Shown piece by piece: positions 1-38,825 of a stretch of DNA of 38,825 nt. The notes under the pieces are model-generated. The model was given only the letters and a program-made list of their open reading frames with translations, had not been told where the DNA came from and did no database searches. Every line of letters starts with the position of its first letter. Position 1 is the first letter of the stretch. The position numbers and the translations under genes were made by a program. The stretch is from Candidatus Portnoybacteria bacterium CG08_land_8_20_14_0_20_40_83. GTDB taxonomy: Bacteria; Patescibacteriota; Minisyncoccia; Portnoybacterales; GWB1-42-6. The stretch is from positions 1 to 38,825 of the forward strand of contig PEYL01000079.1 in assembly GCA_002774415.1 (NCBI GenBank), in the 5' to 3' direction.

Positions 1-1011
1 TTTACTCATCACGCTCCTTTTATAGACTTCGAGATGCTCCAGCGCTATTCCCGTTCCCTTTGCCACGCAAAACAGCGGGTCCTCGGCTATATAACAGGGC
101 ACGCCGGTTGCCTGCGAAATCAATTCATCAAGATTTTTCAAAAGCGCACCTCCGCCGGACAAAACCATTCCCTTATCCATAACATCGGCCGAAAGTTCGG
201 GCGGAGTATCGTGCAAAACAATTTTTATCGTCTGAATAATTTCTCTTAAATTGTCCGCTATCGCTTCAGTAATTTCGTTGGATTTGACGATAATATTTTT
301 TGGCAGGCCGGAAATCAAATCGCGGCCGCGTGTCTCAAAAGTCTGCTCAATTTTTTGCGGCAGAGCGCTACCAATAGCAATTTTGATTTCCTCGGCCGTT
401 CGCTCGCCGACCGCCAAATTATATTTTTTTCGCAAAAATTCGGTAATTGCCTGGTCAAGTTTGTTGCCGCCAACCCGAACAGAAGCCCATGCCACAATTC
501 CACCCAAAGAAATCACTGCCACCTCCGATGTTCCGCCTCCAATATCAATAATCATGTGACCCGCCGGCTCGTTAATCGGTATGCCTGCCCCAATTGCCGC
601 CAGCACCGGCTCTTTGACAATATAAGCGGCTTTGGCGCCGGCGTTTAAAGTCGCATCAACAACTGCCCGCCGCTCCGTTGAAGTAATTCCGGCTGGAACA
701 GCTACCATAACTTCAGGCCTAAAAATTTTTATGGACCCCATCGTTTTATTTATAAAATAGCGCAGCATTGCTTCTGTCAATCGATAATCGGCAATCACCC
801 CGTCTCTCAACGGACGGGAAGCGATAATTGTGTCCGGCGTGCGGCCGAGCATTTCTTTGGCCTCATTACCAACTGCCAAAATACGATTATCGTCTAAAGA
901 AATAGCCACAACTGTCGGCTCGTTGATAACCATCCCTTTGCCCGGAACAAAAACAAGCGTATTTGCCGTGCCAAGGTCAATGCCGATTTTTTTGATGAAA
1001 AATGGCGTCAT
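1..1011 (-). CDS. mreB: Actin-like rod-shape protein MreB; the C-terminal end runs off the left window edge
   Basis: Absent from the ORF track because no stop lies in the window. My reverse-strand translation from ATG (1011-1009) stays open for 337 codons to position 1. It reads MTPFFIKKIGIDLGTANTLVFVPGKGMVINEPTVVAI...VMVAVPAGITSTERRAVVDA...HMIIDIGGGTSEVAVISLGGIV...MVLSGGGALLKNLDELISQATGVPCYIAEDPLFCVAKG, which are the MreB/actin phosphate and adenosine motifs. Plus-strand track ORFs between 34 and 1144 are antisense shadows. Confidence 0.9.
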   Translation of the reverse strand, partial: MTPFFIKKIGIDLGTANTLVFVPGKGMVINEPTVVAISLDDNRILAVGNEAKEMLGRTPDTIIASRPLRDGVIADYRLTEAMLRYFINKTMGSIKIFRPEVMVAVPAGITSTERRAVVDATLNAGAKAAYIVKEPVLAAIGAGIPINEPAGHMIIDIGGGTSEVAVISLGGIVAWASVRVGGNKLDQAITEFLRKKYNLAVGERTAEEIKIAIGSALPQKIEQTFETRGRDLISGLPKNIIVKSNEITEAIADNLREIIQTIKIVLHDTPPELSADVMDKGMVLSGGGALLKNLDELISQATGVPCYIAEDPLFCVAKGTGIALEHLEVYKRSVMSK

Positions 1012-1016
1012 AGAAA

Positions 1017-2285
1017 TTATTCTTTTATTCTTTTTATGTCAGCTCCCAATCCTTTTAATCTTTCTGCCAGATTTTCATATCCCCTCTCAATCTGATAAAT
1101 ATTGTCAATTTCGGTCTGGCCTTGCGCAATTAAGGCGGCCATAACCAATGCCATACCGGCCCTCAAATCTGGACTGACCAGTTTGCGGCTGTGCATTTTT
1201 GTCGGCCCGTTGACTACGACACGGTGAGGATCGGCCATGATGATATTGGCGCCCATTTGGGTCAAGCTGTCGCAAAAAAGCAGCCGCCGGTCATAAATAG
1301 TTTCGTGAATTAGACTAGAACCATGAGCTTGCGTCATTAAAACAGTAAAAGCCGACTGCAGATCCGTGGCAAATCCAGGATATTCATGGGTCGTGATATC
1401 ATAAGACAATATTTTTTTTGACGGCAAGATGCTAATCGAGTTTTTGGACAATCTATAATTAACGCCAATTTTGTCAAATGCCGCCCAAAGTACTTCAAGA
1501 TGCAATGGTTCGCAATTTTCGATCAAGACCTCTCCGTTATTTGACGCGGCCGCCAGCATCGCGAAAGTCCCGGCTTCAATTCTGTCGGGAATAATTTTAT
1601 ATTCCCCTCCCTTTAACTCTTTGACGCCTTTGATTTTAATAATCGGCGTGCCCGCGCCCTGGATTTGTGCCCCTATGCTGTTTAAAAAATCGGCCAGGGC
1701 CGGGATTTCGGGTTCCATCGCGCAATTTTTCAAAACAGTGACGCCGTCAACAAAACAGGCGGTCGTCATCAAACTTTCTGTTCCGGTCACCGTAATCTTC
1801 GGAAAGAAAATATCTGCGCCTTTCAGTTTCTTTGCCGTCAACCGATAATTATTTTCTAAAATTTCAACGCGCGCCCCCATTTTTGAAAAACCATCAAGAA
1901 ACATATCAATCGGCCTGGTTCCCGCGCCGATAACGCAACCGCCCGGATGAGGAAAATAGACTTCCTGACAGGAAGCCAGAAGCGGCCCGACAAACAAGAT
2001 TGAGGCCCGAAACTTATTGACCAGATCGGCTGGCAGATTAATACAGGTCCTGTTTTTGAATTGTATTTCAACGGTTCCGTGCTTTATTTTTTTTACGCGA
2101 TGACCCAGAGCAATAAGCATTTCCTCCGCCCGCCGACAATCTTCAATTTCGGGCAGATTGGTAACTAAAATTGGCTCTTTGGTTAAAAGTGCCAAGGGGA
2201 AAATTTTGAGCGCCGCATTTTTTGCTCCTTTCACTTGAATTTTTCCTTCAAGATCCTTACCGCCGTTGATAATTAATTTTTCCAC
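1017..2285 (-). CDS. murA: UDP-N-acetylglucosamine 1-carboxyvinyltransferase
   Basis: 422-aa ORF with a MurA-wide pattern: GAKNAALKI near the N-terminus, the catalytic-Cys loop HPGGCVIGAGTRPID, DRIEAGTF, and DLRAGMALVMAALIAQG. Its stop lies 6 nt from the mreB start. Confidence 0.93.
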   Translation of the reverse strand: MEKLIINGGKDLEGKIQVKGAKNAALKIFPLALLTKEPILVTNLPEIEDCRRAEEMLIALGHRVKKIKHGTVEIQFKNRTCINLPADLVNKFRASILFVGPLLASCQEVYFPHPGGCVIGAGTRPIDMFLDGFSKMGARVEILENNYRLTAKKLKGADIFFPKITVTGTESLMTTACFVDGVTVLKNCAMEPEIPALADFLNSIGAQIQGAGTPIIKIKGVKELKGGEYKIIPDRIEAGTFAMLAAASNNGEVLIENCEPLHLEVLWAAFDKIGVNYRLSKNSISILPSKKILSYDITTHEYPGFATDLQSAFTVLMTQAHGSSLIHETIYDRRLLFCDSLTQMGANIIMADPHRVVVNGPTKMHSRKLVSPDLRAGMALVMAALIAQGQTEIDNIYQIERGYENLAERLKGLGADIKRIKE

Positions 2286-2412
2286 AGAAATCAGTTATTG
2301 ATTATTCTCTTATATGTTATATTAAATTAAGAACATTGGCAATAAATGCCACTGAATGAAAGAATGTCTACCGTTTCTTATAGAAGAAGATGCCCTTGAA
2401 AAATTATAGAAA

Positions 2413-2540
2413 CCCCCACACCATAACGAAAATTATATTTGAAAAAACTTGCATTTGTGCTATAACTAAATTATCCTATTTGAGTCCAGATAGCCAAATA
2501 AACCCTGCGCCTACGGCGCTATCTTCGTTTGGTGTGGGGG
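2413..2540. repeat. Inverted-repeat pair CCCCCACACCA (2413-2423) / TGGTGTGGGGG (2530-2540) enclosing a 106-nt loop
   Basis: Perfect 11-nt arms read directly. The same arms recur at 24588-24598 / 24637-24647. The loop contains a GCGCC-TAC-GGCGC hairpin and a promoter-like site. Confidence 0.75.
2439..2466 (+). promoter_or_regulatory. Possible sigma-70-type promoter for the PEGA-domain gene
   Basis: TTGAAA (2439-2444), 16-nt spacer, TATAAC (2461-2466), about 100 nt upstream of the ATG at 2566. AT-rich context, so a chance match is possible. Confidence 0.3.
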
Positions 2541-2565
2541 GAAAAAGTGCTATTCTTAAAATCAA

Positions 2566-3663
2566 ATGACGCGCAATACCAGACGAATCATATTTTTTGG
2601 TTTTGTATTGATTTTTTTAATTGTCACCCCGGGCGTTTTGCTCTACGCCACGGGTTATTCTTTTGATTGGGAGAGTAAACAACTAATTAAAACTGGCTCG
2701 TTTTATTTCCAATCGCAGCCGGCCGGCGCGCAAATAAAAATTGACGGCAAACTAATTGATACAACGCCCAGTTATGTCAGCCGCCTGAATCCCGGCCAAT
2801 ATCAAATCCAAATATCTAAAGACGGCTTTTTGACATGGCAAAAAAAATTAAATATTGAAGAACAGATCACAACCGAAGCAAGAAATATTTTCCTTATTCC
2901 GCAAAAACTTAATCTTGAATTAGTTACCGATAATGTCACCTCAACCAAAGATTATTTTTTAACCGAGGATCAAAGAAACGTCCAGATGCAGACGGCCCTA
3001 ATCGCTTCCTCAACTTTGAAAGACGTTCTGGGTTTCACTTTATATCAAAGTGATATTTATTATCTGCAAAAATCCAATCTTATTCTTTTCAAAACCGACC
3101 TTTCGGGCAGGAACAAAGAACAAATTTCTTTACAGCCCCTGCCAGAGCCCGGCAAAACTGACTCCGGACAACAAAAAATTTATCAAATAGTAATTTCACC
3201 TGAACAGACTGCGGTTTTTCAGCCAGGCGGCAAGTTTTATCTTTTAGACAAACAGACTAAAATTTTTAATTTGCTGGTAGACGAAGTTCAGGGAATAGAA
3301 TTTTCTTCGGACAATGAAAAAATTCTTTTTTGGACAAACCATGAAATCTGGGTGATGTGGTTAAAGGAGGTTTGGGCGCAGCCGTATAGAAAAGCCCAAG
3401 ATAAAGAACTAATCACGCGCTTTGCAGATAAAATAACCTCGGCCTTGTGGTTGGTTAAAACCAATGAACATATAATCTTTGCTGTTCAGGGAAACGACAA
3501 CAACAGTACTATAAAACTAACCGAGCTTGATGGCCGCGATATGAGAAATACTTTTGACATTCATTCAGGCAAGATTTCGGAAGTTTATTATAATCAAAAC
3601 GATGATTTGCTCTATATTTTAACTGACGGCAAATTATATTCGCTTGACTTATTAAGGTCCTAA
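2566..3663 (+). CDS. Membrane-anchored PEGA-domain protein (hypothetical)
   Basis: 365 aa. N-terminal TM segment IIFFGFVLIFLIVTPGVLLYA. PEGA-like beta-sandwich signature SQPAGAQIKIDGKLIDTTPSYVSRLNPGQYQIQISKDGFLTWQKKLNI. The C-terminal half looks beta-rich and propeller-like. Confidence 0.6.
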   Translation: MTRNTRRIIFFGFVLIFLIVTPGVLLYATGYSFDWESKQLIKTGSFYFQSQPAGAQIKIDGKLIDTTPSYVSRLNPGQYQIQISKDGFLTWQKKLNIEEQITTEARNIFLIPQKLNLELVTDNVTSTKDYFLTEDQRNVQMQTALIASSTLKDVLGFTLYQSDIYYLQKSNLILFKTDLSGRNKEQISLQPLPEPGKTDSGQQKIYQIVISPEQTAVFQPGGKFYLLDKQTKIFNLLVDEVQGIEFSSDNEKILFWTNHEIWVMWLKEVWAQPYRKAQDKELITRFADKITSALWLVKTNEHIIFAVQGNDNNSTIKLTELDGRDMRNTFDIHSGKISEVYYNQNDDLLYILTDGKLYSLDLLRS

Positions 3664-3730
3664 CTATAGGATGTAGTATTGCTCTTTCACATCAGAGGGT
3701 AACAACAAATATTGAAAGGAGGACGAAGTG

Positions 3731-4630
3731 ATGAACATAAAGTTGCTTACGCGAGAAAACATTCCTTGCTGGTATGAATTGTCGTGGCGGCAAAAAAAGC
3801 CAGCCATTATCCTAAAAATCCATAAAGATTTTATTGCCAGTATTAAACCCATTCGAATTCGAGAAGATGCGCCTATTGTTAAAACGCTCAAGGAACAGTT
3901 TAAATTTGAAAGTTTCGCGGGCAATTTTAATGGAAACTATGGGTTTGATAATGCTTTTGTTCGGGTAGGAAAAAGAGGAAATTTTGTTGAGTTTGTCGTC
4001 AAAATTCCAAAGGTTAAAAAATGGACGGGTGAAATTTGTGGCGATTGCAATGGTTCTGGCAAACAAAAATTTTTAGATTTGAGGAGAGATTGTTTCCATT
4101 GCGAAGGAACAGGCAAAGAATGCATCTTTGATTGGCAACCTGCCTATGCAATTTCGGCCAGTTTCACTATCTTTACCACATTAGCGCGATTCCCAGGAAT
4201 AGAAACGTCAGAGCCATTCCCCCAACTTATAACAGTTAATACCATAACTGGAAGTGATATGCATGGCGGATCGCTGGGCGGAGAATACAGTATTCCCTTC
4301 GTTAAATGGTTGACTTCTTTATTCGGGACAAACTCTGTTCCTGAAATGGTCCAGGCAATGAAAATCGCCTACAATCGTATGCTCGGCTTGCACAAATTTG
4401 ACCAGTTCCATTTTCGTGCTTCAGTTGACTACGAAAGTGGCTGGCTGAATGTTAGCTGCCCCGGAAATGCCTGCGGCCTAAATCCTGTCCATGGTGCGGG
4501 ATATGATATGAAAAGAGGACTGGGATATGAATTTGACTGTCATAATGTGGATACGCCAATACAACAAATCACTCTTTTGGCCGGCCTATCGGCACTGCAT
4601 GACAGAGCGCGGAAAGAAATAAAAATTTGA
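3731..4630 (+). CDS. Hypothetical protein with two DnaJ-type CxxCxGxG zinc-finger motifs
   Basis: AGGAGG at 3718-3723 sits 7 nt before the ATG at 3731 (the track starts at GTG 3728). The motif is CGDCNGSGKQKFLDLRRDCFHCEGTGKEC. I recognise nothing else in the protein. The gene is convergent with rpsI. Confidence 0.6.
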   Translation: MNIKLLTRENIPCWYELSWRQKKPAIILKIHKDFIASIKPIRIREDAPIVKTLKEQFKFESFAGNFNGNYGFDNAFVRVGKRGNFVEFVVKIPKVKKWTGEICGDCNGSGKQKFLDLRRDCFHCEGTGKECIFDWQPAYAISASFTIFTTLARFPGIETSEPFPQLITVNTITGSDMHGGSLGGEYSIPFVKWLTSLFGTNSVPEMVQAMKIAYNRMLGLHKFDQFHFRASVDYESGWLNVSCPGNACGLNPVHGAGYDMKRGLGYEFDCHNVDTPIQQITLLAGLSALHDRARKEIKI

Positions 4631-4641
4631 ACAATCAAACA

Positions 4642-4671
4642 AAAAAGCACTCAATTCCTTGGGTGCTTTTT
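4642..4671. terminator. Bidirectional intrinsic terminator between convergent genes
   Basis: AAAAAGCACTC-aattcctt-GGGTGCTTTTT: an 11-bp stem (one G-U pair) with an A-run on one side and a T-run on the other. It lies between the 4630 stop (+) and the rpsI stop at 4687 (-). Confidence 0.7.
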
Positions 4672-4686
4672 CTTATTTGTAATAAT

Positions 4687-5220
4687 TTACCTCTTCGCCC
4701 ACTGCGGTGCTCGCCTGGCTGCCTTCAGCCCATATTTCTTCCTTTCTTTCATTCTCGGGTCGCGCTTTAAATAGCCGGCCCGTTTTAATTTTTTGCGGAA
4801 ATCAATGTTAAATTTAACCAAGGTTCGGGCTATCCCATGCCTGATTGCTTCTGCCTGCGCGTGAATGCCGCCGCCTTTCACTTTCGCAATTATTTCAAAA
4901 CGGTTTAAGGATTTGAGTTTTCTCAAAGAAGCCTCAACGGTCTGCTGCAATTCCATCAAAGGGAAATAATCTTTGTAGTCTTTCTCATTGACGCTAATTT
5001 TGCCTTCGTCTTCGGCCATGGGCCTAATTGTAAAAAGCCTGACTCTTGCAATTGCAGTTTTTCGCCGGCCGACTGCTTCATAATATTTTTTTGGCTTTTC
5101 TGATTTATCTTCTTTGTCAATCGCATCAATTTTTTCTGGCTCAGCAACTTCAATTTTTTCTTTTTTTTCTTTGGCAGCCGGAGCTTTTTTAGTTTTCACT
5201 GTTTTTTTTCTTGGAGCCAT
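4687..5220 (-). CDS. rpsI: 30S ribosomal protein S9 with a ~45-aa Lys/Glu-rich N-terminal extension
   Basis: YYEAVGRRKTAIARVRL...GGGIHAQAEAIRHGIARTL...DPRMKERKKYGLKAARRAPQWAKR. The canonical S9 C-terminus is present. Confidence 0.93.
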   Translation of the reverse strand: MAPRKKTVKTKKAPAAKEKKEKIEVAEPEKIDAIDKEDKSEKPKKYYEAVGRRKTAIARVRLFTIRPMAEDEGKISVNEKDYKDYFPLMELQQTVEASLRKLKSLNRFEIIAKVKGGGIHAQAEAIRHGIARTLVKFNIDFRKKLKRAGYLKRDPRMKERKKYGLKAARRAPQWAKR

Positions 5221-5225
5221 ATGAT

Positions 5226-5594
5226 TTATCTTTTAATTTCGCCCTGATAAATTTTTAAACGCTTAATTATTTTTGCCCGAGTCCGATTTTTTGGCAGCAT
5301 TCCTAAAACTGCTTGGCGCAGAACATTTTTTGGATCTTTCTTAAATGCTTCCTCAAGTGTTCTTTTTCTCAGCCCGCCCGGATAGCCGGAATGCTTATAA
5401 TAGATTTTTTGCTCCAGCTTTTTTCCGGTAAATTTCAAATTTTGAATATTAAAAACCTGGACTTCATCGCCTGCGTCAATATACCGCAAAAAAGCCGGCT
5501 TGCCTTTTCCCCGCAGTAGCACAGCAACTTGCGCTGCCAAGCGACCCAGCTTTTGTTCGGTTGCATCAATTTTATGCATTTTGATTTCGGCCAT
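5226..5594 (-). CDS. rplM: 50S ribosomal protein L13
   Basis: IDATEQKLGRLAAQVAVLLRGKGKP...YYKHSGYPGGLR...AVLGMLPKN...LKIYQG. The rplM-rpsI pair is in conserved order. Confidence 0.93.
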   Translation of the reverse strand: MAEIKMHKIDATEQKLGRLAAQVAVLLRGKGKPAFLRYIDAGDEVQVFNIQNLKFTGKKLEQKIYYKHSGYPGGLRKRTLEEAFKKDPKNVLRQAVLGMLPKNRTRAKIIKRLKIYQGEIKR

Positions 5595-5635
5595 AATTTT
5601 TAAATTTGCCTTGTTATAGAAAATGGGTTAAAAAT

Positions 5636-5983
5636 TTATATAAATTCAATAAAAACCACCGGTGCTCCGTCGCTCGATCGCTGACCGAGCTTCACAATTC
5701 TGGTATAACCGCCGGCCCGTTCTTTATATTTTGGCGCAATTTCTTTAACTAATTTATTTAAAGCTGTTTTTGGCAAAAATCTCTGGGCAAACCTTATGTT
5801 TGCCAAATCTCCTTTTTTCGTTTTTGTTATCAATCGCTCGGCAAGACCGCGGATTTCTTTTGCGCGCGCCTCGGTCGTTTTTATTTTTCCCTGCATAATT
5901 AAATTAATAACTAGGCTTTTTAAAAACGCCCGACGCTGGTCCCTCTTCTGTCCAAATTTTCTTCCTCTATTTTTATGACGCAC
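5636..5983 (-). CDS. rplQ: 50S ribosomal protein L17
   Basis: MRHKNRGRKFGQKRDQRRAFLKSLVINLIMQGKIKTTEARAKEIR...GGYTRIVKLGQRSSDGAPVVFIEF. It follows rpoA as in the alpha operon. Confidence 0.93.
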   Translation of the reverse strand: MRHKNRGRKFGQKRDQRRAFLKSLVINLIMQGKIKTTEARAKEIRGLAERLITKTKKGDLANIRFAQRFLPKTALNKLVKEIAPKYKERAGGYTRIVKLGQRSSDGAPVVFIEFI

Positions 5984-6004
5984 TTCTTTGTTTCCTTTCT
6001 CCTT

Positions 6005-6937
6005 TTATTCTTTTATCTCAAACCCGTATTTTTTGAAAATTTTCTTTATTTCTTTTATCCCTTTATCGCCCATTCCTTCGATTTCCTTGAGCGAGCTTTC
6101 ACTTTTTTTGCTCAAACCCCCCAAGGTCTTAATCCCTCCCTCAATCAATGCATTTATTGTCCTTGTGGAAAGCTTTAAGTCTTCAATTTTTATCTTCAAA
6201 ACGTCTTCCGACGCTTCTTCTTCGCGAATTTTTTGGCTTTGCTCTTCTGCTTTCTTTATTTCTAAAAATAATTTAAATTGATTGACCAAAATCTCGGCTG
6301 CCTGCGCAAAAGCTTCTTCGGGAGCGATGCTGCCGTCTGTTTCTATATCAATTTTAAGACGGTTAAAATCAGTTCTTTCTCCCACTCGCATATTTTCTAC
6401 TTCAAAATTTGCTTTAAGCACCGGAGTAAAAATTGCATCAATGGCAATCATCCCAATTTCCAATTTTTCTTTTTTTCTCCTCTCAACGGGAACAAATCCG
6501 AGGCCTTTTTCAACTTTTATTTCCATTTCTAGTTCCGATTTTTTATCAGTCAAAGTGGCAATAACGGCATCTTTATTTATTACTTCTACATCCGAACTCA
6601 CTTTAATATCACATGCTTTTACTTCTTTTTGTCCCTTTGCCGAAATAAAAACCATTACCGGCTGATCGGTGTATAATTTAAATCTGACTTTTTTTAAATT
6701 CAGTATTATCTCAATTGCGTCTTCTACAATTCCCGGTATTGTTGAAAATTCATGCTGCACTCCCTTTATTTTAAAACCGGTGGCCGAAGCCCCAGGCAAA
6801 GAAGAAAGAAGCACGCGGCGAAGGGCATTCCCTAAGGTTATGCCGTAGCCGGGATAGCAACCTTCAATTTCAAAAACTGCCCGATTGTCTTCTTTTTCAA
6901 TAACTTTTGGCGTTATGGGAAGTGGTATATTTTGCAT
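6005..6937 (-). CDS. rpoA: DNA-directed RNA polymerase subunit alpha
   Basis: 310 aa. NTD signature GYGITLGNALRRVLLSSLPGA. The C-terminal helix-hairpin-helix CTD reads IEDLKLSTRTINALIEGGIKTLGGL. Confidence 0.93.
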   Translation of the reverse strand: MQNIPLPITPKVIEKEDNRAVFEIEGCYPGYGITLGNALRRVLLSSLPGASATGFKIKGVQHEFSTIPGIVEDAIEIILNLKKVRFKLYTDQPVMVFISAKGQKEVKACDIKVSSDVEVINKDAVIATLTDKKSELEMEIKVEKGLGFVPVERRKKEKLEIGMIAIDAIFTPVLKANFEVENMRVGERTDFNRLKIDIETDGSIAPEEAFAQAAEILVNQFKLFLEIKKAEEQSQKIREEEASEDVLKIKIEDLKLSTRTINALIEGGIKTLGGLSKKSESSLKEIEGMGDKGIKEIKKIFKKYGFEIKE

Positions 6938-6950
6938 AGTTTTTTAAAAA

Positions 6951-7104
6951 GCGAGGGTATTGCCTCAAAAAACATCGCGCAACCGCGCCATTAAATTTTT
7001 CAACGGAATAGCTAATGCGCGGTGAGCGGCTCGGCAGCGGCTGGATTAAAACTTGTTTTTACATTTGACAGCCGACTGCGGTTTTTTGAGGCAATGCCCG
7101 AGCG
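6951..7104 (-). repeat. Structured intercistronic element, family A, copy 1 (rpsD stop to rpoA start)
   Basis: Outer stem 6955-6973 GGGTATTGCCTCAAAAAAC pairs with 7080-7099 GGTTTTTTGAGGCAATGCCC. Inner helix is 6982-6988 ACCGCGC / 7017-7023 GCGCGGT. The conserved blocks AACATCGCGCA and GCCGACTGCG are shared with the copies at 8531 and 13156. Confidence 0.85.
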
Positions 7105-7108
7105 TAGT

Positions 7109-7735
7109 TTATCTTGAATAAAATTCAACTACCAAACCCGCTGGATTTAAATCGCCTAAATCAGCGGCGCTAGGAATATTTAAAATTTTCCCTTCAATTT
7201 TTTCTTTTTCAAGCATAAGCCATTGCGGGGTTTCATATTTTTTTAAAATAGTAGGTAGATCTTTCATTAAATTCGATTCTTTTATTTTTGGACTCAATGA
7301 AATAATCTGATCTTTCTTTATTTGATAAGAAGGAATATTTATTCTTTTGCCGTTAACCAAAATGTGGCCGTGGTTGACAAGCTGGCGCGCCATTGTTCTT
7401 GATTTTGCCAATCCCAAGCGAAAAATAACATTGTCCAGGCGCGTTTCCAGTTTTTTTAATAAAATTTCTCTGGTATCACCCTGCGCTGCCATTGCCTGTT
7501 GTACATATTTTTTAAATTGTCTTTCTCGAATCCCGTAGATTCTTTTAATTTTCTGTTTTTCTGCTAATTGTTTACCATATTCAGATGTTCCGCCTCTCCT
7601 TTTCCTTGCTTTACCATGGATTCCAGGTGGGTCGGGCCGCTTAACCATGGCACATTTGGGACTAAAACAACGCTCTCCTTTCAAAAAAAGTTTCTCCCCA
7701 GCTCGGCGGCATTTTTTGCATTTTGGATCTGCCAT
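7109..7735 (-). CDS. rpsD: 30S ribosomal protein S4
   Basis: 208 aa. N-terminal zinc-knuckle CKKCRRAGEKLFLKGERCFSPKC. S4 domain LETRLDNVIFRLGLAKSRTMARQLVNHGHILVNGKRINIPSY. Confidence 0.93.
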   Translation of the reverse strand: MADPKCKKCRRAGEKLFLKGERCFSPKCAMVKRPDPPGIHGKARKRRGGTSEYGKQLAEKQKIKRIYGIRERQFKKYVQQAMAAQGDTREILLKKLETRLDNVIFRLGLAKSRTMARQLVNHGHILVNGKRINIPSYQIKKDQIISLSPKIKESNLMKDLPTILKKYETPQWLMLEKEKIEGKILNIPSAADLGDLNPAGLVVEFYSR

Positions 7736-7791
7736 ATTCGCTTTCGCTCAAATTAAAAATGTAAAATTAAAAAATCAAAATGACAAATCAA

Positions 7792-7891
7792 TCCTTCGAC
7801 TCTCTGGTCTTTAGGCCAGAGTATGCTCAAGATTGATACTGAGCGACGCCCATTCGACGTTGCTCAGGGCGTCCTGAGTGGAATCGAAGGA
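7792..7891. repeat. Multi-hairpin GC-rich repeat (TTCGAC...GCTCAGG type) in the rpsK-rpsD spacer
   Basis: Outer stem TCCTTCGA (7792-7799) / TCGAAGGA (7884-7891). Inner hairpins are CTCTGG/CCAGAG (7802-7807/7816-7821) and CTCAGG/CCTGAG (7863-7868/7873-7878). The core TTCGACGTTGCTCAGGGC resembles motifs at 24470-24488, 14790-14813 and 15468-15486. Confidence 0.7.
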
Positions 7892-7986
7892 CGCCTTTAT
7901 TCTCGCCCTTAAACGCGAGGTTTGGACATCATCAAATGTATCAAATTTTAAAATTAGCTAATGCTAAAATCAATTCTGAATTTCCT

Positions 7987-8030
7987 TCATTTTGCATTTT
8001 ATCCCGCTTAGCGGGATCATTTTGCATTTT
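7987..8030. repeat. 16-nt palindrome ATCCCGCTTAGCGGGA flanked by the 14-nt direct repeat TCATTTTGCATTTT
   Basis: Direct repeats lie at 7987-8000 and 8017-8030, with the palindrome at 8001-8016. The adjacent 18-mer TTTGCATTTTGATATTTG (8021-8038) recurs inside murB at 37063-37080. Confidence 0.8.
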
Positions 8031-8052
8031 GATATTTGATATTTGAATTATT

Positions 8053-8514
8053 TTACACCCTCCTTACTTTTCTCGGCCGACAGCCGTTGTGCGGTATCGG
8101 CGTTATATCTTTAATCGCTGAAATTTCAAGACCATGACTGCCCAACGCCCGGATTGCCGCTTCTCTGCCGCTGCCAATTCCCTTAACAAAAACTACAACC
8201 TCTCTGACACCCAATTTTTTAACTTTCTCCAAGACCGCCTCAACCACCTTTGAAGCAGCAAAGGGGGTTGCTTTCTTTGGACCCTTAAAGCCCAGTCCTC
8301 CCGAGCTTGCCCATGCCAAGACATCACCGTCCATAGTTGTCAGTGTCAGAATGGTATTATTATAGCTTGATTGAATAAAAGCCCTCGCTTTTTCAACCCT
8401 TCTTGATCTAATTTTGTCTGATCCTAAAACGGCTTTCTTTTGAGCAGCAGATAATTCCTGCTCTTCACGAAGCACATCTTGTTCAGATTGAGCAATAATT
8501 TTCTTTTTTCCCAT
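8053..8514 (-). CDS. rpsK: 30S ribosomal protein S11
   Basis: I prefer the ATG at 8514 (MGKKKIIAQ...). The track start at 8565 would translate the family A repeat. Core sequence: SSYNNTILTLTTMDGDVLAWASSGGLGFKGPKKATPFAA...VFVKGIGSGREAAIRAL...ITPIPHNGCRPRKVRR. Confidence 0.9.
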   Translation of the reverse strand: MGKKKIIAQSEQDVLREEQELSAAQKKAVLGSDKIRSRRVEKARAFIQSSYNNTILTLTTMDGDVLAWASSGGLGFKGPKKATPFAASKVVEAVLEKVKKLGVREVVVFVKGIGSGREAAIRALGSHGLEISAIKDITPIPHNGCRPRKVRRV

Positions 8515-8530
8515 AATTTTCTCTCTAAGA

Positions 8531-8681
8531 CGAGGCTTGTTGCGAGCAAAACATCGCGCAGCCACGCCCGCTATTTTTTTATTACTTTCTAAGGCGTGGC
8601 GAGCGTGAGCAGCAGCTGAATGATAACCTTATATTCTGAATCAACGGGCTGACTGCGTTTTTGCGAGCCAACAAACCGAGG
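8531..8681 (-). repeat. Structured intercistronic element, family A, copy 2 (rpsM stop to rpsK start)
   Basis: It shares AAAACATCGCGCAGC, GAGCGTGAGCAGCAGC and GCTGACTGCGTTTTTG with the other copies. The inner helix is GCCACGCC (8561-8568) / GGCGTGGC (8593-8600). It ends at the base next to the rpsM stop codon (8682-8684). Confidence 0.85.
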
Positions 8682-9071
8682 CTATGTTTTCTCCGCTGCC
8701 GGCCTTCTGCCAGAACCCATGGTCTTTCGAACATTTCCTCTCACGGTTCTGGTGTTTGTCCTAGTTCTTTGGCCCCTAACCGGCAGGCCCCTTATGTGGC
8801 GAACTCCGCGATAAGAACCAATGTCTTTCAACCTCTTTATGTTCATCATCCGCTCCCGCCGCAATTCGCCTTCGATCTTATATTTTTTTTCAATAATATC
8901 TTTTAATAAATTAAGCTGTTCAGCTGAAAGTTTATTTGCTTTAAGATTTAGGTCAATTTTTGCTTGACTTAAAATTTTACTGCTCAAAGAACGCCCGATT
9001 CCATAGATATGGGTTAAAGCAATCTCCATTCTTTTATTGTCCGGAATGTTTACTCCTGCAATTCTTGGCAT
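8682..9071 (-). CDS. rpsM: 30S ribosomal protein S13
   Basis: I prefer the ATG at 9071 (MPRIAGVNIPDNKRMEIALTHIYGIGRS...). The track start at 9095 is a TTG. The C-terminus is YRGVRHIRGLPVRGQRTRTN. Confidence 0.92.
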   Translation of the reverse strand: MPRIAGVNIPDNKRMEIALTHIYGIGRSLSSKILSQAKIDLNLKANKLSAEQLNLLKDIIEKKYKIEGELRRERMMNIKRLKDIGSYRGVRHIRGLPVRGQRTRTNTRTVRGNVRKTMGSGRRPAAEKT

Positions 9072-9182
9072 ATATATAAAATTTTCAATTACCAATTTTC
9101 AATTTCCAATCCAGTCCCGCGAAGCGGGATATTTTAGAAATTGGGAATTAGAAATTAGAAATTCTTTTGCGGAGCAAAAGCT

Positions 9183-9296
9183 TTATCCCTGTCTCTGTTT
9201 ATGTTTTTTATTTGAACAAATCACATAAACCCGTCCCTTGCGGTGGACAATCTTGCATTTTGCACAAAATTTTTTGACTGAAGCTCGTACTTTCAT
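9183..9296 (-). CDS. rpmJ: 50S ribosomal protein L36
   Basis: Too short for the ORF track. My translation from ATG 9296-9294 is [37 protein letters not shown], with stop TAA at 9185-9183. It sits in the expected slot between infA and rpsM. Confidence 0.9.
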
Positions 9297-9323
9297 ACTT
9301 TTTATTTTAGCTTCTATAAATAA

Positions 9324-9463
9324 ATCCCGTTACATCCGCCCCTTAGACAAGGTATTCAAGAAGTTCTCTTCTTTTTATTTTCCATTCACCCCGTTAGAAA
9401 TAAAATTTCTAACGGGGTTCATCCTTTGCCTAAAAGGCAGGGGATTTCTGGATGTAACGGGAT
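9324..9463. repeat. Nested palindromic element filling the infA-rpmJ spacer
   Basis: Perfect 14-bp terminal inverted repeats ATCCCGTTACATCC (9324-9337) / GGATGTAACGGGAT (9450-9463). They enclose a 14-bp-stem hairpin ACCCCGTTAGAAAT-aaa-ATTTCTAACGGGGT (9388-9418), which is a mini version of family B. Confidence 0.8.
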
Positions 9464-9524
9464 AAATCATAAAAAAGACGGATACAAAAGATTTTCATCT
9501 GTTATCCGCTTTAGATAATATCTG

Positions 9525-9746
9525 CTAAGATAACCGCTGAATAATTCTACCTCGACTTGAATCGTATAAGCTCAATTCCACTTTTACTCTATCTCCCGGC
9601 AGTATACGAATATAATTTAGCCGCATGCGGCCCGATAAATGAGCTAAAATCTCATCTCCATTCTCTACCCTAACCTTAAAAAGGGTACTGGGCAATGCTT
9701 CAATAACTTCTCCAATTTTTATAATTTTTTCTTTTTGGTTAGACAC
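9525..9746 (-). CDS. infA: Translation initiation factor IF-1
   Basis: 73 aa with an S1-like fold signature: [61 protein letters not shown]. Confidence 0.93.
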
Positions 9747-9828
9747 TCCTTGTTTTAGATTACTCTGTCTAAAATACTGCTAAGTTATCTGATTTTCCCC
9801 CATATTGGGCTTAGATAATCCTCGGTTT

Positions 9829-9857
9829 ATATTATAACGCAATTTAAAATTAGTCAA
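9829..9857 (-). promoter_or_regulatory. Possible promoter for infA whose -35 lies in the terminus of a family B repeat
   Basis: The minus strand reads TTGACT (9857-9852), then a 15-nt spacer to TATAAT (9836-9831) or a 17-nt spacer to TAATAT (9834-9829). This is about 80 nt upstream of the infA ATG. Confidence 0.35.
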
Positions 9858-9972
9858 CCCCGTTAGAAGTTTAACTCGCCGACTGCATAATCTCACAAAG
9901 GTAAGCCGTAGGCAATTCGATAAAGAATTATCTTCCCGCCTCAAAAACTAATTGAACTTCTAACAGGGTCAA
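9854..9972. repeat. Family B MITE-like element (TCAACCCCGTTAGAAGTT ... GAACTTCTAACAGGGTCA), copy 1
   Basis: ~18-nt terminal inverted repeats with an ~85-nt interior containing AGCCGTAGGC. An extra partial end TCAACCCCGTTG lies at 9969-9980. The second full copy is at 25116-25232. Confidence 0.8.
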
Positions 9973-10015
9973 CCCCGTTGAATAATTTTTTATGCAAATT
10001 AAAATTTTTCAATTT

Positions 10016-11815
10016 TTATTTAACGGAGTCAATAATGATATTAATTTTGTCAATCTGCTTGGGTATGCTTTTTGCCCAAAAGGGCCAAAGCGAAAATTGG
10101 GCTTCTTTTATTTCCTGACGACCAGATAATATTTGGCGTACCTCGCTTTGTTGCTTTCCGGCAATTAATTTTTTTATTTCTTCCTGATTCACCTTCCAAA
10201 TGATTTCTTGAGAACCGGCGACGCCGAAACTCATCTGGCCTTTGTCAATGTCGATTTTCATGTCTTTATAATTAAATGATATCTGATTAACCATTTCTTT
10301 GTTGCCGTCAAGATTATCAGATAAACTCCCCTGCAATAAACTATAAACATCTGCCTCTTTGAATACCAAGACCGTTGCCAAGCTTGTTATAGAAAGCATA
10401 AATTTTTCTGCTTTGCCCCCGACATCAACCGATGGTTTTATTTCGGTAATCTTTGTTTCAGTTGCGCCCTCCAAAACTTTCAGGTCACTGGAAATTTGCG
10501 CAGCTAAATCTGTCTGAATTTTTTGATTTAAGCTTTCCGAAATTTTGCTCTTGGCATTGTCAAAATCGTCTTGCGTTACAACTTTTACATTTTCGGTAGA
10601 ACCACCGCTCATTGACCCCTTCGATTTACCGTAAAATCCCGCATATTTTGGCGAGTCCTGAAAACCGGGGATTGAAAAATTGCTCGGCCCGATGTTATAG
10701 GCGGCACCCGGCTGATCTGCTTCAACATCAACATCCAGAAAGCTGGCCAAAATTTTGCCCTCTTCAATCTTTGCACCCGGAATCCTAATTGTTTTTGTCA
10801 ATCGGAATATTTTACCATCCTGTGAAAGAAACCGCGTTGTTTCTACCAATGCTTGGGGACTGGAACTGTAGGCATTATAAACTGTTATTGTCCCTTTGGC
10901 TTTTTCGTTTAATTGACGCCGGCCGGTAGCTAAAAATTCCTGGCTGTCTCTTTCCTCTAGTTTTACAAGCTGGGCGGGTATTTTATTTGAAGCTACATCA
11001 ATTTGCGATAAATTTTTATCGGCCAGTACTTTAAAATCAAACGGTATCTGCTCCCTTTTTGCAGTAATTGAAACGTCGGCTTTTGGCAAAACCAGATAAA
11101 AGATGACCCCGGCGATAATAATTGCAGAAATAATAAATATGCCAAAAATCTTTTTTGGAAATGAAGAAACAGTGCTGATTGCCTCGCGTGATTTTTCTTG
11201 ATTTTCAGCAGGATAAACAAGCGGTTTTTTTGCAATATCTTCTTGCTTATAAGACTTAATTTCAAAATTTTCTTTTATAGGAATACTCTCTTCTTTTTCA
11301 AAAATTTGTTGCTTGCCTAAAATTTTTGATTCTGTTTCCTCCCTATGCTCAAGCAATAAATCGGCTGATTTTTCAGAAATATCTTCAATTTTTTTTGTGG
11401 TCAATTTGCCAGGCGGAGGGGCTCCCGATTTAATGATATCGCTCATCCGCAAAGACGAAGATTTTTTTTCTTCCTTAAGAAATTTTTTAAATTCATCAGG
11501 CGTCACCTGTTCCTGCAAAATAGCGTCTTCCGGGCGCTCGAGATGCTCATCTAACTGTTCGGGTAGCGATTCACTCACTGAAAAACCCGTCTTTTTTGCC
11601 AGACGCTGCACAGCCGAGTCTTGAGAAACAATAGTAACTTTTTTTCTTAAATTATCTGCTTCCCTTTTTAGCAACTTAAGATTAACTAAACTCTGACTGA
11701 TTACTGCTCCCTCCGGTATCACCAAAAAAAGCTCCTCTTCTTTGGTCCTGATGAGTTTATCAATCACCGAAGTTATTTCTTCATTTGCGTTTATATAAAT
11801 ATTTTTTTCATTCAT
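10016..11815 (-). CDS. Hypothetical single-pass membrane protein (599 aa)
   Basis: Long ORF with a cytoplasmic N-terminal domain, an acidic linker, TM segment IFGIFIISAIIIAGVIFYLVL, and a large beta-rich C-terminal ectodomain. I cannot assign a family from sequence alone. Confidence 0.55.
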   Translation of the reverse strand: MNEKNIYINANEEITSVIDKLIRTKEEELFLVIPEGAVISQSLVNLKLLKREADNLRKKVTIVSQDSAVQRLAKKTGFSVSESLPEQLDEHLERPEDAILQEQVTPDEFKKFLKEEKKSSSLRMSDIIKSGAPPPGKLTTKKIEDISEKSADLLLEHREETESKILGKQQIFEKEESIPIKENFEIKSYKQEDIAKKPLVYPAENQEKSREAISTVSSFPKKIFGIFIISAIIIAGVIFYLVLPKADVSITAKREQIPFDFKVLADKNLSQIDVASNKIPAQLVKLEERDSQEFLATGRRQLNEKAKGTITVYNAYSSSPQALVETTRFLSQDGKIFRLTKTIRIPGAKIEEGKILASFLDVDVEADQPGAAYNIGPSNFSIPGFQDSPKYAGFYGKSKGSMSGGSTENVKVVTQDDFDNAKSKISESLNQKIQTDLAAQISSDLKVLEGATETKITEIKPSVDVGGKAEKFMLSITSLATVLVFKEADVYSLLQGSLSDNLDGNKEMVNQISFNYKDMKIDIDKGQMSFGVAGSQEIIWKVNQEEIKKLIAGKQQSEVRQILSGRQEIKEAQFSLWPFWAKSIPKQIDKINIIIDSVK

Positions 11816-11845
11816 GCTTTTTCTTCTAATAAATTTTTACTAAAA

Positions 11846-11883
11846 GCGGGACGACTACGGTTTTGCAAGTCAATAAACCGAGA
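11846..11883 (-). repeat. Family A half-copy (stop-proximal arm only)
   Basis: GCGGGACGACTACGGTTTTGCAAGTCAATAAACCGAGA aligns with 8645-8681 (CGGGCTGACTGCGTTTTTGCGAGCCAACAAACCGAGG). It abuts the ftsA-like stop codon at 11884-11886. Confidence 0.6.
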
Positions 11884-13146
11884 TTATGTCTGCATTAATC
11901 TGATGGCTCGGCGCAACATCGGCGCAAAAAGGCCCTCTTCTTCGCCCAGAAGCTGGGTCGATAAACTTGCCAGCGCTAAAGGAGTGACATCTTTCGGCTC
12001 TTTAAGCCTGCCTGTTTTATCTTCTATACTAATAATTTTGGCCGGGTCAATAAAATTAACTTCAGGCGCCTGTAGTACCGGCAAATCGTGAATCCATTCA
12101 CCGCTTTCCAATGCCTTTTTTATTCCCAACAGACTGCTTCCTCCTCCGCATAATAAAATTTTAGGAGGCAAAGGGCTTAATTTTGAAAATTCATTAAGTG
12201 CCAAATTAACCCCTGATAACCAGACTTTGATATCTTGACGAAAGATATCGGAAATTTTCTTTTTTACACCGGAAGAAATTTCCCCGCTGCTATATTTTAA
12301 TTTTATCTGTTCGGCTTGCGCAAAATCAAGCGATAAATTGTCGCAAAGCCTTTTTGTAAATGCTCTGCCGCCTAAAGCAAAAGATTTTATTCCTTCAAGA
12401 CCGCCTTGGCGCATAAGTGCTATATCGGTTGTGCCGCCGCCGATATCAATAAAGATCGCGTCGCCGCCGCCTTCTATATCAACTGAGCGCGCGATTGCAT
12501 ATGGCTCGGCCGCAATAAAAAGAAGTTCAAGATTTAAGGCTTTTGCAATAGAATTTATTGCGCCCAAATGCATCAGCGGCGCATAGGCATTAAAAACGCC
12601 TAAGGTTATTTCTCGTCCCTGAAATCCAAGCGGGTTGGTCACCTGGTATCCGTCAATTTTAACATCAACTATCGTTGCATTAATTAATTTTACCTCAATT
12701 TCAGAAATGCCGCTTTCTTCTGCCAAATCCTGCCTTATTTTATTAAACGCCTTCCATTGAATTTTCTGGATGATATTTTTTAATTCCGGCAGTTCAATTT
12801 TTTGCTTTTGGTCTTCTCTTTCGCAGGCAAAAGAAAAAGTTGCCCCTTTGACAAATTCGCCGGCAATTCCGATAACTGCCTGACTTATTTTCTCTTTAGC
12901 TTCTTTTTGCCCTGTTTCAATCGCCTTTCTGCAGGTTTGCGCCACTCCCGGAATATCAGTCACCGCTCCCGCTATCATATGAGAGGTTTTCTGAGGCTCA
13001 AAACCAGCTCCTATAATTTCTCCTTTTTTATTATTTTCGTCTATTCTGACGATCAGCGCTTTAACAAATTCCGTCCCGATATCCAAAGCTAAAAGGCAAT
13101 TGCCTTTTATTTTGCTTCTGCCTAAAATTTTATCAAAAAAACTCAT
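11884..13146 (-). CDS. ftsA: FtsA-like actin-family ATPase (cell division)
   Basis: LALDIGTEFVKALIV (phosphate 1), IFIDIGGGTTDIALM (phosphate 2), ILLCGGGSSLLGIKKAL (adenosine), and a C-terminal amphipathic tail LFAPMLRRAIRLMQT typical of FtsA membrane targeting. PilM cannot be fully excluded. Confidence 0.7.
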   Translation of the reverse strand: MSFFDKILGRSKIKGNCLLALDIGTEFVKALIVRIDENNKKGEIIGAGFEPQKTSHMIAGAVTDIPGVAQTCRKAIETGQKEAKEKISQAVIGIAGEFVKGATFSFACEREDQKQKIELPELKNIIQKIQWKAFNKIRQDLAEESGISEIEVKLINATIVDVKIDGYQVTNPLGFQGREITLGVFNAYAPLMHLGAINSIAKALNLELLFIAAEPYAIARSVDIEGGGDAIFIDIGGGTTDIALMRQGGLEGIKSFALGGRAFTKRLCDNLSLDFAQAEQIKLKYSSGEISSGVKKKISDIFRQDIKVWLSGVNLALNEFSKLSPLPPKILLCGGGSSLLGIKKALESGEWIHDLPVLQAPEVNFIDPAKIISIEDKTGRLKEPKDVTPLALASLSTQLLGEEEGLFAPMLRRAIRLMQT

Positions 13147-13155
13147 TTACTTTAA

Positions 13156-13321
13156 GGCGAGGGCACCTGCCGAGAAAAACATCGCGCAGCTGCGCTCAAT
13201 AATAACTTGCTTTTTCCAAGTCAATACTTAGCGCAGCGAGCGCTGAGCAGCGGCCAGCTGATAACTGCCTTTTACTTTTTTCGGGCCGACTGCGTTTTTT
13301 GGAGGCAGATGACCGAGCTCC
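13156..13321 (-). repeat. Structured intercistronic element, family A, copy 3 (alaS stop to ftsA-like start)
   Basis: It carries AAAAACATCGCGCAGC, GAGCGCTGAGCAGCGGC and GCCGACTGCGTTTTTTGGAGGCA. The inner helix is GCTGCGCT (13189-13196) / AGCGCAGC (13230-13237). It ends 1 nt from the alaS stop (13323-13325). Confidence 0.85.
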
Positions 13322-13322
13322 T

Positions 13323-15200
13323 TTATTCTAAAACTGCTTTTATTCTTCTGGCTCCCGCGCTCACCGATTCTTCTTTTAAAATTTTAAAATGACCCAGCTG
13401 TCCTATCTTTTCAACATGCGGCCCTCCGCATATTTCCTTACTAAATATTTTACCATTTTCAGCGATTGTGTAAACCTTAACTTTTTCCCCATAGCGGGAT
13501 TCAAAAACTCCCATTGCTCCCTGCTCTTTTGCTTCGTCAAGACTCATTTCTTCCATTTTAACTGGCAAGTCCCGAACAATTGTCTGATTCACCAAATCTT
13601 CAACTTGTTTTATTTGCTCCAGTGTCAACTTTTGGGGATGAGAAAAATCAAAACGCAGACGCTCGGCTGTAATATTTGAACCTTTCTGGGTTACATGGCT
13701 TCCCAAAACCTGCCGTAAAGCCGCCAGCATCAAATGCGCGGCGGTGTGATATTTTACCACGTGCTCTGAATGGTCTGCCAACCCGCCCTTAAATTTCTGC
13801 TCTGCACCAGCGCGGGAAAGTTCCTGATGTTTTTTCAAAGATTCATGAAATTGCTGTAAAATTCTATTTTCATCATCTTTCGTTAATTCGGTAATACTAA
13901 CTCCTTGTTCACGATTATATTCTTGATATAATTTTTTAATTTCCTCAAGACTCATTTCTATCGGAAATCCATATGTAGAATAGAGATTAAATAAAACATC
14001 GCCACTTAATCCATATTCTGTAAAAAATGATTTTGAGAGAAAAGAAATAGTTTTTTTTGGCTTCATTTTTTCAAGCACCTTCAGCCCCTTTTCTAGCGTT
14101 TTAGTAAATTTTTCCTCCTCTCTTACTAATTGTTCTTCAATAAACATACGATTACTGGATAGTTCCAGATAAACATCCCGATACATTTCAATCACCACAT
14201 TCGCGATTTTAAAAGTAAAAATATCATTTATGCCGAGTTGTTTGCCATACCGCACTGCTCTGCGTATAAGACGACGGAGCACATAACCTCGTTCAACATT
14301 AGACGGTTCAACTCCTTCTGCCAAAATAAATGTCGCCGCTTTCAAATGATCAGCAATAATTCTGAATGTTTTAATATTTTCTCCTTCGTATTTTTTATTG
14401 CTGATTTCTTCTATTTTTTTAATAAGAGGTTTAAATAATTCTGTGTCGTAAACATTGTCAAAACCGTCAAGAACAGCGATTGTGCGCTCAACGCCCATGC
14501 CCGTATCAACATTTTTTTGTTTTAGCTGCTCAAATTTTCCTTCCGCAGTTTTGTTAAATTCCATAAAAACATCATTCCAGATTTCCGCGTATTTTCCGCA
14601 TTTGCAGCCGGGTTTGCAATCGGAACCGCATTTTTCTTTTCCCGTGTCATAAAACATTTCAGAACAAGGCCCGCAAGGCCCGGTTTGCCCGGCCGGCCCC
14701 CACCAATTTTCTTCTTTGGACAAATAAAAAATCCTCTCTTTGGGAATGCCTAAACTTTCCCATATCTTAGCTGACTCTTCATCGCGGGTGGCTTGCCCTG
14801 AGTTTATCGAAGGGTCACCGGCGAATACCGTGACGCTTAACTTTTCAGACGAAATTCCTAAATAATCTCTACCGGTTAAAAACTCAAAACTCCATTCAAT
14901 CGCTTCTTTTTTCCAATAGTCGCCAAGCGACCAATTACCCAGCATTTCAAAAAAAGTCAGATGCCAGGAATCACCTACATCATCAATATCTCCTGTCCTT
15001 ATGCATTTTTGAACATTAACCAATCTTTTTCCGCCAGGATGCTTCTCGCCCAAAAGGAACGAAGTTAAAGGATGCATCCCCGCAGTCGTAAAAAGCACGG
15101 TTGGGTCGTGCTCTGGGATTAAAGAGGCCGAAGGAATGATAGCGTGGTCTCTTTCTTTGAAAAAATTCAAATATTTTTCACGGAGTTCATTCGCGGTCAT
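13323..15200 (-). CDS. alaS: Alanine--tRNA ligase, short form lacking the C-terminal C-Ala/DHHA1 region
   Basis: I prefer the ATG at 15200 (MTANELREKYLNFFKERDHAIIPSASLIP...). The track start at 15236 is a TTG. The catalytic core FTTAGM...WGPAGQTGPCGPCSE...FMEFN is present, as is the editing-domain pair HTAAHLMLAALRQVLG and CGGPHV. At ~625 aa it is shorter than the ~870 aa of typical bacterial AlaS. Confidence 0.9.
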   Translation of the reverse strand: MTANELREKYLNFFKERDHAIIPSASLIPEHDPTVLFTTAGMHPLTSFLLGEKHPGGKRLVNVQKCIRTGDIDDVGDSWHLTFFEMLGNWSLGDYWKKEAIEWSFEFLTGRDYLGISSEKLSVTVFAGDPSINSGQATRDEESAKIWESLGIPKERIFYLSKEENWWGPAGQTGPCGPCSEMFYDTGKEKCGSDCKPGCKCGKYAEIWNDVFMEFNKTAEGKFEQLKQKNVDTGMGVERTIAVLDGFDNVYDTELFKPLIKKIEEISNKKYEGENIKTFRIIADHLKAATFILAEGVEPSNVERGYVLRRLIRRAVRYGKQLGINDIFTFKIANVVIEMYRDVYLELSSNRMFIEEQLVREEEKFTKTLEKGLKVLEKMKPKKTISFLSKSFFTEYGLSGDVLFNLYSTYGFPIEMSLEEIKKLYQEYNREQGVSITELTKDDENRILQQFHESLKKHQELSRAGAEQKFKGGLADHSEHVVKYHTAAHLMLAALRQVLGSHVTQKGSNITAERLRFDFSHPQKLTLEQIKQVEDLVNQTIVRDLPVKMEEMSLDEAKEQGAMGVFESRYGEKVKVYTIAENGKIFSKEICGGPHVEKIGQLGHFKILKEESVSAGARRIKAVLE

Positions 15201-15345
15201 TAGCAATAGTTTAACACAAAATCTTGTGCTTGCCAATAAAAACCATTCTTCTTTTTTCCCTCTCCTCTCGTATTTCCAAGAAGGTCTTTCCGTCGCGAAG
15301 GACTTTTATTTTTTTACAGTAATGTTTCATTTTGATACGATCGTA

Positions 15346-16584
15346 TCAAAATGAAGCATCTATGATTCCCCCGCCTAAAACTTCCCCCTTTTTACTGCAA
15401 AACACAACACTCTGGCCCGGCGTTGGAGCCCGTTGAGGCTTTTCAAAAATCAATTTTAATTGATTTTTGTCCTGAGCTTGTCGAAGAGTTGCCATAGCCG
15501 CTTCACTTTTATACCTTATTTTCGCCCAGACTCTCGTCGGCATATTCAATGGCTGACCGTCTACCCAATTAACATCGCTGACTATCAATTCCTTTCTATA
15601 TAAATCTTTCTCATCATTGCTCACATACAAAATATTTTTTCTGTTGTCTTTTTTGACTGCCCACCAAGGCCCCCGCCATGGAGCGGGCAAGCCTGCCAGA
15701 GGTAAATTCTTACGCTGGCCAATCGTGTAATAAGCCAATCCGGGATGTTCCCCTAAAACCTGACCTGCCAAATCCATAATTTTACCCGGTTTTATCTTTA
15801 GATATTTTTTAAGAAAACTTTGAGTGTCATTGGCGACAAAACATAAATCAAAACTCTCGCCCTGCCTGAATGGCAACCGCCACTTTTTTGCCATTTGATA
15901 AACTTTTTCTTTTGTATAGTCGCCTAATGGAAATATTACCCGATTCAATTGTTTCTGCATCAACGTATATAAAAAATAACTCTGATCTTTATTTGAATCT
16001 TTTCCTTTAAAAAGTTTGGTTTGGGATTTAAAATTTAGGATTTTGGATTTGTTTAGAATTTCGGATTTCTGATTTCGGATTTTACGTTGTAATCGGGCAT
16101 AATGTCCGGTCGCCACAAAATCCACTCCGATAGATAGCGCTTTTTCCATCATCAACCCGAATTTAATTTTTTTATTACAGACAATGCATGGATTTGGAGT
16201 TCTGCCTATGGTGGTCTCTTTCAAAAAATAATCCACTACCTCTTTTTTAAATTCTTTTTCCAGACGTAAAATATAAAAAGGAATGCCAAGTTTGGCAGCT
16301 ACGTTTCTTGCCGCCTGCTCAGCGCCCGCTGAACAACAGGTGTTGCGACCGCTCCTGCCTTCTTTCCAAAAGCGCATAAAAACTCCAACGACATCAAATC
16401 CTTGTTTTTTGAGCAACGCCGCGGCAACGGATGAATCAACCCCTCCAGACATTGCTACGACTACGCGCTTTTTTTCAGTTCCGCCGGCTTGCCCCGCAAA
16501 ATCCCGCAGGGATTTGCGCGGGGACATTGCGACAACAACCTTTCGGCTTTGTTTTTCAATTTGATTTAAAGCAACTTTTGTCAT
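15346..16584 (-). CDS. mnmA: tRNA 2-thiouridine(34) synthase MnmA with three repeat-like in-frame inserts
   Basis: PP-loop VVVAMSGGVDSSVAAALLKKQG, then NPCIVCNKKIKF, ATGHYAR and KDQSYFL. Extra segments relative to my memory of the orthologues are described in the findings. Confidence 0.9.
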   Translation of the reverse strand: MTKVALNQIEKQSRKVVVAMSPRKSLRDFAGQAGGTEKKRVVVAMSGGVDSSVAAALLKKQGFDVVGVFMRFWKEGRSGRNTCCSAGAEQAARNVAAKLGIPFYILRLEKEFKKEVVDYFLKETTIGRTPNPCIVCNKKIKFGLMMEKALSIGVDFVATGHYARLQRKIRNQKSEILNKSKILNFKSQTKLFKGKDSNKDQSYFLYTLMQKQLNRVIFPLGDYTKEKVYQMAKKWRLPFRQGESFDLCFVANDTQSFLKKYLKIKPGKIMDLAGQVLGEHPGLAYYTIGQRKNLPLAGLPAPWRGPWWAVKKDNRKNILYVSNDEKDLYRKELIVSDVNWVDGQPLNMPTRVWAKIRYKSEAAMATLRQAQDKNQLKLIFEKPQRAPTPGQSVVFCSKKGEVLGGGIIDASF

Positions 16585-16621
16585 ATAATAAAATCTAACC
16601 TAAACATTAACAAATGTAAAT

Positions 16622-17194
16622 ATGCTCAGCTATAGCGATTTAAGACCCGGCGTCTTTTTTATTTTAGACGGACAGCCTTATGAGGTGCTGGAATTTTCGT
16701 TTTTGCGCATGCAGCAAAGAAAGCCGGTTGCCCAGACAAAAATAAAAAATCTTATATCGGGAAAAATCATTAGCCGTAATTTTCAGCCCAATGAAACTTT
16801 CCAAGACGCCAATATTAATTATAAAGACGTAAAATTTCTTTATAACCATCGCGAAAAATTTGTTTTCTGCGAAATTAACGACCCTTCAAAAAGATTTGAA
16901 TTGGAAGAAAGTCAGATCGGCGAATTAAACAAATTTATGAAACCCAATAGCGAACTGGAAGTAATTGAATTTAATAATAAAATTATAAATATTGCCCTGC
17001 CAATAAAAATGGATTTTAAAGTCATTGAGGCGCCGCCCGGCATCAAAGGCGATACGGCCCAAGGCGGCACCAAAGCGGTCAAAATAGAGACCGGAGCGAC
17101 GATAAATGTGCCTCTCTTCATAGAAGAAGACGACATCATCAGAGTAAACACCCAAACTAGCTTGTATACGGAACGAATAGAAAAATCAAAGTAA
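16622..17194 (+). CDS. efp: Elongation factor P
   Basis: 190 aa: LRPGVFFILDGQPYEVLEFSF...KFLYNHREKFVFCEINDPS...APPGIKGDTAQGGTKAVKIETGATINVPLFIEEDDIIRVNTQTSLYTER. The modification loop is atypical (see findings). Confidence 0.9.
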   Translation: MLSYSDLRPGVFFILDGQPYEVLEFSFLRMQQRKPVAQTKIKNLISGKIISRNFQPNETFQDANINYKDVKFLYNHREKFVFCEINDPSKRFELEESQIGELNKFMKPNSELEVIEFNNKIINIALPIKMDFKVIEAPPGIKGDTAQGGTKAVKIETGATINVPLFIEEDDIIRVNTQTSLYTERIEKSK

Positions 17195-17220
17195 TAAATT
17201 ACTTAATTAGACAATTAATG

Positions 17221-17245
17221 AAAATCCGCCCCAAAGGCGGATTTT
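17221..17245. terminator. Bidirectional intrinsic terminator (efp / ATPase gene convergent)
   Basis: AAAATCCGCC-ccaaa-GGCGGATTTT: a 10-bp stem flanked by A and T runs. Confidence 0.75.
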
Positions 17246-17279
17246 TCCTAGTAGTAAATTACTATCTGCTAGTCGCTAT

Positions 17280-19100
17280 TTATAATTCTATCTTCTCTCC
17301 CTCATTTAAAACTTCCCTATTTGAATTGTCAGATTTGTTTTCGCTACGCTTACTATTCTGGCCTGGGACCGAATTGCTTTTTTTCTCTTCCGCATCGTTT
17401 TCTTCCTCGTTTTTTAAAACTTCATGCAGGGTCTCGCGCAGCTCCGACAAATTAACTTCTTTTTTCTTTCTTCGCGAATCTGAAAATTTGGCCGGCTCTT
17501 TCCCAGCGGCTTGGGCCAAAGAAATAGGTTCGCCAGTATCTTTAATTAAAATCTCGCTTGAAGGTTTTGAGTTTTCCGGTCTGAAGTTTGGCGTAAAGGT
17601 TCGTGAAGTGGACGCAGAAAAAGTTCTTCCTTGCTCCCGCATTTTTGGCAAACAATCTTTGCAATAGACGGGCCTGACCCCATCGGGCTTAAATTTTACC
17701 TGAATTTTTTTGCCGCAATTGGCGCAAATTGCATCAAACATTGGCTGCTGCTGTTCATGAAATTCTGTTTCATGCGCTCTTGAAAATTCTTTCCCCAAAG
17801 TTTTTCTTTCCTCTTCTTCGTTTTTAATTACTCCGCTCCATTTGGCAATTTTTTCCTCAACTTCGCTGCGGCTCGTGCTGTAGCGCTCTCGGGAAACCTT
17901 AATGATTGTTTCTTTATACGAAACTTCGGGTTTGGGAAACGGAGCGAGAGTTGTGGCGGAAAAAGGCCGCGAAGCCATGCCATCAATCATCAGTTTCAAA
18001 TAAATCTGCGCAAAGCCAAGCCCCACCAGGTCGTTGACCGTAAACTCCGGCTCAAATTCTTTTTCAATAAATTCAGCGTCATACCCGCCGACTCTGAAAA
18101 TAATCATCGTGCCCACGTTCCCAAAAACCGCGTCTCGCACCGGTTCAACCATCTGGGTGATATACTGATGCGCCAAAATTAAATCCAGGTGGTATTTTCT
18201 GGCTTCAGACAAAATTGCAGCAAACGATTCGGTAGCAAAATTTTGAAACTCGTCAACATATAAATAAAAATCTTTGCGTTCTTCTTCTGGCACATCAATC
18301 CGCGACATGGCGGCCAGCTGAAGCCGCGTGATAAGCATGGCGCCCAGTAAAGCGGAATTGTCCTCGCCAATCCTGCCTTTGGATAAATTCATGACAAATA
18401 TCTTCTCCTCGTCCATAATCTCACGGATATCAATGGCTGATTTTGTCTGACCGACAATATTGCGAATCAAAGGACTTGTCAAAAACTGCCCGACTTTGTT
18501 TTGAATCGGTGCCACTGCCTCGGCCATAAATCTGTCGGGATATTTGGTGAATTCATCAACCCAAAAACTTTTAACAACCGGGTCGGTAATTTTTTCCACC
18601 ACTTTTTTACGGTATTCCTTATCAATCAAAATGCGCATAATGCCAAGAAGGGTTGAGCCGGGATATTCCAAAAGAGCCAAGATTGCATTTCGTAAAAGAT
18701 ATTCAAGCCTCGGACCCCATGACTCTGCCCATAGTTTTTTAAAAACACCTACGAGCCCCGAAGCAATAAGATGCCTATGTTCAGGATCAACTTTTTCAAT
18801 GGCATTGAAAGCAATCGGAAAATCCAAATCGGCCGGATTGAAATAAATCACATCATTGATCCGGTTCGAAGGCACATAATCAAGAATTTTTTCGGAAAAT
18901 TCGCCGTGCGGATCAACGATACCAACGCCCCTGCCTGCCTGAATATCTTGAATCGCCATATTTTCTTCAAGGGTTGTTTTCCCGGTGCCGGTTTTCCCGA
19001 TAATATAAAAATGTCTCCGGCGGTCGTCGGCTTTTATCCCAAATTTAACTCTCTGATTACGAAAGTTAGTCTCGGCAAATAATGTTAGTTCTTCATTCAT
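17280..19100 (-). CDS. VirD4/TraD/TrwB-like (type IV coupling-protein-like) P-loop ATPase with a C-terminal zinc ribbon and a charged tail
   Basis: 606 aa. Walker A is YIIGKTGTGKTT and Walker B is FYLYVDEFQNF, followed by ARKYHLDLILAHQY. This is the pattern of TraD/VirD4/HerA-like hexameric translocases. The soluble N-terminus has no TM segment. The C-terminal ribbon is CANCGKKIQVKFKPDGVRPVYCKDC, followed by a ~130-aa low-complexity tail. Confidence 0.7.
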   Translation of the reverse strand: MNEELTLFAETNFRNQRVKFGIKADDRRRHFYIIGKTGTGKTTLEENMAIQDIQAGRGVGIVDPHGEFSEKILDYVPSNRINDVIYFNPADLDFPIAFNAIEKVDPEHRHLIASGLVGVFKKLWAESWGPRLEYLLRNAILALLEYPGSTLLGIMRILIDKEYRKKVVEKITDPVVKSFWVDEFTKYPDRFMAEAVAPIQNKVGQFLTSPLIRNIVGQTKSAIDIREIMDEEKIFVMNLSKGRIGEDNSALLGAMLITRLQLAAMSRIDVPEEERKDFYLYVDEFQNFATESFAAILSEARKYHLDLILAHQYITQMVEPVRDAVFGNVGTMIIFRVGGYDAEFIEKEFEPEFTVNDLVGLGFAQIYLKLMIDGMASRPFSATTLAPFPKPEVSYKETIIKVSRERYSTSRSEVEEKIAKWSGVIKNEEEERKTLGKEFSRAHETEFHEQQQPMFDAICANCGKKIQVKFKPDGVRPVYCKDCLPKMREQGRTFSASTSRTFTPNFRPENSKPSSEILIKDTGEPISLAQAAGKEPAKFSDSRRKKKEVNLSELRETLHEVLKNEEENDAEEKKSNSVPGQNSKRSENKSDNSNREVLNEGEKIEL

Positions 19101-19118
19101 TTATTTTTTCCTTCTTTA

Positions 19119-19262
19119 GCGTAAAGCAAGCGGCTTCTGGAACCATCGAGCGACGAGCGGGCATGGTATCCCGACGAAGCGTCGGGACGAGCGAGGAGCT
19201 CGCTGGAGCAGAAAATTCCCGCTGGGAATTTTCTGAGTTTCCAGAAGCCGCTTGCTTTACGC
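19119..19262. repeat. 144-nt multi-hairpin element closed by a perfect 24-bp inverted repeat
   Basis: GCGTAAAGCAAGCGGCTTCTGGAA (19119-19142) is the exact reverse complement of 19239-19262. The interior has hairpins CCCGACG-aag-CGTCGGG, GAGCGAG-gagc-TCGCT and GAAAATTCCC-gct-GGGAATTTTC. It lies between the membrane-protein stop (19271) and the ATPase start (19100). Confidence 0.85.
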
Positions 19263-19270
19263 CGCTTCCC

Positions 19271-20452
19271 CTACCCTGTCGGCAGCCCAAGCGGCGGCTC
19301 GGCTTTCTTTGTTTCAAGCCAAGGAGTCATAGGCGCTTTAACCGAAGTTGTCGGGAAATGGAAAAGACTGGCTAATTCTTCAATATTAAATATATAGCCT
19401 TTCTCCCAAAAACTTCTTGTTTTCAGAAGACGGAGCAGTCTGCGCTGCTTGAAAATTTTTCTTTGTTTTGCAAAAAGATAATTGGCTTTTGTCGTGGTGA
19501 CTTTATCCGGCCTCAAATTGTTAGCGTTTAAAGACGCGAACTGATTGAATAAGCCCATGATGGCGCCGACATTAGGCATAGCAAAAATTTCCCTCCGTCC
19601 AAAATAGCCAAACTGAATTTTTGCTTCGTATCCTTTTTTTGCCGCTTTTAGTTCGATGGCGTTTATGGTCTCTCTTTGTCCGGGCGATAACATCTGAAAA
19701 GGAACAGCCGCTCCCACTTCCGTGGGGACAGCGGCTGGCCTTATTTTGTCCATTAAGCTCTTAACTTCTTTTTCTGACCTTTTAACCCAATCATCCGCCA
19801 ACGGCCTGATCAGAATCTGAATCCATATCTGTTCCCCTTGTTTCAACTTACTCATCACTTCCATCAGACCGGCTAAGGGATCAATAAAAGGAGGGCTTGT
19901 TGGCCGCATAACGATATCAACGTGCTGCATATAGGTCCGGATCGGATAAACATCGCTTTTTGATAATCTTAAACGCGCTCCCCAAATATCCCAGTTTTTA
20001 TTTGGGATATCTGTCGGAACATTTTGGACATAATCATCGGTTTCTTTAATTTCTGCCTGCGGATACTGGCTATAAATTTGAGCTTCAATTAAATTCCTGA
20101 ATTTTGCCGCCCCTCTAATGAAAAAATGGATTTCGCCATTGATGCCAACGATTTCAAGACTGAAGTAATCCTGTGTTCTACCTTCAAAATACTTCTGATA
20201 TTTGGTTGTCACCGTACCAAAAATCCCCCAAAATCCGGCAAACACTTGCTCCATTATTTTGGGGGTTCGTTCAATATCCCTGGGAGGCCTAATTTCTAAA
20301 ATTCGCCAGTCTATGCCTTGCCAATAAACGCGTTTTATATAATACATCCATGTCTCAAAAAAGGCGACTGCCAAAACTATCGGCAGCCATATCCAACCAA
20401 TGTCAAAGATAAATCTTATTATTGTTTTTAAAACCTCAAAGGTAAAATTCAT
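19271..20452 (-). CDS. Hypothetical membrane protein, partner of the VirD4-like ATPase
   Basis: 393 aa with an N-terminal hydrophobic segment IIRFIFDIGWIWLPIVLAVAFF and a second weaker one, VFAGFWGIFGTV. The rest is a soluble domain I cannot assign to a named family. Confidence 0.55.
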   Translation of the reverse strand: MNFTFEVLKTIIRFIFDIGWIWLPIVLAVAFFETWMYYIKRVYWQGIDWRILEIRPPRDIERTPKIMEQVFAGFWGIFGTVTTKYQKYFEGRTQDYFSLEIVGINGEIHFFIRGAAKFRNLIEAQIYSQYPQAEIKETDDYVQNVPTDIPNKNWDIWGARLRLSKSDVYPIRTYMQHVDIVMRPTSPPFIDPLAGLMEVMSKLKQGEQIWIQILIRPLADDWVKRSEKEVKSLMDKIRPAAVPTEVGAAVPFQMLSPGQRETINAIELKAAKKGYEAKIQFGYFGRREIFAMPNVGAIMGLFNQFASLNANNLRPDKVTTTKANYLFAKQRKIFKQRRLLRLLKTRSFWEKGYIFNIEELASLFHFPTTSVKAPMTPWLETKKAEPPLGLPTG

Positions 20453-20478
20453 TTTCTCTTTTTAAAAAACTTGGCGGC

Positions 20479-21540
20479 TTAGGCGATATTAAAACGCCCG
20501 TCCTCCAGCCTTTTGAAATATTTTTTGTTTTGAAGATTGATTAAGATGGTATTTTCCTTAATCAGCCTCTTGGCTAAAACTTTTTTAACTATATTTTCTT
20601 TAGACAAAGACCCTTCTTTTTTTAAAATGTCATAGATAACATCCAAAACAGTGCCGGGCTCGTAACCCCATTCGGCTAACGCATAAATCCCGCGGCCGAT
20701 TAAAACAAAACGCGGATCTTTTATCAGCTCGTTATGAACCGTCTGAATATAAGCCGGTCGCAGATTAGGAAGCTGGGAATTGATAAGCTCCGTGATTTCA
20801 GAAAAATGAAACGGTCGGCTTTCTTTTTTCAAAATCAAATAAGCCTTATCCCGCACGCCTCTGGGAGAAATTTCCGGCCAGCCGACCGGCCCAAATTCGC
20901 CAAAATTATTTTGCTCAATTAATTTAGAAGCGTCAATATAAGAAAGCACGGCTTTATCAGAGACACCGGACAAGCCTTTTTTAATAATCTCTGAAAGTTC
21001 TTTATCGCCTAAGGGCCGGCGATTTTTATCAAAGTATTTTATTGCCGAGTCAACTGTTTTTTTTGCAATTTTTATGGAATTTTTATTGATAGTCCAGGAT
21101 GGATAAAATTGGTCGGTCTCCGCCAGCCTTTCAAATGGTTGACTCAAAGTCAAAATTAAACTAATAGCGGCGCGGCAAAGCGTAAGTTCTTCTCCTTCTT
21201 TTTCCATCTGGGCCAGTTTTTGGGCAGGCAAGCAAAAACAGACTAAATCATTAAAAGTTTTTTCTTCCCGGCGCATATCGCCGTAGTCTTTAAAATAAGT
21301 ATGGATCTCGTCTTGAAGAGGTTTCAGCCTCAATTGAACTTCGGGCTGCGCTAAATGATCGAGGCCGTTCTTTTCAATCTGGCGGACCCGCTCTCTTGTA
21401 ATATTGTATTGATCACCAATTTCCTGAAGAGTTTGCGGAATCCCGCCGGCTAAGCCAAAACGTCGGCGAATCACATCCTGAGTTCTCCGATTATTTACCT
21501 CCTCCAAAATTTCTGAAACTAAATTATATGGATTTTCCAT
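20479..21540 (-). CDS. Sigma-70 region-4-like HTH protein with a C-terminal HARE-HTH-like winged helix
   Basis: The N-terminus VIRRRFGLAGGIPQTLQEIGDQYNITRERVRQIEKNGLDHL is a region 4.2 signature. The C-terminal part RPFHFSEITELINSQ...TVHNELIKDPRFVLIGRGIYALAEWGY resembles the HARE-HTH of RpoE/delta-type proteins. Confidence 0.6.
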   Translation of the reverse strand: MENPYNLVSEILEEVNNRRTQDVIRRRFGLAGGIPQTLQEIGDQYNITRERVRQIEKNGLDHLAQPEVQLRLKPLQDEIHTYFKDYGDMRREEKTFNDLVCFCLPAQKLAQMEKEGEELTLCRAAISLILTLSQPFERLAETDQFYPSWTINKNSIKIAKKTVDSAIKYFDKNRRPLGDKELSEIIKKGLSGVSDKAVLSYIDASKLIEQNNFGEFGPVGWPEISPRGVRDKAYLILKKESRPFHFSEITELINSQLPNLRPAYIQTVHNELIKDPRFVLIGRGIYALAEWGYEPGTVLDVIYDILKKEGSLSKENIVKKVLAKRLIKENTILINLQNKKYFKRLEDGRFNIA

Positions 21541-21580
21541 GACACACAGAAAGCGTAGCCTCGTCCTTTGGACTCGGCAT

Positions 21581-21650
21581 ACACGGAAACGCCCACACGG
21601 ATATTATTATATCGGGGTCATCCGTGTGTAATCCGGGTATCAGTGTCGCT
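21581..21650 (-). promoter_or_regulatory. Conserved ~70-nt leader motif, copy 1 (upstream of the HTH/membrane/ATPase operon)
   Basis: By hand alignment, 56 of 70 positions are identical to 35602-35670. The hairpin is CACACGGAT (21594-21602) / ATCCGTGTG (21620-21628). It lies downstream of the promoter-like site at 21668-21696. Confidence 0.5.
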
Positions 21651-21667
21651 TTTTTTTAATTACCTAA

Positions 21668-21696
21668 AGAATATCACACTATCCAAATCTTGTCAA
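21668..21696 (-). promoter_or_regulatory. Possible promoter for the HTH/membrane/ATPase operon
   Basis: The minus strand reads TTGACA (21696-21691), a 17-nt spacer, then TATTCT (21673-21668). It sits immediately after the secF stop. Confidence 0.4.
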
Positions 21697-21701
21697 ATCA
21701 A

Positions 21702-22607
21702 CTATTTCTTTGCCGTCAGCCGTTTCTGCCTTAATCTTTCCCAACTGACAAGCAAGGAGCTGGCAATAAAGATAGACGAATACGTGCCAAAGAACACGCC
21801 AATCAGCAAGATCAGGGAAAAATACTTAGTCGTTTCGCCGCCAAACAAATATATGGAGAATAATGTGAAAATGACAACCAAAGATGTGGTGATTGAACGG
21901 CCAATTGTCTGATTAATGCTCGCCTCAACTGTGTTTTCAAAATCTCCGGATCCGCCTTTGCGCAAATTTTCTCTGATCCGGTCAAAGACCACGATTGTGT
22001 CATGAACGGAAAAACCAAGAATCGTCAAAATCGCTGTAACAAATAAAAGTCCGGCTTCGGCTTCCAAAAAATGCCCTAAGACAACAAAGAGTCCAGTTGG
22101 AATGGTTACATCGTGCAACAATGCTAAAATTGCAGCTACGCCGTAACGCCAGGAAGCGACAGGCCGGGATACCTTTCTGAAAGCATAGGCGATATAGATA
22201 ATAATCATCAAAAGGACGCCGCCAATCGCCCACAAAGATCTGCTTTTCAATTCTTGTCCAATTACTGGCCCGACTGATTCAAAACTCTTCTCTTCGGCCT
22301 CGGCTGGAACGCCTAATTCTGATAAAATTTTCTGATGTATTTCTTCATTCACGTCTTTAAATTTAAGAATGTATCCTTTGTCGCCGATTGGCTGAGTGCT
22401 TATATTTCCCAACCCTAAATCTTTTAATTTATCCTGAGTCGCGCTAATGGACGGCCTTTCGTTCTTGAATTCAATTTGCATGAGAGAACCGCCCGTAAAA
22501 TCAATGCCCAATTTTAATCCCCAAAAAATCAACGCTAAAATACTGGCGCCAACAAATATTCCAGAAATGATAAAAAATATTCTTCGGTTGTGGATAATAG
22601 GAATCAT
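21702..22607 (-). CDS. secF: Protein-export membrane protein SecF
   Basis: 301 aa: LGIDFTGGSLMQIEF, multiple TM segments, and HDTIVVFDRIREN. It is downstream of secD. Confidence 0.9.
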   Translation of the reverse strand: MIPIIHNRRIFFIISGIFVGASILALIFWGLKLGIDFTGGSLMQIEFKNERPSISATQDKLKDLGLGNISTQPIGDKGYILKFKDVNEEIHQKILSELGVPAEAEEKSFESVGPVIGQELKSRSLWAIGGVLLMIIIYIAYAFRKVSRPVASWRYGVAAILALLHDVTIPTGLFVVLGHFLEAEAGLLFVTAILTILGFSVHDTIVVFDRIRENLRKGGSGDFENTVEASINQTIGRSITTSLVVIFTLFSIYLFGGETTKYFSLILLIGVFFGTYSSIFIASSLLVSWERLRQKRLTAKK

Positions 22608-22635
22608 ATTAAATGCGATCCTAATCTACGAATAG

Positions 22636-22689
22636 CATCCGAATTATCCGAATTCGGAACATTCGGATGAAAATTCGGATTATTCGGAT
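22636..22689. repeat. ATCCGAAT/ATTCGGAT palindrome plus direct repeats in the secD-secF junction
   Basis: CATCCGAAT-ta-TCCGAATTCGGA-ac-ATTCGGATG (22636-22669) is a near-perfect 34-nt palindrome, followed by AAAATTCGGATTATTCGGAT. The last unit overlaps the final secD codons and the stop. TTTCGGATTT-type units also occur inside mnmA (16060-16082). Confidence 0.75.
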
Positions 22690-24212
22690 CGCTGTTTTTT
22701 TCCTCCAAACAGCCACACGTAATTGTGCAGTCTTTCTGTCATTATAGCTTTTAAAAATATCCTGGTTACGGTGATGGCAGAAAACATGCTGACCAAAATG
22801 CCGATCGCCAAAGTCAAGGCAAAACCTTTAATGATGCTTGTACCTAGCCAAAATAAAATTAGGCAAGTAATCAAAGAAGAAATATTTGAATCGCGGATAG
22901 AAGTCCAGGCACGTTTGAATCCTTCGTCAATTGCGCCGCCCAAGCTTTTGCCCCAATTTAGTTCCTCTCTCATCCGCGCAAAAATCAAAATATTGGCATC
23001 AACTGCCATGCCGATGGACAAAATGAAACCGGCTATGCCTGCCAAAGTCAAAGTTACGGAAAATAATTTAAAAATTGCTAAAACAACAGCCGTATAAATT
23101 AAAAGCGCGATTGTGGCAACGAGGCCAGGCAGGCGATACCAAAAAATCATGAACAGAATAACTGCAGCCAATCCTATTAGTCCAGCAATTAAGCTTGTAT
23201 TCAACGATTTTTCGCCAAGCGAAGCACCGATAGTTTCCTGACTGATAAGTTTTATCGGCACAGGCAAGGCTCCGGCATTTAAACGCTGGGCTAATGTTTT
23301 TACTTCCTGCTCTGTAAAACTGCCTGTTATTTGCGCTTTACCGCCCGATATCACATCCTGGACCGTCGGAATGCTGATGGGTTCACCGTCAAGATAAATC
23401 GCAACTTTTTTGCCGACATTGCGGCGGGTTATATCTTCAAAAAGCTTTGCGCCCTCATCGTTAAATTGCAAAGAAACAAGAGGCCGATAAGTGGTCTGGT
23501 CATAATTAATCTGGGCGCCGGTCAAGTATTTGCCGTTTAAGCCAGTCGGCTTATAGCAAGGATCGTTCGCAGCGCCGTAGCCGCGAAGATAAGGAATCAG
23601 AACGTTGGGATTGCTACAAATTACATCTTTAACTTTATCCAGTGTGTCTTTATCCAAACTTTGTGACAAAATTTGGTCGCGCTCGGCAGTCGTCATTTCT
23701 TCCTTAAATTCCAAAAAGGGAGTTTCGCCAATCATCTTGATTGCCTGGTCAATATCGCGAATTCCTGCCAGCTCAACAATTAATCGGTGATGCTGGCCGA
23801 CAGTGTCAATTTGCACCACCGGCTCGGCAATGCCAAATGCATTGACCCGGCGCTCAATAACATCTCTCACTCCCTGCATGGCGTCGTTGATGTTGCCGTT
23901 TGAAATTTGGCTTAAATCGGCTTCGTAAACAAGGTGCGTGCCGCCCAGCAAATCCAGTCCCAACCTGAAAGGAAGATTAAAAAATTGAGGAATACTTGGC
24001 AAACTCTGCAAAAAACCAACCTCATTTTTTTTGGCGTTTAGCCAATCAACGCCTTTGTTCCAGGCTTTCGGATAATCCAAAAATCCGGCAAAAAAAGCCA
24101 GCAATATTATTGCCAGCACAATCCAAAAAAGGCGCGACACTTTTCCTTGCCTTAAAAATGAAGCACCGCGCTCCGGTGCCTCCCGTTTGATAAATAAATC
24201 AATAAGTCTCAT
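22680..24212 (-). CDS. secD: Protein-export membrane protein SecD
   Basis: I prefer the ATG at 24212 (MRLIDLF...). The track start at 24242 is a TTG. Signatures are LGLDLLGGTHLVYEAD, a periplasmic P1 domain, and the C-terminal TM bundle GIAGFILSIGMAVDANILIFARMREE. Confidence 0.9.
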   Translation of the reverse strand: MRLIDLFIKREAPERGASFLRQGKVSRLFWIVLAIILLAFFAGFLDYPKAWNKGVDWLNAKKNEVGFLQSLPSIPQFFNLPFRLGLDLLGGTHLVYEADLSQISNGNINDAMQGVRDVIERRVNAFGIAEPVVQIDTVGQHHRLIVELAGIRDIDQAIKMIGETPFLEFKEEMTTAERDQILSQSLDKDTLDKVKDVICSNPNVLIPYLRGYGAANDPCYKPTGLNGKYLTGAQINYDQTTYRPLVSLQFNDEGAKLFEDITRRNVGKKVAIYLDGEPISIPTVQDVISGGKAQITGSFTEQEVKTLAQRLNAGALPVPIKLISQETIGASLGEKSLNTSLIAGLIGLAAVILFMIFWYRLPGLVATIALLIYTAVVLAIFKLFSVTLTLAGIAGFILSIGMAVDANILIFARMREELNWGKSLGGAIDEGFKRAWTSIRDSNISSLITCLILFWLGTSIIKGFALTLAIGILVSMFSAITVTRIFLKAIMTERLHNYVWLFGGKKQRSE

Positions 24213-24353
24213 AATGACGGGTGGTGCGAAATCCCGCACCAAAAACCATCTAAGTTATGCTCTGCGATTTTGGTCTTTTGGTGCGCGGATAAAAACCTGA
24301 AAGGTTTCAAAATTATATCGGTAATTTTTGCCATACAGAAATACTTATTTATC

Positions 24354-24382
24354 AAGATACTACAAAATGCTTTTTATGTCAA
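24354..24382 (-). promoter_or_regulatory. Likely promoter of secDF
   Basis: The minus strand reads TTGACA (24382-24377), a 17-nt spacer, then TATCTT (24359-24354). This is about 140 nt upstream of the secD ATG. Confidence 0.45.
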
Positions 24383-24456
24383 AGCCTAATTCAAGAGCTT
24401 GGTGAATAATGCCAATCTATTCCCTTTTTCGAGCGTAGCGAGTTGAAGGATTTTAA

Positions 24457-24501
24457 GCAAAATTTTACCCCCTTCGACAGGCTCAAGGAGTAAAATTTTG
24501 C
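24457..24501. repeat. 12-bp inverted repeat GCAAAATTTTAC / GTAAAATTTTGC enclosing a TTCGACAGGCTCAAGGAG motif
   Basis: The arms at 24457-24468 and 24490-24501 are perfect. The loop carries the TTCGAC...GCTCA(A/G)G core seen at 7851-7868. Confidence 0.7.
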
Positions 24502-24542
24502 TATTATGCACCAAACTCATTCAAAAATTAAACAGGAGGACA

Positions 24543-24570
24543 AAAAAACAGGGATTAAATCCCTGTTTTT
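24543..24570 (-). terminator. Intrinsic terminator of the RRM-protein gene
   Basis: AAAAAAACAGGGAT-taa-ATCCCTGTTTTTTT. On the minus strand the hairpin is followed by a T-run. Confidence 0.75.
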
Positions 24571-24587
24571 TTTATTGGTCTAATTTA

Positions 24588-24647
24588 CCCCCACACCAGA
24601 AAATTACTTCTGGTTATGAAGATAAATATTACCCCTTGGTGTGGGGG
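24588..24647. repeat. Second CCCCCACACCA / TGGTGTGGGGG inverted-repeat pair
   Basis: The arms are at 24588-24598 and 24637-24647 with a 38-nt loop. The element starts 1 nt beyond the RRM-protein stop codon (24649-24651). Confidence 0.75.
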
Positions 24648-24648
24648 T

Positions 24649-24969
24649 TTACCATCTAGAACCGCCGCCGAAACCTCGGCCGCCGCCGCCGCGATTAAAA
24701 TCTCGGCGAGGAGGACGAGCCTCCATTGGGCGTGCTTCGTTGACTGTCAGTGTGCGACCATCGAGTTCCTTGCCATTTAAAAGCTCTATTGCTTTTGCCG
24801 CTTCCTCTTCGGAAGACATTTCGACAAAACCAAAGCCCTTGGAACGGCCGGACATTTTGTCCACGATAATTGTCGCGGTTTCAACAGTGCCAGCCTGAGA
24901 GAAAGTATCTTTCAACGTATCCTCAGTGGTGCTGTATGACAAACCACCAACGTATAATTTCTTTGCCAT
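24649..24969 (-). CDS. RRM-domain RNA-binding protein with an RGG tail
   Basis: I prefer the ATG at 24969 (MAKKLYVGGLSYSTTE...). RNP-2 is LYVGGL, RNP-1 is KGFGFVEM, and the C-terminal tail is RRDFNRGGGGRGFGGGSRW. The upstream 28 codons of the track ORF lack any matching pattern. Confidence 0.88.
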   Translation of the reverse strand: MAKKLYVGGLSYSTTEDTLKDTFSQAGTVETATIIVDKMSGRSKGFGFVEMSSEEEAAKAIELLNGKELDGRTLTVNEARPMEARPPRRDFNRGGGGRGFGGGSRW

Positions 24970-25091
24970 TTTGTTGCTTAAACTTATTAATTTATTTATG
25001 TAAGGCGACCTCTCATTTGAATTCTTTGGCCGCTTACACTTAATAATTAGCATAGGGCAAAGAAACTTATTGAGAAACTTACAATATATTC

Positions 25092-25119
25092 ATTATACAC
25101 CTTTGAAAGGAAATGTCAA
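25092..25119 (-). promoter_or_regulatory. Strong consensus promoter for the RRM-protein gene; its -35 overlaps a family B repeat terminus
   Basis: The minus strand reads TTGACA (25119-25114), a 16-nt spacer, then TATAAT (25097-25092). The -35 is formed by the GGGGTTGAC end of the repeat at 25116-25232. Confidence 0.6.
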
Positions 25120-25232
25120 CCCCGTTAGAAGTTTTTATAAAAACTTCTTTTTACGAACTAAATAGCCGTAAGGCGAGTTCGCTTTCAAAAATTCAAATAT
25201 TACCGCCTTGGCTGAACTTCTAACGGGGTCAA
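25116..25232. repeat. Family B MITE-like element, copy 2
   Basis: TCAACCCCGTTAGAAGTT (25116-) ... GAACTTCTAACGGGGTCAAG (-25232). The interior contains AGCCGTAAGGCG within a CGAACT/AGTTCG stem. Confidence 0.8.
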
Positions 25233-25353
25233 GTTTTTTGTAAGTATTAAGCATTATGATAGAATGTCAGTTGTAAAATTAGCTAAAGGTTAGGAAATTT
25301 AATTAATAAATTTAGCTAAAATTATGACTGATCAAAAAACCCACCGACGCTCT

Positions 25354-25569
25354 TTAAGGAATGGGATAATAGCCGTCCTGACCAAACTCAAGCGTCACGC
25401 CGTCAGCCACGGAAAATATGGGATATTTCTCGGATTAGGCTAGGCAGTCTTCCTGCAAATGGACGAGGTCTATGAATTTTTCCCAATCCAAATTTTTATC
25501 CTTCAGCACTATTTCCAAAAATTCTCTCCCCGCCGGCTCCAAAATTTTAAAGATTTTAAGATTTTGCAT
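25354..25569 (-). pseudogene. Small reading frame (71 sense codons) interrupted by one in-frame TAA; possible decayed gene
   Basis: Starting from ATG 25569, the frame reads MQNLKIFKILEPAGREFLEIVLKDKNLDWEKFIDLVHLQEDCLA, then TAA (25437-25435), then in the same frame SEKYPIFSVADGVTLEFGQDGYYPIP and TAA (25356-25354). I recognise no family. Confidence 0.25.
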
Positions 25570-25575
25570 ATTCTA

Positions 25576-25596
25576 GAAATTTCGATATATCGATAT
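25576..25596. repeat. Left 21-bp inverted repeat bracketing the four-helix-bundle gene
   Basis: GAAATTTCGATATATCGATAT is the exact reverse complement of 26085-26105. Confidence 0.85.
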
Positions 25597-25610
25597 TCCG
25601 AAATATTATG

Positions 25611-26078
25611 TTATTCCTCTTTATAGAACTTCTCATAAATCTCCGGCGCGGTTGTTTTTAAAATTTCTTTCATCGGATCCTCTCTTTCAACGCGCTTAAA
25701 TTGTATTCCCTGGCGCGAGCCGCCTTTAACTTTATACGCGAAACTTTGGATTAATCGCGAACATTCATCGCATAATTTCAGACCGCGCTCCATATCTTTG
25801 TCTAAAACATAATGCCTGTCGTACGCCAAATACAACTGACTCCTTGCTTCTCCGACCTCACCCTTGGCAATGAATAAGGCATCAATTAATTCCGACCGCG
25901 TCCCTCTGTCAAATCCTTCCGCAATATTGGACATTGGCGATATGATAGTTTTGCGGATGTGCCATTTCAATTTTGGGTCTTTAAATATCGGCTTATCGGT
26001 AATGTCAAAAATAAAATTGGCCAATTCTCTTGTTTTCTGCCAGCAAATTAAGTCTTCAAATTTTTGTATTGTCGCCAT
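25611..26078 (-). CDS. Four-helix-bundle protein (23S rRNA intervening-sequence protein family)
   Basis: 155 aa: FEDLICWQKTRELANFIFDIT...IRKTIISPMSNIAEGFDRGTRSELIDALFIAKGEVGEARSQLYLAYDRHYV...LIQSF. This is the characteristic pattern of the family. Confidence 0.8.
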   Translation of the reverse strand: MATIQKFEDLICWQKTRELANFIFDITDKPIFKDPKLKWHIRKTIISPMSNIAEGFDRGTRSELIDALFIAKGEVGEARSQLYLAYDRHYVLDKDMERGLKLCDECSRLIQSFAYKVKGGSRQGIQFKRVEREDPMKEILKTTAPEIYEKFYKEE

Positions 26079-26084
26079 TTTTAC

Positions 26085-26158
26085 ATATCGATATATCGAA
26101 ATTTCGACATATTGAAATAATATTCCCGCGACATATCGAAATCTTGAAATATCGAAAC
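26085..26158. repeat. Right 21-bp inverted repeat plus an array of ATATCGAAA(T) units upstream of the four-helix-bundle gene
   Basis: ATATCGATATATCGAAATTTC spans 26085-26105. Further units follow: CATATTGAAAT (26108), ACATATCGAAAT (26131) and AATATCGAAAC (26147). The array occupies the entire ASCH-stop to 4HB-start spacer. Confidence 0.8.
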
Positions 26159-26159
26159 G

Positions 26160-26504
26160 TTATTTTAGTTCAAACGCAATTATTCCGTATTTTTTGATTT
26201 TTTCTTTATAATTAGGGAAGTTCCAATAAACTTGGCGCAGCTCTTGCTCAGTTGAAACCCACGGATTAACTTGCCTGATTTTATATTTTTTCAGCATTGC
26301 TTTTATTGTTTTAAAATGCCGTACGGCTTTAACTACGTTTTCAAATCTTTGTTTTCCGCAGACTAAAACAATCCTGTCCCCGGCACGGATATTCTTAAAT
26401 TTTTTCGTCGCCGCGCGCGTTTCAATCTTTTTGCTGCCGTTTTTAATCGCTTCAAAAATATCTCTATTCACTGCGCGGAATTTTAATGTTGTATTTTTCC
26501 CCAT
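26160..26504 (-). CDS. ASCH (PUA-like) domain protein
   Basis: 114 aa. LKFRAVNRDIFEAIKNGSKKIETRAATKKFKNIRAGDRIVLVCG and the overall size fit ASCH-domain proteins. Confidence 0.6.
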   Translation of the reverse strand: MGKNTTLKFRAVNRDIFEAIKNGSKKIETRAATKKFKNIRAGDRIVLVCGKQRFENVVKAVRHFKTIKAMLKKYKIRQVNPWVSTEQELRQVYWNFPNYKEKIKKYGIIAFELK

Positions 26505-26616
26505 AACACTTTTATTGCTTTAATGATGTCCCACACGGATTTTCTTTATTTCAAGCCATTTTCCAATTTGTAAACCCATAGAATTGGTCAAAATATTGAA
26601 AATGCCACGGGGATTT

Positions 26617-27069
26617 TTAATTTGAAACCACATAAGCCAGCACATCGAAATTCGGGTCATAGAATTCTATCATTTCATACTCTGGCCGCTTAATGAGGCG
26701 CAAATTTTCAGGATGGTCGGATAGGCAATCTTTTTTGAAGGATTCGTAATCGGTCTCAAAGTCATTACATCCAACCTGTGGGCGTTCGGGGTCGGGTTTC
26801 CTAATGCGCAGGTGCGTTATCTGGTTGTCGTCAACAATTATAGGCTCATGTAGCTCAACTCTCGGTCCGTTGTTGTAATTGTACGGCTTGCCTATTTGCC
26901 CCAATATCTGAATTAATCTTTCAAACTCAGGTTGCGAATGCGCAAATATCGTTAACGACTTAATCGGAAAGCTCTTGCCGACTATTCGCTTAGCCAATTT
27001 CGTGGTTTCGGTAGCCACATATTGTACCGCTTCTATTAACTCTTCTTTGTTTTTCAGTAATTTCCTCAT
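26617..27069 (-). CDS. Hypothetical protein (150 aa)
   Basis: Clean ORF with no overlap to neighbours and no motif I can name. The C-terminal MIEFYDPNFDVLAYVV is faintly glyoxalase/VOC-like. Confidence 0.45.
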   Translation of the reverse strand: MRKLLKNKEELIEAVQYVATETTKLAKRIVGKSFPIKSLTIFAHSQPEFERLIQILGQIGKPYNYNNGPRVELHEPIIVDDNQITHLRIRKPDPERPQVGCNDFETDYESFKKDCLSDHPENLRLIKRPEYEMIEFYDPNFDVLAYVVSN

Positions 27070-27081
27070 AACTCGTTGTCC

Positions 27082-29763
27082 CTACGCCCCGTGGCATCTT
27101 TTGTATTTAATCGGCCGGCCATCCGGATGTTTAGCGCCGCACCAGCAAGGATCGTTGCGGCCTATTTTTGCGTTTGGCGCAAAACGGGCGCCCGTCCCGC
27201 CTGGGGCGGAATTAGGGCGGCCGATATCTTTATTGGGCGACTGTGACATGGGCGTACCGGCCGGGGGACGATTCTCAAAAGCTCTTGCCATCGGATTTTC
27301 CTGACGCGGCTCTTTTGTCAAAGAAACTCTATAAATTGTCTTTGCCACGCTTGATTCAATTGCACCAAGCAAGCTCTGAAACAATTTATGTCCTTCGTTT
27401 TTGTATTCAACCAAGGGGTCGCGCTGGCCGTAAGCGCGCAGGCGCACCGAATCGCGCAAATGCTCCATATTGTCCAAGTGGTCCATCCAAAAAACATCAA
27501 TTGTCCGCAGCATTATTAATCTTTCGATTTGCCGCATATTTTCTTGCCCGACTTCTTTTTCTTTTATCTCATAAGCATTTTTTGCCGCCTCAACCAGATA
27601 ATTCGTTATTTCCTCACTATCTTTAAAATCTGCCAATTTCTGCCGTGCATCGCCGGGCAAGGGAAAAATAGAATTTGACACTTCATAAATTTCTTTAAAA
27701 TTCCATTCAGGCTGCTCGCCCAGCGTATTTGCTTGAACTAAACCGACTATTTCTTTTTCAACTGCTTCCATAATCTCGTCTTTGAGCGATTTTTCTGTTT
27801 CGCCGGCCAAAACTCCCCTGCGCCAGAGATAAATCCTTTGGCGCTGCTTATTCATTACATCATCGTAGTCCAAAACATGTTTTCTTATATCAAAATTATA
27901 TCCTTCAATTTTTCCCTGGGCCGCTTCAATGGCCCGCGATACCATTCTATTTTCAATCGGCTGGTCTTCGGGCACATTAAGTACTTCCATCATCCGCTTT
28001 AGCCGGTCTGAACCAAAAATTCTCATCAGATCATCTTTAAGTGAAACAAAAAATTGGGAAGAACCGGGATCCCCTTGTCTGCCGCCGCGTCCTCTCAACT
28101 GGTTATCAATTCTCCGAGCTTCATGCCTTTCTGTACCAATTATATGTAAACCATCCAAGGCCACTACCCTATCGTGCTGCTCTACACTTTCCGGCCTGCC
28201 GCCCAAAATAATATCTACTCCTCTGCCGGCCATATTTGTGGCAACGGTTACCGCGTCTGCTTTGCCGGCCTGCGCAATAATCTGTGCTTCCTGCTCGTGG
28301 TTTTTGGCATTTAAAAGCTGATGGGAAATTCCTTCTTTTTTCAGCAAAGCGGATAATCGCTCGTTTTTTTCTATTGACACCGTACCAACCAAAACCGGCT
28401 GGCCTTTTTGGCTCCTATCTTTTATTTCCCTGGCTACGGCCTGGAATTTACCCCTTTCTGTACGATAAATTCTGTCCGGCAAATCCGCCCGGATCATCGG
28501 CTTGTTTGTCGGAATAGCCGCCACTTCAAGATTATAAACTTTTGAAAATTCTTCGGCATTGGTGAGCGCCGTACCGGTCATGCCCGCCAATTTTTTGTAC
28601 ATGCGAAAATAATTCTGAAAAGTAATTGTCGCAAGGGTGCGCGATTCCTGCTGCACTTTTACTCCTTCTTTTGCCTCAATTGCCTGATGCAGGCCTTCTG
28701 AATATCTTCTGCCAAACATTAGTCGCCCTGTAAAATCATCAACAATAATCACTTCGCCTCCGTCGGCTGACGGATTCACAACATAATCCTTGTCTCGTTT
28801 AAAAAGAATTTCCGCGCGCAAAGCCTGTTCCAGATGATGGGCATAACTCACACCGCCTTCGTTATAAATATCCATGCCCAAAATTTTTTCAACCTTGGCA
28901 ATTCCTTCTTCGGTTAAGCTGACCGCCCGCATTTTTTCATCAACCGTATAATCTTGCTCGGCTTTAAGTTTGGGCACAATTGTCGCAAACATTTGATAAA
29001 GCTTACCCGAATCCACATCCGGCGCCGAAATTATCAAAGGTGTCCGCGCCTCATCAATCAAAATTGAGTCAACTTCGTCAACAATCGCATAATTATGGCC
29101 TCGCTGGACCAATTCGCTCAAATCGCCAACCATATTGTCGCGCAAATAATCAAAACCAAATTCATTGTTAGTGCCGTATGTTATATCGGCTTTGTATGCT
29201 TGGAAACGCAACACTTCTTTTAAGTTCTCCATCTCTATTGTCACTTCATTTTTATCACTTTGGGCTGCGGGCTCAAACAAATACGCTCTGTCATGCACAA
29301 TGCAGCCCACGCTCACTCCAAGCGCATGGTAAATCGGCCCCATCCAGTTTGTATCGCGCTTGGACAAATAATCATTAACCGTTACTACATGAACCCCTTT
29401 TGCTTGGAGCGCATTTAAATAGACCGCCAAAGTCGCCGCTAAGGTTTTCCCTTCGCCTGTTTTCATCTCAGCAATTTTCCCTTCGTGCAATGTAATTCCG
29501 CCAATTAACTGCACATCAAAATGCCGTTGCGAAATTGTTCGCTTGGCCGCCTCTCTCACCGCCGCAAAGGCTTCAGGCAGCAAATCGTCGAGAATTTCAC
29601 CCTTGCCAAGGCGTTCTTTAAATTCCTCAGATTTTTCCCGAAGCTCCAAGTCCGAAAATGCCTCAAATTGCTTTTCGAGTTCATTTATTTTTTCCACCAG
29701 CGGCATATATTTTGACACAACCCGGCTGCCAGAATCGCCAAAAATTTTAGAAAAAATAGCCAT
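27082..29763 (-). CDS. secA: Preprotein translocase ATPase SecA
   Basis: 893 aa: Walker [38 protein letters not shown], and the C-terminal zinc motif [20 protein letters not shown]. Confidence 0.95.
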
Positions 29764-29770
29764 GTTCTTT

Positions 29771-29810
29771 TGTAGGCGCCGCCCCGACGAACGTCGGGGC
29801 GGCGCCTACA
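29771..29810 (-). promoter_or_regulatory. Perfect 19-bp GC-rich hairpin in the secA leader, ending 7 nt before the AUG
   Basis: TGTAGGCGCCGCCCCGACG-aa-CGTCGGGGCGGCGCCTACA. The core CCCGACGAA(G)CGTCGGG also occurs at 19168-19184. The two overlapping track ORFs here are palindrome artefacts. Confidence 0.6.
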
Positions 29811-29823
29811 TTTATTCTTTATA

Positions 29824-29851
29824 ATTGTACCCCCATTTGACAAAAAATCAA
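29824..29851 (-). promoter_or_regulatory. Possible secA promoter
   Basis: The minus strand reads TTGATT (29851-29846), a 16-nt spacer, then TACAAT (29829-29824). This places the transcription start just upstream of the 40-nt palindrome. Confidence 0.4.
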
Positions 29852-29857
29852 CGCTTG

Positions 29858-29881
29858 AAAAAAAACGGGTCAAAACCCGTT
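29858..29881 (-). terminator. Intrinsic terminator ending the polyamine operon
   Basis: The minus strand reads AACGGGT-tttg-ACCCGTT followed by TTTTTTTT. It lies 29 nt after the speB stop. Confidence 0.7.
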
Positions 29882-29909
29882 ATCGCACCTCAGAAAATAT
29901 TTATTAAAA

Positions 29910-30848
29910 TCAAGCAAAAATATAGCCAATAATCTTGTAAACTAATTTGGCGGCCAAAAAATCCGGCGCATTTAGGCCCTGAATTGGCGCAAGCTCCACG
30001 ACATCGGCTCCGATGATATTTTTCTTGGAAGCAATTGCTTTTAAAATCTCCATCGCCTGATACCATTGCAAACCGCCCGGTTCCGGCGTGCTGCAGGATG
30101 GCATAATCCCGGAATCAAACGCATCAACATCAAAAGTTAAATAAACATTTTTATCTAAAGAATTAACAATATCACTAATTTTCCATCTCGCCATATCTTT
30201 TGCCCAAAATGTTTTTATTCTTTTTTGATTTTCTTTCCAAAAACCGAACTCATCGGTATCGGTGCTGATATTCCTGATGCCGACTTGCGTTAGCGTGACA
30301 TCCCCCTCCCTCTCCTTCTCCCTTTGCAAGGGGGAGGGAGAGGTGAGGGATGAATTTAATTTTAGGCATTGACGCATAACACAGGCATGATTATAAATCG
30401 TGCCTTCGTATTCTTCGCGCAAATCCGCATGGGCGTCAAATTGCAAAATTGAAATTTCGCCATATTTTTTTTGAGCCGCGCGAACGGCTCCCAAAGTCAA
30501 AGAATGTTCGCCGCCCAAAATCAGCGGAAACTTATTTAATTTATAAATTTCATTAACAATCTCTTCGAGCTGCCCAATCGCTGCTTCGTGACTTTTTTTT
30601 ATTTTTGGCTCGGCCAAAGTCGTAATCGCCACCTCTTTATAAACGTCTTTTTTCAATTCTTCGTCAAAGGTTTCCAATTGCGGGCTGACTTCAATAATGC
30701 GCTCGGGACCTTTATGCGTTCCTTTGCCAAAACAGACCGTTTTTTCCAACCCAAAAGGCACGATAACAACATCGGCCAAATCAGGCGAATTTTTTTCGTC
30801 TAAAAAATTTTTTTTCGCTAATTTTAATTTCATCTTGTCTTTCTGCAA
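29910..30848 (-). CDS. speB: Agmatinase (arginase/ureohydrolase family) carrying a repeat-like in-frame insert
   Basis: Mn-site motifs GGEHSLTLG, QFDAHADLRE and TFDVDAFDSG, plus STPEPGGL. There is an extra segment SSLTSPSPLQREKEREGD (see findings). Confidence 0.85.
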   Translation of the reverse strand: MQKDKMKLKLAKKNFLDEKNSPDLADVVIVPFGLEKTVCFGKGTHKGPERIIEVSPQLETFDEELKKDVYKEVAITTLAEPKIKKSHEAAIGQLEEIVNEIYKLNKFPLILGGEHSLTLGAVRAAQKKYGEISILQFDAHADLREEYEGTIYNHACVMRQCLKLNSSLTSPSPLQREKEREGDVTLTQVGIRNISTDTDEFGFWKENQKRIKTFWAKDMARWKISDIVNSLDKNVYLTFDVDAFDSGIMPSCSTPEPGGLQWYQAMEILKAIASKKNIIGADVVELAPIQGLNAPDFLAAKLVYKIIGYIFA

Positions 30849-30855
30849 AAATTAA

Positions 30856-32154
30856 TCAAACATAGCCCCAGGATTGTAATTTATCACTATCATGATACCA
30901 ACGAGTGCCAATATCAACGCGATAAAACATATCCTGGAGACGAATATTTTTAATTCTATTATAAGCTATTCTCCTTGCCTCTTCTACGGTAATGCTGGAT
31001 CCTGTTACTACTAAAGCATATCCAGATTCTCCGGCTAATTTGAAATCACCATCCACCATTTTTACATCTCCCAAGTGAATTCCTTCCATTGTGTTAGAGT
31101 TTTTAAACAAAATTGAAGAATCTTTATAGATAGAAAAAATCTCTTGGTTAATAAAAGGGAATGGGGGGACTGCCAGCACAACACCAATTTGGAATCCCTT
31201 CTTTGTCTTGATTTCTAAATCTTTACCATGGGCAAGATTCAACAAAAATTCACCTATTGATTCAGTAATGCCTTCCAACTGAACACTAATTGTGGGGTAA
31301 CCAAAGCGGGCGGTAATTTCCAAAGGATAAATCCCACGACCATTAACAATGCAATTAATATCAAAATAGCCGATATAATTATTTTTGGATATAACTTTTT
31401 CCATTTTTGCTAAAGTGTTGTCAAAAATAATGCTGGCATAATTCCAATACATCAGTGTCCCCATTTCTCCAGTAAAAGGACCTTGATCGCCAGGAAATAA
31501 TTTTTTATGCTCAAAATTTATATTCAAAGGACGAATAAAATTTTTACCATTAAAAAAACCGCCGATTGCCACCTCTACTCCTGCTACAAATTTTTGCAGC
31601 TGAAAACCATCCATTTTTTTTAGCCACAATTTTTTGTTGTGTTCCATTATTTCTATAATGTCTTTTCCGTCCTCTTCTTCACCTATAAATAAAATGTTTT
31701 TTTCGTCTCCGGTTACCTTATTGGGTTTGAAAACATATCGGCCGGGATTATTCTTTAAAAAATCTATCGCTGAATCAAAATTATTAAAATTATGATAGGG
31801 TAAAATGTTCATTCCAGCTTTTTTCATTTCCTCTTGACCAAACTCGCGATCTTCTTCAGTTTTATCAGTATAAACTGAACCGCCAACAACTAATTTACCG
31901 GCTTTTCTTAATTTCTCGGCAATCTGCCCAAACCCTGTATCATCAAAGACAACGATGTCCGCCCAATCAATAAAATTTTCCCATTTGTCAACTTTATCAA
32001 GCAAACCATCATAAACATCGGCATCAAACTTATCTTCTACATGTATCTTCACATCATGTCCTTCTTTTCTTATTTTCCAAGCCAAATCACCGCTTAGGCT
32101 CATCCAAGAAACAAATAAAAATTTTTTTTGATGAAACTCTGTGTTGTTGTTCAT
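30856..32154 (-). CDS. PurD-like ATP-grasp ligase (phosphoribosylamine--glycine ligase family)
   Basis: 432 aa and collinear with PurD. EHKKLFPGDQGPFTGEMG matches PurD EHKR..DGD.GPNTGGMG, LEITARFGYPT matches EFN.RFGDPE, and the C-terminal YRVDIGTRW matches R.DIG.R. The N-terminal third is divergent. The substrate is not assignable from sequence. Confidence 0.6.
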   Translation of the reverse strand: MNNNTEFHQKKFLFVSWMSLSGDLAWKIRKEGHDVKIHVEDKFDADVYDGLLDKVDKWENFIDWADIVVFDDTGFGQIAEKLRKAGKLVVGGSVYTDKTEEDREFGQEEMKKAGMNILPYHNFNNFDSAIDFLKNNPGRYVFKPNKVTGDEKNILFIGEEEDGKDIIEIMEHNKKLWLKKMDGFQLQKFVAGVEVAIGGFFNGKNFIRPLNINFEHKKLFPGDQGPFTGEMGTLMYWNYASIIFDNTLAKMEKVISKNNYIGYFDINCIVNGRGIYPLEITARFGYPTISVQLEGITESIGEFLLNLAHGKDLEIKTKKGFQIGVVLAVPPFPFINQEIFSIYKDSSILFKNSNTMEGIHLGDVKMVDGDFKLAGESGYALVVTGSSITVEEARRIAYNRIKNIRLQDMFYRVDIGTRWYHDSDKLQSWGYV

Positions 32155-32202
32155 CTGAACTATTTTGGGCTTTGATTTTATTTTTTTTGGGAAACCTCGG
32201 AT

Positions 32203-32631
32203 TTACTGAAAACCGTTGGAATAATTACCATAATCTACTGTTAATTCTTCTCCTTTTTTGATATCTCTTAAAGCAAAAAATTCTTCCCCGTCTTTATCTA
32301 TTACATTTGGATTATCGGAACGGTTCAGAAAAAAACTAATATCAATTTCATTCAAGCTAAAATTTGGCAAATAAAGCTTCCTCTTCGTGATAACATAAAA
32401 ATCCTTCACCATTTTTTTAATTTCTTTATTAATTTTTTGATTTTCAAAAACTAATTTTGGATTAACGGCAATAAACTTTGTTTTTCTTGTAAGCTTGAAG
32501 ATATTAGTGCCCTCTGGAATATCCCTGACAGCAAATACGCCCACACCTTCTATTTTTGATGGTCTCAATCTACAATAAATGTTCTCTTCTAAATCTTTAA
32601 TAATTTTTCTGATAATCTTTTTATCGGTCAT
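32203..32631 (-). CDS. SET-domain methyltransferase
   Basis: 142 aa: GVGVFAVRDIPEGTNIF, FLNRSDNPNV (in place of NHSCxPN), and FALRDIKKGEELTVDYG, the canonical SET C-terminal motif. Confidence 0.7.
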   Translation of the reverse strand: MTDKKIIRKIIKDLEENIYCRLRPSKIEGVGVFAVRDIPEGTNIFKLTRKTKFIAVNPKLVFENQKINKEIKKMVKDFYVITKRKLYLPNFSLNEIDISFFLNRSDNPNVIDKDGEEFFALRDIKKGEELTVDYGNYSNGFQ

Positions 32632-32668
32632 ATCTTTTAATAATACAAAAATTATATGTCCAATAATT

Positions 32669-33589
32669 TCACTTTCTGAATACAGAAAAAGTGTAGGTTT
32701 TATAAATCGCTGCTGGATGGAATTTCATTTTAAAAGCCAATAATTTTTCTTCGCTCCCGCCAAAATCAACCAGCTGATAATTCCTTCTCTTTAATTCTGT
32801 TAACTCATCTAAATAAGAAACTTCACCGATATTTCGATAACTATAATCATATAAACCAATGCAAGAATAATAATCTCGACTGTTGGGGATATTCCAGCCG
32901 GCATTAATCGAAACCGGTCGATTATTTACCAACATAATTCTAACCAAGTCACAACCTTGAAAATCGTTATTGATAAATCTTAGATATTGCAACGAATGAA
33001 CCTTATCAGTGCTTCCGCGCTGCTTCTCCCATTTAAAAACTAATTGTGTCAAATCCTCTTTTTTTATCTGATAAGATTCTTTAATCTGTACCTGATTCTC
33101 TTTAAAGAATTTATTTCTCATATTACGCAGTCTTTTCCATTTTTTCCCCTCTAATTTTTCGCTCCAATCTTCCAAATCAATCAATGGCCAAAGAAGGACA
33201 TAACTGGGTTTAGCCGCTCTGAATTTAGAAGACTTAACTGCTTCAACAATTTCTTTCCAGAAATCCTCCGTCATATCTTCCAAGATTATTTTTTTAATGT
33301 TTCTATGTGTAAAAGTCCAGTCGAAAAACTCAAAAATTATTTTTTTCTTTGAACGCTGAAGAGCAATCGGATCGGTAAGCACTCGCCAAATATTATCTCG
33401 CTGATAAGCAAAGAGTCCCTGATTTCCATCCCATTCAAAAAAGACATTCTTTTCATTTTTGCGGCTATAATTCAGGTAGAAATGAAAATGATGCTGAGCT
33501 AAATGACCGTATTTAGAAATTGTCTTCTGAATTTGTTGTGCATTGCTTTGAATATCTTTAATAATCTTCATTGATTTATACGCGTACAA
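32669..33589 (-). CDS. DUF2156 / MprF C-terminal-like (aminoacyl-tRNA-dependent transferase fold) protein
   Basis: 306 aa. The size, the central GKKWKRLRNMRNKF segment, and the C-terminal LLAFKMKFHPAAIYKTYTF all resemble the lysyl-phosphatidylglycerol synthase C-terminal domain family (..FK.KF.P......Y). This assignment is from memory and needs an HMM check. Confidence 0.45.
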   Translation of the reverse strand: MYAYKSMKIIKDIQSNAQQIQKTISKYGHLAQHHFHFYLNYSRKNEKNVFFEWDGNQGLFAYQRDNIWRVLTDPIALQRSKKKIIFEFFDWTFTHRNIKKIILEDMTEDFWKEIVEAVKSSKFRAAKPSYVLLWPLIDLEDWSEKLEGKKWKRLRNMRNKFFKENQVQIKESYQIKKEDLTQLVFKWEKQRGSTDKVHSLQYLRFINNDFQGCDLVRIMLVNNRPVSINAGWNIPNSRDYYSCIGLYDYSYRNIGEVSYLDELTELKRRNYQLVDFGGSEEKLLAFKMKFHPAAIYKTYTFSVFRK

Positions 33590-33635
33590 AGAATTATTTC
33601 GACGATTAGGAAGTTTTTTATTAACAAGTTTTTAT

Positions 33636-34721
33636 TTAGTAGCTAACCCTAACTGGTGTCTCGCTCCAGTCAAACACCGGTTTTTTGCGCTTTTTGGCGT
33701 CGGATAAAGATTTCTCAAAAAGAGTCTGCGCGACAAATGGCAAAGCGATAGTGATATCGGCAAAACACTGCACTTTTTTGGCGCCGCGCGAAACTTTTCC
33801 CCACGACTGCGCTTCTTCAAATGTGCAGCCTGACAATCCTCCCCAGTGCGGCGCATCGGTAGTTATCTGAATAGCATAGGAATGCGGCTTGCGATAACCT
33901 TCTTTTTCGTGAATCGGCACATCGCTTTTAACATAATCTGGGTCTGCCAGATTCGGTGTGATTTCCGCTGTCTGCTGAATATAATTTTTTGGCACACCGC
34001 CGCCAAGATAAATAACACCCGTCTTTTTTGAATTCAAAGTCAAATATGCTGATTCTGACAAATCTTTTATCGTATCAACAATAAAAGTTTTATTATTTTT
34101 CATCGCGCTGTACCAGATGGCAATACCGATGTAGCTGTCGCCAAATGAAGGAATAAAAACCGGCACTCCCTGCTTATAAGCGTTAATCAAAATCGAATCT
34201 TGGTTTTTTGAAATTTTTGACAATTCCCTGCCCATTAATGCTGTAATTTCCCTTGAAGAGTAAACCTGCCCGCTTTTTAGATACTGTGCCGCCATTCTTT
34301 TTATAAAAAATTCTCCTGTCAGCAAATCCATTTCTTCTGCCAGGACATCATAGATGCGTACTACTCCCTCTTGAAAAAGCTCGTAATCATTCATTACTGC
34401 CTCGCCAATAAAATGCTCGCGGCCTAATGTTTCAAACGTTTCGTGGAACATTTGGGCGCCGGTTGAAACGATCGCATCAACAAATCTGTTTTTAACCAAA
34501 AATGAGATTACTTTCCTCATTCCTGCAGGGATAATCGCGCCCGAAATTCCAAGCCAAATCGTGATTTCTTTTTCTTTAATCATTTCGCGCCAGATTTTTG
34601 TAATTTCGCCAAGCTTCTTTCCTTGAAATCCCGTCAGCGCCAAATTCTCAACTAAATCGGAAACTAGCTGCTTTTTTATTTCAATTGGTTTTGTTTTTTG
34701 TTTCAGAAAATCTTTCTTCAT
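33636..34721 (-). CDS. Deoxyhypusine synthase-like protein (DHS / DHS-type homospermidine synthase family)
   Basis: 361 aa: LGISGAIIPAGMRKVISFLVKNRFVDAIVSTGAQMFHE, the NAD-site motif YLGGGVPKNYIQQ, and EEAQSWGKV retaining the catalytic-lysine motif (E.VSWGK in eukaryotic DHS). Confidence 0.85.
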   Translation of the reverse strand: MKKDFLKQKTKPIEIKKQLVSDLVENLALTGFQGKKLGEITKIWREMIKEKEITIWLGISGAIIPAGMRKVISFLVKNRFVDAIVSTGAQMFHETFETLGREHFIGEAVMNDYELFQEGVVRIYDVLAEEMDLLTGEFFIKRMAAQYLKSGQVYSSREITALMGRELSKISKNQDSILINAYKQGVPVFIPSFGDSYIGIAIWYSAMKNNKTFIVDTIKDLSESAYLTLNSKKTGVIYLGGGVPKNYIQQTAEITPNLADPDYVKSDVPIHEKEGYRKPHSYAIQITTDAPHWGGLSGCTFEEAQSWGKVSRGAKKVQCFADITIALPFVAQTLFEKSLSDAKKRKKPVFDWSETPVRVSY

Positions 34722-34744
34722 GCCAATGTAATTAAAATTTATTC

Positions 34745-34783
34745 ACCCTGTTAGATGCGGCTACGCCGTCTATCTAACGGGGT
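34745..34783. repeat. Family B mini-hairpin in the pdaD-DHS spacer
   Basis: ACCCTGTTAGAT (34745-34756) pairs with ATCTAACGGGGT (34772-34783), with one G-U pair. It is followed by a CGAAATTTCC/GGAAATTTCG hairpin (34796-34830) and a GAGGCGGG/CCCGCCCC hairpin (34851-34870). Confidence 0.65.
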
Positions 34784-34902
34784 AAAGGTTTTGTAACGAA
34801 ATTTCCATAGCCTCATGGCTCGGAAATTTCGACAAAGCCTTTTATATAAGAGGCGGGTCTCCCCGCCCCTTAAAAATTTTTATCTGATAATTTTTTCTTA
34901 AA

Positions 34903-35562
34903 TTATTTTGATTGCTTATCACCGTTACTCGACACGCCATTGGTCGGTTGGGAATTATCAGCCGAGGAAACCGGCGCTTGATAAACTTGTCCATTAATCA
35001 GCGCTTCGGTAGCGAACCTCATGTCGCAAAAAACTGCGGCCGTAACCACTGTCGTCCACAAACCGTCTTTATTGCCAATGGCCGACTGGGTAATATTTGT
35101 TGTCCGGACAATTTTACCGCTCATTTTATAAATCTGTTCTCGTTCATCCCAGGCAATATCAGAGTCAAACTCAATACCAAGAGTAGTGGCTAGCATCGAA
35201 GCGGCCAAATCTTCGGCATATTCGCCCGCCTTTGAATCGGTCTCTCCAAAAGAATGATGTTCAGAAAGATAGCCATATTGAGCAGAGTCAGCCGGCATCG
35301 CACATCCAACAGAAGACGCGATTAGCCTATTTGGTTCATTCGTTGAATTACGACTTACAACCCAATAGACGATTTGGCCAGGTGTTAAAATTTTTAAACC
35401 TTCTTCTTTTGAAATTCGTTTGCAACCCGGTGGAAAAATGCTTGAAACGTTAACTAAATTAAAAGGCGCCACTCCTGCATCACGCAAAGCCATCTCAAAA
35501 GACGTCAAATGTTCTTTATGAACGCCGACTCCTTTGGTAAAAAATAATTTTTGAGCAATCAT
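34903..35562 (-). CDS. pdaD: Pyruvoyl-dependent arginine decarboxylase
   Basis: I prefer the ATG at 35562 ([47 protein letters not shown]). The track start at 35580 is a TTG. The VSS(I/L)PP self-processing serine site is present. The C-terminus has a ~30-aa low-complexity tail. Confidence 0.88.
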
Positions 35563-35601
35563 TGTATCCGGAAAGCGCAAAGTTTGCCTATGGCAAACAT
35601 T

Positions 35602-35670
35602 ACCCGGACGCGCTCACACGGATAATTTTTTTCCGGGTCATCCGTGTAAAATCTGCGTATCGGTGTCGCT
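35602..35670 (-). promoter_or_regulatory. Conserved ~70-nt leader motif, copy 2 (between the hpf stop and pdaD)
   Basis: It aligns with 21581-21650. The hairpin is ACACGGAT (35616-35623) / ATCCGTGT (35640-35647), and CCCGGA (35603-35608) / TCCGGG (35632-35637) could form an interleaved pairing. Its last bases overlap the hpf stop codon. It is followed toward pdaD by GTTTGCC-ata-GGCAAAC (35583-35599) plus TTT. Confidence 0.5.
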
Positions 35671-36058
35671 ATTTGTTTTTTCTAAATCTCGCCAGCGGCG
35701 ATATACCGTAAAGCTTTTTTATACTTCTGGCTCCCCTCCTGAATAATGTTTCCTTTTTTGTCTTAAATTTTCTTATTTCTTCCTCCAATTCTTCTTTTGC
35801 GTCATCAATTAAAGAAAAAAGGTTCTCGTTTTTAACCTCGCTACGGAAAAATTTTCCCGGAATTTTTAAATTTATATGCGCTTCAAAAATTTCTCCCTGC
35901 TTTTGCCCGCCAACTACTCTTGCAAATTCTACCAAAACTTCAATCAGATCAGGATCAACGTTTTCTAAGAATTTCTCTAATTTTGCAATTCTTTTTTCTG
36001 TATAATCTTTCAGGTCTTCTGAAATTTTCACATCACTACTTCTTATAATAAACTTCAT
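35669..36058 (-). CDS. hpf: Ribosome hibernation promoting factor (RaiA/HPF, S30AE family)
   Basis: 129 aa: MKFIIRSSDVKISEDLKDYTEKRIAKLEKFL...FEAHINLKIPGKFFRSEVKNENLFSLIDDAKEELEEEIRKFK. Confidence 0.85.
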   Translation of the reverse strand: MKFIIRSSDVKISEDLKDYTEKRIAKLEKFLENVDPDLIEVLVEFARVVGGQKQGEIFEAHINLKIPGKFFRSEVKNENLFSLIDDAKEELEEEIRKFKTKKETLFRRGARSIKKLYGISPLARFRKNK

Positions 36059-36059
36059 A

Positions 36060-36196
36060 CCAGGTAGTAGAAATTTGATTAATTTTAAATTTTTTTGAAT
36101 TTAGAACCGTCATACAAATTTCTATTTTTAATATACCAGATATTTTATAAAATCAAAATATAAAAAGTTATCAACAATCAAATTTTCACTACCTGG
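36060..36196 (-). repeat. Long-range 20-nt inverted repeat abutting the hpf start codon
   Basis: CCAGGTAGTAGAAATTTGAT (36060-36079) matches ATCAAATTTTCACTACCTGG (36177-36196) at 18 of 20 complementary positions. The proximal arm ends 1 nt before the ATG at 36058. Confidence 0.6.
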
Positions 36197-36305
36197 CATA
36201 AATTTTTTTTCAATAAAAGTTTTCCACTTTTTATTTTTTTATTTCTATTTTAATAATATAATTTTATTTTAAAAAATGCAATAGAAAATTTAAAAAATGT
36301 GTGGA

Positions 36306-36350
36306 TAAAAAAATTGCTACGCAATTGCTAAAAAATATATACGTAGCAAT
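36306..36350 (-). terminator. Probable intrinsic terminator after murB
   Basis: The minus strand reads ATTGCTACG (36350-36342), a 20-nt loop, CGTAGCAAT (36321-36313), then TTTTTTT (36312-36306). Confidence 0.45.
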
Positions 36351-36367
36351 CTCTTAATTTGTAACAA

Positions 36368-37366
36368 TCAAAATCCCAAATATCTTATTTCTTCTTCCAG
36401 TTTAATCCCAAATTTTTCCTTTACGGATTTCTTGCAGAGATTTATCAGCTCAATAATATCGGATGCTTTTGCACCTCCGACATTGACGATATAATTTGCG
36501 TGACCTTCCCAAATTTTCGCGCCACCGATTTGTTTTCCTTTTAGGCCACATTGGTCTATCAAAAATCCGACGCCGATTTTCCCCTTGCGCACGCGCGATT
36601 TCAGTTCCGGATGATTTTTAAGCAACGCATCCTCTTTGTCTTTTAACTCATAATTTTTAAATGCGCAGCCAGCCGAGGGAAAAGGCGGGTGGCGACGAAT
36701 AACTGCTTTTGCCTGCTCCAAAACTTCGTCAATTATTTTTTGCTCCTGCTTTTTAAAAATTAAATTTGCCGAAAGAATTATTTCGCCGGTTTTTTTAAAA
36801 CGGCTCTTGCCATAATCAAAGCCGCATTCGTTGTTTTGCAAGATTTTGTTTTCCAAACTTGAATCCAAAATTTCCACGCTTTCAACTATCGGCGCAATGC
36901 TCTGCCCCAACCGATGGGCATTACCGCAAATCGCGCCGCCGATCGTGCCGGGAATCCCGAATCCCCATTCCGCGCCAGAATATCCAGCTTTTGTCGTCTC
37001 CAAAATAATTTTGACAAACGGTGCTCCTGCTTCTGCGGTAATTTTACATTTTACATTGTCACTTTGCATTTTGATATTTGCATTTTGCATTTTTATTACC
37101 AGCCCCTTAAATCCCTCATCGCTCACCAACAGATTGCTTCCTCCGCCCAAAATAAAATAACGCAATCCGCCAGCTGACGGATTTTGTTTTGCTTGCCCGC
37201 CATAGCTCGCCCCTGGCGAGCGGCGGCGGGCCCATAAAATCGCGTCTTTTATTTCTTGTACGCTATTTACTTCAACAAAATATTTCGCCGGCCCGCCAAT
37301 CCTAAAAGTCGTGTAATTGGCCAAAATAACATTCTCCTGAATATTTAATTTTCCGCTAATAGCCAT
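36368..37366 (-). CDS. murB: UDP-N-acetylenolpyruvoylglucosamine reductase with repeat-like in-frame segments
   Basis: I prefer the ATG at 37366 (MAISGKLNIQENV...). The track start at 37384 is a TTG that overlaps nspC. FAD-binding region: TFRIGGPAKYF...ILGGGSNLLVSD...GIPGTIGGAICGNAH. C-terminal region: SAGCAFKN...GGAKIWEGHANYIVN. Confidence 0.88.
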   Translation of the reverse strand: MAISGKLNIQENVILANYTTFRIGGPAKYFVEVNSVQEIKDAILWARRRSPGASYGGQAKQNPSAGGLRYFILGGGSNLLVSDEGFKGLVIKMQNANIKMQSDNVKCKITAEAGAPFVKIILETTKAGYSGAEWGFGIPGTIGGAICGNAHRLGQSIAPIVESVEILDSSLENKILQNNECGFDYGKSRFKKTGEIILSANLIFKKQEQKIIDEVLEQAKAVIRRHPPFPSAGCAFKNYELKDKEDALLKNHPELKSRVRKGKIGVGFLIDQCGLKGKQIGGAKIWEGHANYIVNVGGAKASDIIELINLCKKSVKEKFGIKLEEEIRYLGF

Positions 37367-37380
37367 TTTTTTATTAATGA

Positions 37381-38562
37381 TCAAGAAAGCCTGTTTTTAA
37401 AATCTTTGTATCCAAATTTTTTAATAACCTTGATTTTCCCCATTTTATCTCTTAAAGCGATAGACGGCAATTGCATACCGTTAAAAGTGGTATTTTTGAC
37501 CATCGTATAGATTACCATGTTAAAAAAAATCAATTTTGATCCAATTGTTAAAGGTTTTGGGGAAGAATAATCGCCTATTATATCGCCTGCCAGACAGCTT
37601 GGGCCGCCAAGGCGGTAGACATACGGATATTGATTGCGCTTTCCCGCTCCCAGTATTTGAGGCCAATAAGGCATCTCGAGCACATCGGGCATATGGCAGG
37701 CAGCCGAAACATCAAGAATCGCAATATTCATCTTATTTTTAAAAATATCTATGACTCGCGCCACAAGCACGCCTGCGTTTAATGCTATTGCCTCGCCGGG
37801 TTCCAAATAAATTTGCAAATGGGGATATCTCTTTTTAAAATCTTTAATAATTTGGCAAAGTAGCTTGATGTCATAATTTTTACGAGTTATATGATGGCCT
37901 CCGCCAAAGTTTACCCATTTCATTTGAGGAAGAAATTCTCCGAACTTTTTTTCAAAGACCTTAAGCGTTCGGCCCAAGGCATCTGCGTTATTTTCGCAGA
38001 GACAATGAAAATGTAAACCTTCAATACCTTTTAAATTTTTGGGTTCAAAATTTTCCATTGTTACTCCGAGGCGAGAAAGAGAGCCGCAGGGGTCATAAAA
38101 CGAAATTTTTACTTCGCTGTGTTCCGGATTGACTCTGATGCCACATGAAATTTTTTTGTGAAGCACCCGCCTGCGATATTTTTTCCACTGCGAAAAAGAA
38201 TTAAACACAATATGGTCTGCGTATCGCATTATGCCGGCAAAATCTTTCTCTGTGTAGGCCGGCGAAAAAACATGGACTTCTTTTTTGAATTCTTCAAAAC
38301 CAAGCCTCGTTTCATTGAGCGAACTGGCCGCCACGCCGCACAAATATTTTCTGATTATCCCAAATACCGAAAACATGGCAAAGCCTTTCAGTGCTATCAA
38401 AATCTTGCAGCCGGTATCCTTTTGAACTTTTGCCAGAATCTTTAAATTTTTTTCCAAACGGTTTTTGTCAACCACATAACAGGGCGTTTGAATATCGCCA
38501 AAATCTCCGGCCTTCCAGCCTGTTTTATCAATCCAAGGTTCTATAAAAACTTTTTTTGCCAT
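37381..38562 (-). CDS. nspC: Carboxynorspermidine/carboxyspermidine decarboxylase
   Basis: 393 aa: IQTPCYVVDKNRLEKNLKIL...ILIALKGFAMF, HFHCLCENN, NFGGGHHITRKNYD, YLEPGEAIALNAGVLVARVIDI. This is the NspC-type PLP decarboxylase pattern. Confidence 0.85.
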   Translation of the reverse strand: MAKKVFIEPWIDKTGWKAGDFGDIQTPCYVVDKNRLEKNLKILAKVQKDTGCKILIALKGFAMFSVFGIIRKYLCGVAASSLNETRLGFEEFKKEVHVFSPAYTEKDFAGIMRYADHIVFNSFSQWKKYRRRVLHKKISCGIRVNPEHSEVKISFYDPCGSLSRLGVTMENFEPKNLKGIEGLHFHCLCENNADALGRTLKVFEKKFGEFLPQMKWVNFGGGHHITRKNYDIKLLCQIIKDFKKRYPHLQIYLEPGEAIALNAGVLVARVIDIFKNKMNIAILDVSAACHMPDVLEMPYWPQILGAGKRNQYPYVYRLGGPSCLAGDIIGDYSSPKPLTIGSKLIFFNMVIYTMVKNTTFNGMQLPSIALRDKMGKIKVIKKFGYKDFKNRLS

Positions 38563-38593
38563 ACGTATTGATTATAATCGCAAAAAGAAAAAA

Positions 38594-38620
38594 CGCCAAA
38601 AGGATTCTATCCTTTTGGCG
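38594..38620 (-). terminator. Intrinsic terminator after the carboxy(nor)spermidine synthase gene
   Basis: CGCCAAAAGGA-ttcta-TCCTTTTGGCG, followed on the minus strand by TTTTTTCTTTTT. Confidence 0.7.
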
Positions 38621-38627
38621 CCGTATT

Positions 38628-38825
38628 TTAAAAATCTTTTTGAAGAAATTCCGGAACTTCCTTCAGTTTTTTAACTTTCCAGGAAAGCCCTAATCTCGCC
38701 AACTCCTCCAGGAAAACCTTGGAATCAAACGCTGGATCTTCGGTGTTTTTAACTCCGAACACGCCTTTCCCCCATTTGCCTTCTATGATTAATTTCGCGG
38801 CGACGACTGTCGGAACTGCTGTTGT
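38628..38825 (-). CDS. C-terminal 65 codons of a saccharopine-dehydrogenase-family carboxy(nor)spermidine synthase (5-prime end outside the window)
   Basis: Not in the ORF track. My reverse translation is TTAVPTVVAAKLIIEGKWGKGVFGVKNTEDPAFDSKVFLEELARLGLSWKVKKLKEVPEFLQKDF, with stop TAA at 38630-38628. The G.W...GV....D...F...L...G pattern and its position just upstream of nspC fit CANSDH/CASDH. Confidence 0.6.
   Translation of the reverse strand, partial: TTAVPTVVAAKLIIEGKWGKGVFGVKNTEDPAFDSKVFLEELARLGLSWKVKKLKEVPEFLQKDF

Follow-up and report, generated by a model that had tools for sequence, protein, structure and literature searches.

Three stop-to-start gaps inside operons of a Candidatus Portnoybacteria genome are filled by copies of one structured repeat, which raises the question of whether the repeat is a regulatory RNA tied to the neighbouring genes or a mobile DNA element. 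The stretch of DNA analysed here (38,825 nt, hereafter the window) matches contig MNWG01000037.1 of assembly GCA_001872385.1 (Parcubacteria group bacterium CG1_02_40_82; Candidatus Portnoybacteria; Crystal Geyser aquifer). An initial annotation, made from the letters of the window, had read the compensatory changes between the copies as selection on mRNA structure with a regulatory role. We find that the family, here called type A, is real and undescribed, and that its structure is backed by covariation. With a probability of about two in three, however, it is a non-autonomous, MITE-like mobile DNA element occupying the stop codons of operon genes, and not a conserved regulatory RNA; on this reading it does not regulate rpsD, rpoA, rpsK or ftsA in particular.

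A three-way junction kept by compensatory changes

The window holds three full copies and one 5′ half copy of a structured, intercistronic repeat of 150–170 nt, all of them on the minus strand, as are all the genes around them (Table 1). A covariance model (R1) built from the three full copies recovers these at 163–193 bits and everything else in the window at ≤21 bits, the 13-mer TGCGCGATGTTTT occurs exactly 3 times, and Pfam verifies the gene names, so the inventory of copies and genes in the initial annotation is borne out. Their local density is 3.5 copies within 6.4 kb.

Table 1. Features of the window around the type A copies, and the type B element; positions are those of the window.
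Feature	Position	Strand	Remarks
rpoA	6005–6937	minus	Pfam
rpoA ATG	6935–6937	minus	preceded by 6-nt leader AAAACT
Copy 1, 3′ flanking TAA	6944–6946	minus	followed by the leader
Copy 1 (type A, alpha-like closing stem)	6951–7104	minus	rpsD/rpoA gap; covariance model 176 bits; fold z=−5.1
Copy 1, P1 3′ arm	6951–6973	minus
Copy 1, junction AUG and U-tract	6970–6981	minus
Copy 1, P3	6976–7030	minus
Copy 1, P2	7034–7079	minus
Copy 1, P1 5′ arm	7081–7103	minus
Copy 1, 5′ flanking triplet	7109–7111	minus	rpsD stop TAA
rpsD	7109–7735	minus	Pfam
rpsK	8053–8514	minus	Pfam
rpsK ATG	8512–8514	minus
Native 10-nt leader AGAGAAAATT	8515–8524	minus	downstream of the copy 2 TAG
Copy 2, 3′ TAG	8525–8527	minus	3′ member of duplicated triplet
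Copy 2 (type A, beta closing stem CTCGGTTTGTTGGCTCGCAAAA)	8528–8681	minus	rpsM/rpsK gap; covariance model 163 bits; fold
Copy 2, 5′ triplet	8682–8684	minus	rpsM stop TAG; 5′ member of duplicated triplet
rpsM	8682–9095	minus	Pfam
599-aa gene	10016–11815	minus
Truncated copy	11846–11883	minus	beta-type 5′ arm and beginning of P2 only; directly 3′ of FtsA-like stop
FtsA-like stop TAA	11884–11886	minus
FtsA-like gene	11884–13146	minus	Pfam
Copy 3, 3′ flanking TAA	13152–13154	minus	followed by AGTAA, then ATG
Copy 3 (type A)	13155–13322	minus	alaS/FtsA-like gap; covariance model 193 bits; fold z=−4.7
Copy 3, 5′ flanking TAA	13323–13325	minus
alaS	13323–15236	minus	Pfam
Type B element	19101–19270	minus	24-bp perfect closing stem around four hairpins; z=−8.5

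RNAalifold, applied to the three window copies, yields a three-way junction consisting of a closing stem (P1) and two hairpins (P2 and P3). P1 is an imperfect helix of 20–24 bp with a conserved UC/UC internal loop, which results from the presence of TCGCTC at both element ends on the same strand. P2, the 5′ hairpin, is GCAGUCGGC...GCCGCUGC with a bulged U, and P3, the 3′ hairpin, is CGC-UC-GCCGCGC...GCGCGGC-U-GCG; junction J3/1 reads GAUG and leads into a run of four to six U residues that pairs with an A-tract in P1, so that an A-tract and a U-tract flank GC-rich hairpins in all copies. The 19-bp outer stem first described for copy 1 had been read on the plus strand, where it includes a G·T pair, but the coding strand has an A·C mismatch at that place. 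The inner-helix variants quoted for the three copies are correct, and so are the compensatory double changes, which affect 12 of 38 pairs among the three window copies and 19 of 38 among 25 distinct copies, with standard pairs in 92.5% of the pair cells of the latter set. None of 500 shuffles attains the observed values, and slid controls pair at 32–52%. Copies occupying the same site in different genomes are 82–88% identical at paired and 50–59% identical at unpaired positions, and these orthologous copies carry compensatory A-U to G-C changes. The fold is kept by compensatory changes.

The copies fall into two closing-stem subfamilies, alpha (CGCTCGGGTATCGCCTCCAAAAA) and beta (CTCGGYTTATTGRCTCGCAAAA), in both of which the junction core is nearly invariant, the invariant nucleotides including the AUG, the bulged U of P2 and the UC/UC loop. 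The same core was found with at least three different closing stems. The closing stem is the variable portion and the interior core is far more conserved, although the conservation of the core is owed in part to ascertainment, as core blocks were built into the search patterns.

As had been surmised, the element corresponds to no described RNA family: Rfam covariance models gave no match on the window at the gathering threshold, a chance PreQ1 match alone (E=0.43) in 6900–7150 at the E-value threshold, and nothing at E≤0.1 in six further loci, in a comparison that took in riboswitches, ribozymes (hammerhead, twister, pistol) and ribosomal-protein leaders. ARAGORN called 0 tRNA-like or tmRNA genes in the window, BLASTN of copy 3 found no match in plasmid and phage collections, and a pattern scan of viral contigs gave 0 matches. 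CPR genomes are small and densely packed, and literature searches turned up no account of intergenic repeats or MITEs in CPR/Parcubacteria. That no ORF is carried holds apart from reading frames of 5–20 codons that open at the invariant junction AUG, the peptides of which are not conserved. A conserved micro-ORF starting there is ruled out, as both frame and peptide shift with the length of the U-tract and in four copies the frame merely runs into the downstream gene.

Occupancy of the same junctions in related genomes

Two pattern scans, one of species-representative genomes and one of metagenomes, with matches filtered by the covariance model, gave at least ~25 distinct copies at ~21 sites in Portnoybacteria-like MAGs and metagenomes, and the element is so far confined to Candidatus Portnoybacteria-like Parcubacteria. 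Chance matches in GC-rich genomes made up 17 of the 20 loci returned by the genome-contig pattern, and most of the metagenome matches listed were likewise due to chance; two additional copies were recovered through synteny alone. The gene contexts outside the window, assigned by ORF analysis and Pfam, are given here with locus handles (L and three digits) in brackets. Single copies separate ribosomal proteins S12 and S7 (L079, L131, L145), L24 and L5 (L103), L23 and L2 (L082, L157), RpoA and L17 (L029), HisRS and HIT (L014), and a histidine kinase and a response regulator (L018), whereas consecutive junctions are both filled in S14–S8–L6 (L096), L36–S13–S11 (L139) and S4–RpoA–L17 (L108, L121); further copies lie before a HypC-like gene (L072), after a membrane-protein gene (L097) and before a Tyr/TrpRS gene (L143). 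At least 12 sites are in ribosomal-protein or aminoacyl-tRNA synthetase operons. Copies also cluster locally, with two within 0.6–4.4 kb in L079, L096, L097, L121 and L139, and between copies of one metagenome the arms are identical at 21 of 21 positions. Some of these junctions coincide with S4, S7 and S8 sites, and autoregulation by a ribosomal protein was considered and rejected because the element also stands at hisS, alaS, nifS–nifU and kinase–regulator junctions. Among the copies listed, 20 sites have the element in sense and 1 in antisense orientation (p=2e-5); the sole antisense site (L073/L036) likewise fills a stop-to-start gap, which rules out that antisense copies are tolerated solely at operon ends.

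The window sites themselves were followed in syntenic relatives gathered via RpsD homologues (seven loci, L148–L155, with 71–95% RpsD protein identity). An intact type A copy was present in 0 of 21 site observations, as judged by covariance search in L148–L151 and by direct inspection of the junction sequences in L152–L155; the sites are instead empty (9–10 nt), carry a 5′-half remnant, or hold one of the unrelated palindromic families C and D. In the closest relative (L152/L153), the coding DNA of which is 92–94% identical to that of the window, the rpsM–rpsK junction is empty and reads ...gaaaacgTAA AGGAAAAAAT ATGggg (TAA + 10 nt + ATG), and the filled junction of the window reads ...gaaaacaTAG (CCTCGG...154 nt...CGTCT) TAG AGAGAAAATT ATGggaaaa. 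This is an insertion that has the stop codon at either end and keeps the 10-nt leader. At rpsD–rpoA, L152 carries a different, 74-nt palindrome of type D (CTACGAAATACGAA...ATTCGTAATTCGTAG), which also occupies this junction in L154, L149 and L150. Between alaS and ftsA, L149 is empty (9-nt spacer) and L148 retains the type A 5′ half alone.

The same exchange of occupants is seen in the S10-spc clusters L157 and L158, which were reached via S8 homologues. L158 belongs to the organism of L148, and L157, from a Crystal Geyser Portnoybacteria population, is taken as the window's own because its coding sequences are ~93% identical to Ga0153916, a Rifle-type population that is sister to the window. 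At rplW–rplB there is a type A copy between TAA triplets in L082, a type A copy between TAG triplets in L157 and a decayed copy, again between TAG triplets, in L158. The rpsN–rpsH junction holds an alpha copy in L096, an unrelated 330-nt element in L157 and a beta copy in L158; rpsH–rplF holds a beta copy in L096, a type A 5′ arm fused to type B in L157 and pure type B in L158; and rplX–rplE holds type A in L103, type D in L157 and type C in L158. L096 and L157 thus differ at the compared junctions even though their coding DNA is 92–95% identical. Moreover, the beta copy of L158 at rpsN–rpsH is almost identical to the beta copy of L096 at the neighbouring rpsH–rplF junction, unlike the alpha copy that L096 has at rpsN–rpsH itself. 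Truncated and decayed copies are common among those sampled without bias, and chimeras that join an arm of type A to an interior of type B are seen at L097:8083–8330 and at the L157 rpsH–rplF junction.

Besides type A, four or more unrelated palindromic families, B, C and D among them, use these junctions. The type B element of the window takes up the whole gap from a 393-aa gene to a TrwB/DUF87-like gene and has a ~40-nt core in common with elements in L097, L157 and L158; type B copies share with type A the outermost ends CTCGGG...CCCTCG.

Together these data argue for mobile DNA and against a gene-tied cis-regulatory RNA, because insertion is polymorphic between near-identical genomes and the flanking triplets are duplicated, because the element is dispersed to unrelated junctions with paralogous copies more alike than the occupants of one site, and because truncated, decayed and nested or chimeric copies occur alongside at least four unrelated families in the same niche. 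Selection on mRNA structure with a regulatory role, as first proposed from the covariation, does not survive this comparison, since the window sites are not conserved and the element recurs at many unrelated junctions with stop triplets on either side. The plain MITE, inserted at random with respect to genes, that the initial annotation had set against its own proposal is half recovered: the likeness to a MITE is there, but the copies are placed in a highly non-random way.

Proposed insertion at stop codons and the question of the acting strand

The claim that each copy fills its whole gap, flush with stop and start, is confirmed: the elements begin 0–6 nt 3′ of the stop and end 5–10 nt before the start, the flanking TAA or TAG set aside, and relative to P1 the stop codon lies 0–6 nt upstream and the start codon ~8–20 nt downstream. 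A TAR triplet stands 5′ of every copy. In 15 of 24 copies among those listed the triplet is the same on either side, a TAG being matched by a TAG and a TAA by a TAA (Fisher p=0.022), although from sequence a duplicated triplet is hard to separate strictly from insertion 3′ of a stop by an element whose own 3′ end is TAR. Loss of a Shine-Dalgarno sequence 3′ of the elements was dismissed as a signal, given that most window genes are without GGAGG regardless; for the same reason no special ribosome-binding site is lost on insertion.

Bacterial MITEs are <200 bp long, with terminal inverted repeats, TA termini and a target-site duplication, and give long stem-loop transcripts made together with the neighbouring genes (PMC2229807). 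By these criteria, with the size limit set at ~300 bp, type A has the size and, with its very short frames, the non-coding character of a MITE. P1 provides terminal inverted repeats, which are atypically more variable than the interior; one clean empty/filled pair and the identical flanks point to a TA-containing target-site duplication, with an element-borne 3′ TAR as a possible alternative; and the copies are dispersed, with occupancy that differs between 92–94% identical genomes. We propose that a TAA or TAG would be the target of insertion, which in practice means the stop codon of an operon gene, and that this triplet would afterwards flank the element at either end; the upstream gene would retain its stop and the downstream gene its short A-rich leader and start codon. 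The element would then be transcribed passively within the operon mRNA, where the 20–24 bp of P1 would close the ~150-nt insertion into a compact three-way junction and leave stop and start about as near in space as before. Insertions are probably tolerated even in ribosomal-protein operons because P1 holds stop and start close. Mobilisation would be in trans, by a putative enzyme recognising the conserved asymmetric ends A-TCGCTC-GGG ... CCC-TCGCTC-T, the invariant core, or both. The mRNA may be affected as well, if RNase III cuts in P1 or if transcription partly terminates at the U-tract.

Several observations fit the MITE-like reading poorly. The supposed terminal repeat is variable and the core near-invariant, the reverse of a typical MITE; a 20:1 sense bias is not predicted by symmetric transposition of double-stranded DNA; the sites are enriched in translation operons and locally clustered; compensatory changes in orthologous pairs hint at constraint in place; and no transposase or recombinase bounded by matching ends came to light in the window, nor any annotated partner enzyme in ~170 kb of related loci carrying gene annotation, nor did the retrieved loci contain solo arms flanking longer cargo or a transposase. 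The sense bias, the invariant core, the clustering and the same-strand TCGCTC keep two other readings alive, one in which the transcribed RNA is of use to the host and one in which a single DNA strand is the mobile form.

If the RNA is of use, the three-way junction would be a generic intercistronic device copied to many junctions, serving for processing or stability of the mRNA (through RNase III in P1, or as a 3′-end protector), as a shunt or re-initiation device that couples stop to start, or as the place where a global regulator of translation genes binds. The sense orientation at 20 of 21 sites, the concentration in translation operons, the invariant junction nucleotides, the covariation including the A-U to G-C changes between orthologous copies, and the spacing of stop and start around P1 are all consistent with such a role. 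Nevertheless the element is dispensable, its junctions being empty or otherwise occupied in 92–94% identical genomes; decay and truncation are common in the unbiased sample; the antisense copy, too, occupies a whole stop-to-start gap; and neither the peptides nor the frames of the mini-ORFs are conserved. The strand comparison points the same way. On the mRNA (sense) strand the copies have 13 G·U pairs and 33 A·C mismatches, the latter being G·U pairs on the complement, and the antisense strand is the more stable in 20 of 23 copies, by 7.8 kcal/mol on average and still by 3.5 kcal/mol after composition correction with dinucleotide shuffles (p=0.002). As the copies are non-independent (one C·A mismatch is common to nine alpha copies), we read this result as no evidence for selection on the mRNA strand and not as proof for the antisense; families B, C and D are without such asymmetry. 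On this balance we regard a host-useful RNA module as unlikely.

That one strand folds better also bears on a strand-specific, single-stranded DNA element, REPIN/RAYT-like or derived from IS200/IS605. Here an HUH-type enzyme would recognise the bulged, folded hairpins on one strand, cut beside TAR and insert 3′ of it, and the flanking triplets would be target and cleavage motif instead of a true duplication; recognition of hairpins of this kind by HUH enzymes is known (PMC3116915, PMC6006769). The strongly strand-specific orientation, the TCGCTC direct repeat conserved at both ends together with the conserved mismatches inside P1, bulged hairpins that are invariant where the stems need just pair, and the outermost ends shared with type B would all suit this mechanism. 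However, the pairing of like triplets, TAG with TAG or TAA with TAA, fits a staggered-cut duplication and not a fixed cleavage motif, no Y1/HUH or TnpA gene was seen in the retrieved loci, the element is not a REP doublet and is without the GTAG head, and the better-folding strand is the antisense (the leading-strand template, if the operons are co-oriented with replication). We therefore think such an origin quite unlikely.

A third function, that of a transcription terminator or insulator, is suggested by the A-tract and U-tract beside the GC-rich hairpins in each copy: P3 with AUG and U5 in the sense direction, and P2′ with GG and U5–6 in the antisense direction, would halt sense or antisense transcription, and in L073 a short alternative hairpin followed by CGATGTTTTT was called terminator-like. 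The original statement that the copies lack a U-tract terminator shape is upheld in that a scan of 5900–13500 (GC-rich stem, 3–8-nt loop, U-tract within 2 nt) finds no terminator at either hairpin, P2 or P3, in the three window copies, because their hairpin loops are 20–45 nt long, but it overlooked the four to six U residues that do follow P3 and the AUG. Since the copies lie inside essential operons, upstream of rpoA, rpsK, rplB and others where termination would be harmful, this function is very improbable.

More speculatively, the invariant cores of type A and its sister families might be active RNA or single-stranded DNA modules of an unrecognised, strand-specific class that homes to stop codons, whether through recruitment of the ribosome or termination complex or of a dedicated nuclease to TAA/TAG, or as a self-processing or shunt-promoting RNA that makes insertions harmless. 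We consider this quite improbable as well; if true, either version would account for the 20:1 preference for the sense orientation, for the way in which the elements lie flush with stop and start, for their enrichment in translation operons and for the exchange of stems around a fixed core.

Irrespective of mechanism, the wider pattern is the more interesting result. In this Portnoybacteria lineage nearly every junction of the most conserved operons (S10-spc-alpha, aminoacyl-tRNA synthetase operons) contains a palindromic insertion of 70–330 nt, and two genomes that are 92–94% identical differ at almost every examined junction. Several palindromic families turn over rapidly at nearly all core translation-operon junctions of a CPR lineage whose genomes are streamlined. 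This is a fast-evolving genome layer missed by annotation, and gene calling is affected because start codons are mis-set beside several copies. It has consequences for strain typing and for models of operon expression and translational coupling in largely Shine-Dalgarno-less organisms. As a concrete case of insertions that spare both the stop codon and the downstream leader, the family offers a tractable system for asking how mobile DNA survives inside essential polycistronic mRNAs, and it warns that covariation by itself cannot tell a regulatory RNA from a structured mobile element.

Comparison with known elements

Sequence inspection rules out identity with integron attC sites, dif sites and DNA uptake sequences. 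Integron attC sites are folded imperfect palindromes that lie right after the stop codons of cassettes in uniform orientation, and their functional strand is the one opposite the mRNA. Type A differs from them in having neither R″/R′ core sites (RYYYAAC / GTTRRRY) nor an integrase, in being flanked by core housekeeping genes and not by cassettes, and in its conserved core, which in attC is variable. For palindrome-associated elements derived from IS200/IS605, which are strand-specific, have subterminal hairpins and insert 3′ of a fixed short target without duplicating it, the evidence is divided: type A is strand-specific and a TAR precedes every copy, but the co-varying flanking triplets favour a duplication. 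Like REPINs, type A is a short palindromic extragenic repeat that persists as a within-genome population, and the structure-dependent recognition of REPINs as single-stranded hairpins (PMC3116915) would be a further likeness. In contrast to REPINs, however, type A is not a doublet of 20–40-nt REP units, is accompanied by no RAYT gene in the loci examined, and sits inside operons instead of at operon ends.

The RUP elements of pneumococcus and other MITEs mobilised by IS630 or IS5 are also small and non-coding and insert at TA-containing targets, and their ends resemble insertion-sequence ends (PMC2229807, PMC3049150). For type A neither the window nor the annotated related loci yielded a partner insertion sequence, the duplication is apparently 3 bp (TAA/TAG) and falls on the stop codon, and the orientation is strongly biased. 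Correia (NEMIS) elements of Neisseria come closer, with a size of 100–155 bp, terminal inverted repeats of ~24 bp, a TA duplication, co-transcription with their neighbours and a stem that is an RNase III substrate (PMC2229807). Their terminal repeats are conserved, whereas in type A the closing stem varies around an invariant interior, and they carry IHF sites and promoters, of which we saw none in type A. The ERIC/IRU elements of enterobacteria and Yersinia are intergenic imperfect palindromes of ~127 bp with orientation-dependent effects, TA termini and a target-site duplication (PMC2229807). They have no sequence similarity to type A, form a single long hairpin and not a three-way junction with an invariant core, occur in both orientations where type A is nearly always in sense, and have not been reported flush with stop codons or concentrated in ribosomal-protein operons. 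The nearest functional counterparts of type A are the ERIC and Correia elements, which also sit inside operons and are transcribed with them.

The invariant AUG of the type A junction and gene starts

The junction of the three-way-junction element (type A) contains the motif GCGAUG with an invariant AUG, which is present in the three full copies of the window (6970-6981, 8548-8560 and 13176-13188, minus strand) and in every other type A copy. This AUG opens frames of 5-20 codons, the stop codon of which often lies -4 to +10 nt from the downstream start codon, and in four related loci (L018, L029, L103 and L143) the frame continues in frame into the downstream gene. Several gene callers took the junction AUG or neighbouring codons as false starts. 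Across all gene starts in the window, a GGAGG-like Shine-Dalgarno sequence precedes only ∼3 of 35 genes, and the gene leaders are A-rich and short.

Other palindromic families and repeats at gene junctions

Type A is not the only palindromic family at these junctions. The type B element spans the whole gap from a 393-aa gene to a TrwB/DUF87-like gene, and its core, UCCCGACG..CGUCGGGA..ACCAUGCCCGCUCG, is found again in L097 and in the S10-spc clusters L157 (a Crystal Geyser Portnoybacteria population) and L158. Type C elements begin immediately 3′ of a stop codon and abut the next ATG at their 3′ end; in the window this 3′ end (aattacattggcATG) precedes the deoxyhypusine synthase gene. In relatives, the rpsD-rpoA, rpsM-rpsK, rpoA-rplQ and rplX-rplE junctions carry type D.

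Features of the window and of related loci
Feature	Position	Strand	Description
Type B element	19101-19270	-	24-bp perfect closing stem enclosing four hairpins; z=-8.5
Type C family	34722-34902; also L148, L149, L152, L154, L155, L158	-	∼190-240 nt; AGGGCTTTGTCC...GGTAACAAAACCTTTACCCC...GGGGTGCTCAATG...AAATTTAAACAACATTGGC
Type D family	L152 2255-2328; L157 8855-8930; L154 (several); L150; L149		75-120 nt; CTACGAAATACGAA...ATTCGTAATTCGTAG, many ATTCGTA repeats
rpsK-rpsD gap	7736-8052	-	317 nt; densely filled by hairpins and by short repeats rich in A/T (AAATATCAAATATCAAAATGCAAAATGA, ATCCCGCTAAGCGGGAT)
rpmJ (L36)	∼9182-9295, in 9096-9300	-	37-letter protein sequence; absent from gene list
51-nt direct repeat	21607-21657; 35627-35677		two units, 80% identity: GGGTCATCCGTGT..ATC.GTGTCGC
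Gap upstream of secA	29764-29909	-	146 nt; strong GC hairpin (GCCGCCCCGACGTTCGTCGGGGCGGC)
23S rRNA intervening sequence protein gene	25611-26078, within 25569-26164		PF05635
RRM-domain protein gene	24649-25053
Arginase/agmatinase-family enzyme gene	29910-30848
SET-domain protein gene	32203-32631
Deoxyhypusine synthase gene	33636-34721
Pyruvoyl arginine decarboxylase gene	34903-35580
DUF559 (Vsr-like endonuclease) and DUF7352 genes	L157 1790-2523		DUF7352 gene on the opposite strand

A 330-nt element at the rpsN-rpsH junction of L157 resembles the rpsK-rpsD gap of the window, and the ATCCCGC..GCGGGAT hairpin of this gap recurs at 9115-9131. Because the AATTTCTAATTTCTAATT repeats in the rpmJ-rpsM spacer resemble repeats in the alaS-ftsA gaps of the syntenic loci L154 and L155, their sequence suggests one more family. 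The 51-nt direct repeat occupies two intergenic gaps, 5′ of a sigma-70-like gene and 5′ of the arginine decarboxylase gene, and the gap upstream of secA gives weak matches (11-12 bits) to the type A covariance model.

A putative cassette and other gene sets

The PF05635 gene lies between the two arms of a perfect 21-nt inverted repeat (25576-25596 / 26085-26105), ATATCGA(A/T)AT repeats also flank it, and together they look like a small cassette of their own. In the S10 operon of L157, which is of the same Crystal Geyser lineage, an insertion of the DUF559 and DUF7352 genes separates rplC from rplD.

The deoxyhypusine synthase, arginine decarboxylase and arginase/agmatinase-family genes lie close together (29910-35580), and EF-P is encoded elsewhere in the window (16622-17194). 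Together these form a hypusine-like set, which is unusual for bacteria.

Follow-up and report, generated by a model that had tools for sequence, protein, structure and literature searches.

The locus described herein lies within a 38.8-kb window (the whole stretch of DNA that was analysed) and is composed of three co-oriented genes, encoding an HTH protein, a membrane protein of the DUF8128 family and a P-loop ATPase. The genes and the elements around them are as follows:

21668..21696, minus strand: candidate sigma-70-like promoter, TTGACA-17-TATTCT with an extended TG, a consensus match only
21581..21657, minus strand: 5' leader motif containing a hairpin, ACACGGATGA...TATCCGTGT; it recurs in the polyamine operon's leader, at about 35602-35677
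20479-21540, minus strand: ORF of the HTH protein, 353 aa
19271-20452, minus strand: ORF of the DUF8128 membrane protein, 393 aa
19101..19270, no strand: 170-nt spacer between the DUF8128 and ATPase genes, filled by a palindromic insert
17280-19100, minus strand: ORF of the ATPase, 606 aa
17841..19100, minus strand: core of the ATPase (aa 1-420), a P-loop motor of the coupling-protein type that contains an all-alpha insert
17280..17840, minus strand: C-terminal appendage of the ATPase (aa 421-606), a zinc ribbon and a charged tail
17221..17245, no strand: candidate bidirectional intrinsic terminator, hairpin AAAATCCGCC-TTTGGG-GCGGATTTT, where the efp and ATPase genes converge

The HTH gene is followed after 26 nt by the DUF8128 gene, and the latter after 170 nt by the ATPase gene. 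When the sequence was re-read, the three ORFs, their motifs, the promoter-like site, the spacer and the terminator were all found where the initial annotation had placed them, and the same ORF coordinates and gaps were reproduced, so that the description of a real co-oriented three-gene unit stands. All Pfam-matched ORFs in the rest of the window are housekeeping genes—MreB, MurA, ribosomal proteins, RpoA, an FtsA-like protein, AlaS, MnmA, EF-P, SecD/F, SecA, a polyamine operon and MurB—while a few ORFs have no Pfam match. The ORF and Pfam scan of the window revealed no conjugation or secretion parts, no relaxase or VirB4-containing mating-pair-formation system linked to the module, and no DNA-uptake or channel gene linked to the trio. 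The earlier opinion that this is not a conjugative element is thus borne out.

The ATPase has a Walker A motif, IIGKTGTGKTT (aa 35-43), and a Walker B motif, FYLYVDEFQNF (aa 280-288), both read from the sequence. Its Pfam matches are TrwB_AAD_bind (2e-11, aa 24-337), DUF87 (3e-6) and zf_Tbcl_2 (1.9e-13, aa 453-488), and in the predicted model helices spanning aa 106-230 are inserted in the core. The same P-loop domain with an all-alpha insert is found in the type IV coupling proteins (T4CPs), namely TrwB of R388, TraD of F, VirD4, DotL and Cag-beta. Foldseek, whose match list contained no FtsK chain, placed the ATPase closest to DotL (4e-9), HerA (1e-8), TrwB (about 1e-7; TMt 0.55-0.59), Cag-beta and the C-terminal domain of VirB4. 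With hhalign, 271 columns aligned with F TraD (E 4e-4), whereas only the P-loop aligned with F TraC, a VirB4 protein. Two NCBIfam models, SXT_TraD (41.4 bits, cut-off 366) and conju_CD1115 (24.8 bits, cut-off 250), scored far below their cut-offs. Neither a TM helix nor a hydrophobic window is present in the ATPase, whose Walker A motif begins at aa 35, in agreement with the initial description of an enzyme without a TM anchor of its own. Overall, we conclude that the protein is a motor of the coupling-protein type (TrwB/DotL/TraD-like) that lacks a membrane anchor, unlike the T4CPs, which possess an N-terminal two-helix membrane domain. The TrwB_AAD_bind match, the Foldseek results and the alignment with TraD support its suggested placement with the coupling proteins, and not with FtsK or Ced.

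Two other assignments were considered and rejected. A VirB4-type ATPase was dismissed because the protein has no AAA_10 or CagE match in Pfam, aligns with TraC over the P-loop only and matches T4CPs better. HerA, FtsK and archaeal Ced belong to the same ATPase superfamily, and HerA is among the best fold matches, but a translocase of the HerA/FtsK/CedD type was dismissed as well: the DUF87 match and the NCBIfam CedD match (1e-9) are limited to the P-loop stretch of aa 15-91, and the fold matches do not include FtsK. The window also contains no NurA, CedA or other Ced-type partner genes.

The C-terminal appendage of the ATPase contains a treble-clef zinc ribbon, C459xxC462-x17-C480xxC483 (aa 453-488, nt 17637-17744), and a charged tail, which is modelled with low confidence, carries the short conserved motifs ISLxxA, KKEVNLxxLR and GExIEL, and shows an identity of about 33%. 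Both features had been pointed out before and are indeed present here, but they vary between lineages: the ribbon occurs in 32 of the 62 complete ATPase orthologues, and neither the ribbon nor the tail motifs track with the presence of the HTH gene.

The 393-aa protein belongs to DUF8128 (PF26449), an assignment available in precomputed form for this very protein and almost all of its listed homologues; no paper mentioning DUF8128 or PF26449 was found in the literature searched. It has one N-terminal TM helix (aa ~12-36, nt 20345-20419), and not several TM segments, as had been annotated. The remainder of the protein, cytoplasmic and of alpha/beta type, includes a conserved motif, NIEELAxLxHFP, and a PPxGLP peptide at the C terminus. 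In a Foldseek search of the PDB with the AlphaFold2 model (pLDDT 85.5, pTM 0.81), every one of the 13 best matches was a full-length TrwK/VirB4 chain (E 3e-6 to 8e-4, probability 0.99-1.0), with modest TM scores (TMq 0.36-0.39) from this one structure search. VirB4-CTD-only structures, TrwB and HerA were absent from the match list. Since the best matches were full-length VirB4/TrwK chains, we infer that DUF8128 adopts a fold resembling that of the N-terminal domain of VirB4, through which VirB4 docks on the membrane complex. With such a fold and a single TM helix, the DUF8128 half is predicted to be an anchor or a docking collar, not a channel. The layout of VirB4 (TrwK of R388; PDB 7O42, 7O43, 8RTD) would be the same, an N-terminal docking domain being followed by a related ATPase. 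However, DUF8128 has no sequence-level similarity to VirB4 N-domains (hhalign gave no profile signal with those of F TraC and the VirB4-like protein of pBM69), the motor half is closer to T4CPs, and no VirB3, VirB6 or VirB8 genes lie near the trio.

The membrane protein and the ATPase had been regarded as mere partners. Sequence comparisons indicate instead that their genes encode two halves of one protein, since both halves map in order onto single 830-910-aa proteins of Bacillaceae plasmids, SPO1-like phages and PHROG 5156. In PHROG 5156 (824 positions), DUF8128 aligns at 71-205 (E 8e-17) and the ATPase at 395-818 (E 1.9e-58). The 833-aa protein of pBM69 (WP_003349917) has a DUF8128-like part at aa 53-326 (hhalign probability 97.7%, E 1.8e-12) and an ATPase part at aa 348-780 (E 3e-45). 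The fused gene is present in 18 Bacillaceae plasmids (pBM69 and 17 others), and a fused ORF from Priestia comprises a TM helix and a full-length DUF8128 (68.7 bits) running into the ATPase. Profile homology thus covers both modules, which come in the same order as in the trio. The fused relatives differ in forming one polypeptide and in their ATPase, which is only 24-35% identical to that of the window; the plasmid forms examined have no TM helix.

The surroundings of these relatives are those of mobile elements. SPO1 gp27.4 and its relatives represent the fused form; the next gene, gp27.3, is a Replic_Relax gene, and an actin-like partition gene is located near the fused gene. In pBM69, a Replic_Relax nicking-type gene directly follows the fused gene, and Tcp-type conjugation genes are also present, as they are on the plasmid of B. 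subtilis DSM 5611. A haloarchaeal plasmid of Halomontanus carries the split pair as adjacent genes beside a VirB6-like gene in a conjugation-type cluster.

In Patescibacteria, the chromosomal order is secD-secF-HTH-DUF8128-ATPase. The ATPase gene lies downstream of the DUF8128 gene in 63 of 71 loci, with a median gap of 15 nt (not adjacent in 8), while the HTH gene lies upstream of it in 66 of 76, with a median gap of 35 nt (not adjacent in 10); all three genes are together in 53 of 66 loci. DUF8128 occurs in at least 592 species genomes, its family comprises 3,446 clusters at 50% identity, and no viral contigs encode it. No other protein of the neighbourhood is as conserved as the ATPase core, whose median identity is 66.7%, compared with 58% for EF-P, 56% for AlaS, 52% for SecD, 48% for SecF and 42% for MnmA. 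The initial annotation had named lost synteny, an enclosing conjugative element and a non-translocase ATPase as findings that would speak against it; what we see is a trio that is syntenic across Patescibacteria, no conjugative element and an ATPase of the coupling type. Fusion and synteny together lead us to infer that DUF8128 and the ATPase interact physically, and that the HTH protein interacts with both.

The position next to secD-secF, which are directly upstream in most of 80 related loci, deserves a comment of its own, all the more so as secA is found a few kilobases upstream both in the window and in a related locus (L001). Some T4CPs recruit protein substrates, and the motor might be imagined to serve protein export or membrane-protein handling together with Sec, instead of acting on nucleic acid. 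We consider this highly improbable. The conserved block continues into mnmA and alaS, which are unlinked to Sec, so inherited gene order accounts for the secDF adjacency equally well; in addition, the companions of the plasmid and phage relatives are nicking and partition proteins rather than export genes, and the presumably co-transcribed partner is a DNA-binding protein.

This partner, the HTH protein, contains a Sigma70_r4 domain (Pfam, 6e-13; aa 18-63, nt 21352-21489) and a HARE-HTH domain (9.5e-8; aa 231-291, nt 20668-20850), and no TM helix. Having only region 4 and HARE-HTH, without region 2, it is therefore not a sigma factor, and assignment as a sigma-70 factor was rejected. Its homologues number more than 7,900, and some sources name the family RNA polymerase delta subunit. 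It might thus be an independent housekeeping transcription factor (RNA-polymerase delta/sigma-4-like) that merely shares the operon, the functional unit being the two remaining genes. The ten loci of 76 in which DUF8128 and the ATPase occur but the HTH gene does not would fit such a scenario, as would the plasmid and phage relatives, which have no HTH homologue, and the ATPase tail motifs, which vary independently of this gene. On the other hand, adjacency in 87% of loci, with so short a gap and across lineages sharing only about 37% protein identity, is a tighter linkage than chance gene order usually gives. We therefore treat the independent role as a serious possibility, but the somewhat less probable one.

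A further reading of the trio comes from PADLOC, where the HTH protein matches the sigma-4 part of MzaA and the ATPase matches mad8 (2.3e-14) and HerA models (1e-7 to 1e-4). The idea of an anti-phage defence module with a HerA/mad8-like ATPase at its heart is disfavoured and seems to us barely conceivable, as these matches reflect only the shared P-loop core and the sigma-4 domain, and no nuclease, methylase or Sir2 partners accompany the trio. The fixed chromosomal position across hundreds of species and an ATPase core exceeding EF-P in conservation are the opposite of what defence islands display.

An orphan ATPase in Patescibacteria is already known (PMC12102498). Quinonero-Coronel et al. 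(2025, PMC12102498) counted 5,713 VirD4-type T4CP homologues in 2,918 genomes, about two per genome, of which only 148 were near virB4, with relaxases almost absent from the phylum. These orphan “T4CP homologues” are almost certainly of the same family as the ATPase of the window, while the published account says nothing of the HTH gene or the DUF8128 partner, nor of the split, the predicted VirB4-like fold, the synteny with secDF or how strongly the ATPase is conserved. The same data bear on whether the trio could be the missing coupling protein of the Patescibacterial T4SS, encoded apart from virB4, with DUF8128 docking the motor on a VirB3/VirB6 complex and the motor delivering DNA or protein. 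The T4SS cluster of S. epibionticum, which has no recognisable coupling protein (PMC10633639), would leave room for such a role; T4CP genes are often far from virB4 (PMC12102498), and the haloarchaeal and Bacillus plasmid relatives do reside in conjugation clusters. The T4CP-type homology of the ATPase and the putative VirB4-N-domain-like fold of DUF8128 also agree with it. We nevertheless find it unlikely, keeping in mind how few homologues lie near virB4 and how rare relaxases are. Moreover, the T4CP homologue of S. epibionticum was reported to be non-essential, whereas its T4SS is essential (PMC12102498), and searches of limited sensitivity within ~6 kb of the 80 related loci yielded no gene resembling VirB4, VirB6 or a second T4CP. 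As a separate observation, the reported non-essentiality of the S. epibionticum homologue (PMC12102498) would be surprising in view of the extreme conservation of the ATPase, if the two genes are orthologous.

Overall, we think it probable that DUF8128 and the ATPase are halves of a motor of the T4CP kind (VirD4/TrwB/TraD), separated by an old fission and domesticated in Patescibacteria. In this scenario, the fission would have occurred in the linker of a single motor protein. The DUF8128 half would provide the single membrane helix and the cytoplasmic domain, tethering the ATPase ring to the cytoplasmic membrane, while the ATPase half would be the soluble P-loop motor, presumably a hexameric ring by analogy, with the zinc ribbon and charged tail in this lineage. 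The pair is most likely a membrane-docked, ATP-driven DNA-handling motor: the ring would spend ATP on moving or remodelling DNA, or nucleoprotein, at the membrane, and the ribbon, the tail and the HTH protein would recruit the substrate or have a regulatory role. As each subunit has a single TM helix, the pair could not itself be the channel and would thus feed a different complex in the membrane or act at its cytoplasmic face. The role in nucleic-acid uptake or export, or in chromosome handling, that the initial annotation proposed is a hypothesis as well. Domestication would have placed it on the core chromosome, away from relaxase and T4SS genes, under unusually strong purifying selection and usually co-transcribed with the sigma-region-4/HARE-HTH protein. 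The trio also differs from T4CPs in having no linked relaxase or T4SS genes, in being core-chromosomal and in evolving very slowly.

It is tempting to go further and to place the pair beside VirB4 and VirD4 as a third branch in the radiation of these ATPases, one in which a docking domain of the VirB4 type is joined to a motor of the coupling-protein type and which Patescibacteria would have made into a phylum-wide, T4SS-independent machine. It would then be a membrane-tethered DNA pump, loaded by the HTH protein and devoted to a core cellular task, for example, the handling of imported or segregating DNA in nucleotide-scavenging epibionts. This is a speculation to which we attach only a small probability.

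Patescibacteria account for much of bacterial diversity and have tiny genomes with few genes kept, so a gene kept by all of them likely matters. Here, hundreds of species at least have retained a motor that is better conserved than the neighbouring EF-P, AlaS and SecD, although its family is known elsewhere from the conjugation of plasmids. Finding what it moves would help to explain how a mobile-element motor entered core cell biology, and would bear on how Patescibacterial epibionts acquire or handle DNA. The combination of a putative VirB4-like N-domain with a T4CP-like motor also bears on the evolutionary relation of VirB4 and VirD4. For laboratory work, the fused relatives from plasmids of Bacillus subtilis and from phage SPO1 (gp27.4, with gp27.3) offer a genetically tractable entry.

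Finally, we would like to comment on the non-coding elements of the locus. The initially noted structured spacer is indeed 170 nt long and palindromic, with 24-bp perfect arms at 19119-19142 and 19239-19262. It does not belong to the conserved unit, however, because the corresponding gap in relatives has the short median given above, and the insert is lineage-specific. The stem of the candidate terminator is 11 bp long and lies between a run of A and a run of T. The candidate promoter sits in a 161-nt gap after secF, in a region with 24 promoter-consensus matches, against 12.4 expected from shuffles. Within the window, the leader of the trio (21607-21657) and that of the polyamine operon (35627-35677) are 80% identical over 51 nt, with about 70 nt alignable.

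The membrane-protein and ATPase genes of the window very probably encode two halves of one motor of the type IV coupling protein class (T4CP; VirD4/TrwB/TraD), which is a single fused polypeptide in several plasmids and phages. An ORF check recovered all three genes that the initial annotation had joined into a translocase module:

Genes of the trio
20479-21540, reverse strand: HTH protein, 353 aa
19271-20452, reverse strand: membrane protein (DUF8128), 393 aa, 26 nt downstream of the HTH gene
17280-19100, reverse strand: ATPase, 606 aa, separated from the DUF8128 gene by a 170-nt gap

The HTH protein indeed unites a sigma region 4 (Sigma70_r4, aa 18-63) with a HARE-HTH domain (aa 231-291) in Pfam. 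The flanks were rightly described as housekeeping, since every other Pfam-matched ORF of the window belongs to this category, including those for MreB, MurA, ribosomal proteins, RpoA, an FtsA-like protein, AlaS, MnmA, EF-P, SecD, SecF, an RRM protein, SecA, the polyamine operon and MurB. A few ORFs lack a Pfam match; one of 599 aa (10016-11815, reverse strand, upstream of the FtsA-like gene) has none at E ≤ 1e-5.

The membrane protein is assigned to DUF8128 (PF26449) in precomputed Pfam data, as are nearly all of the 120 homologues listed among 712 at E ≤ 1e-3. Instead of the several transmembrane (TM) segments annotated initially, it has one TM helix (aa ~12-36) and then a large soluble domain. 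A confident AlphaFold2 model (pLDDT 85.5, pTM 0.81), built from an alignment of 44 sequences, displays a single long helix at the N-terminus and alpha/beta domains after it. When this model was compared with the PDB in Foldseek, the 13 best matches were all full-length chains of TrwK, the VirB4 of the R388 type IV secretion system (T4SS), with E of 3e-6 to 8e-4, probability of 0.99-1.0 and TMq of 0.36-0.39; CTD-only VirB4 structures, TrwB and HerA were absent from the matches. As full-length VirB4 chains are matched and CTD-only structures are not, we take the match to lie in the VirB4 N-terminal domain, and the model thus suggests that DUF8128 may adopt a similar fold. At the sequence level, no link to VirB4 N-domains appeared either in hhalign comparisons with the AAA_10 protein of plasmid pBM69 and F TraC or in PDB sequence searches with DUF8128, and when all 44 DUF8128 sequences were scanned against Pfam models other than PF26449, with E allowed up to 10, nothing but noise emerged.

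The ATPase is matched in Pfam by TrwB_AAD_bind (aa 24-337, 2e-11) and TraG-D_C, while the DUF87 match covers the P-loop stretch only. Its core is modelled at pLDDT mostly between 70 and 90 (the tail falls below 50), and the fold matches are DotL, HerA, TrwB (TMt 0.55-0.59), Cag-beta and the VirB4 C-terminal domain, with no FtsK chain among them. In hhalign, 271 columns align with F TraD (E 4e-4), and only the P-loop aligns with F TraC; scores against the NCBIfam TraD, CedD and VirB4 models are far under their cut-offs. On account of these fold matches, the TraD alignment and the sub-cut-off scores, the ATPase is a coupling-protein-type motor without its own membrane anchor, outside every curated subfamily, which agrees with its earlier placement as VirD4/TraD-like. 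The annotated zinc ribbon is present as well (zf_Tbcl_2, treble-clef, aa 453-488, 1.9e-13; TIGR04272 above its cut-off), but about half of the orthologues lack it.

Evidence that the two proteins belong together comes from mobile elements. In PHROGs, a single family, phrog_5156 (824 positions), covers both DUF8128 (positions 71-205, E 8e-17) and the ATPase (positions 395-818, E 1.9e-58). The Bacillus methanolicus plasmid pBM69 encodes an 833-aa 'DUF87 domain-containing protein' composed of a DUF8128-like region (aa 53-326; 37+14 bits in hmmsearch; hhalign probability 97.7%, E 1.8e-12), in which conserved motifs such as EELA..H.P are recognisable, and an ATPase part (aa 348-780, E 3e-45). The genes that follow encode Replic_Relax and TcpC proteins and a VirB4-like ATPase of 860 aa (AAA_10); thus, the fused gene occupies the coupling-protein place in a Gram-positive conjugation cluster. 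The fused gene has eighteen Bacillaceae plasmid carriers, pBM69 included. A 65-kb B. subtilis plasmid bears a 913-aa version beside TcpC/D/E-type genes; we dropped the idea that this plasmid is pLS20-like, since the pLS20 VirD4 is a conventional two-TM T4CP and the plasmid has Tcp-type genes. In SPO1-like Bacillus phages, gp27.4 (906 aa) joins a weakly matched DUF8128-like part (15.6 bits at aa 144-292) to a T4CP-like ATPase (75 bits at aa 418-763) and is directly followed by gp27.3 (Replic_Relax, 2.9e-12), so that SPO1 and pBM69 alike pair the fused ATPase with a Replic_Relax gene. By analogy, we considered whether the HTH protein might be a degenerate Replic_Relax, for which hhalign found nothing.

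Outside Patescibacteria, a fused TM-DUF8128-ATPase gene is also located at 5762-8077 of the Priestia megaterium 'plasmid' pFDU301A (record L089, NZ_CP045273), where a full-length DUF8128 match (68.7 bits) continues directly into the ATPase. This gene lies in at least three frames, owing to frameshifts or read errors; the record itself is 1.08 Mb long and almost without annotation, with CheW, GGDEF, sigma factor and group II intron reverse transcriptase genes nearby. The split form is represented by a Halomontanus plasmid, in which the DUF8128-like gene (378 aa) runs into the start of the T4CP-like gene (1027 aa) and the pair adjoins a TrbL/VirB6-like gene. In the fused proteins, the junction lies ~20-25 residues past the EELA..H.P motif and corresponds to the low-confidence C-terminal tail of the window's DUF8128 protein, which indicates that gene fission happened in the linker. 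Overall, both halves are homologous to one polypeptide family, the motor is of T4CP type, and its one TM helix resides on the DUF8128 half. An apparent 1016-aa DUF8128-ATPase fusion in one compared locus (L077, 5242-8292) was rejected as an artefact, as a masked run of N spans the gene junction, a trap for automated fusion calls.

Two further mobile-element records deserve a comment. The SPO1 gene belongs to a plasmid-like cassette in a lytic phage (record L091, NC_011421, 1735-7245, gp27.9 to gp27.3), where gp27.9, an actin-like (Alp7A-type) partition protein, is encoded five genes upstream, with four small ORFs between. A Sulfitobacter mediterraneus plasmid (record L086, NZ_CP081110, 7935-9122) encodes a 395-aa protein consisting of the ATPase core only, far closer to the Patescibacterial motor (42% identity, profile E 5e-115) than any other plasmid match. 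No DUF8128 gene adjoins it, a transposase follows immediately downstream, and it may be a fragment gained horizontally from a CPR-type source.

In a scan of one genome per species, at least 592 genomes encoded a DUF8128 relative. The lineages named among them comprise Portnoy-, Morani-, Lipton-, Terry-, Niyogi-, Nealson-, Uhr-, Kerfeld-, Falkow- and Magasanik-bacteria, Spechtbacterales and Paceibacterota, which we take to fall into the GTDB classes Paceibacteria and ABY1. Many species-representative MAGs with this Patescibacteria-specific operon (records L005-L084) carry the titles 'uncultured Gammaproteobacteria', 'Bdellovibrionales', 'Bathyarchaeia', 'Binatia' or 'Acutalibacteraceae', and the bins in question have probably been mislabelled or contaminated; several of the automatically assigned titles, 'Gammaproteobacteria' and 'Bathyarchaeia' among them, are clearly unreliable. 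The family comprises 3,446 clusters at 50% identity (E ≤ 1e-3), the best 150 of which are without exception stand-alone proteins (344-552 aa), and no DUF8128 was found in the viral contigs searched.

The predicted synteny of the trio held in a comparison of 80 loci: the ATPase comes next after DUF8128 in 63 of the 71 that have room for it (other genes take its place in the remainder), the HTH gene directly precedes DUF8128 in 66 of 76, and the trio is complete in 53 of 66. The gap between DUF8128 and the ATPase has a median of 15 nt, that between the HTH gene and DUF8128 one of 35 nt. In most of the 80 loci secD-secF lie upstream, and mnmA and alaS often lie downstream. As follows from the medians over these loci given below, the motor core is the best-conserved protein of the neighbourhood.

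Median identity to the window proteins
ATPase core: 66.7%
EF-P: 58%
AlaS: 56%
SecD: 52%
SecF: 48%
MnmA: 42%
HTH protein: 37%
DUF8128: 36%
ATPase tail: 33%

The trio combines operon-like spacing and core-genome fixation with strong purifying selection on the motor; it is real, being neither an artefact, a mobile element nor a defence island. A search of RNA runs for signs of co-transcription returned none that contains the locus. The reading as an anti-phage defence module (PADLOC mad8/HerA) was discarded because of synteny and conservation. The HTH gene might be an unrelated housekeeping neighbour of the motor pair, a rival reading to be weighed against its frequent place directly before DUF8128; taking TraD-TraM docking as a model, we found that the PGExxxF motif at the C-terminus of the ATPase does not correlate with HTH-gene presence.

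We read the module as a split, domesticated coupling-type ATPase bearing a putative VirB4 N-domain, with a lineage-specific DNA-binding companion. By analogy with VirB4, whose N-domain plays this part, DUF8128 would anchor the ATPase subunits, arranged in a ring, at the membrane on its cytoplasmic side. This ring might use ATP hydrolysis to move or remodel DNA or nucleoprotein, a role suggested both by how the family behaves and by the Replic_Relax partners that accompany the fused forms in pBM69 and SPO1. DNA as the substrate is a tentative proposition, about which our doubts slightly prevail. The upstream secD-secF genes bring to mind a Sec-linked role in protein export, which seems very unlikely and is to be set against those same Replic_Relax partners. 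The zinc ribbon, charged tail and sigma-4/HARE-HTH protein could serve in substrate recruitment or operon regulation. As each subunit contributes one TM helix, the complex would not itself form a channel; it would have to feed another membrane complex (T4SS or ComEC, for example) or else work on the cytoplasmic side. Taken as a whole, with its function deduced, this explanation seems likely to us.

The ATPase part was partly anticipated. Quinonero-Coronel et al. (2025; PMC12102498) counted 5,713 VirD4-type T4CP homologues in 2,918 Patescibacteria genomes, just 148 of them near virB4, so the orphan ATPase is already published; the authors add that exaptation 'cannot be ruled out'. The module might also be the missing coupling protein of a T4SS, keeping in mind that, according to Wang et al. 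(2023; PMC10633639), neither a coupling protein nor a relaxase can be recognised in the T4SS of Southlakia epibionticum. Against this stand the reports that its T4CP homologue is non-essential and its T4SS essential (PMC12102498); our 80 loci yielded no second T4CP-, VirB4- or VirB6-like gene in searches of limited sensitivity. The VirB4-N-terminal-like TrsD of PMC12102498 is probably another protein than DUF8128, because it mostly adjoins virB4. The literature searched does not mention DUF8128 or PF26449; new, therefore, are the partnership with DUF8128 and the split between the two, the putative VirB4-like fold, the linkage to the HTH gene, the synteny with secDF and the degree of conservation. 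The module matters for its breadth, its conservation and because B. subtilis plasmids and phage SPO1 offer relatives amenable to experiment.

Finally, we would like to comment on the non-coding signals of the window:

Non-coding features
21696-21668, reverse strand: promoter-like site
21581-21657 and 35602-35677: hairpin-containing leader motif of ~70 nt, common to the HTH and polyamine operons
within 19101-19270: palindromic 144-nt element with 24-bp perfect arms
17221-17245: hairpin between the convergent efp and ATPase genes

Searches for tRNA and Rfam matches across the 38.8-kb window returned none. The 170-nt spacer is structured, as first described, but it is not shared, the relatives' median gap being far shorter. 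Its palindromic element is placed exactly between the stop codon of DUF8128 and the ribosome-binding site of the ATPase gene and is probably not a terminator, because no T-run follows it. The leader motif reported initially is real, with 80% identity over 51 nt between the two operon leaders; in the HTH operon it sits just downstream of the promoter-like site, and it may represent either a regulatory element common to both operons or another small repeat.

Follow-up and report, generated by a model that had tools for sequence, protein, structure and literature searches.

Homospermidine can be made from arginine by way of agmatine, and the route has been shown experimentally: arginine is converted to agmatine, agmatine to N1,N9-bis(guanidino)homospermidine and the latter to homospermidine (PMC13625781, Li et al., JBC 2026). 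The published pathway relies on an arginine decarboxylase (ADC), on the deoxyhypusine synthase (DHS) homolog SpeY, by which agmatine is homocoupled, and on SpeB, the chemistry of SpeY and SpeB having been demonstrated. Every bacterial DHS homolog tested in that study makes bis(guanidino)homospermidine from agmatine, and a variant of the pathway with a pyruvoyl-dependent ADC is described in Caldilinea aerophila (PMC13625781); Burnat et al. 2018 is cited there for the agmatine/SpeY homospermidine pathway. SpeY clusters have been reported from CPR and DPANN (PMC10407285).

Enzymes that decorate small amines or amino acids are known from other systems. In the case of phevamine A, ATP-grasp enzymes ligate amino acids to a modified spermidine (PMC6187163), and the ligases adjoin a polyamine-modifying gene (PMC6187163, PMC2427367). 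BurB, a bacterial SET enzyme, methylates free methionine (PMC12542666).

The locus described here belongs to a Parcubacteria bacterium with a tiny genome and merges the genes of the known three-gene homospermidine pathway with a three-gene ligase cassette. It lies in a window of 38,825 nucleotides, the whole stretch of DNA that was analysed.

Layout of the locus

Six co-directional open reading frames occupy the minus strand, separated by gaps of 181, 46, 37, 48 and 7 nt:

34903..35580, minus strand: pdaD, pyruvoyl-dependent arginine decarboxylase, agmatine-producing (PF01862, NF009064)
33636..34721, minus strand: DHS homolog, SpeY-like (PF01916; GGGVPKN and SWGK kept)
32669..33589, minus strand: DUF2156 protein of the MprF-C type, tandem GNAT (PF09924 and structural model)
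32203..32631, minus strand: minimal SET-domain methyltransferase, 142 aa (PF00856, motifs)
30856..32154, minus strand: PurD-like ATP-grasp amidoligase (GARS_A and GARS_C)
29910..30848, minus strand: speB, arginase-fold ureohydrolase (PF00491, TIGR01230, Mn-site motifs)
29864..29881, minus strand: hairpin resembling an intrinsic terminator, 3' of speB (AACGGGTTTTGACCCGTT, then the T-run TTTTTTTCAAG)

An earlier, sequence-only reading of this DNA had proposed the same six-gene layout, and its coordinates and gaps of 7-181 nt were reproduced, as was the terminator downstream of the operon (hairpin and T-run, 29881-29864 on the minus strand). The motifs that it referred to (VSS, GGGVPKN, SWGK, DAHAD, DVDAFD and GGEHS) were each located in the translations, and its fold calls all hold in profile searches, DUF2156 and SET included, with fold-level checks in agreement. 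A single transcription unit is presumed only, because the GC-rich hairpin that opens the 181-nt spacer between pdaD and the DHS homolog may attenuate transcription.

The outer genes and a probable route to homospermidine

The pdaD product matches PF01862 (2e-60), scores 211.5 bits against a cutoff of 207 on NF009064 and carries its VSS self-cleavage site at residue 45. The DHS homolog (PF01916, 2e-91) has the catalytic lysine motif SWGK and the NAD motif GGGVPKN. It stays below the SpeY and the DHS cutoffs alike: the top NCBIfam model, PRK00805 (deoxyhypusine synthase), gives 403 against 434, and the SpeY model NF002699 gives 245 against 500. Its close relatives, at 74-87% identity, make up a CPR clade, and next come methanogen proteins named 'DHS 2' at no more than 51%. 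It is probably an agmatine-coupling enzyme en route to homospermidine. The speB product (PF00491, 2e-61; TIGR01230 agmatinase, 217 bits, cutoff 174) shares 81% identity with the arginase adjoining DS in L172, the closest genome; it may act as an agmatinase or as a ureohydrolase of bis(guanidino)homospermidine.

Together these three genes, referred to as module A, would constitute the agmatine-dependent homospermidine pathway shown for homologs in the literature. The pdaD product would deliver agmatine, the SpeY-type DHS homolog would build N1,N9-bis(guanidino)homospermidine from two molecules of agmatine and the ureohydrolase would liberate homospermidine. The likeness to the agmatine/SpeY pathway lies in the same three enzyme families, all contiguous in L172; the differences are that in the window three extra genes part the DHS homolog from speB, and that this homolog falls short of both cutoffs and has its nearest kin outside CPR among the methanogen proteins. 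The sequence-only reading had associated the outer genes with a route through putrescine: the families stand, but the trio amounts to more than that route, since an agmatine-homocoupling SpeY route to homospermidine has been published (PMC13625781).

The same reading allowed for a hypusine-like modification, with a lysine of EF-P aminobutylated by the DHS homolog and the adduct elaborated by the inner triad. The conserved SWGK lysine and NAD motif, the name of the best NCBIfam model (score under cutoff) and the unusual loop of EF-P, FLRMQQRKPVAQTK, would suit such a role, but this loop has Q at the position of E. coli K34, and no eIF5A/aIF5A-like GKHG loop or protein was found in EF-P or ATP-grasp neighbourhoods. 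Neither EF-P nor aIF5A adjoins the ATP-grasp gene in any locus, the nearest EF-P match being eight genes away in a single one; the triad occurs mostly without DHS, and DHS is found without the triad. The agmatine chemistry common to the bacterial homologs tested (PMC13625781) and the kinship with methanogen 'DHS 2' count against the EF-P proposal as well, which is left unsupported and is highly improbable.

A ligase family distinct from PurD

The ATP-grasp protein matches GARS_A (2e-14) and GARS_C (34.5 bits, slightly below the cutoff of 34.8); profile search gave no match to GARS_N, the PurD N-domain, and TIGR00877 yields 120 bits, far below its cutoff of 288. In the PDB, the structural model (pLDDT 65) finds PurD in each of its 15 best fold matches, and its nearest relatives by structure (PurD, PurK and biotin carboxylase) are all small-molecule enzymes. 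The resemblance to PurD/GAR synthetase (2yw2, 1gso) comprises the fold and an alignment over the whole length, obtained by placing E. coli PurD in the family alignment; PurD's ATP and catalytic motifs persist, with the ATP-binding Lys, the HK...GPxTGxMG loop and the E..RFG motif all present. Identity is nevertheless ∼24%, and the hallmark motifs GGREHA, GPE, GDPE and GGR are replaced by the family-invariant SLSGD, DDxGFG, GYPT and SGY, with more acidic residues in SLSGD and DDxGFG. Among the top 150 matches to the query, the other full-length ones range from 185 to 450 bits, whereas the best solved PurD reaches ∼75. Purine-biosynthesis families are present near the gene in none of 16 Pfam-annotated neighbourhoods, and the family has partners of its own, SET and DUF2156 proteins.

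The protein is not PurD: it belongs to an uncharacterised PurD-fold amidoligase family that is mislabelled PurD in databases. Its homologs bear the source name 'phosphoribosylamine--glycine ligase', and PurD is its top match in sequence and fold; in view of the scores, the missing N-domain match, the swapped motifs and the neighbourhoods given above, the chance that the current annotation is right and that this is a genuine phosphoribosylamine-glycine ligase is minimal.

The family counts more than 5600 homologs, in at least 583 species genomes; it occurs in phages as well as in Patescibacteria and DPANN archaea, and is common among ultra-small bacteria and archaea. Its conservation resembles that of a ribosomal protein, with 56-73% identity between bacteria (CPR) and archaea (DPANN). 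Inteins lie within catalytic motifs of several homologs, and phage homologs are found among virion genes or fused to portal and MuF domains. One homolog has a HAD-like phosphatase tail, which hints at a phosphorylated substrate, at least in some subfamilies.

The DUF2156 and SET proteins

The DUF2156 protein, 100% identical to one from Parcubacteria bacterium CG1_02_40_82, matches PF09924 (7e-12; 45.5 bits, cutoff 27.5) over profile positions 21-209 of 298. Its model (pLDDT 93.3) has its best fold matches in the MprF A-PGS/L-PGS structures 4v35, 4v36 and 5vrv (TM 0.62-0.66), followed by 9wqx (Sbb17) and FemX. It shares the tandem-GNAT fold with Sbb17, FemX and the MprF C-terminal aminoacyl-PG synthase, and the Pfam gathering score is passed. 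Unlike MprF, it is a protein of ∼300 aa without flippase or transmembrane domain; no hydrophobic segment was found in it, which indicates a stand-alone, soluble enzyme. It is a candidate aminoacyl-tRNA-dependent transferase, and Sbb17 provides a precedent for a Fem/DUF2156-like enzyme that aminoacylates a small amine in a tRNA-dependent manner.

The SET protein matches PF00856 (3e-14) over profile positions 1-105 of 105 and contains the signatures NRSDNPN and ELTVDY; solved SET structures match it only marginally (E no better than 0.015). It is like SET methyltransferases, BurB included, in the full-length match and in the NxSxxPN and ELxxDY signatures, and unlike them in its minimal size.

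A separable cassette and its neighbours

The ATP-grasp-anchored sample comprised 90 loci, 81 of them species-representative, with partners counted within 5 kb. A SET gene is present in 17/90, a DUF2156 gene in 13/90, with bacterial and archaeal loci both included, and a class-I methyltransferase in 6/90; 47 loci are without any partner gene. Neighbours of methyltransferase or GNAT fold lie nearly all within four genes of the ATP-grasp gene, with none among 378 slots at ranks 6-12, and one natural ATP-grasp-SET fusion (P0333) exists. In other lineages the SET position is held by class-I methyltransferases or CxxCxxCC proteins. DUF2156, SET and ATP-grasp make up a real, separable cassette, module B.

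The sequence-only reading had set the co-occurrence of this triad with DHS as a test, and the association proves not to be general. The triad is found in 0/80 DHS-anchored loci; 19 loci of this sample have DHS together with speB, and 21 have an ADC or SpeD-like gene upstream. Most ATP-grasp loci are without DHS and speB. In L172 pdaD, DS and arginase are contiguous within the same MurB-HPF...SecA block and the triad is missing; at the same site in L171, which also ranks among the closest genomes, it is missing too, though polyamine genes are there. Other relatives have the order pdaD-DUF2156-X-ATP-grasp without DHS or speB, and L010, L052 and L071 have the ATP-grasp gene in the MurB-HPF...SecA block, again without DHS or speB.

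Such loci lend themselves to an explanation by juxtaposition, according to which the variable HPF-SecA interval of Paceibacteria hosts a housekeeping ATP-grasp cassette and interchangeable polyamine cassettes whose functions are separate, the window happening to have both. GC3 is consistent with this, at 0.27-0.33 in the triad versus 0.42-0.43 in the DHS homolog and speB, and unrelated genes are often packed co-directionally in compact CPR genomes. The pattern of polyamine genes around the ligase argues the other way. A polyamine gene is within 5 kb in 10/81 species-representative loci, and in all nine sampled loci of close relatives (ATP-grasp at least 73% identical) non-orthologous polyamine-pathway genes hold the same tight, co-directional place in the ATP-grasp cluster. 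In four of them (L165, L166, L167, L169) pdaD alone represents the polyamine genes; L168 has two SpeD-like genes and SpdSyn; L006 and L170 have SpdSyn, a SpeD-like gene, DHS and speB; L174 has a PLP-dependent decarboxylase, a SpeD-like gene, SpdSyn, DS and arginase; and L001 has only speB and DS, with no decarboxylase in view. Three lineages (the window, L174 and L007) have the ATP-grasp gene flanked by DS and arginase; of these, L007 is outside the MurB/SecA block and has a DHS of another subtype, passing NF001980. In an archaeal case, L057 (Aenigmatarchaeota), DHS and speB are divergent from ATP-grasp. Polyamine-gene neighbours are all within five genes, 11 of them at ranks 1-2 and none at ranks 6-12. 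Most polyamine-linked ATP-grasp loci belong to one conserved MurB-HPF...SecA block in related Paceibacteria, so that shared ancestry could inflate the association. On balance, mere juxtaposition is unlikely.

A tentative function for the inner cassette

The reading that we favour, with a probability of roughly 45%, is a two-module mosaic in which one arginine decarboxylase serves both modules and module B modifies agmatine or a polyamine by amide formation and N-methylation. The ATP-grasp enzyme would phosphorylate a small carboxylate (glycine or a similar amino acid, by analogy with PurD) and couple it to a primary amine, either on agmatine or on a polyamine produced by the enzymes encoded alongside. 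The DUF2156 protein may add, or else supply, an aminoacyl group from aminoacyl-tRNA, and the SET enzyme would N-methylate a terminal lysine-like amine. The predicted product is an aminoacylated, N-methylated agmatine or polyamine conjugate.

Small-molecule precedents for each proposed step can be cited by analogy: the phevamine A ligases, Sbb17 and BurB. Glutathionylspermidine and trypanothione synthetases and the phevamine enzymes HsvB and HsvC carry out the chemistry proposed for the ligase, the ATP-dependent joining of a carboxylate to a primary amine of a polyamine, but homology to them is undetectable beyond the ATP-grasp superfamily and the comparison is one of analogy only. No described pathway with the three inner genes was found in the literature searched, in line with what had been claimed earlier. 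The decorated amine suggested from sequence at the outset stays the most plausible product; what has been lost is the general tie of the triad to DHS. In close relatives the ATP-grasp gene is more consistently accompanied by a decarboxylase that forms an amine, pdaD for the most part, so that agmatine is indicated no less than homospermidine.

The strong conservation of the ATP-grasp family, its inteins and its phage virion context would also fit a macromolecular substrate. Under a protein-directed system, the three enzymes would modify a lysine or carboxylate of a conserved protein, such as a ribosomal protein or translation factor, and polyamine genes would adjoin through polyamine-translation co-regulation and not as a source of substrate. 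SET domains usually act on protein lysines, and the match in the window is full length; virion modules and the portal/MuF fusion are typical of enzymes that act on proteins or host targets. The ribosome hibernation factor HPF, within 5 kb in 14/90 loci, would suit this account, but its adjacency is limited to the syntenic Paceibacteria block and no recurrent candidate target gene stands beside the module. The small-molecule nature of all the nearest structural relatives and the replacement of SET by class-I methyltransferases or CxxCxxCC proteins weigh further against a protein substrate, which we regard as doubtful.

Leader, spacer RNA and a second polyamine route

Two non-coding intervals of the locus have predicted structure:

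35581..35677, minus strand: HPF-pdaD intergenic leader (repeated 51-nt motif, 13-bp hairpin, promoter-like hexamers)
34722..34902, minus strand: pdaD-DHS spacer of 181 nt with three hairpins (MFE -69.5 kcal/mol, z = -9.2)

The leader motif noticed earlier upstream of the operon is a two-copy repeat within the window (35627-35677 and 21607-21657, 80% identity over 51 nt). The leader folds with z = -4.1 into a 13-bp hairpin, ACACGGAU...AUCCGUGU, promoter-like sites are seen at 35650-35622 and 35590-35561, and no Rfam match for the leader was found. Hairpin 1 of the spacer is GC-rich and terminator-like. The spacer architecture is kept between pdaD and DS in L172, where hairpin 2 differs in sequence yet pairs; the hairpin-3 motif is confined to these two spacers. 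The spacer is a candidate attenuator or cis-regulatory RNA ahead of the DHS homolog.

A second polyamine route is present in the window as context, outside the operon:

37381..38562, minus strand: nspC, carboxy(nor)spermidine decarboxylase (TIGR01047, 516 bits, above the cutoff of 409)
38628..38825, minus strand: saccharopine-dehydrogenase-fold gene, carboxy(nor)spermidine-synthase-like, 3' end only, the gene being truncated by the window edge (translation)

This second route to spermidine, nspC plus a synthase, had been recognized from the sequence and is borne out: nspC exceeds its equivalog cutoff and is 92% identical to the L172 ortholog, and the intact syntenic synthase-like gene of L172 is full-length, matching NF043000 over positions 3-405 of 405 with 298 bits, below the cutoff of 800.

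Operon layout and gene assignments

Six co-directional genes make up a putative operon on the minus strand, and the observation itself is solid. In order of transcription, these open reading frames are:

34903-35580, minus strand: pdaD, pyruvoyl arginine decarboxylase, equivalog cutoff passed
33636-34721, minus strand: DHS homolog, deoxyhypusine-synthase family by profile search
32669-33589, minus strand: DUF2156 (LPG_synthase_C), by profile search
32203-32631, minus strand: SET domain, full length
30856-32154, minus strand: ATP-grasp, GARS_A plus GARS_C
29910-30848, minus strand: speB, agmatinase-family ureohydrolase

The successive intergenic gaps measure 181, 46, 37, 48 and 7 nt. HPF, MurB, nspC and a carboxynorspermidine-synthase-like gene, present as its 3' end, lie 5' of the operon. 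Profile searches upheld each of the six family assignments of the sequence-only reading, the motifs that it quoted were all found in the operon proteins, and the terminator placed 3' of speB is real. The window belongs to Parcubacteria group bacterium CG1_02_40_82 or matches it almost perfectly; one encoded protein has a 100% identical counterpart there.

The outer genes and a probable homospermidine route

PdaD qualifies as an arginine decarboxylase by two models (NF009064, 211.5 bits against a cutoff of 207; TIGR00286, 115 against 107), and SpeB as an arginase-fold ureohydrolase (PF00491, 2e-61; TIGR01230, 217 against 174). The latter is orthologous (81%) to the arginase adjoining the DHS homolog in L172, the closest genome. 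The DHS homolog itself matches PF01916 at 2e-91 and harbours both the NAD site GGGVPKN and the catalytic-lysine motif SWGK. It is under the cutoff in all four NCBIfam models, scoring 403 against 434 for the best of them, PRK00805, and 245 against 500 and 238 against 450 for the SpeY-type equivalogs NF002699 and NF001980. As neither the SpeY nor the DHS cutoffs are passed, the product of this enzyme is read from its context. The protein sits in a CPR clade at 74–87% identity, and the next relatives, at no more than 51%, are Methanosarcinales and Methanocella proteins bearing the source name 'deoxyhypusine synthase 2'. When the DHS homolog was used as anchor, 80 metagenomic loci were recovered, with DHS adjoined by speB in 19 of them, by pdaD in 13 and by a SpeD-like decarboxylase in 8.

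SpeY proteins, bacterial DHS homologs from diverse phyla, join two agmatine molecules to give N1,N9-bis(guanidino)homospermidine, which the associated SpeB homologs hydrolyse to homospermidine; a cluster of an archaeal-type pyruvoyl arginine decarboxylase (ADC), SpeY and SpeB is found in Caldilinea aerophila (Li et al., JBC 2026, PMC13625781). Clusters of the ADC/SpeY/SpeB type are documented in CPR and DPANN (PMC10407285). By analogy, pdaD, the DHS homolog and speB probably represent this published homospermidine route and are to that extent already explained; the outer genes would carry the recent agmatine/SpeY route into a Parcubacteria clade. Among relatives, the DHS-family proteins adjoining ATP-grasp in L001 (5780-7279) and L170 (3783-5252) are longer, at ∼490–500 aa, with an N-terminal extension of ∼170–180 aa ahead of the DHS-profile region.

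The sequence-only reading had also considered a hypusine-like modification, with the EF-P encoded at 16622-17194 as one candidate target. The β3-β4 loop of this protein is atypical, FLRMQQRKPVAQTK in place of the E. coli FVKPGKGQAFARVK, and within its RMQQRKP stretch a glutamine takes the place of E. coli K34, with arginine and lysine beside it. Across the ATP-grasp-anchored loci L001-L084, no GKHG-type (eIF5A/aIF5A) protein was found and neither EF-P nor aIF5A adjoins the ATP-grasp gene as a neighbouring target. Hypusination of EF-P by the DHS homolog together with the triad is highly improbable in view of the glutamine, the lack of an adjoining EF-P or aIF5A gene in these loci and the missed equivalog cutoffs, and that part of the earlier proposal was abandoned.

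An ATP-grasp family annotated as PurD

The third gene of the inner triad encodes a protein that databases label as the purine enzyme PurD. The ATP-grasp protein scores 54 bits for GARS_A against a cutoff of 27 and is borderline for GARS_C (34.5 against 34.8), and the top 15 PDB matches of its predicted fold, a model of moderate confidence (pLDDT 65), are all PurD. However, it reaches only 120 against the cutoff of 288 for the PurD equivalog TIGR00877, a Pfam profile search found no GARS_N, and, relative to E. coli PurD, GGREHA is replaced by SLSGDLA, GPEAPL by DDTGFG (GPE to DDT), GDPE by GYPT and GGR by SGY. These replacements are invariant in the family, and the ATP-binding and catalytic motifs are kept. 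Purine-biosynthesis families occur in none of the 16 Pfam-annotated neighbourhoods and in none of the window ORFs scanned against Pfam; the Patescibacteria and DPANN organisms concerned are generally thought to be devoid of purine synthesis. Equivalog score, motifs and gene context speak against a true PurD, a reading with next to no probability left. Because of the low equivalog score, the missing GARS_N and the replaced hallmark motifs, the protein is assigned to an amidoligase family of its own, to which annotations wrongly give the name PurD.

The family is large and strongly conserved. More than 5600 homologs were retrieved, the 120th best still being 63% identical, and, with each species represented by a single genome, at least 583 carriers were counted; the 80 best are Patescibacteria and DPANN archaea at 56–73% identity. 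Among representatives clustered at 50% identity, searched exhaustively, 469 homologs have E <= 1e-30; the remaining full-length matches in the top 150 score 185–450 bits, against ∼75 bits for the best solved PurD. A gene with the PurD annotation is present in hundreds to thousands of Patescibacteria and DPANN genomes, and if it encodes a different enzyme their metabolic reconstructions will have to be corrected.

Ten long homologs of 740–1120 aa appear to be of the intein type (P0265, P0266, P0267, P0270, P0287, P0299, P0319, P0330, P0337 and P0411): the query is matched in two or three separate stretches, with breaks around query residues 230–238 or 270–282, beside the GEMGT and EITARFG motifs. 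The two that were scanned, P0265 and P0267, do contain Hint, LAGLIDADG and intein-splicing domains. A further homolog, P0315 (523 aa), is a fusion with a C-terminal HAD-like extension bearing the motif GFDLDKTLA. The family extends to viruses. In P0314 (1236 aa) an ATP-grasp homolog of 38% identity is set between phage portal and Mu-F-like head-protein domains, and 22 IMG/VR contigs (L175-L196) encode members at 28–39% identity amid large virion-type genes, some neighbours being tail-fibre-like and others internal-protein-like. No SET, DUF2156 or polyamine genes were found near the viral homologs in these 22 contigs.

Such findings bear on the idea that the triad is a protein-directed modification system. 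The extreme conservation of the ATP-grasp protein, the inteins at its catalytic motifs and the phage data, comprising the P0314 portal/MuF fusion and the virion-type surroundings of the viral genes, speak in its favour, but no target gene recurs, and this alternative is judged unlikely.

Recurrent partners of the ATP-grasp gene

The composition of the cassette was surveyed in 90 ATP-grasp-anchored loci, counting genes within 5 kb.

Genes within 5 kb of ATP-grasp in 90 anchored loci
SET: 17/90
DUF2156: 13/90
DHS: 9/90
speB: 8/90
SpeD-like: 7/90
Class-I methyltransferase: 6/90
CxxCxxCC protein: 6/90
Saccharopine-dehydrogenase-like: 6/90
pdaD: 6/90
Other GNAT: 4/90
SpdSyn: 4/90
Acetyltransf_6: 3/90
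M29 aminopeptidase-like: 3/90
None of these partners: 47/90

All the tabulated partner genes lie at most five genes from ATP-grasp, and none occupies any of the 378 gene slots at ranks 6–12. SET and DUF2156 accompany ATP-grasp in bacterial and archaeal loci alike (for example L061, L074 and L044). A natural ATP-grasp-SET fusion also exists: P0333 (578 aa), from an Ala-rich, apparently non-CPR organism, carries a C-terminal SET domain, and its residues 447–569 align with the window SET protein at 33% identity (E = 1e-15). The inner cassette is a real, recurrent unit. The sequence-only reading knew of no pathway containing the three inner genes, and that statement stands, as searches on DHS, ATP-grasp, SET, DUF2156 and purD themes returned no account of the cassette. 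The locus is classified here as an ATP-grasp amidoligase with tailoring enzymes joined to a polyamine pathway, of which the pathway part is known and the cassette is undescribed in the literature searched.

Two further partners were noted. A saccharopine-dehydrogenase-fold protein of 383–393 aa is encoded directly 3' (+1) of ATP-grasp in five species (L029, L031, L036, L041 and L053); its sequence is weakly similar to carboxynorspermidine synthase, and it could be another secondary-amine-forming partner. The second is a Cys-rich CxxCxxCC protein of 140–180 aa, with mostly weak PF03692 matches and no NCBIfam match:

L166, 7991-8536
L167, 7408-7920
L169, 6469-6996
L170, 5262-5795
L174, 5785-6306
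L007, 6402-6824

Its gene is directly 5' of ATP-grasp in L166, L167, L169 and L174, the position held by SET in the window; in L170 the two are separated by an M29-like gene, and the L007 copy is 5' of DHS. The Cys motif of FliB, a [4Fe-4S] lysine methylase, has been called 'similar' to PF03692 (PMC8598068), and a FliB-like lysine methylase is a weak lead for the CxxCxxCC partner.

The DUF2156 and SET proteins

Searches of solved-structure sequences gave marginal matches or none for both proteins, for which reason fold comparison was used for DUF2156. This protein scores 45.5 bits against a cutoff of 27.5 for PF09924, and its model (pLDDT 93) best matches the aminoacyl-PG synthase domains of MprF (Foldseek, 4v35 and 9goe, E ∼2e-15, TM 0.62–0.66), which identifies a tandem-GNAT fold; it also matches FemX and Sbb17, a tRNA-dependent small-molecule amide synthase. 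Whereas MprF is expected to possess an N-terminal flippase/membrane anchor, the window protein is soluble and stand-alone, with 306 aa, a maximum 19-residue hydropathy of 0.63 and 16 bits against 600 for the bifunctional MprF model. Its fold family suggests that it uses an aminoacyl-tRNA donor. The SET protein covers PF00856 from end to end (positions 1–105 of 105, 53.9 bits against 22.4) and displays the SAM/catalytic signatures NRSDNPN and ELTVDY (NHSxxPN-like and ELxxDY).

A mosaic locus

In all nine sampled relatives whose ATP-grasp is at least 73% identical, the co-directional cluster also contains genes of the polyamine pathway, of differing kinds.

Gene clusters in relatives (the last three more distant)
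L165: pdaD-DUF2156-ATP-grasp
L166, L167: pdaD-DUF2156-CxxCxxCC-ATP-grasp
L169: pdaD-M29-CxxCxxCC-ATP-grasp
L168: SpeD-SpdSyn-SpeD-SET-ATP-grasp
L006: SpdSyn-SpeD-DHS-speB-ATP-grasp
L170: SpdSyn-SpeD-arginase-DHS homolog-CxxCxxCC-M29-ATP-grasp
L174: PLP decarboxylase-SpeD-SpdSyn-DHS homolog-(173 aa)-ATP-grasp-arginase
L001: GNAT-speB-DHS homolog-methyltransferase-ATP-grasp
L007: DHS-ATP-grasp-speB, the DHS of another subtype that passes NF001980
L021: SET-ATP-grasp-PLP decarboxylase-DHS-speB
L057 (Aenigmatarchaeota): DHS and speB divergent from ATP-grasp

By its flanks, L172 is the closest genome (nspC 92%, DHS 86%, speB 81%, SecA 79%, MurB 75%). Its order, saccharopine dehydrogenase-nspC-MurB-HPF-pdaD-DHS homolog-arginase-SecA, is that of the window block without the triad, and L171 is similar. 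GC3 is lower in the triad (0.27–0.33) than in DHS and speB (0.42–0.43), and the window pdaD is 80–84% identical to pdaD of DUF2156-ATP-grasp operons, against 73% to that of L172. The SpeY/SpeB and DUF2156-X-ATP-grasp branches are separate in relatives and joined in the window; the simplest description is a mosaic in which one pdaD heads both.

The anticipated co-occurrence of the triad with polyamine genes held in part: DUF2156-ATP-grasp accompanies pdaD in L165-L167, whereas the whole triad is present in none of the 80 DHS-anchored loci, which rules out that SpeY clusters regularly include it. A tie between the triad and polyamine metabolism is supported within the window clade, neither universal nor proven. 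That it reflects pure synteny in the variable HPF-SecA interval, the interval in which L172 and the window differ by the triad, has a low probability.

Possible chemistry of the cassette

The favoured reading, to which a probability of roughly 45% is attached, is that amidoligase, DUF2156 and SET act on an amine of agmatine or a polyamine. The ATP-grasp enzyme would activate a small carboxylate and ligate it onto the primary amine, DUF2156 would transfer an aminoacyl group from tRNA, and SET would N-methylate a terminal amine, a class-I methyltransferase holding the equivalent position in other lineages. Each step has a small-molecule precedent: the ATP-grasp ligases of phevamine A for ligation (PMC6187163), the Sbb17 fold match for DUF2156 and, for methylation, the SET enzyme BurB, whose substrate is free methionine (PMC12542666). 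Should a new conjugate of agmatine or a polyamine turn out to be the product, polyamine metabolism would gain a branch, and the purpose that polyamines serve in these symbionts may become easier to explain.

A broader proposal is more doubtful: the 'PurD' of ultra-small bacteria and archaea, and of some phage virion modules, might found a new amidoligase family that, with SET-type and DUF2156-type enzymes, makes a new class of aminoacylated, N-methylated agmatine/polyamine conjugates or attaches such amines to a macromolecule. If true, conjugate chemistry would be weighty enough in reduced cells to account for conservation at the level of ribosomal proteins and intein invasion of the ATP-grasp gene. 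Conservation, inteins, the SET fusion and repeated placement in polyamine operons point to specific substrates to test in poorly known organisms.

Putative RNA elements and other features of the window

Three long hairpins are predicted for the 181-nt spacer between pdaD and DHS (34722-34902, minus strand; MFE -69.5 kcal/mol, z = -9.2). The L172 spacer (6742-7000) shares this architecture: hairpin 1 is identical, hairpin 2 keeps its pairing with a different sequence, and hairpin 3 (GTTAGAT...ATCTAAC) occurs twice. The spacer may be an attenuator or cis-regulatory RNA that controls the DHS homolog. At gathering thresholds the window has no Rfam match, and the matches in the two structured intergenic regions are at chance level.

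The leader motif described upstream of the operon proved to be a genuine two-copy repeat (35627-35677 and 21607-21657, 80% identity over 51 nt) containing a 13-bp hairpin (ACACGGAU...AUCCGUGU). The copies are situated just past the stop codons of HPF and SecF, ahead of the next minus-strand gene, which is pdaD in one case and in the other encodes a Sigma70_r4 and HARE-HTH protein (20479-21540); they could be terminators, processing sites or operators. Past the speB terminator, a GC-rich hairpin formed by a perfect 18-bp palindrome (TGTAGGCGCCGCCCCGAC-GAAC-GTCGGGGCGGCGCCTACA, 29771-29810) stands 8 nt 5' of the SecA start codon.

Two families of short motifs may be terminator or promoter elements shared genome-wide:

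6966-7000, 8545-8579, 13173-13207: family 1, AAAACATCGCGCAnCnGCGC...
7071-7093, 8645-8680, 11847-11882, 13282-13317: family 2, CGGGCnGACTGCGTTTTTGCGAGCC...ACCGAG

Clusters of the AT-rich repeat CGATATATCGAAATTTCGA at 25569-25618 and 26067-26164, ∼500 bp apart, lie on either side of a small gene region and look like iteron or operator arrays. Finally, a 606-aa protein encoded at 17280-19100 combines TrwB/TraG-type coupling-protein domains with a treble-clef zinc finger, which points to a component for conjugation or type IV secretion in this small genome.
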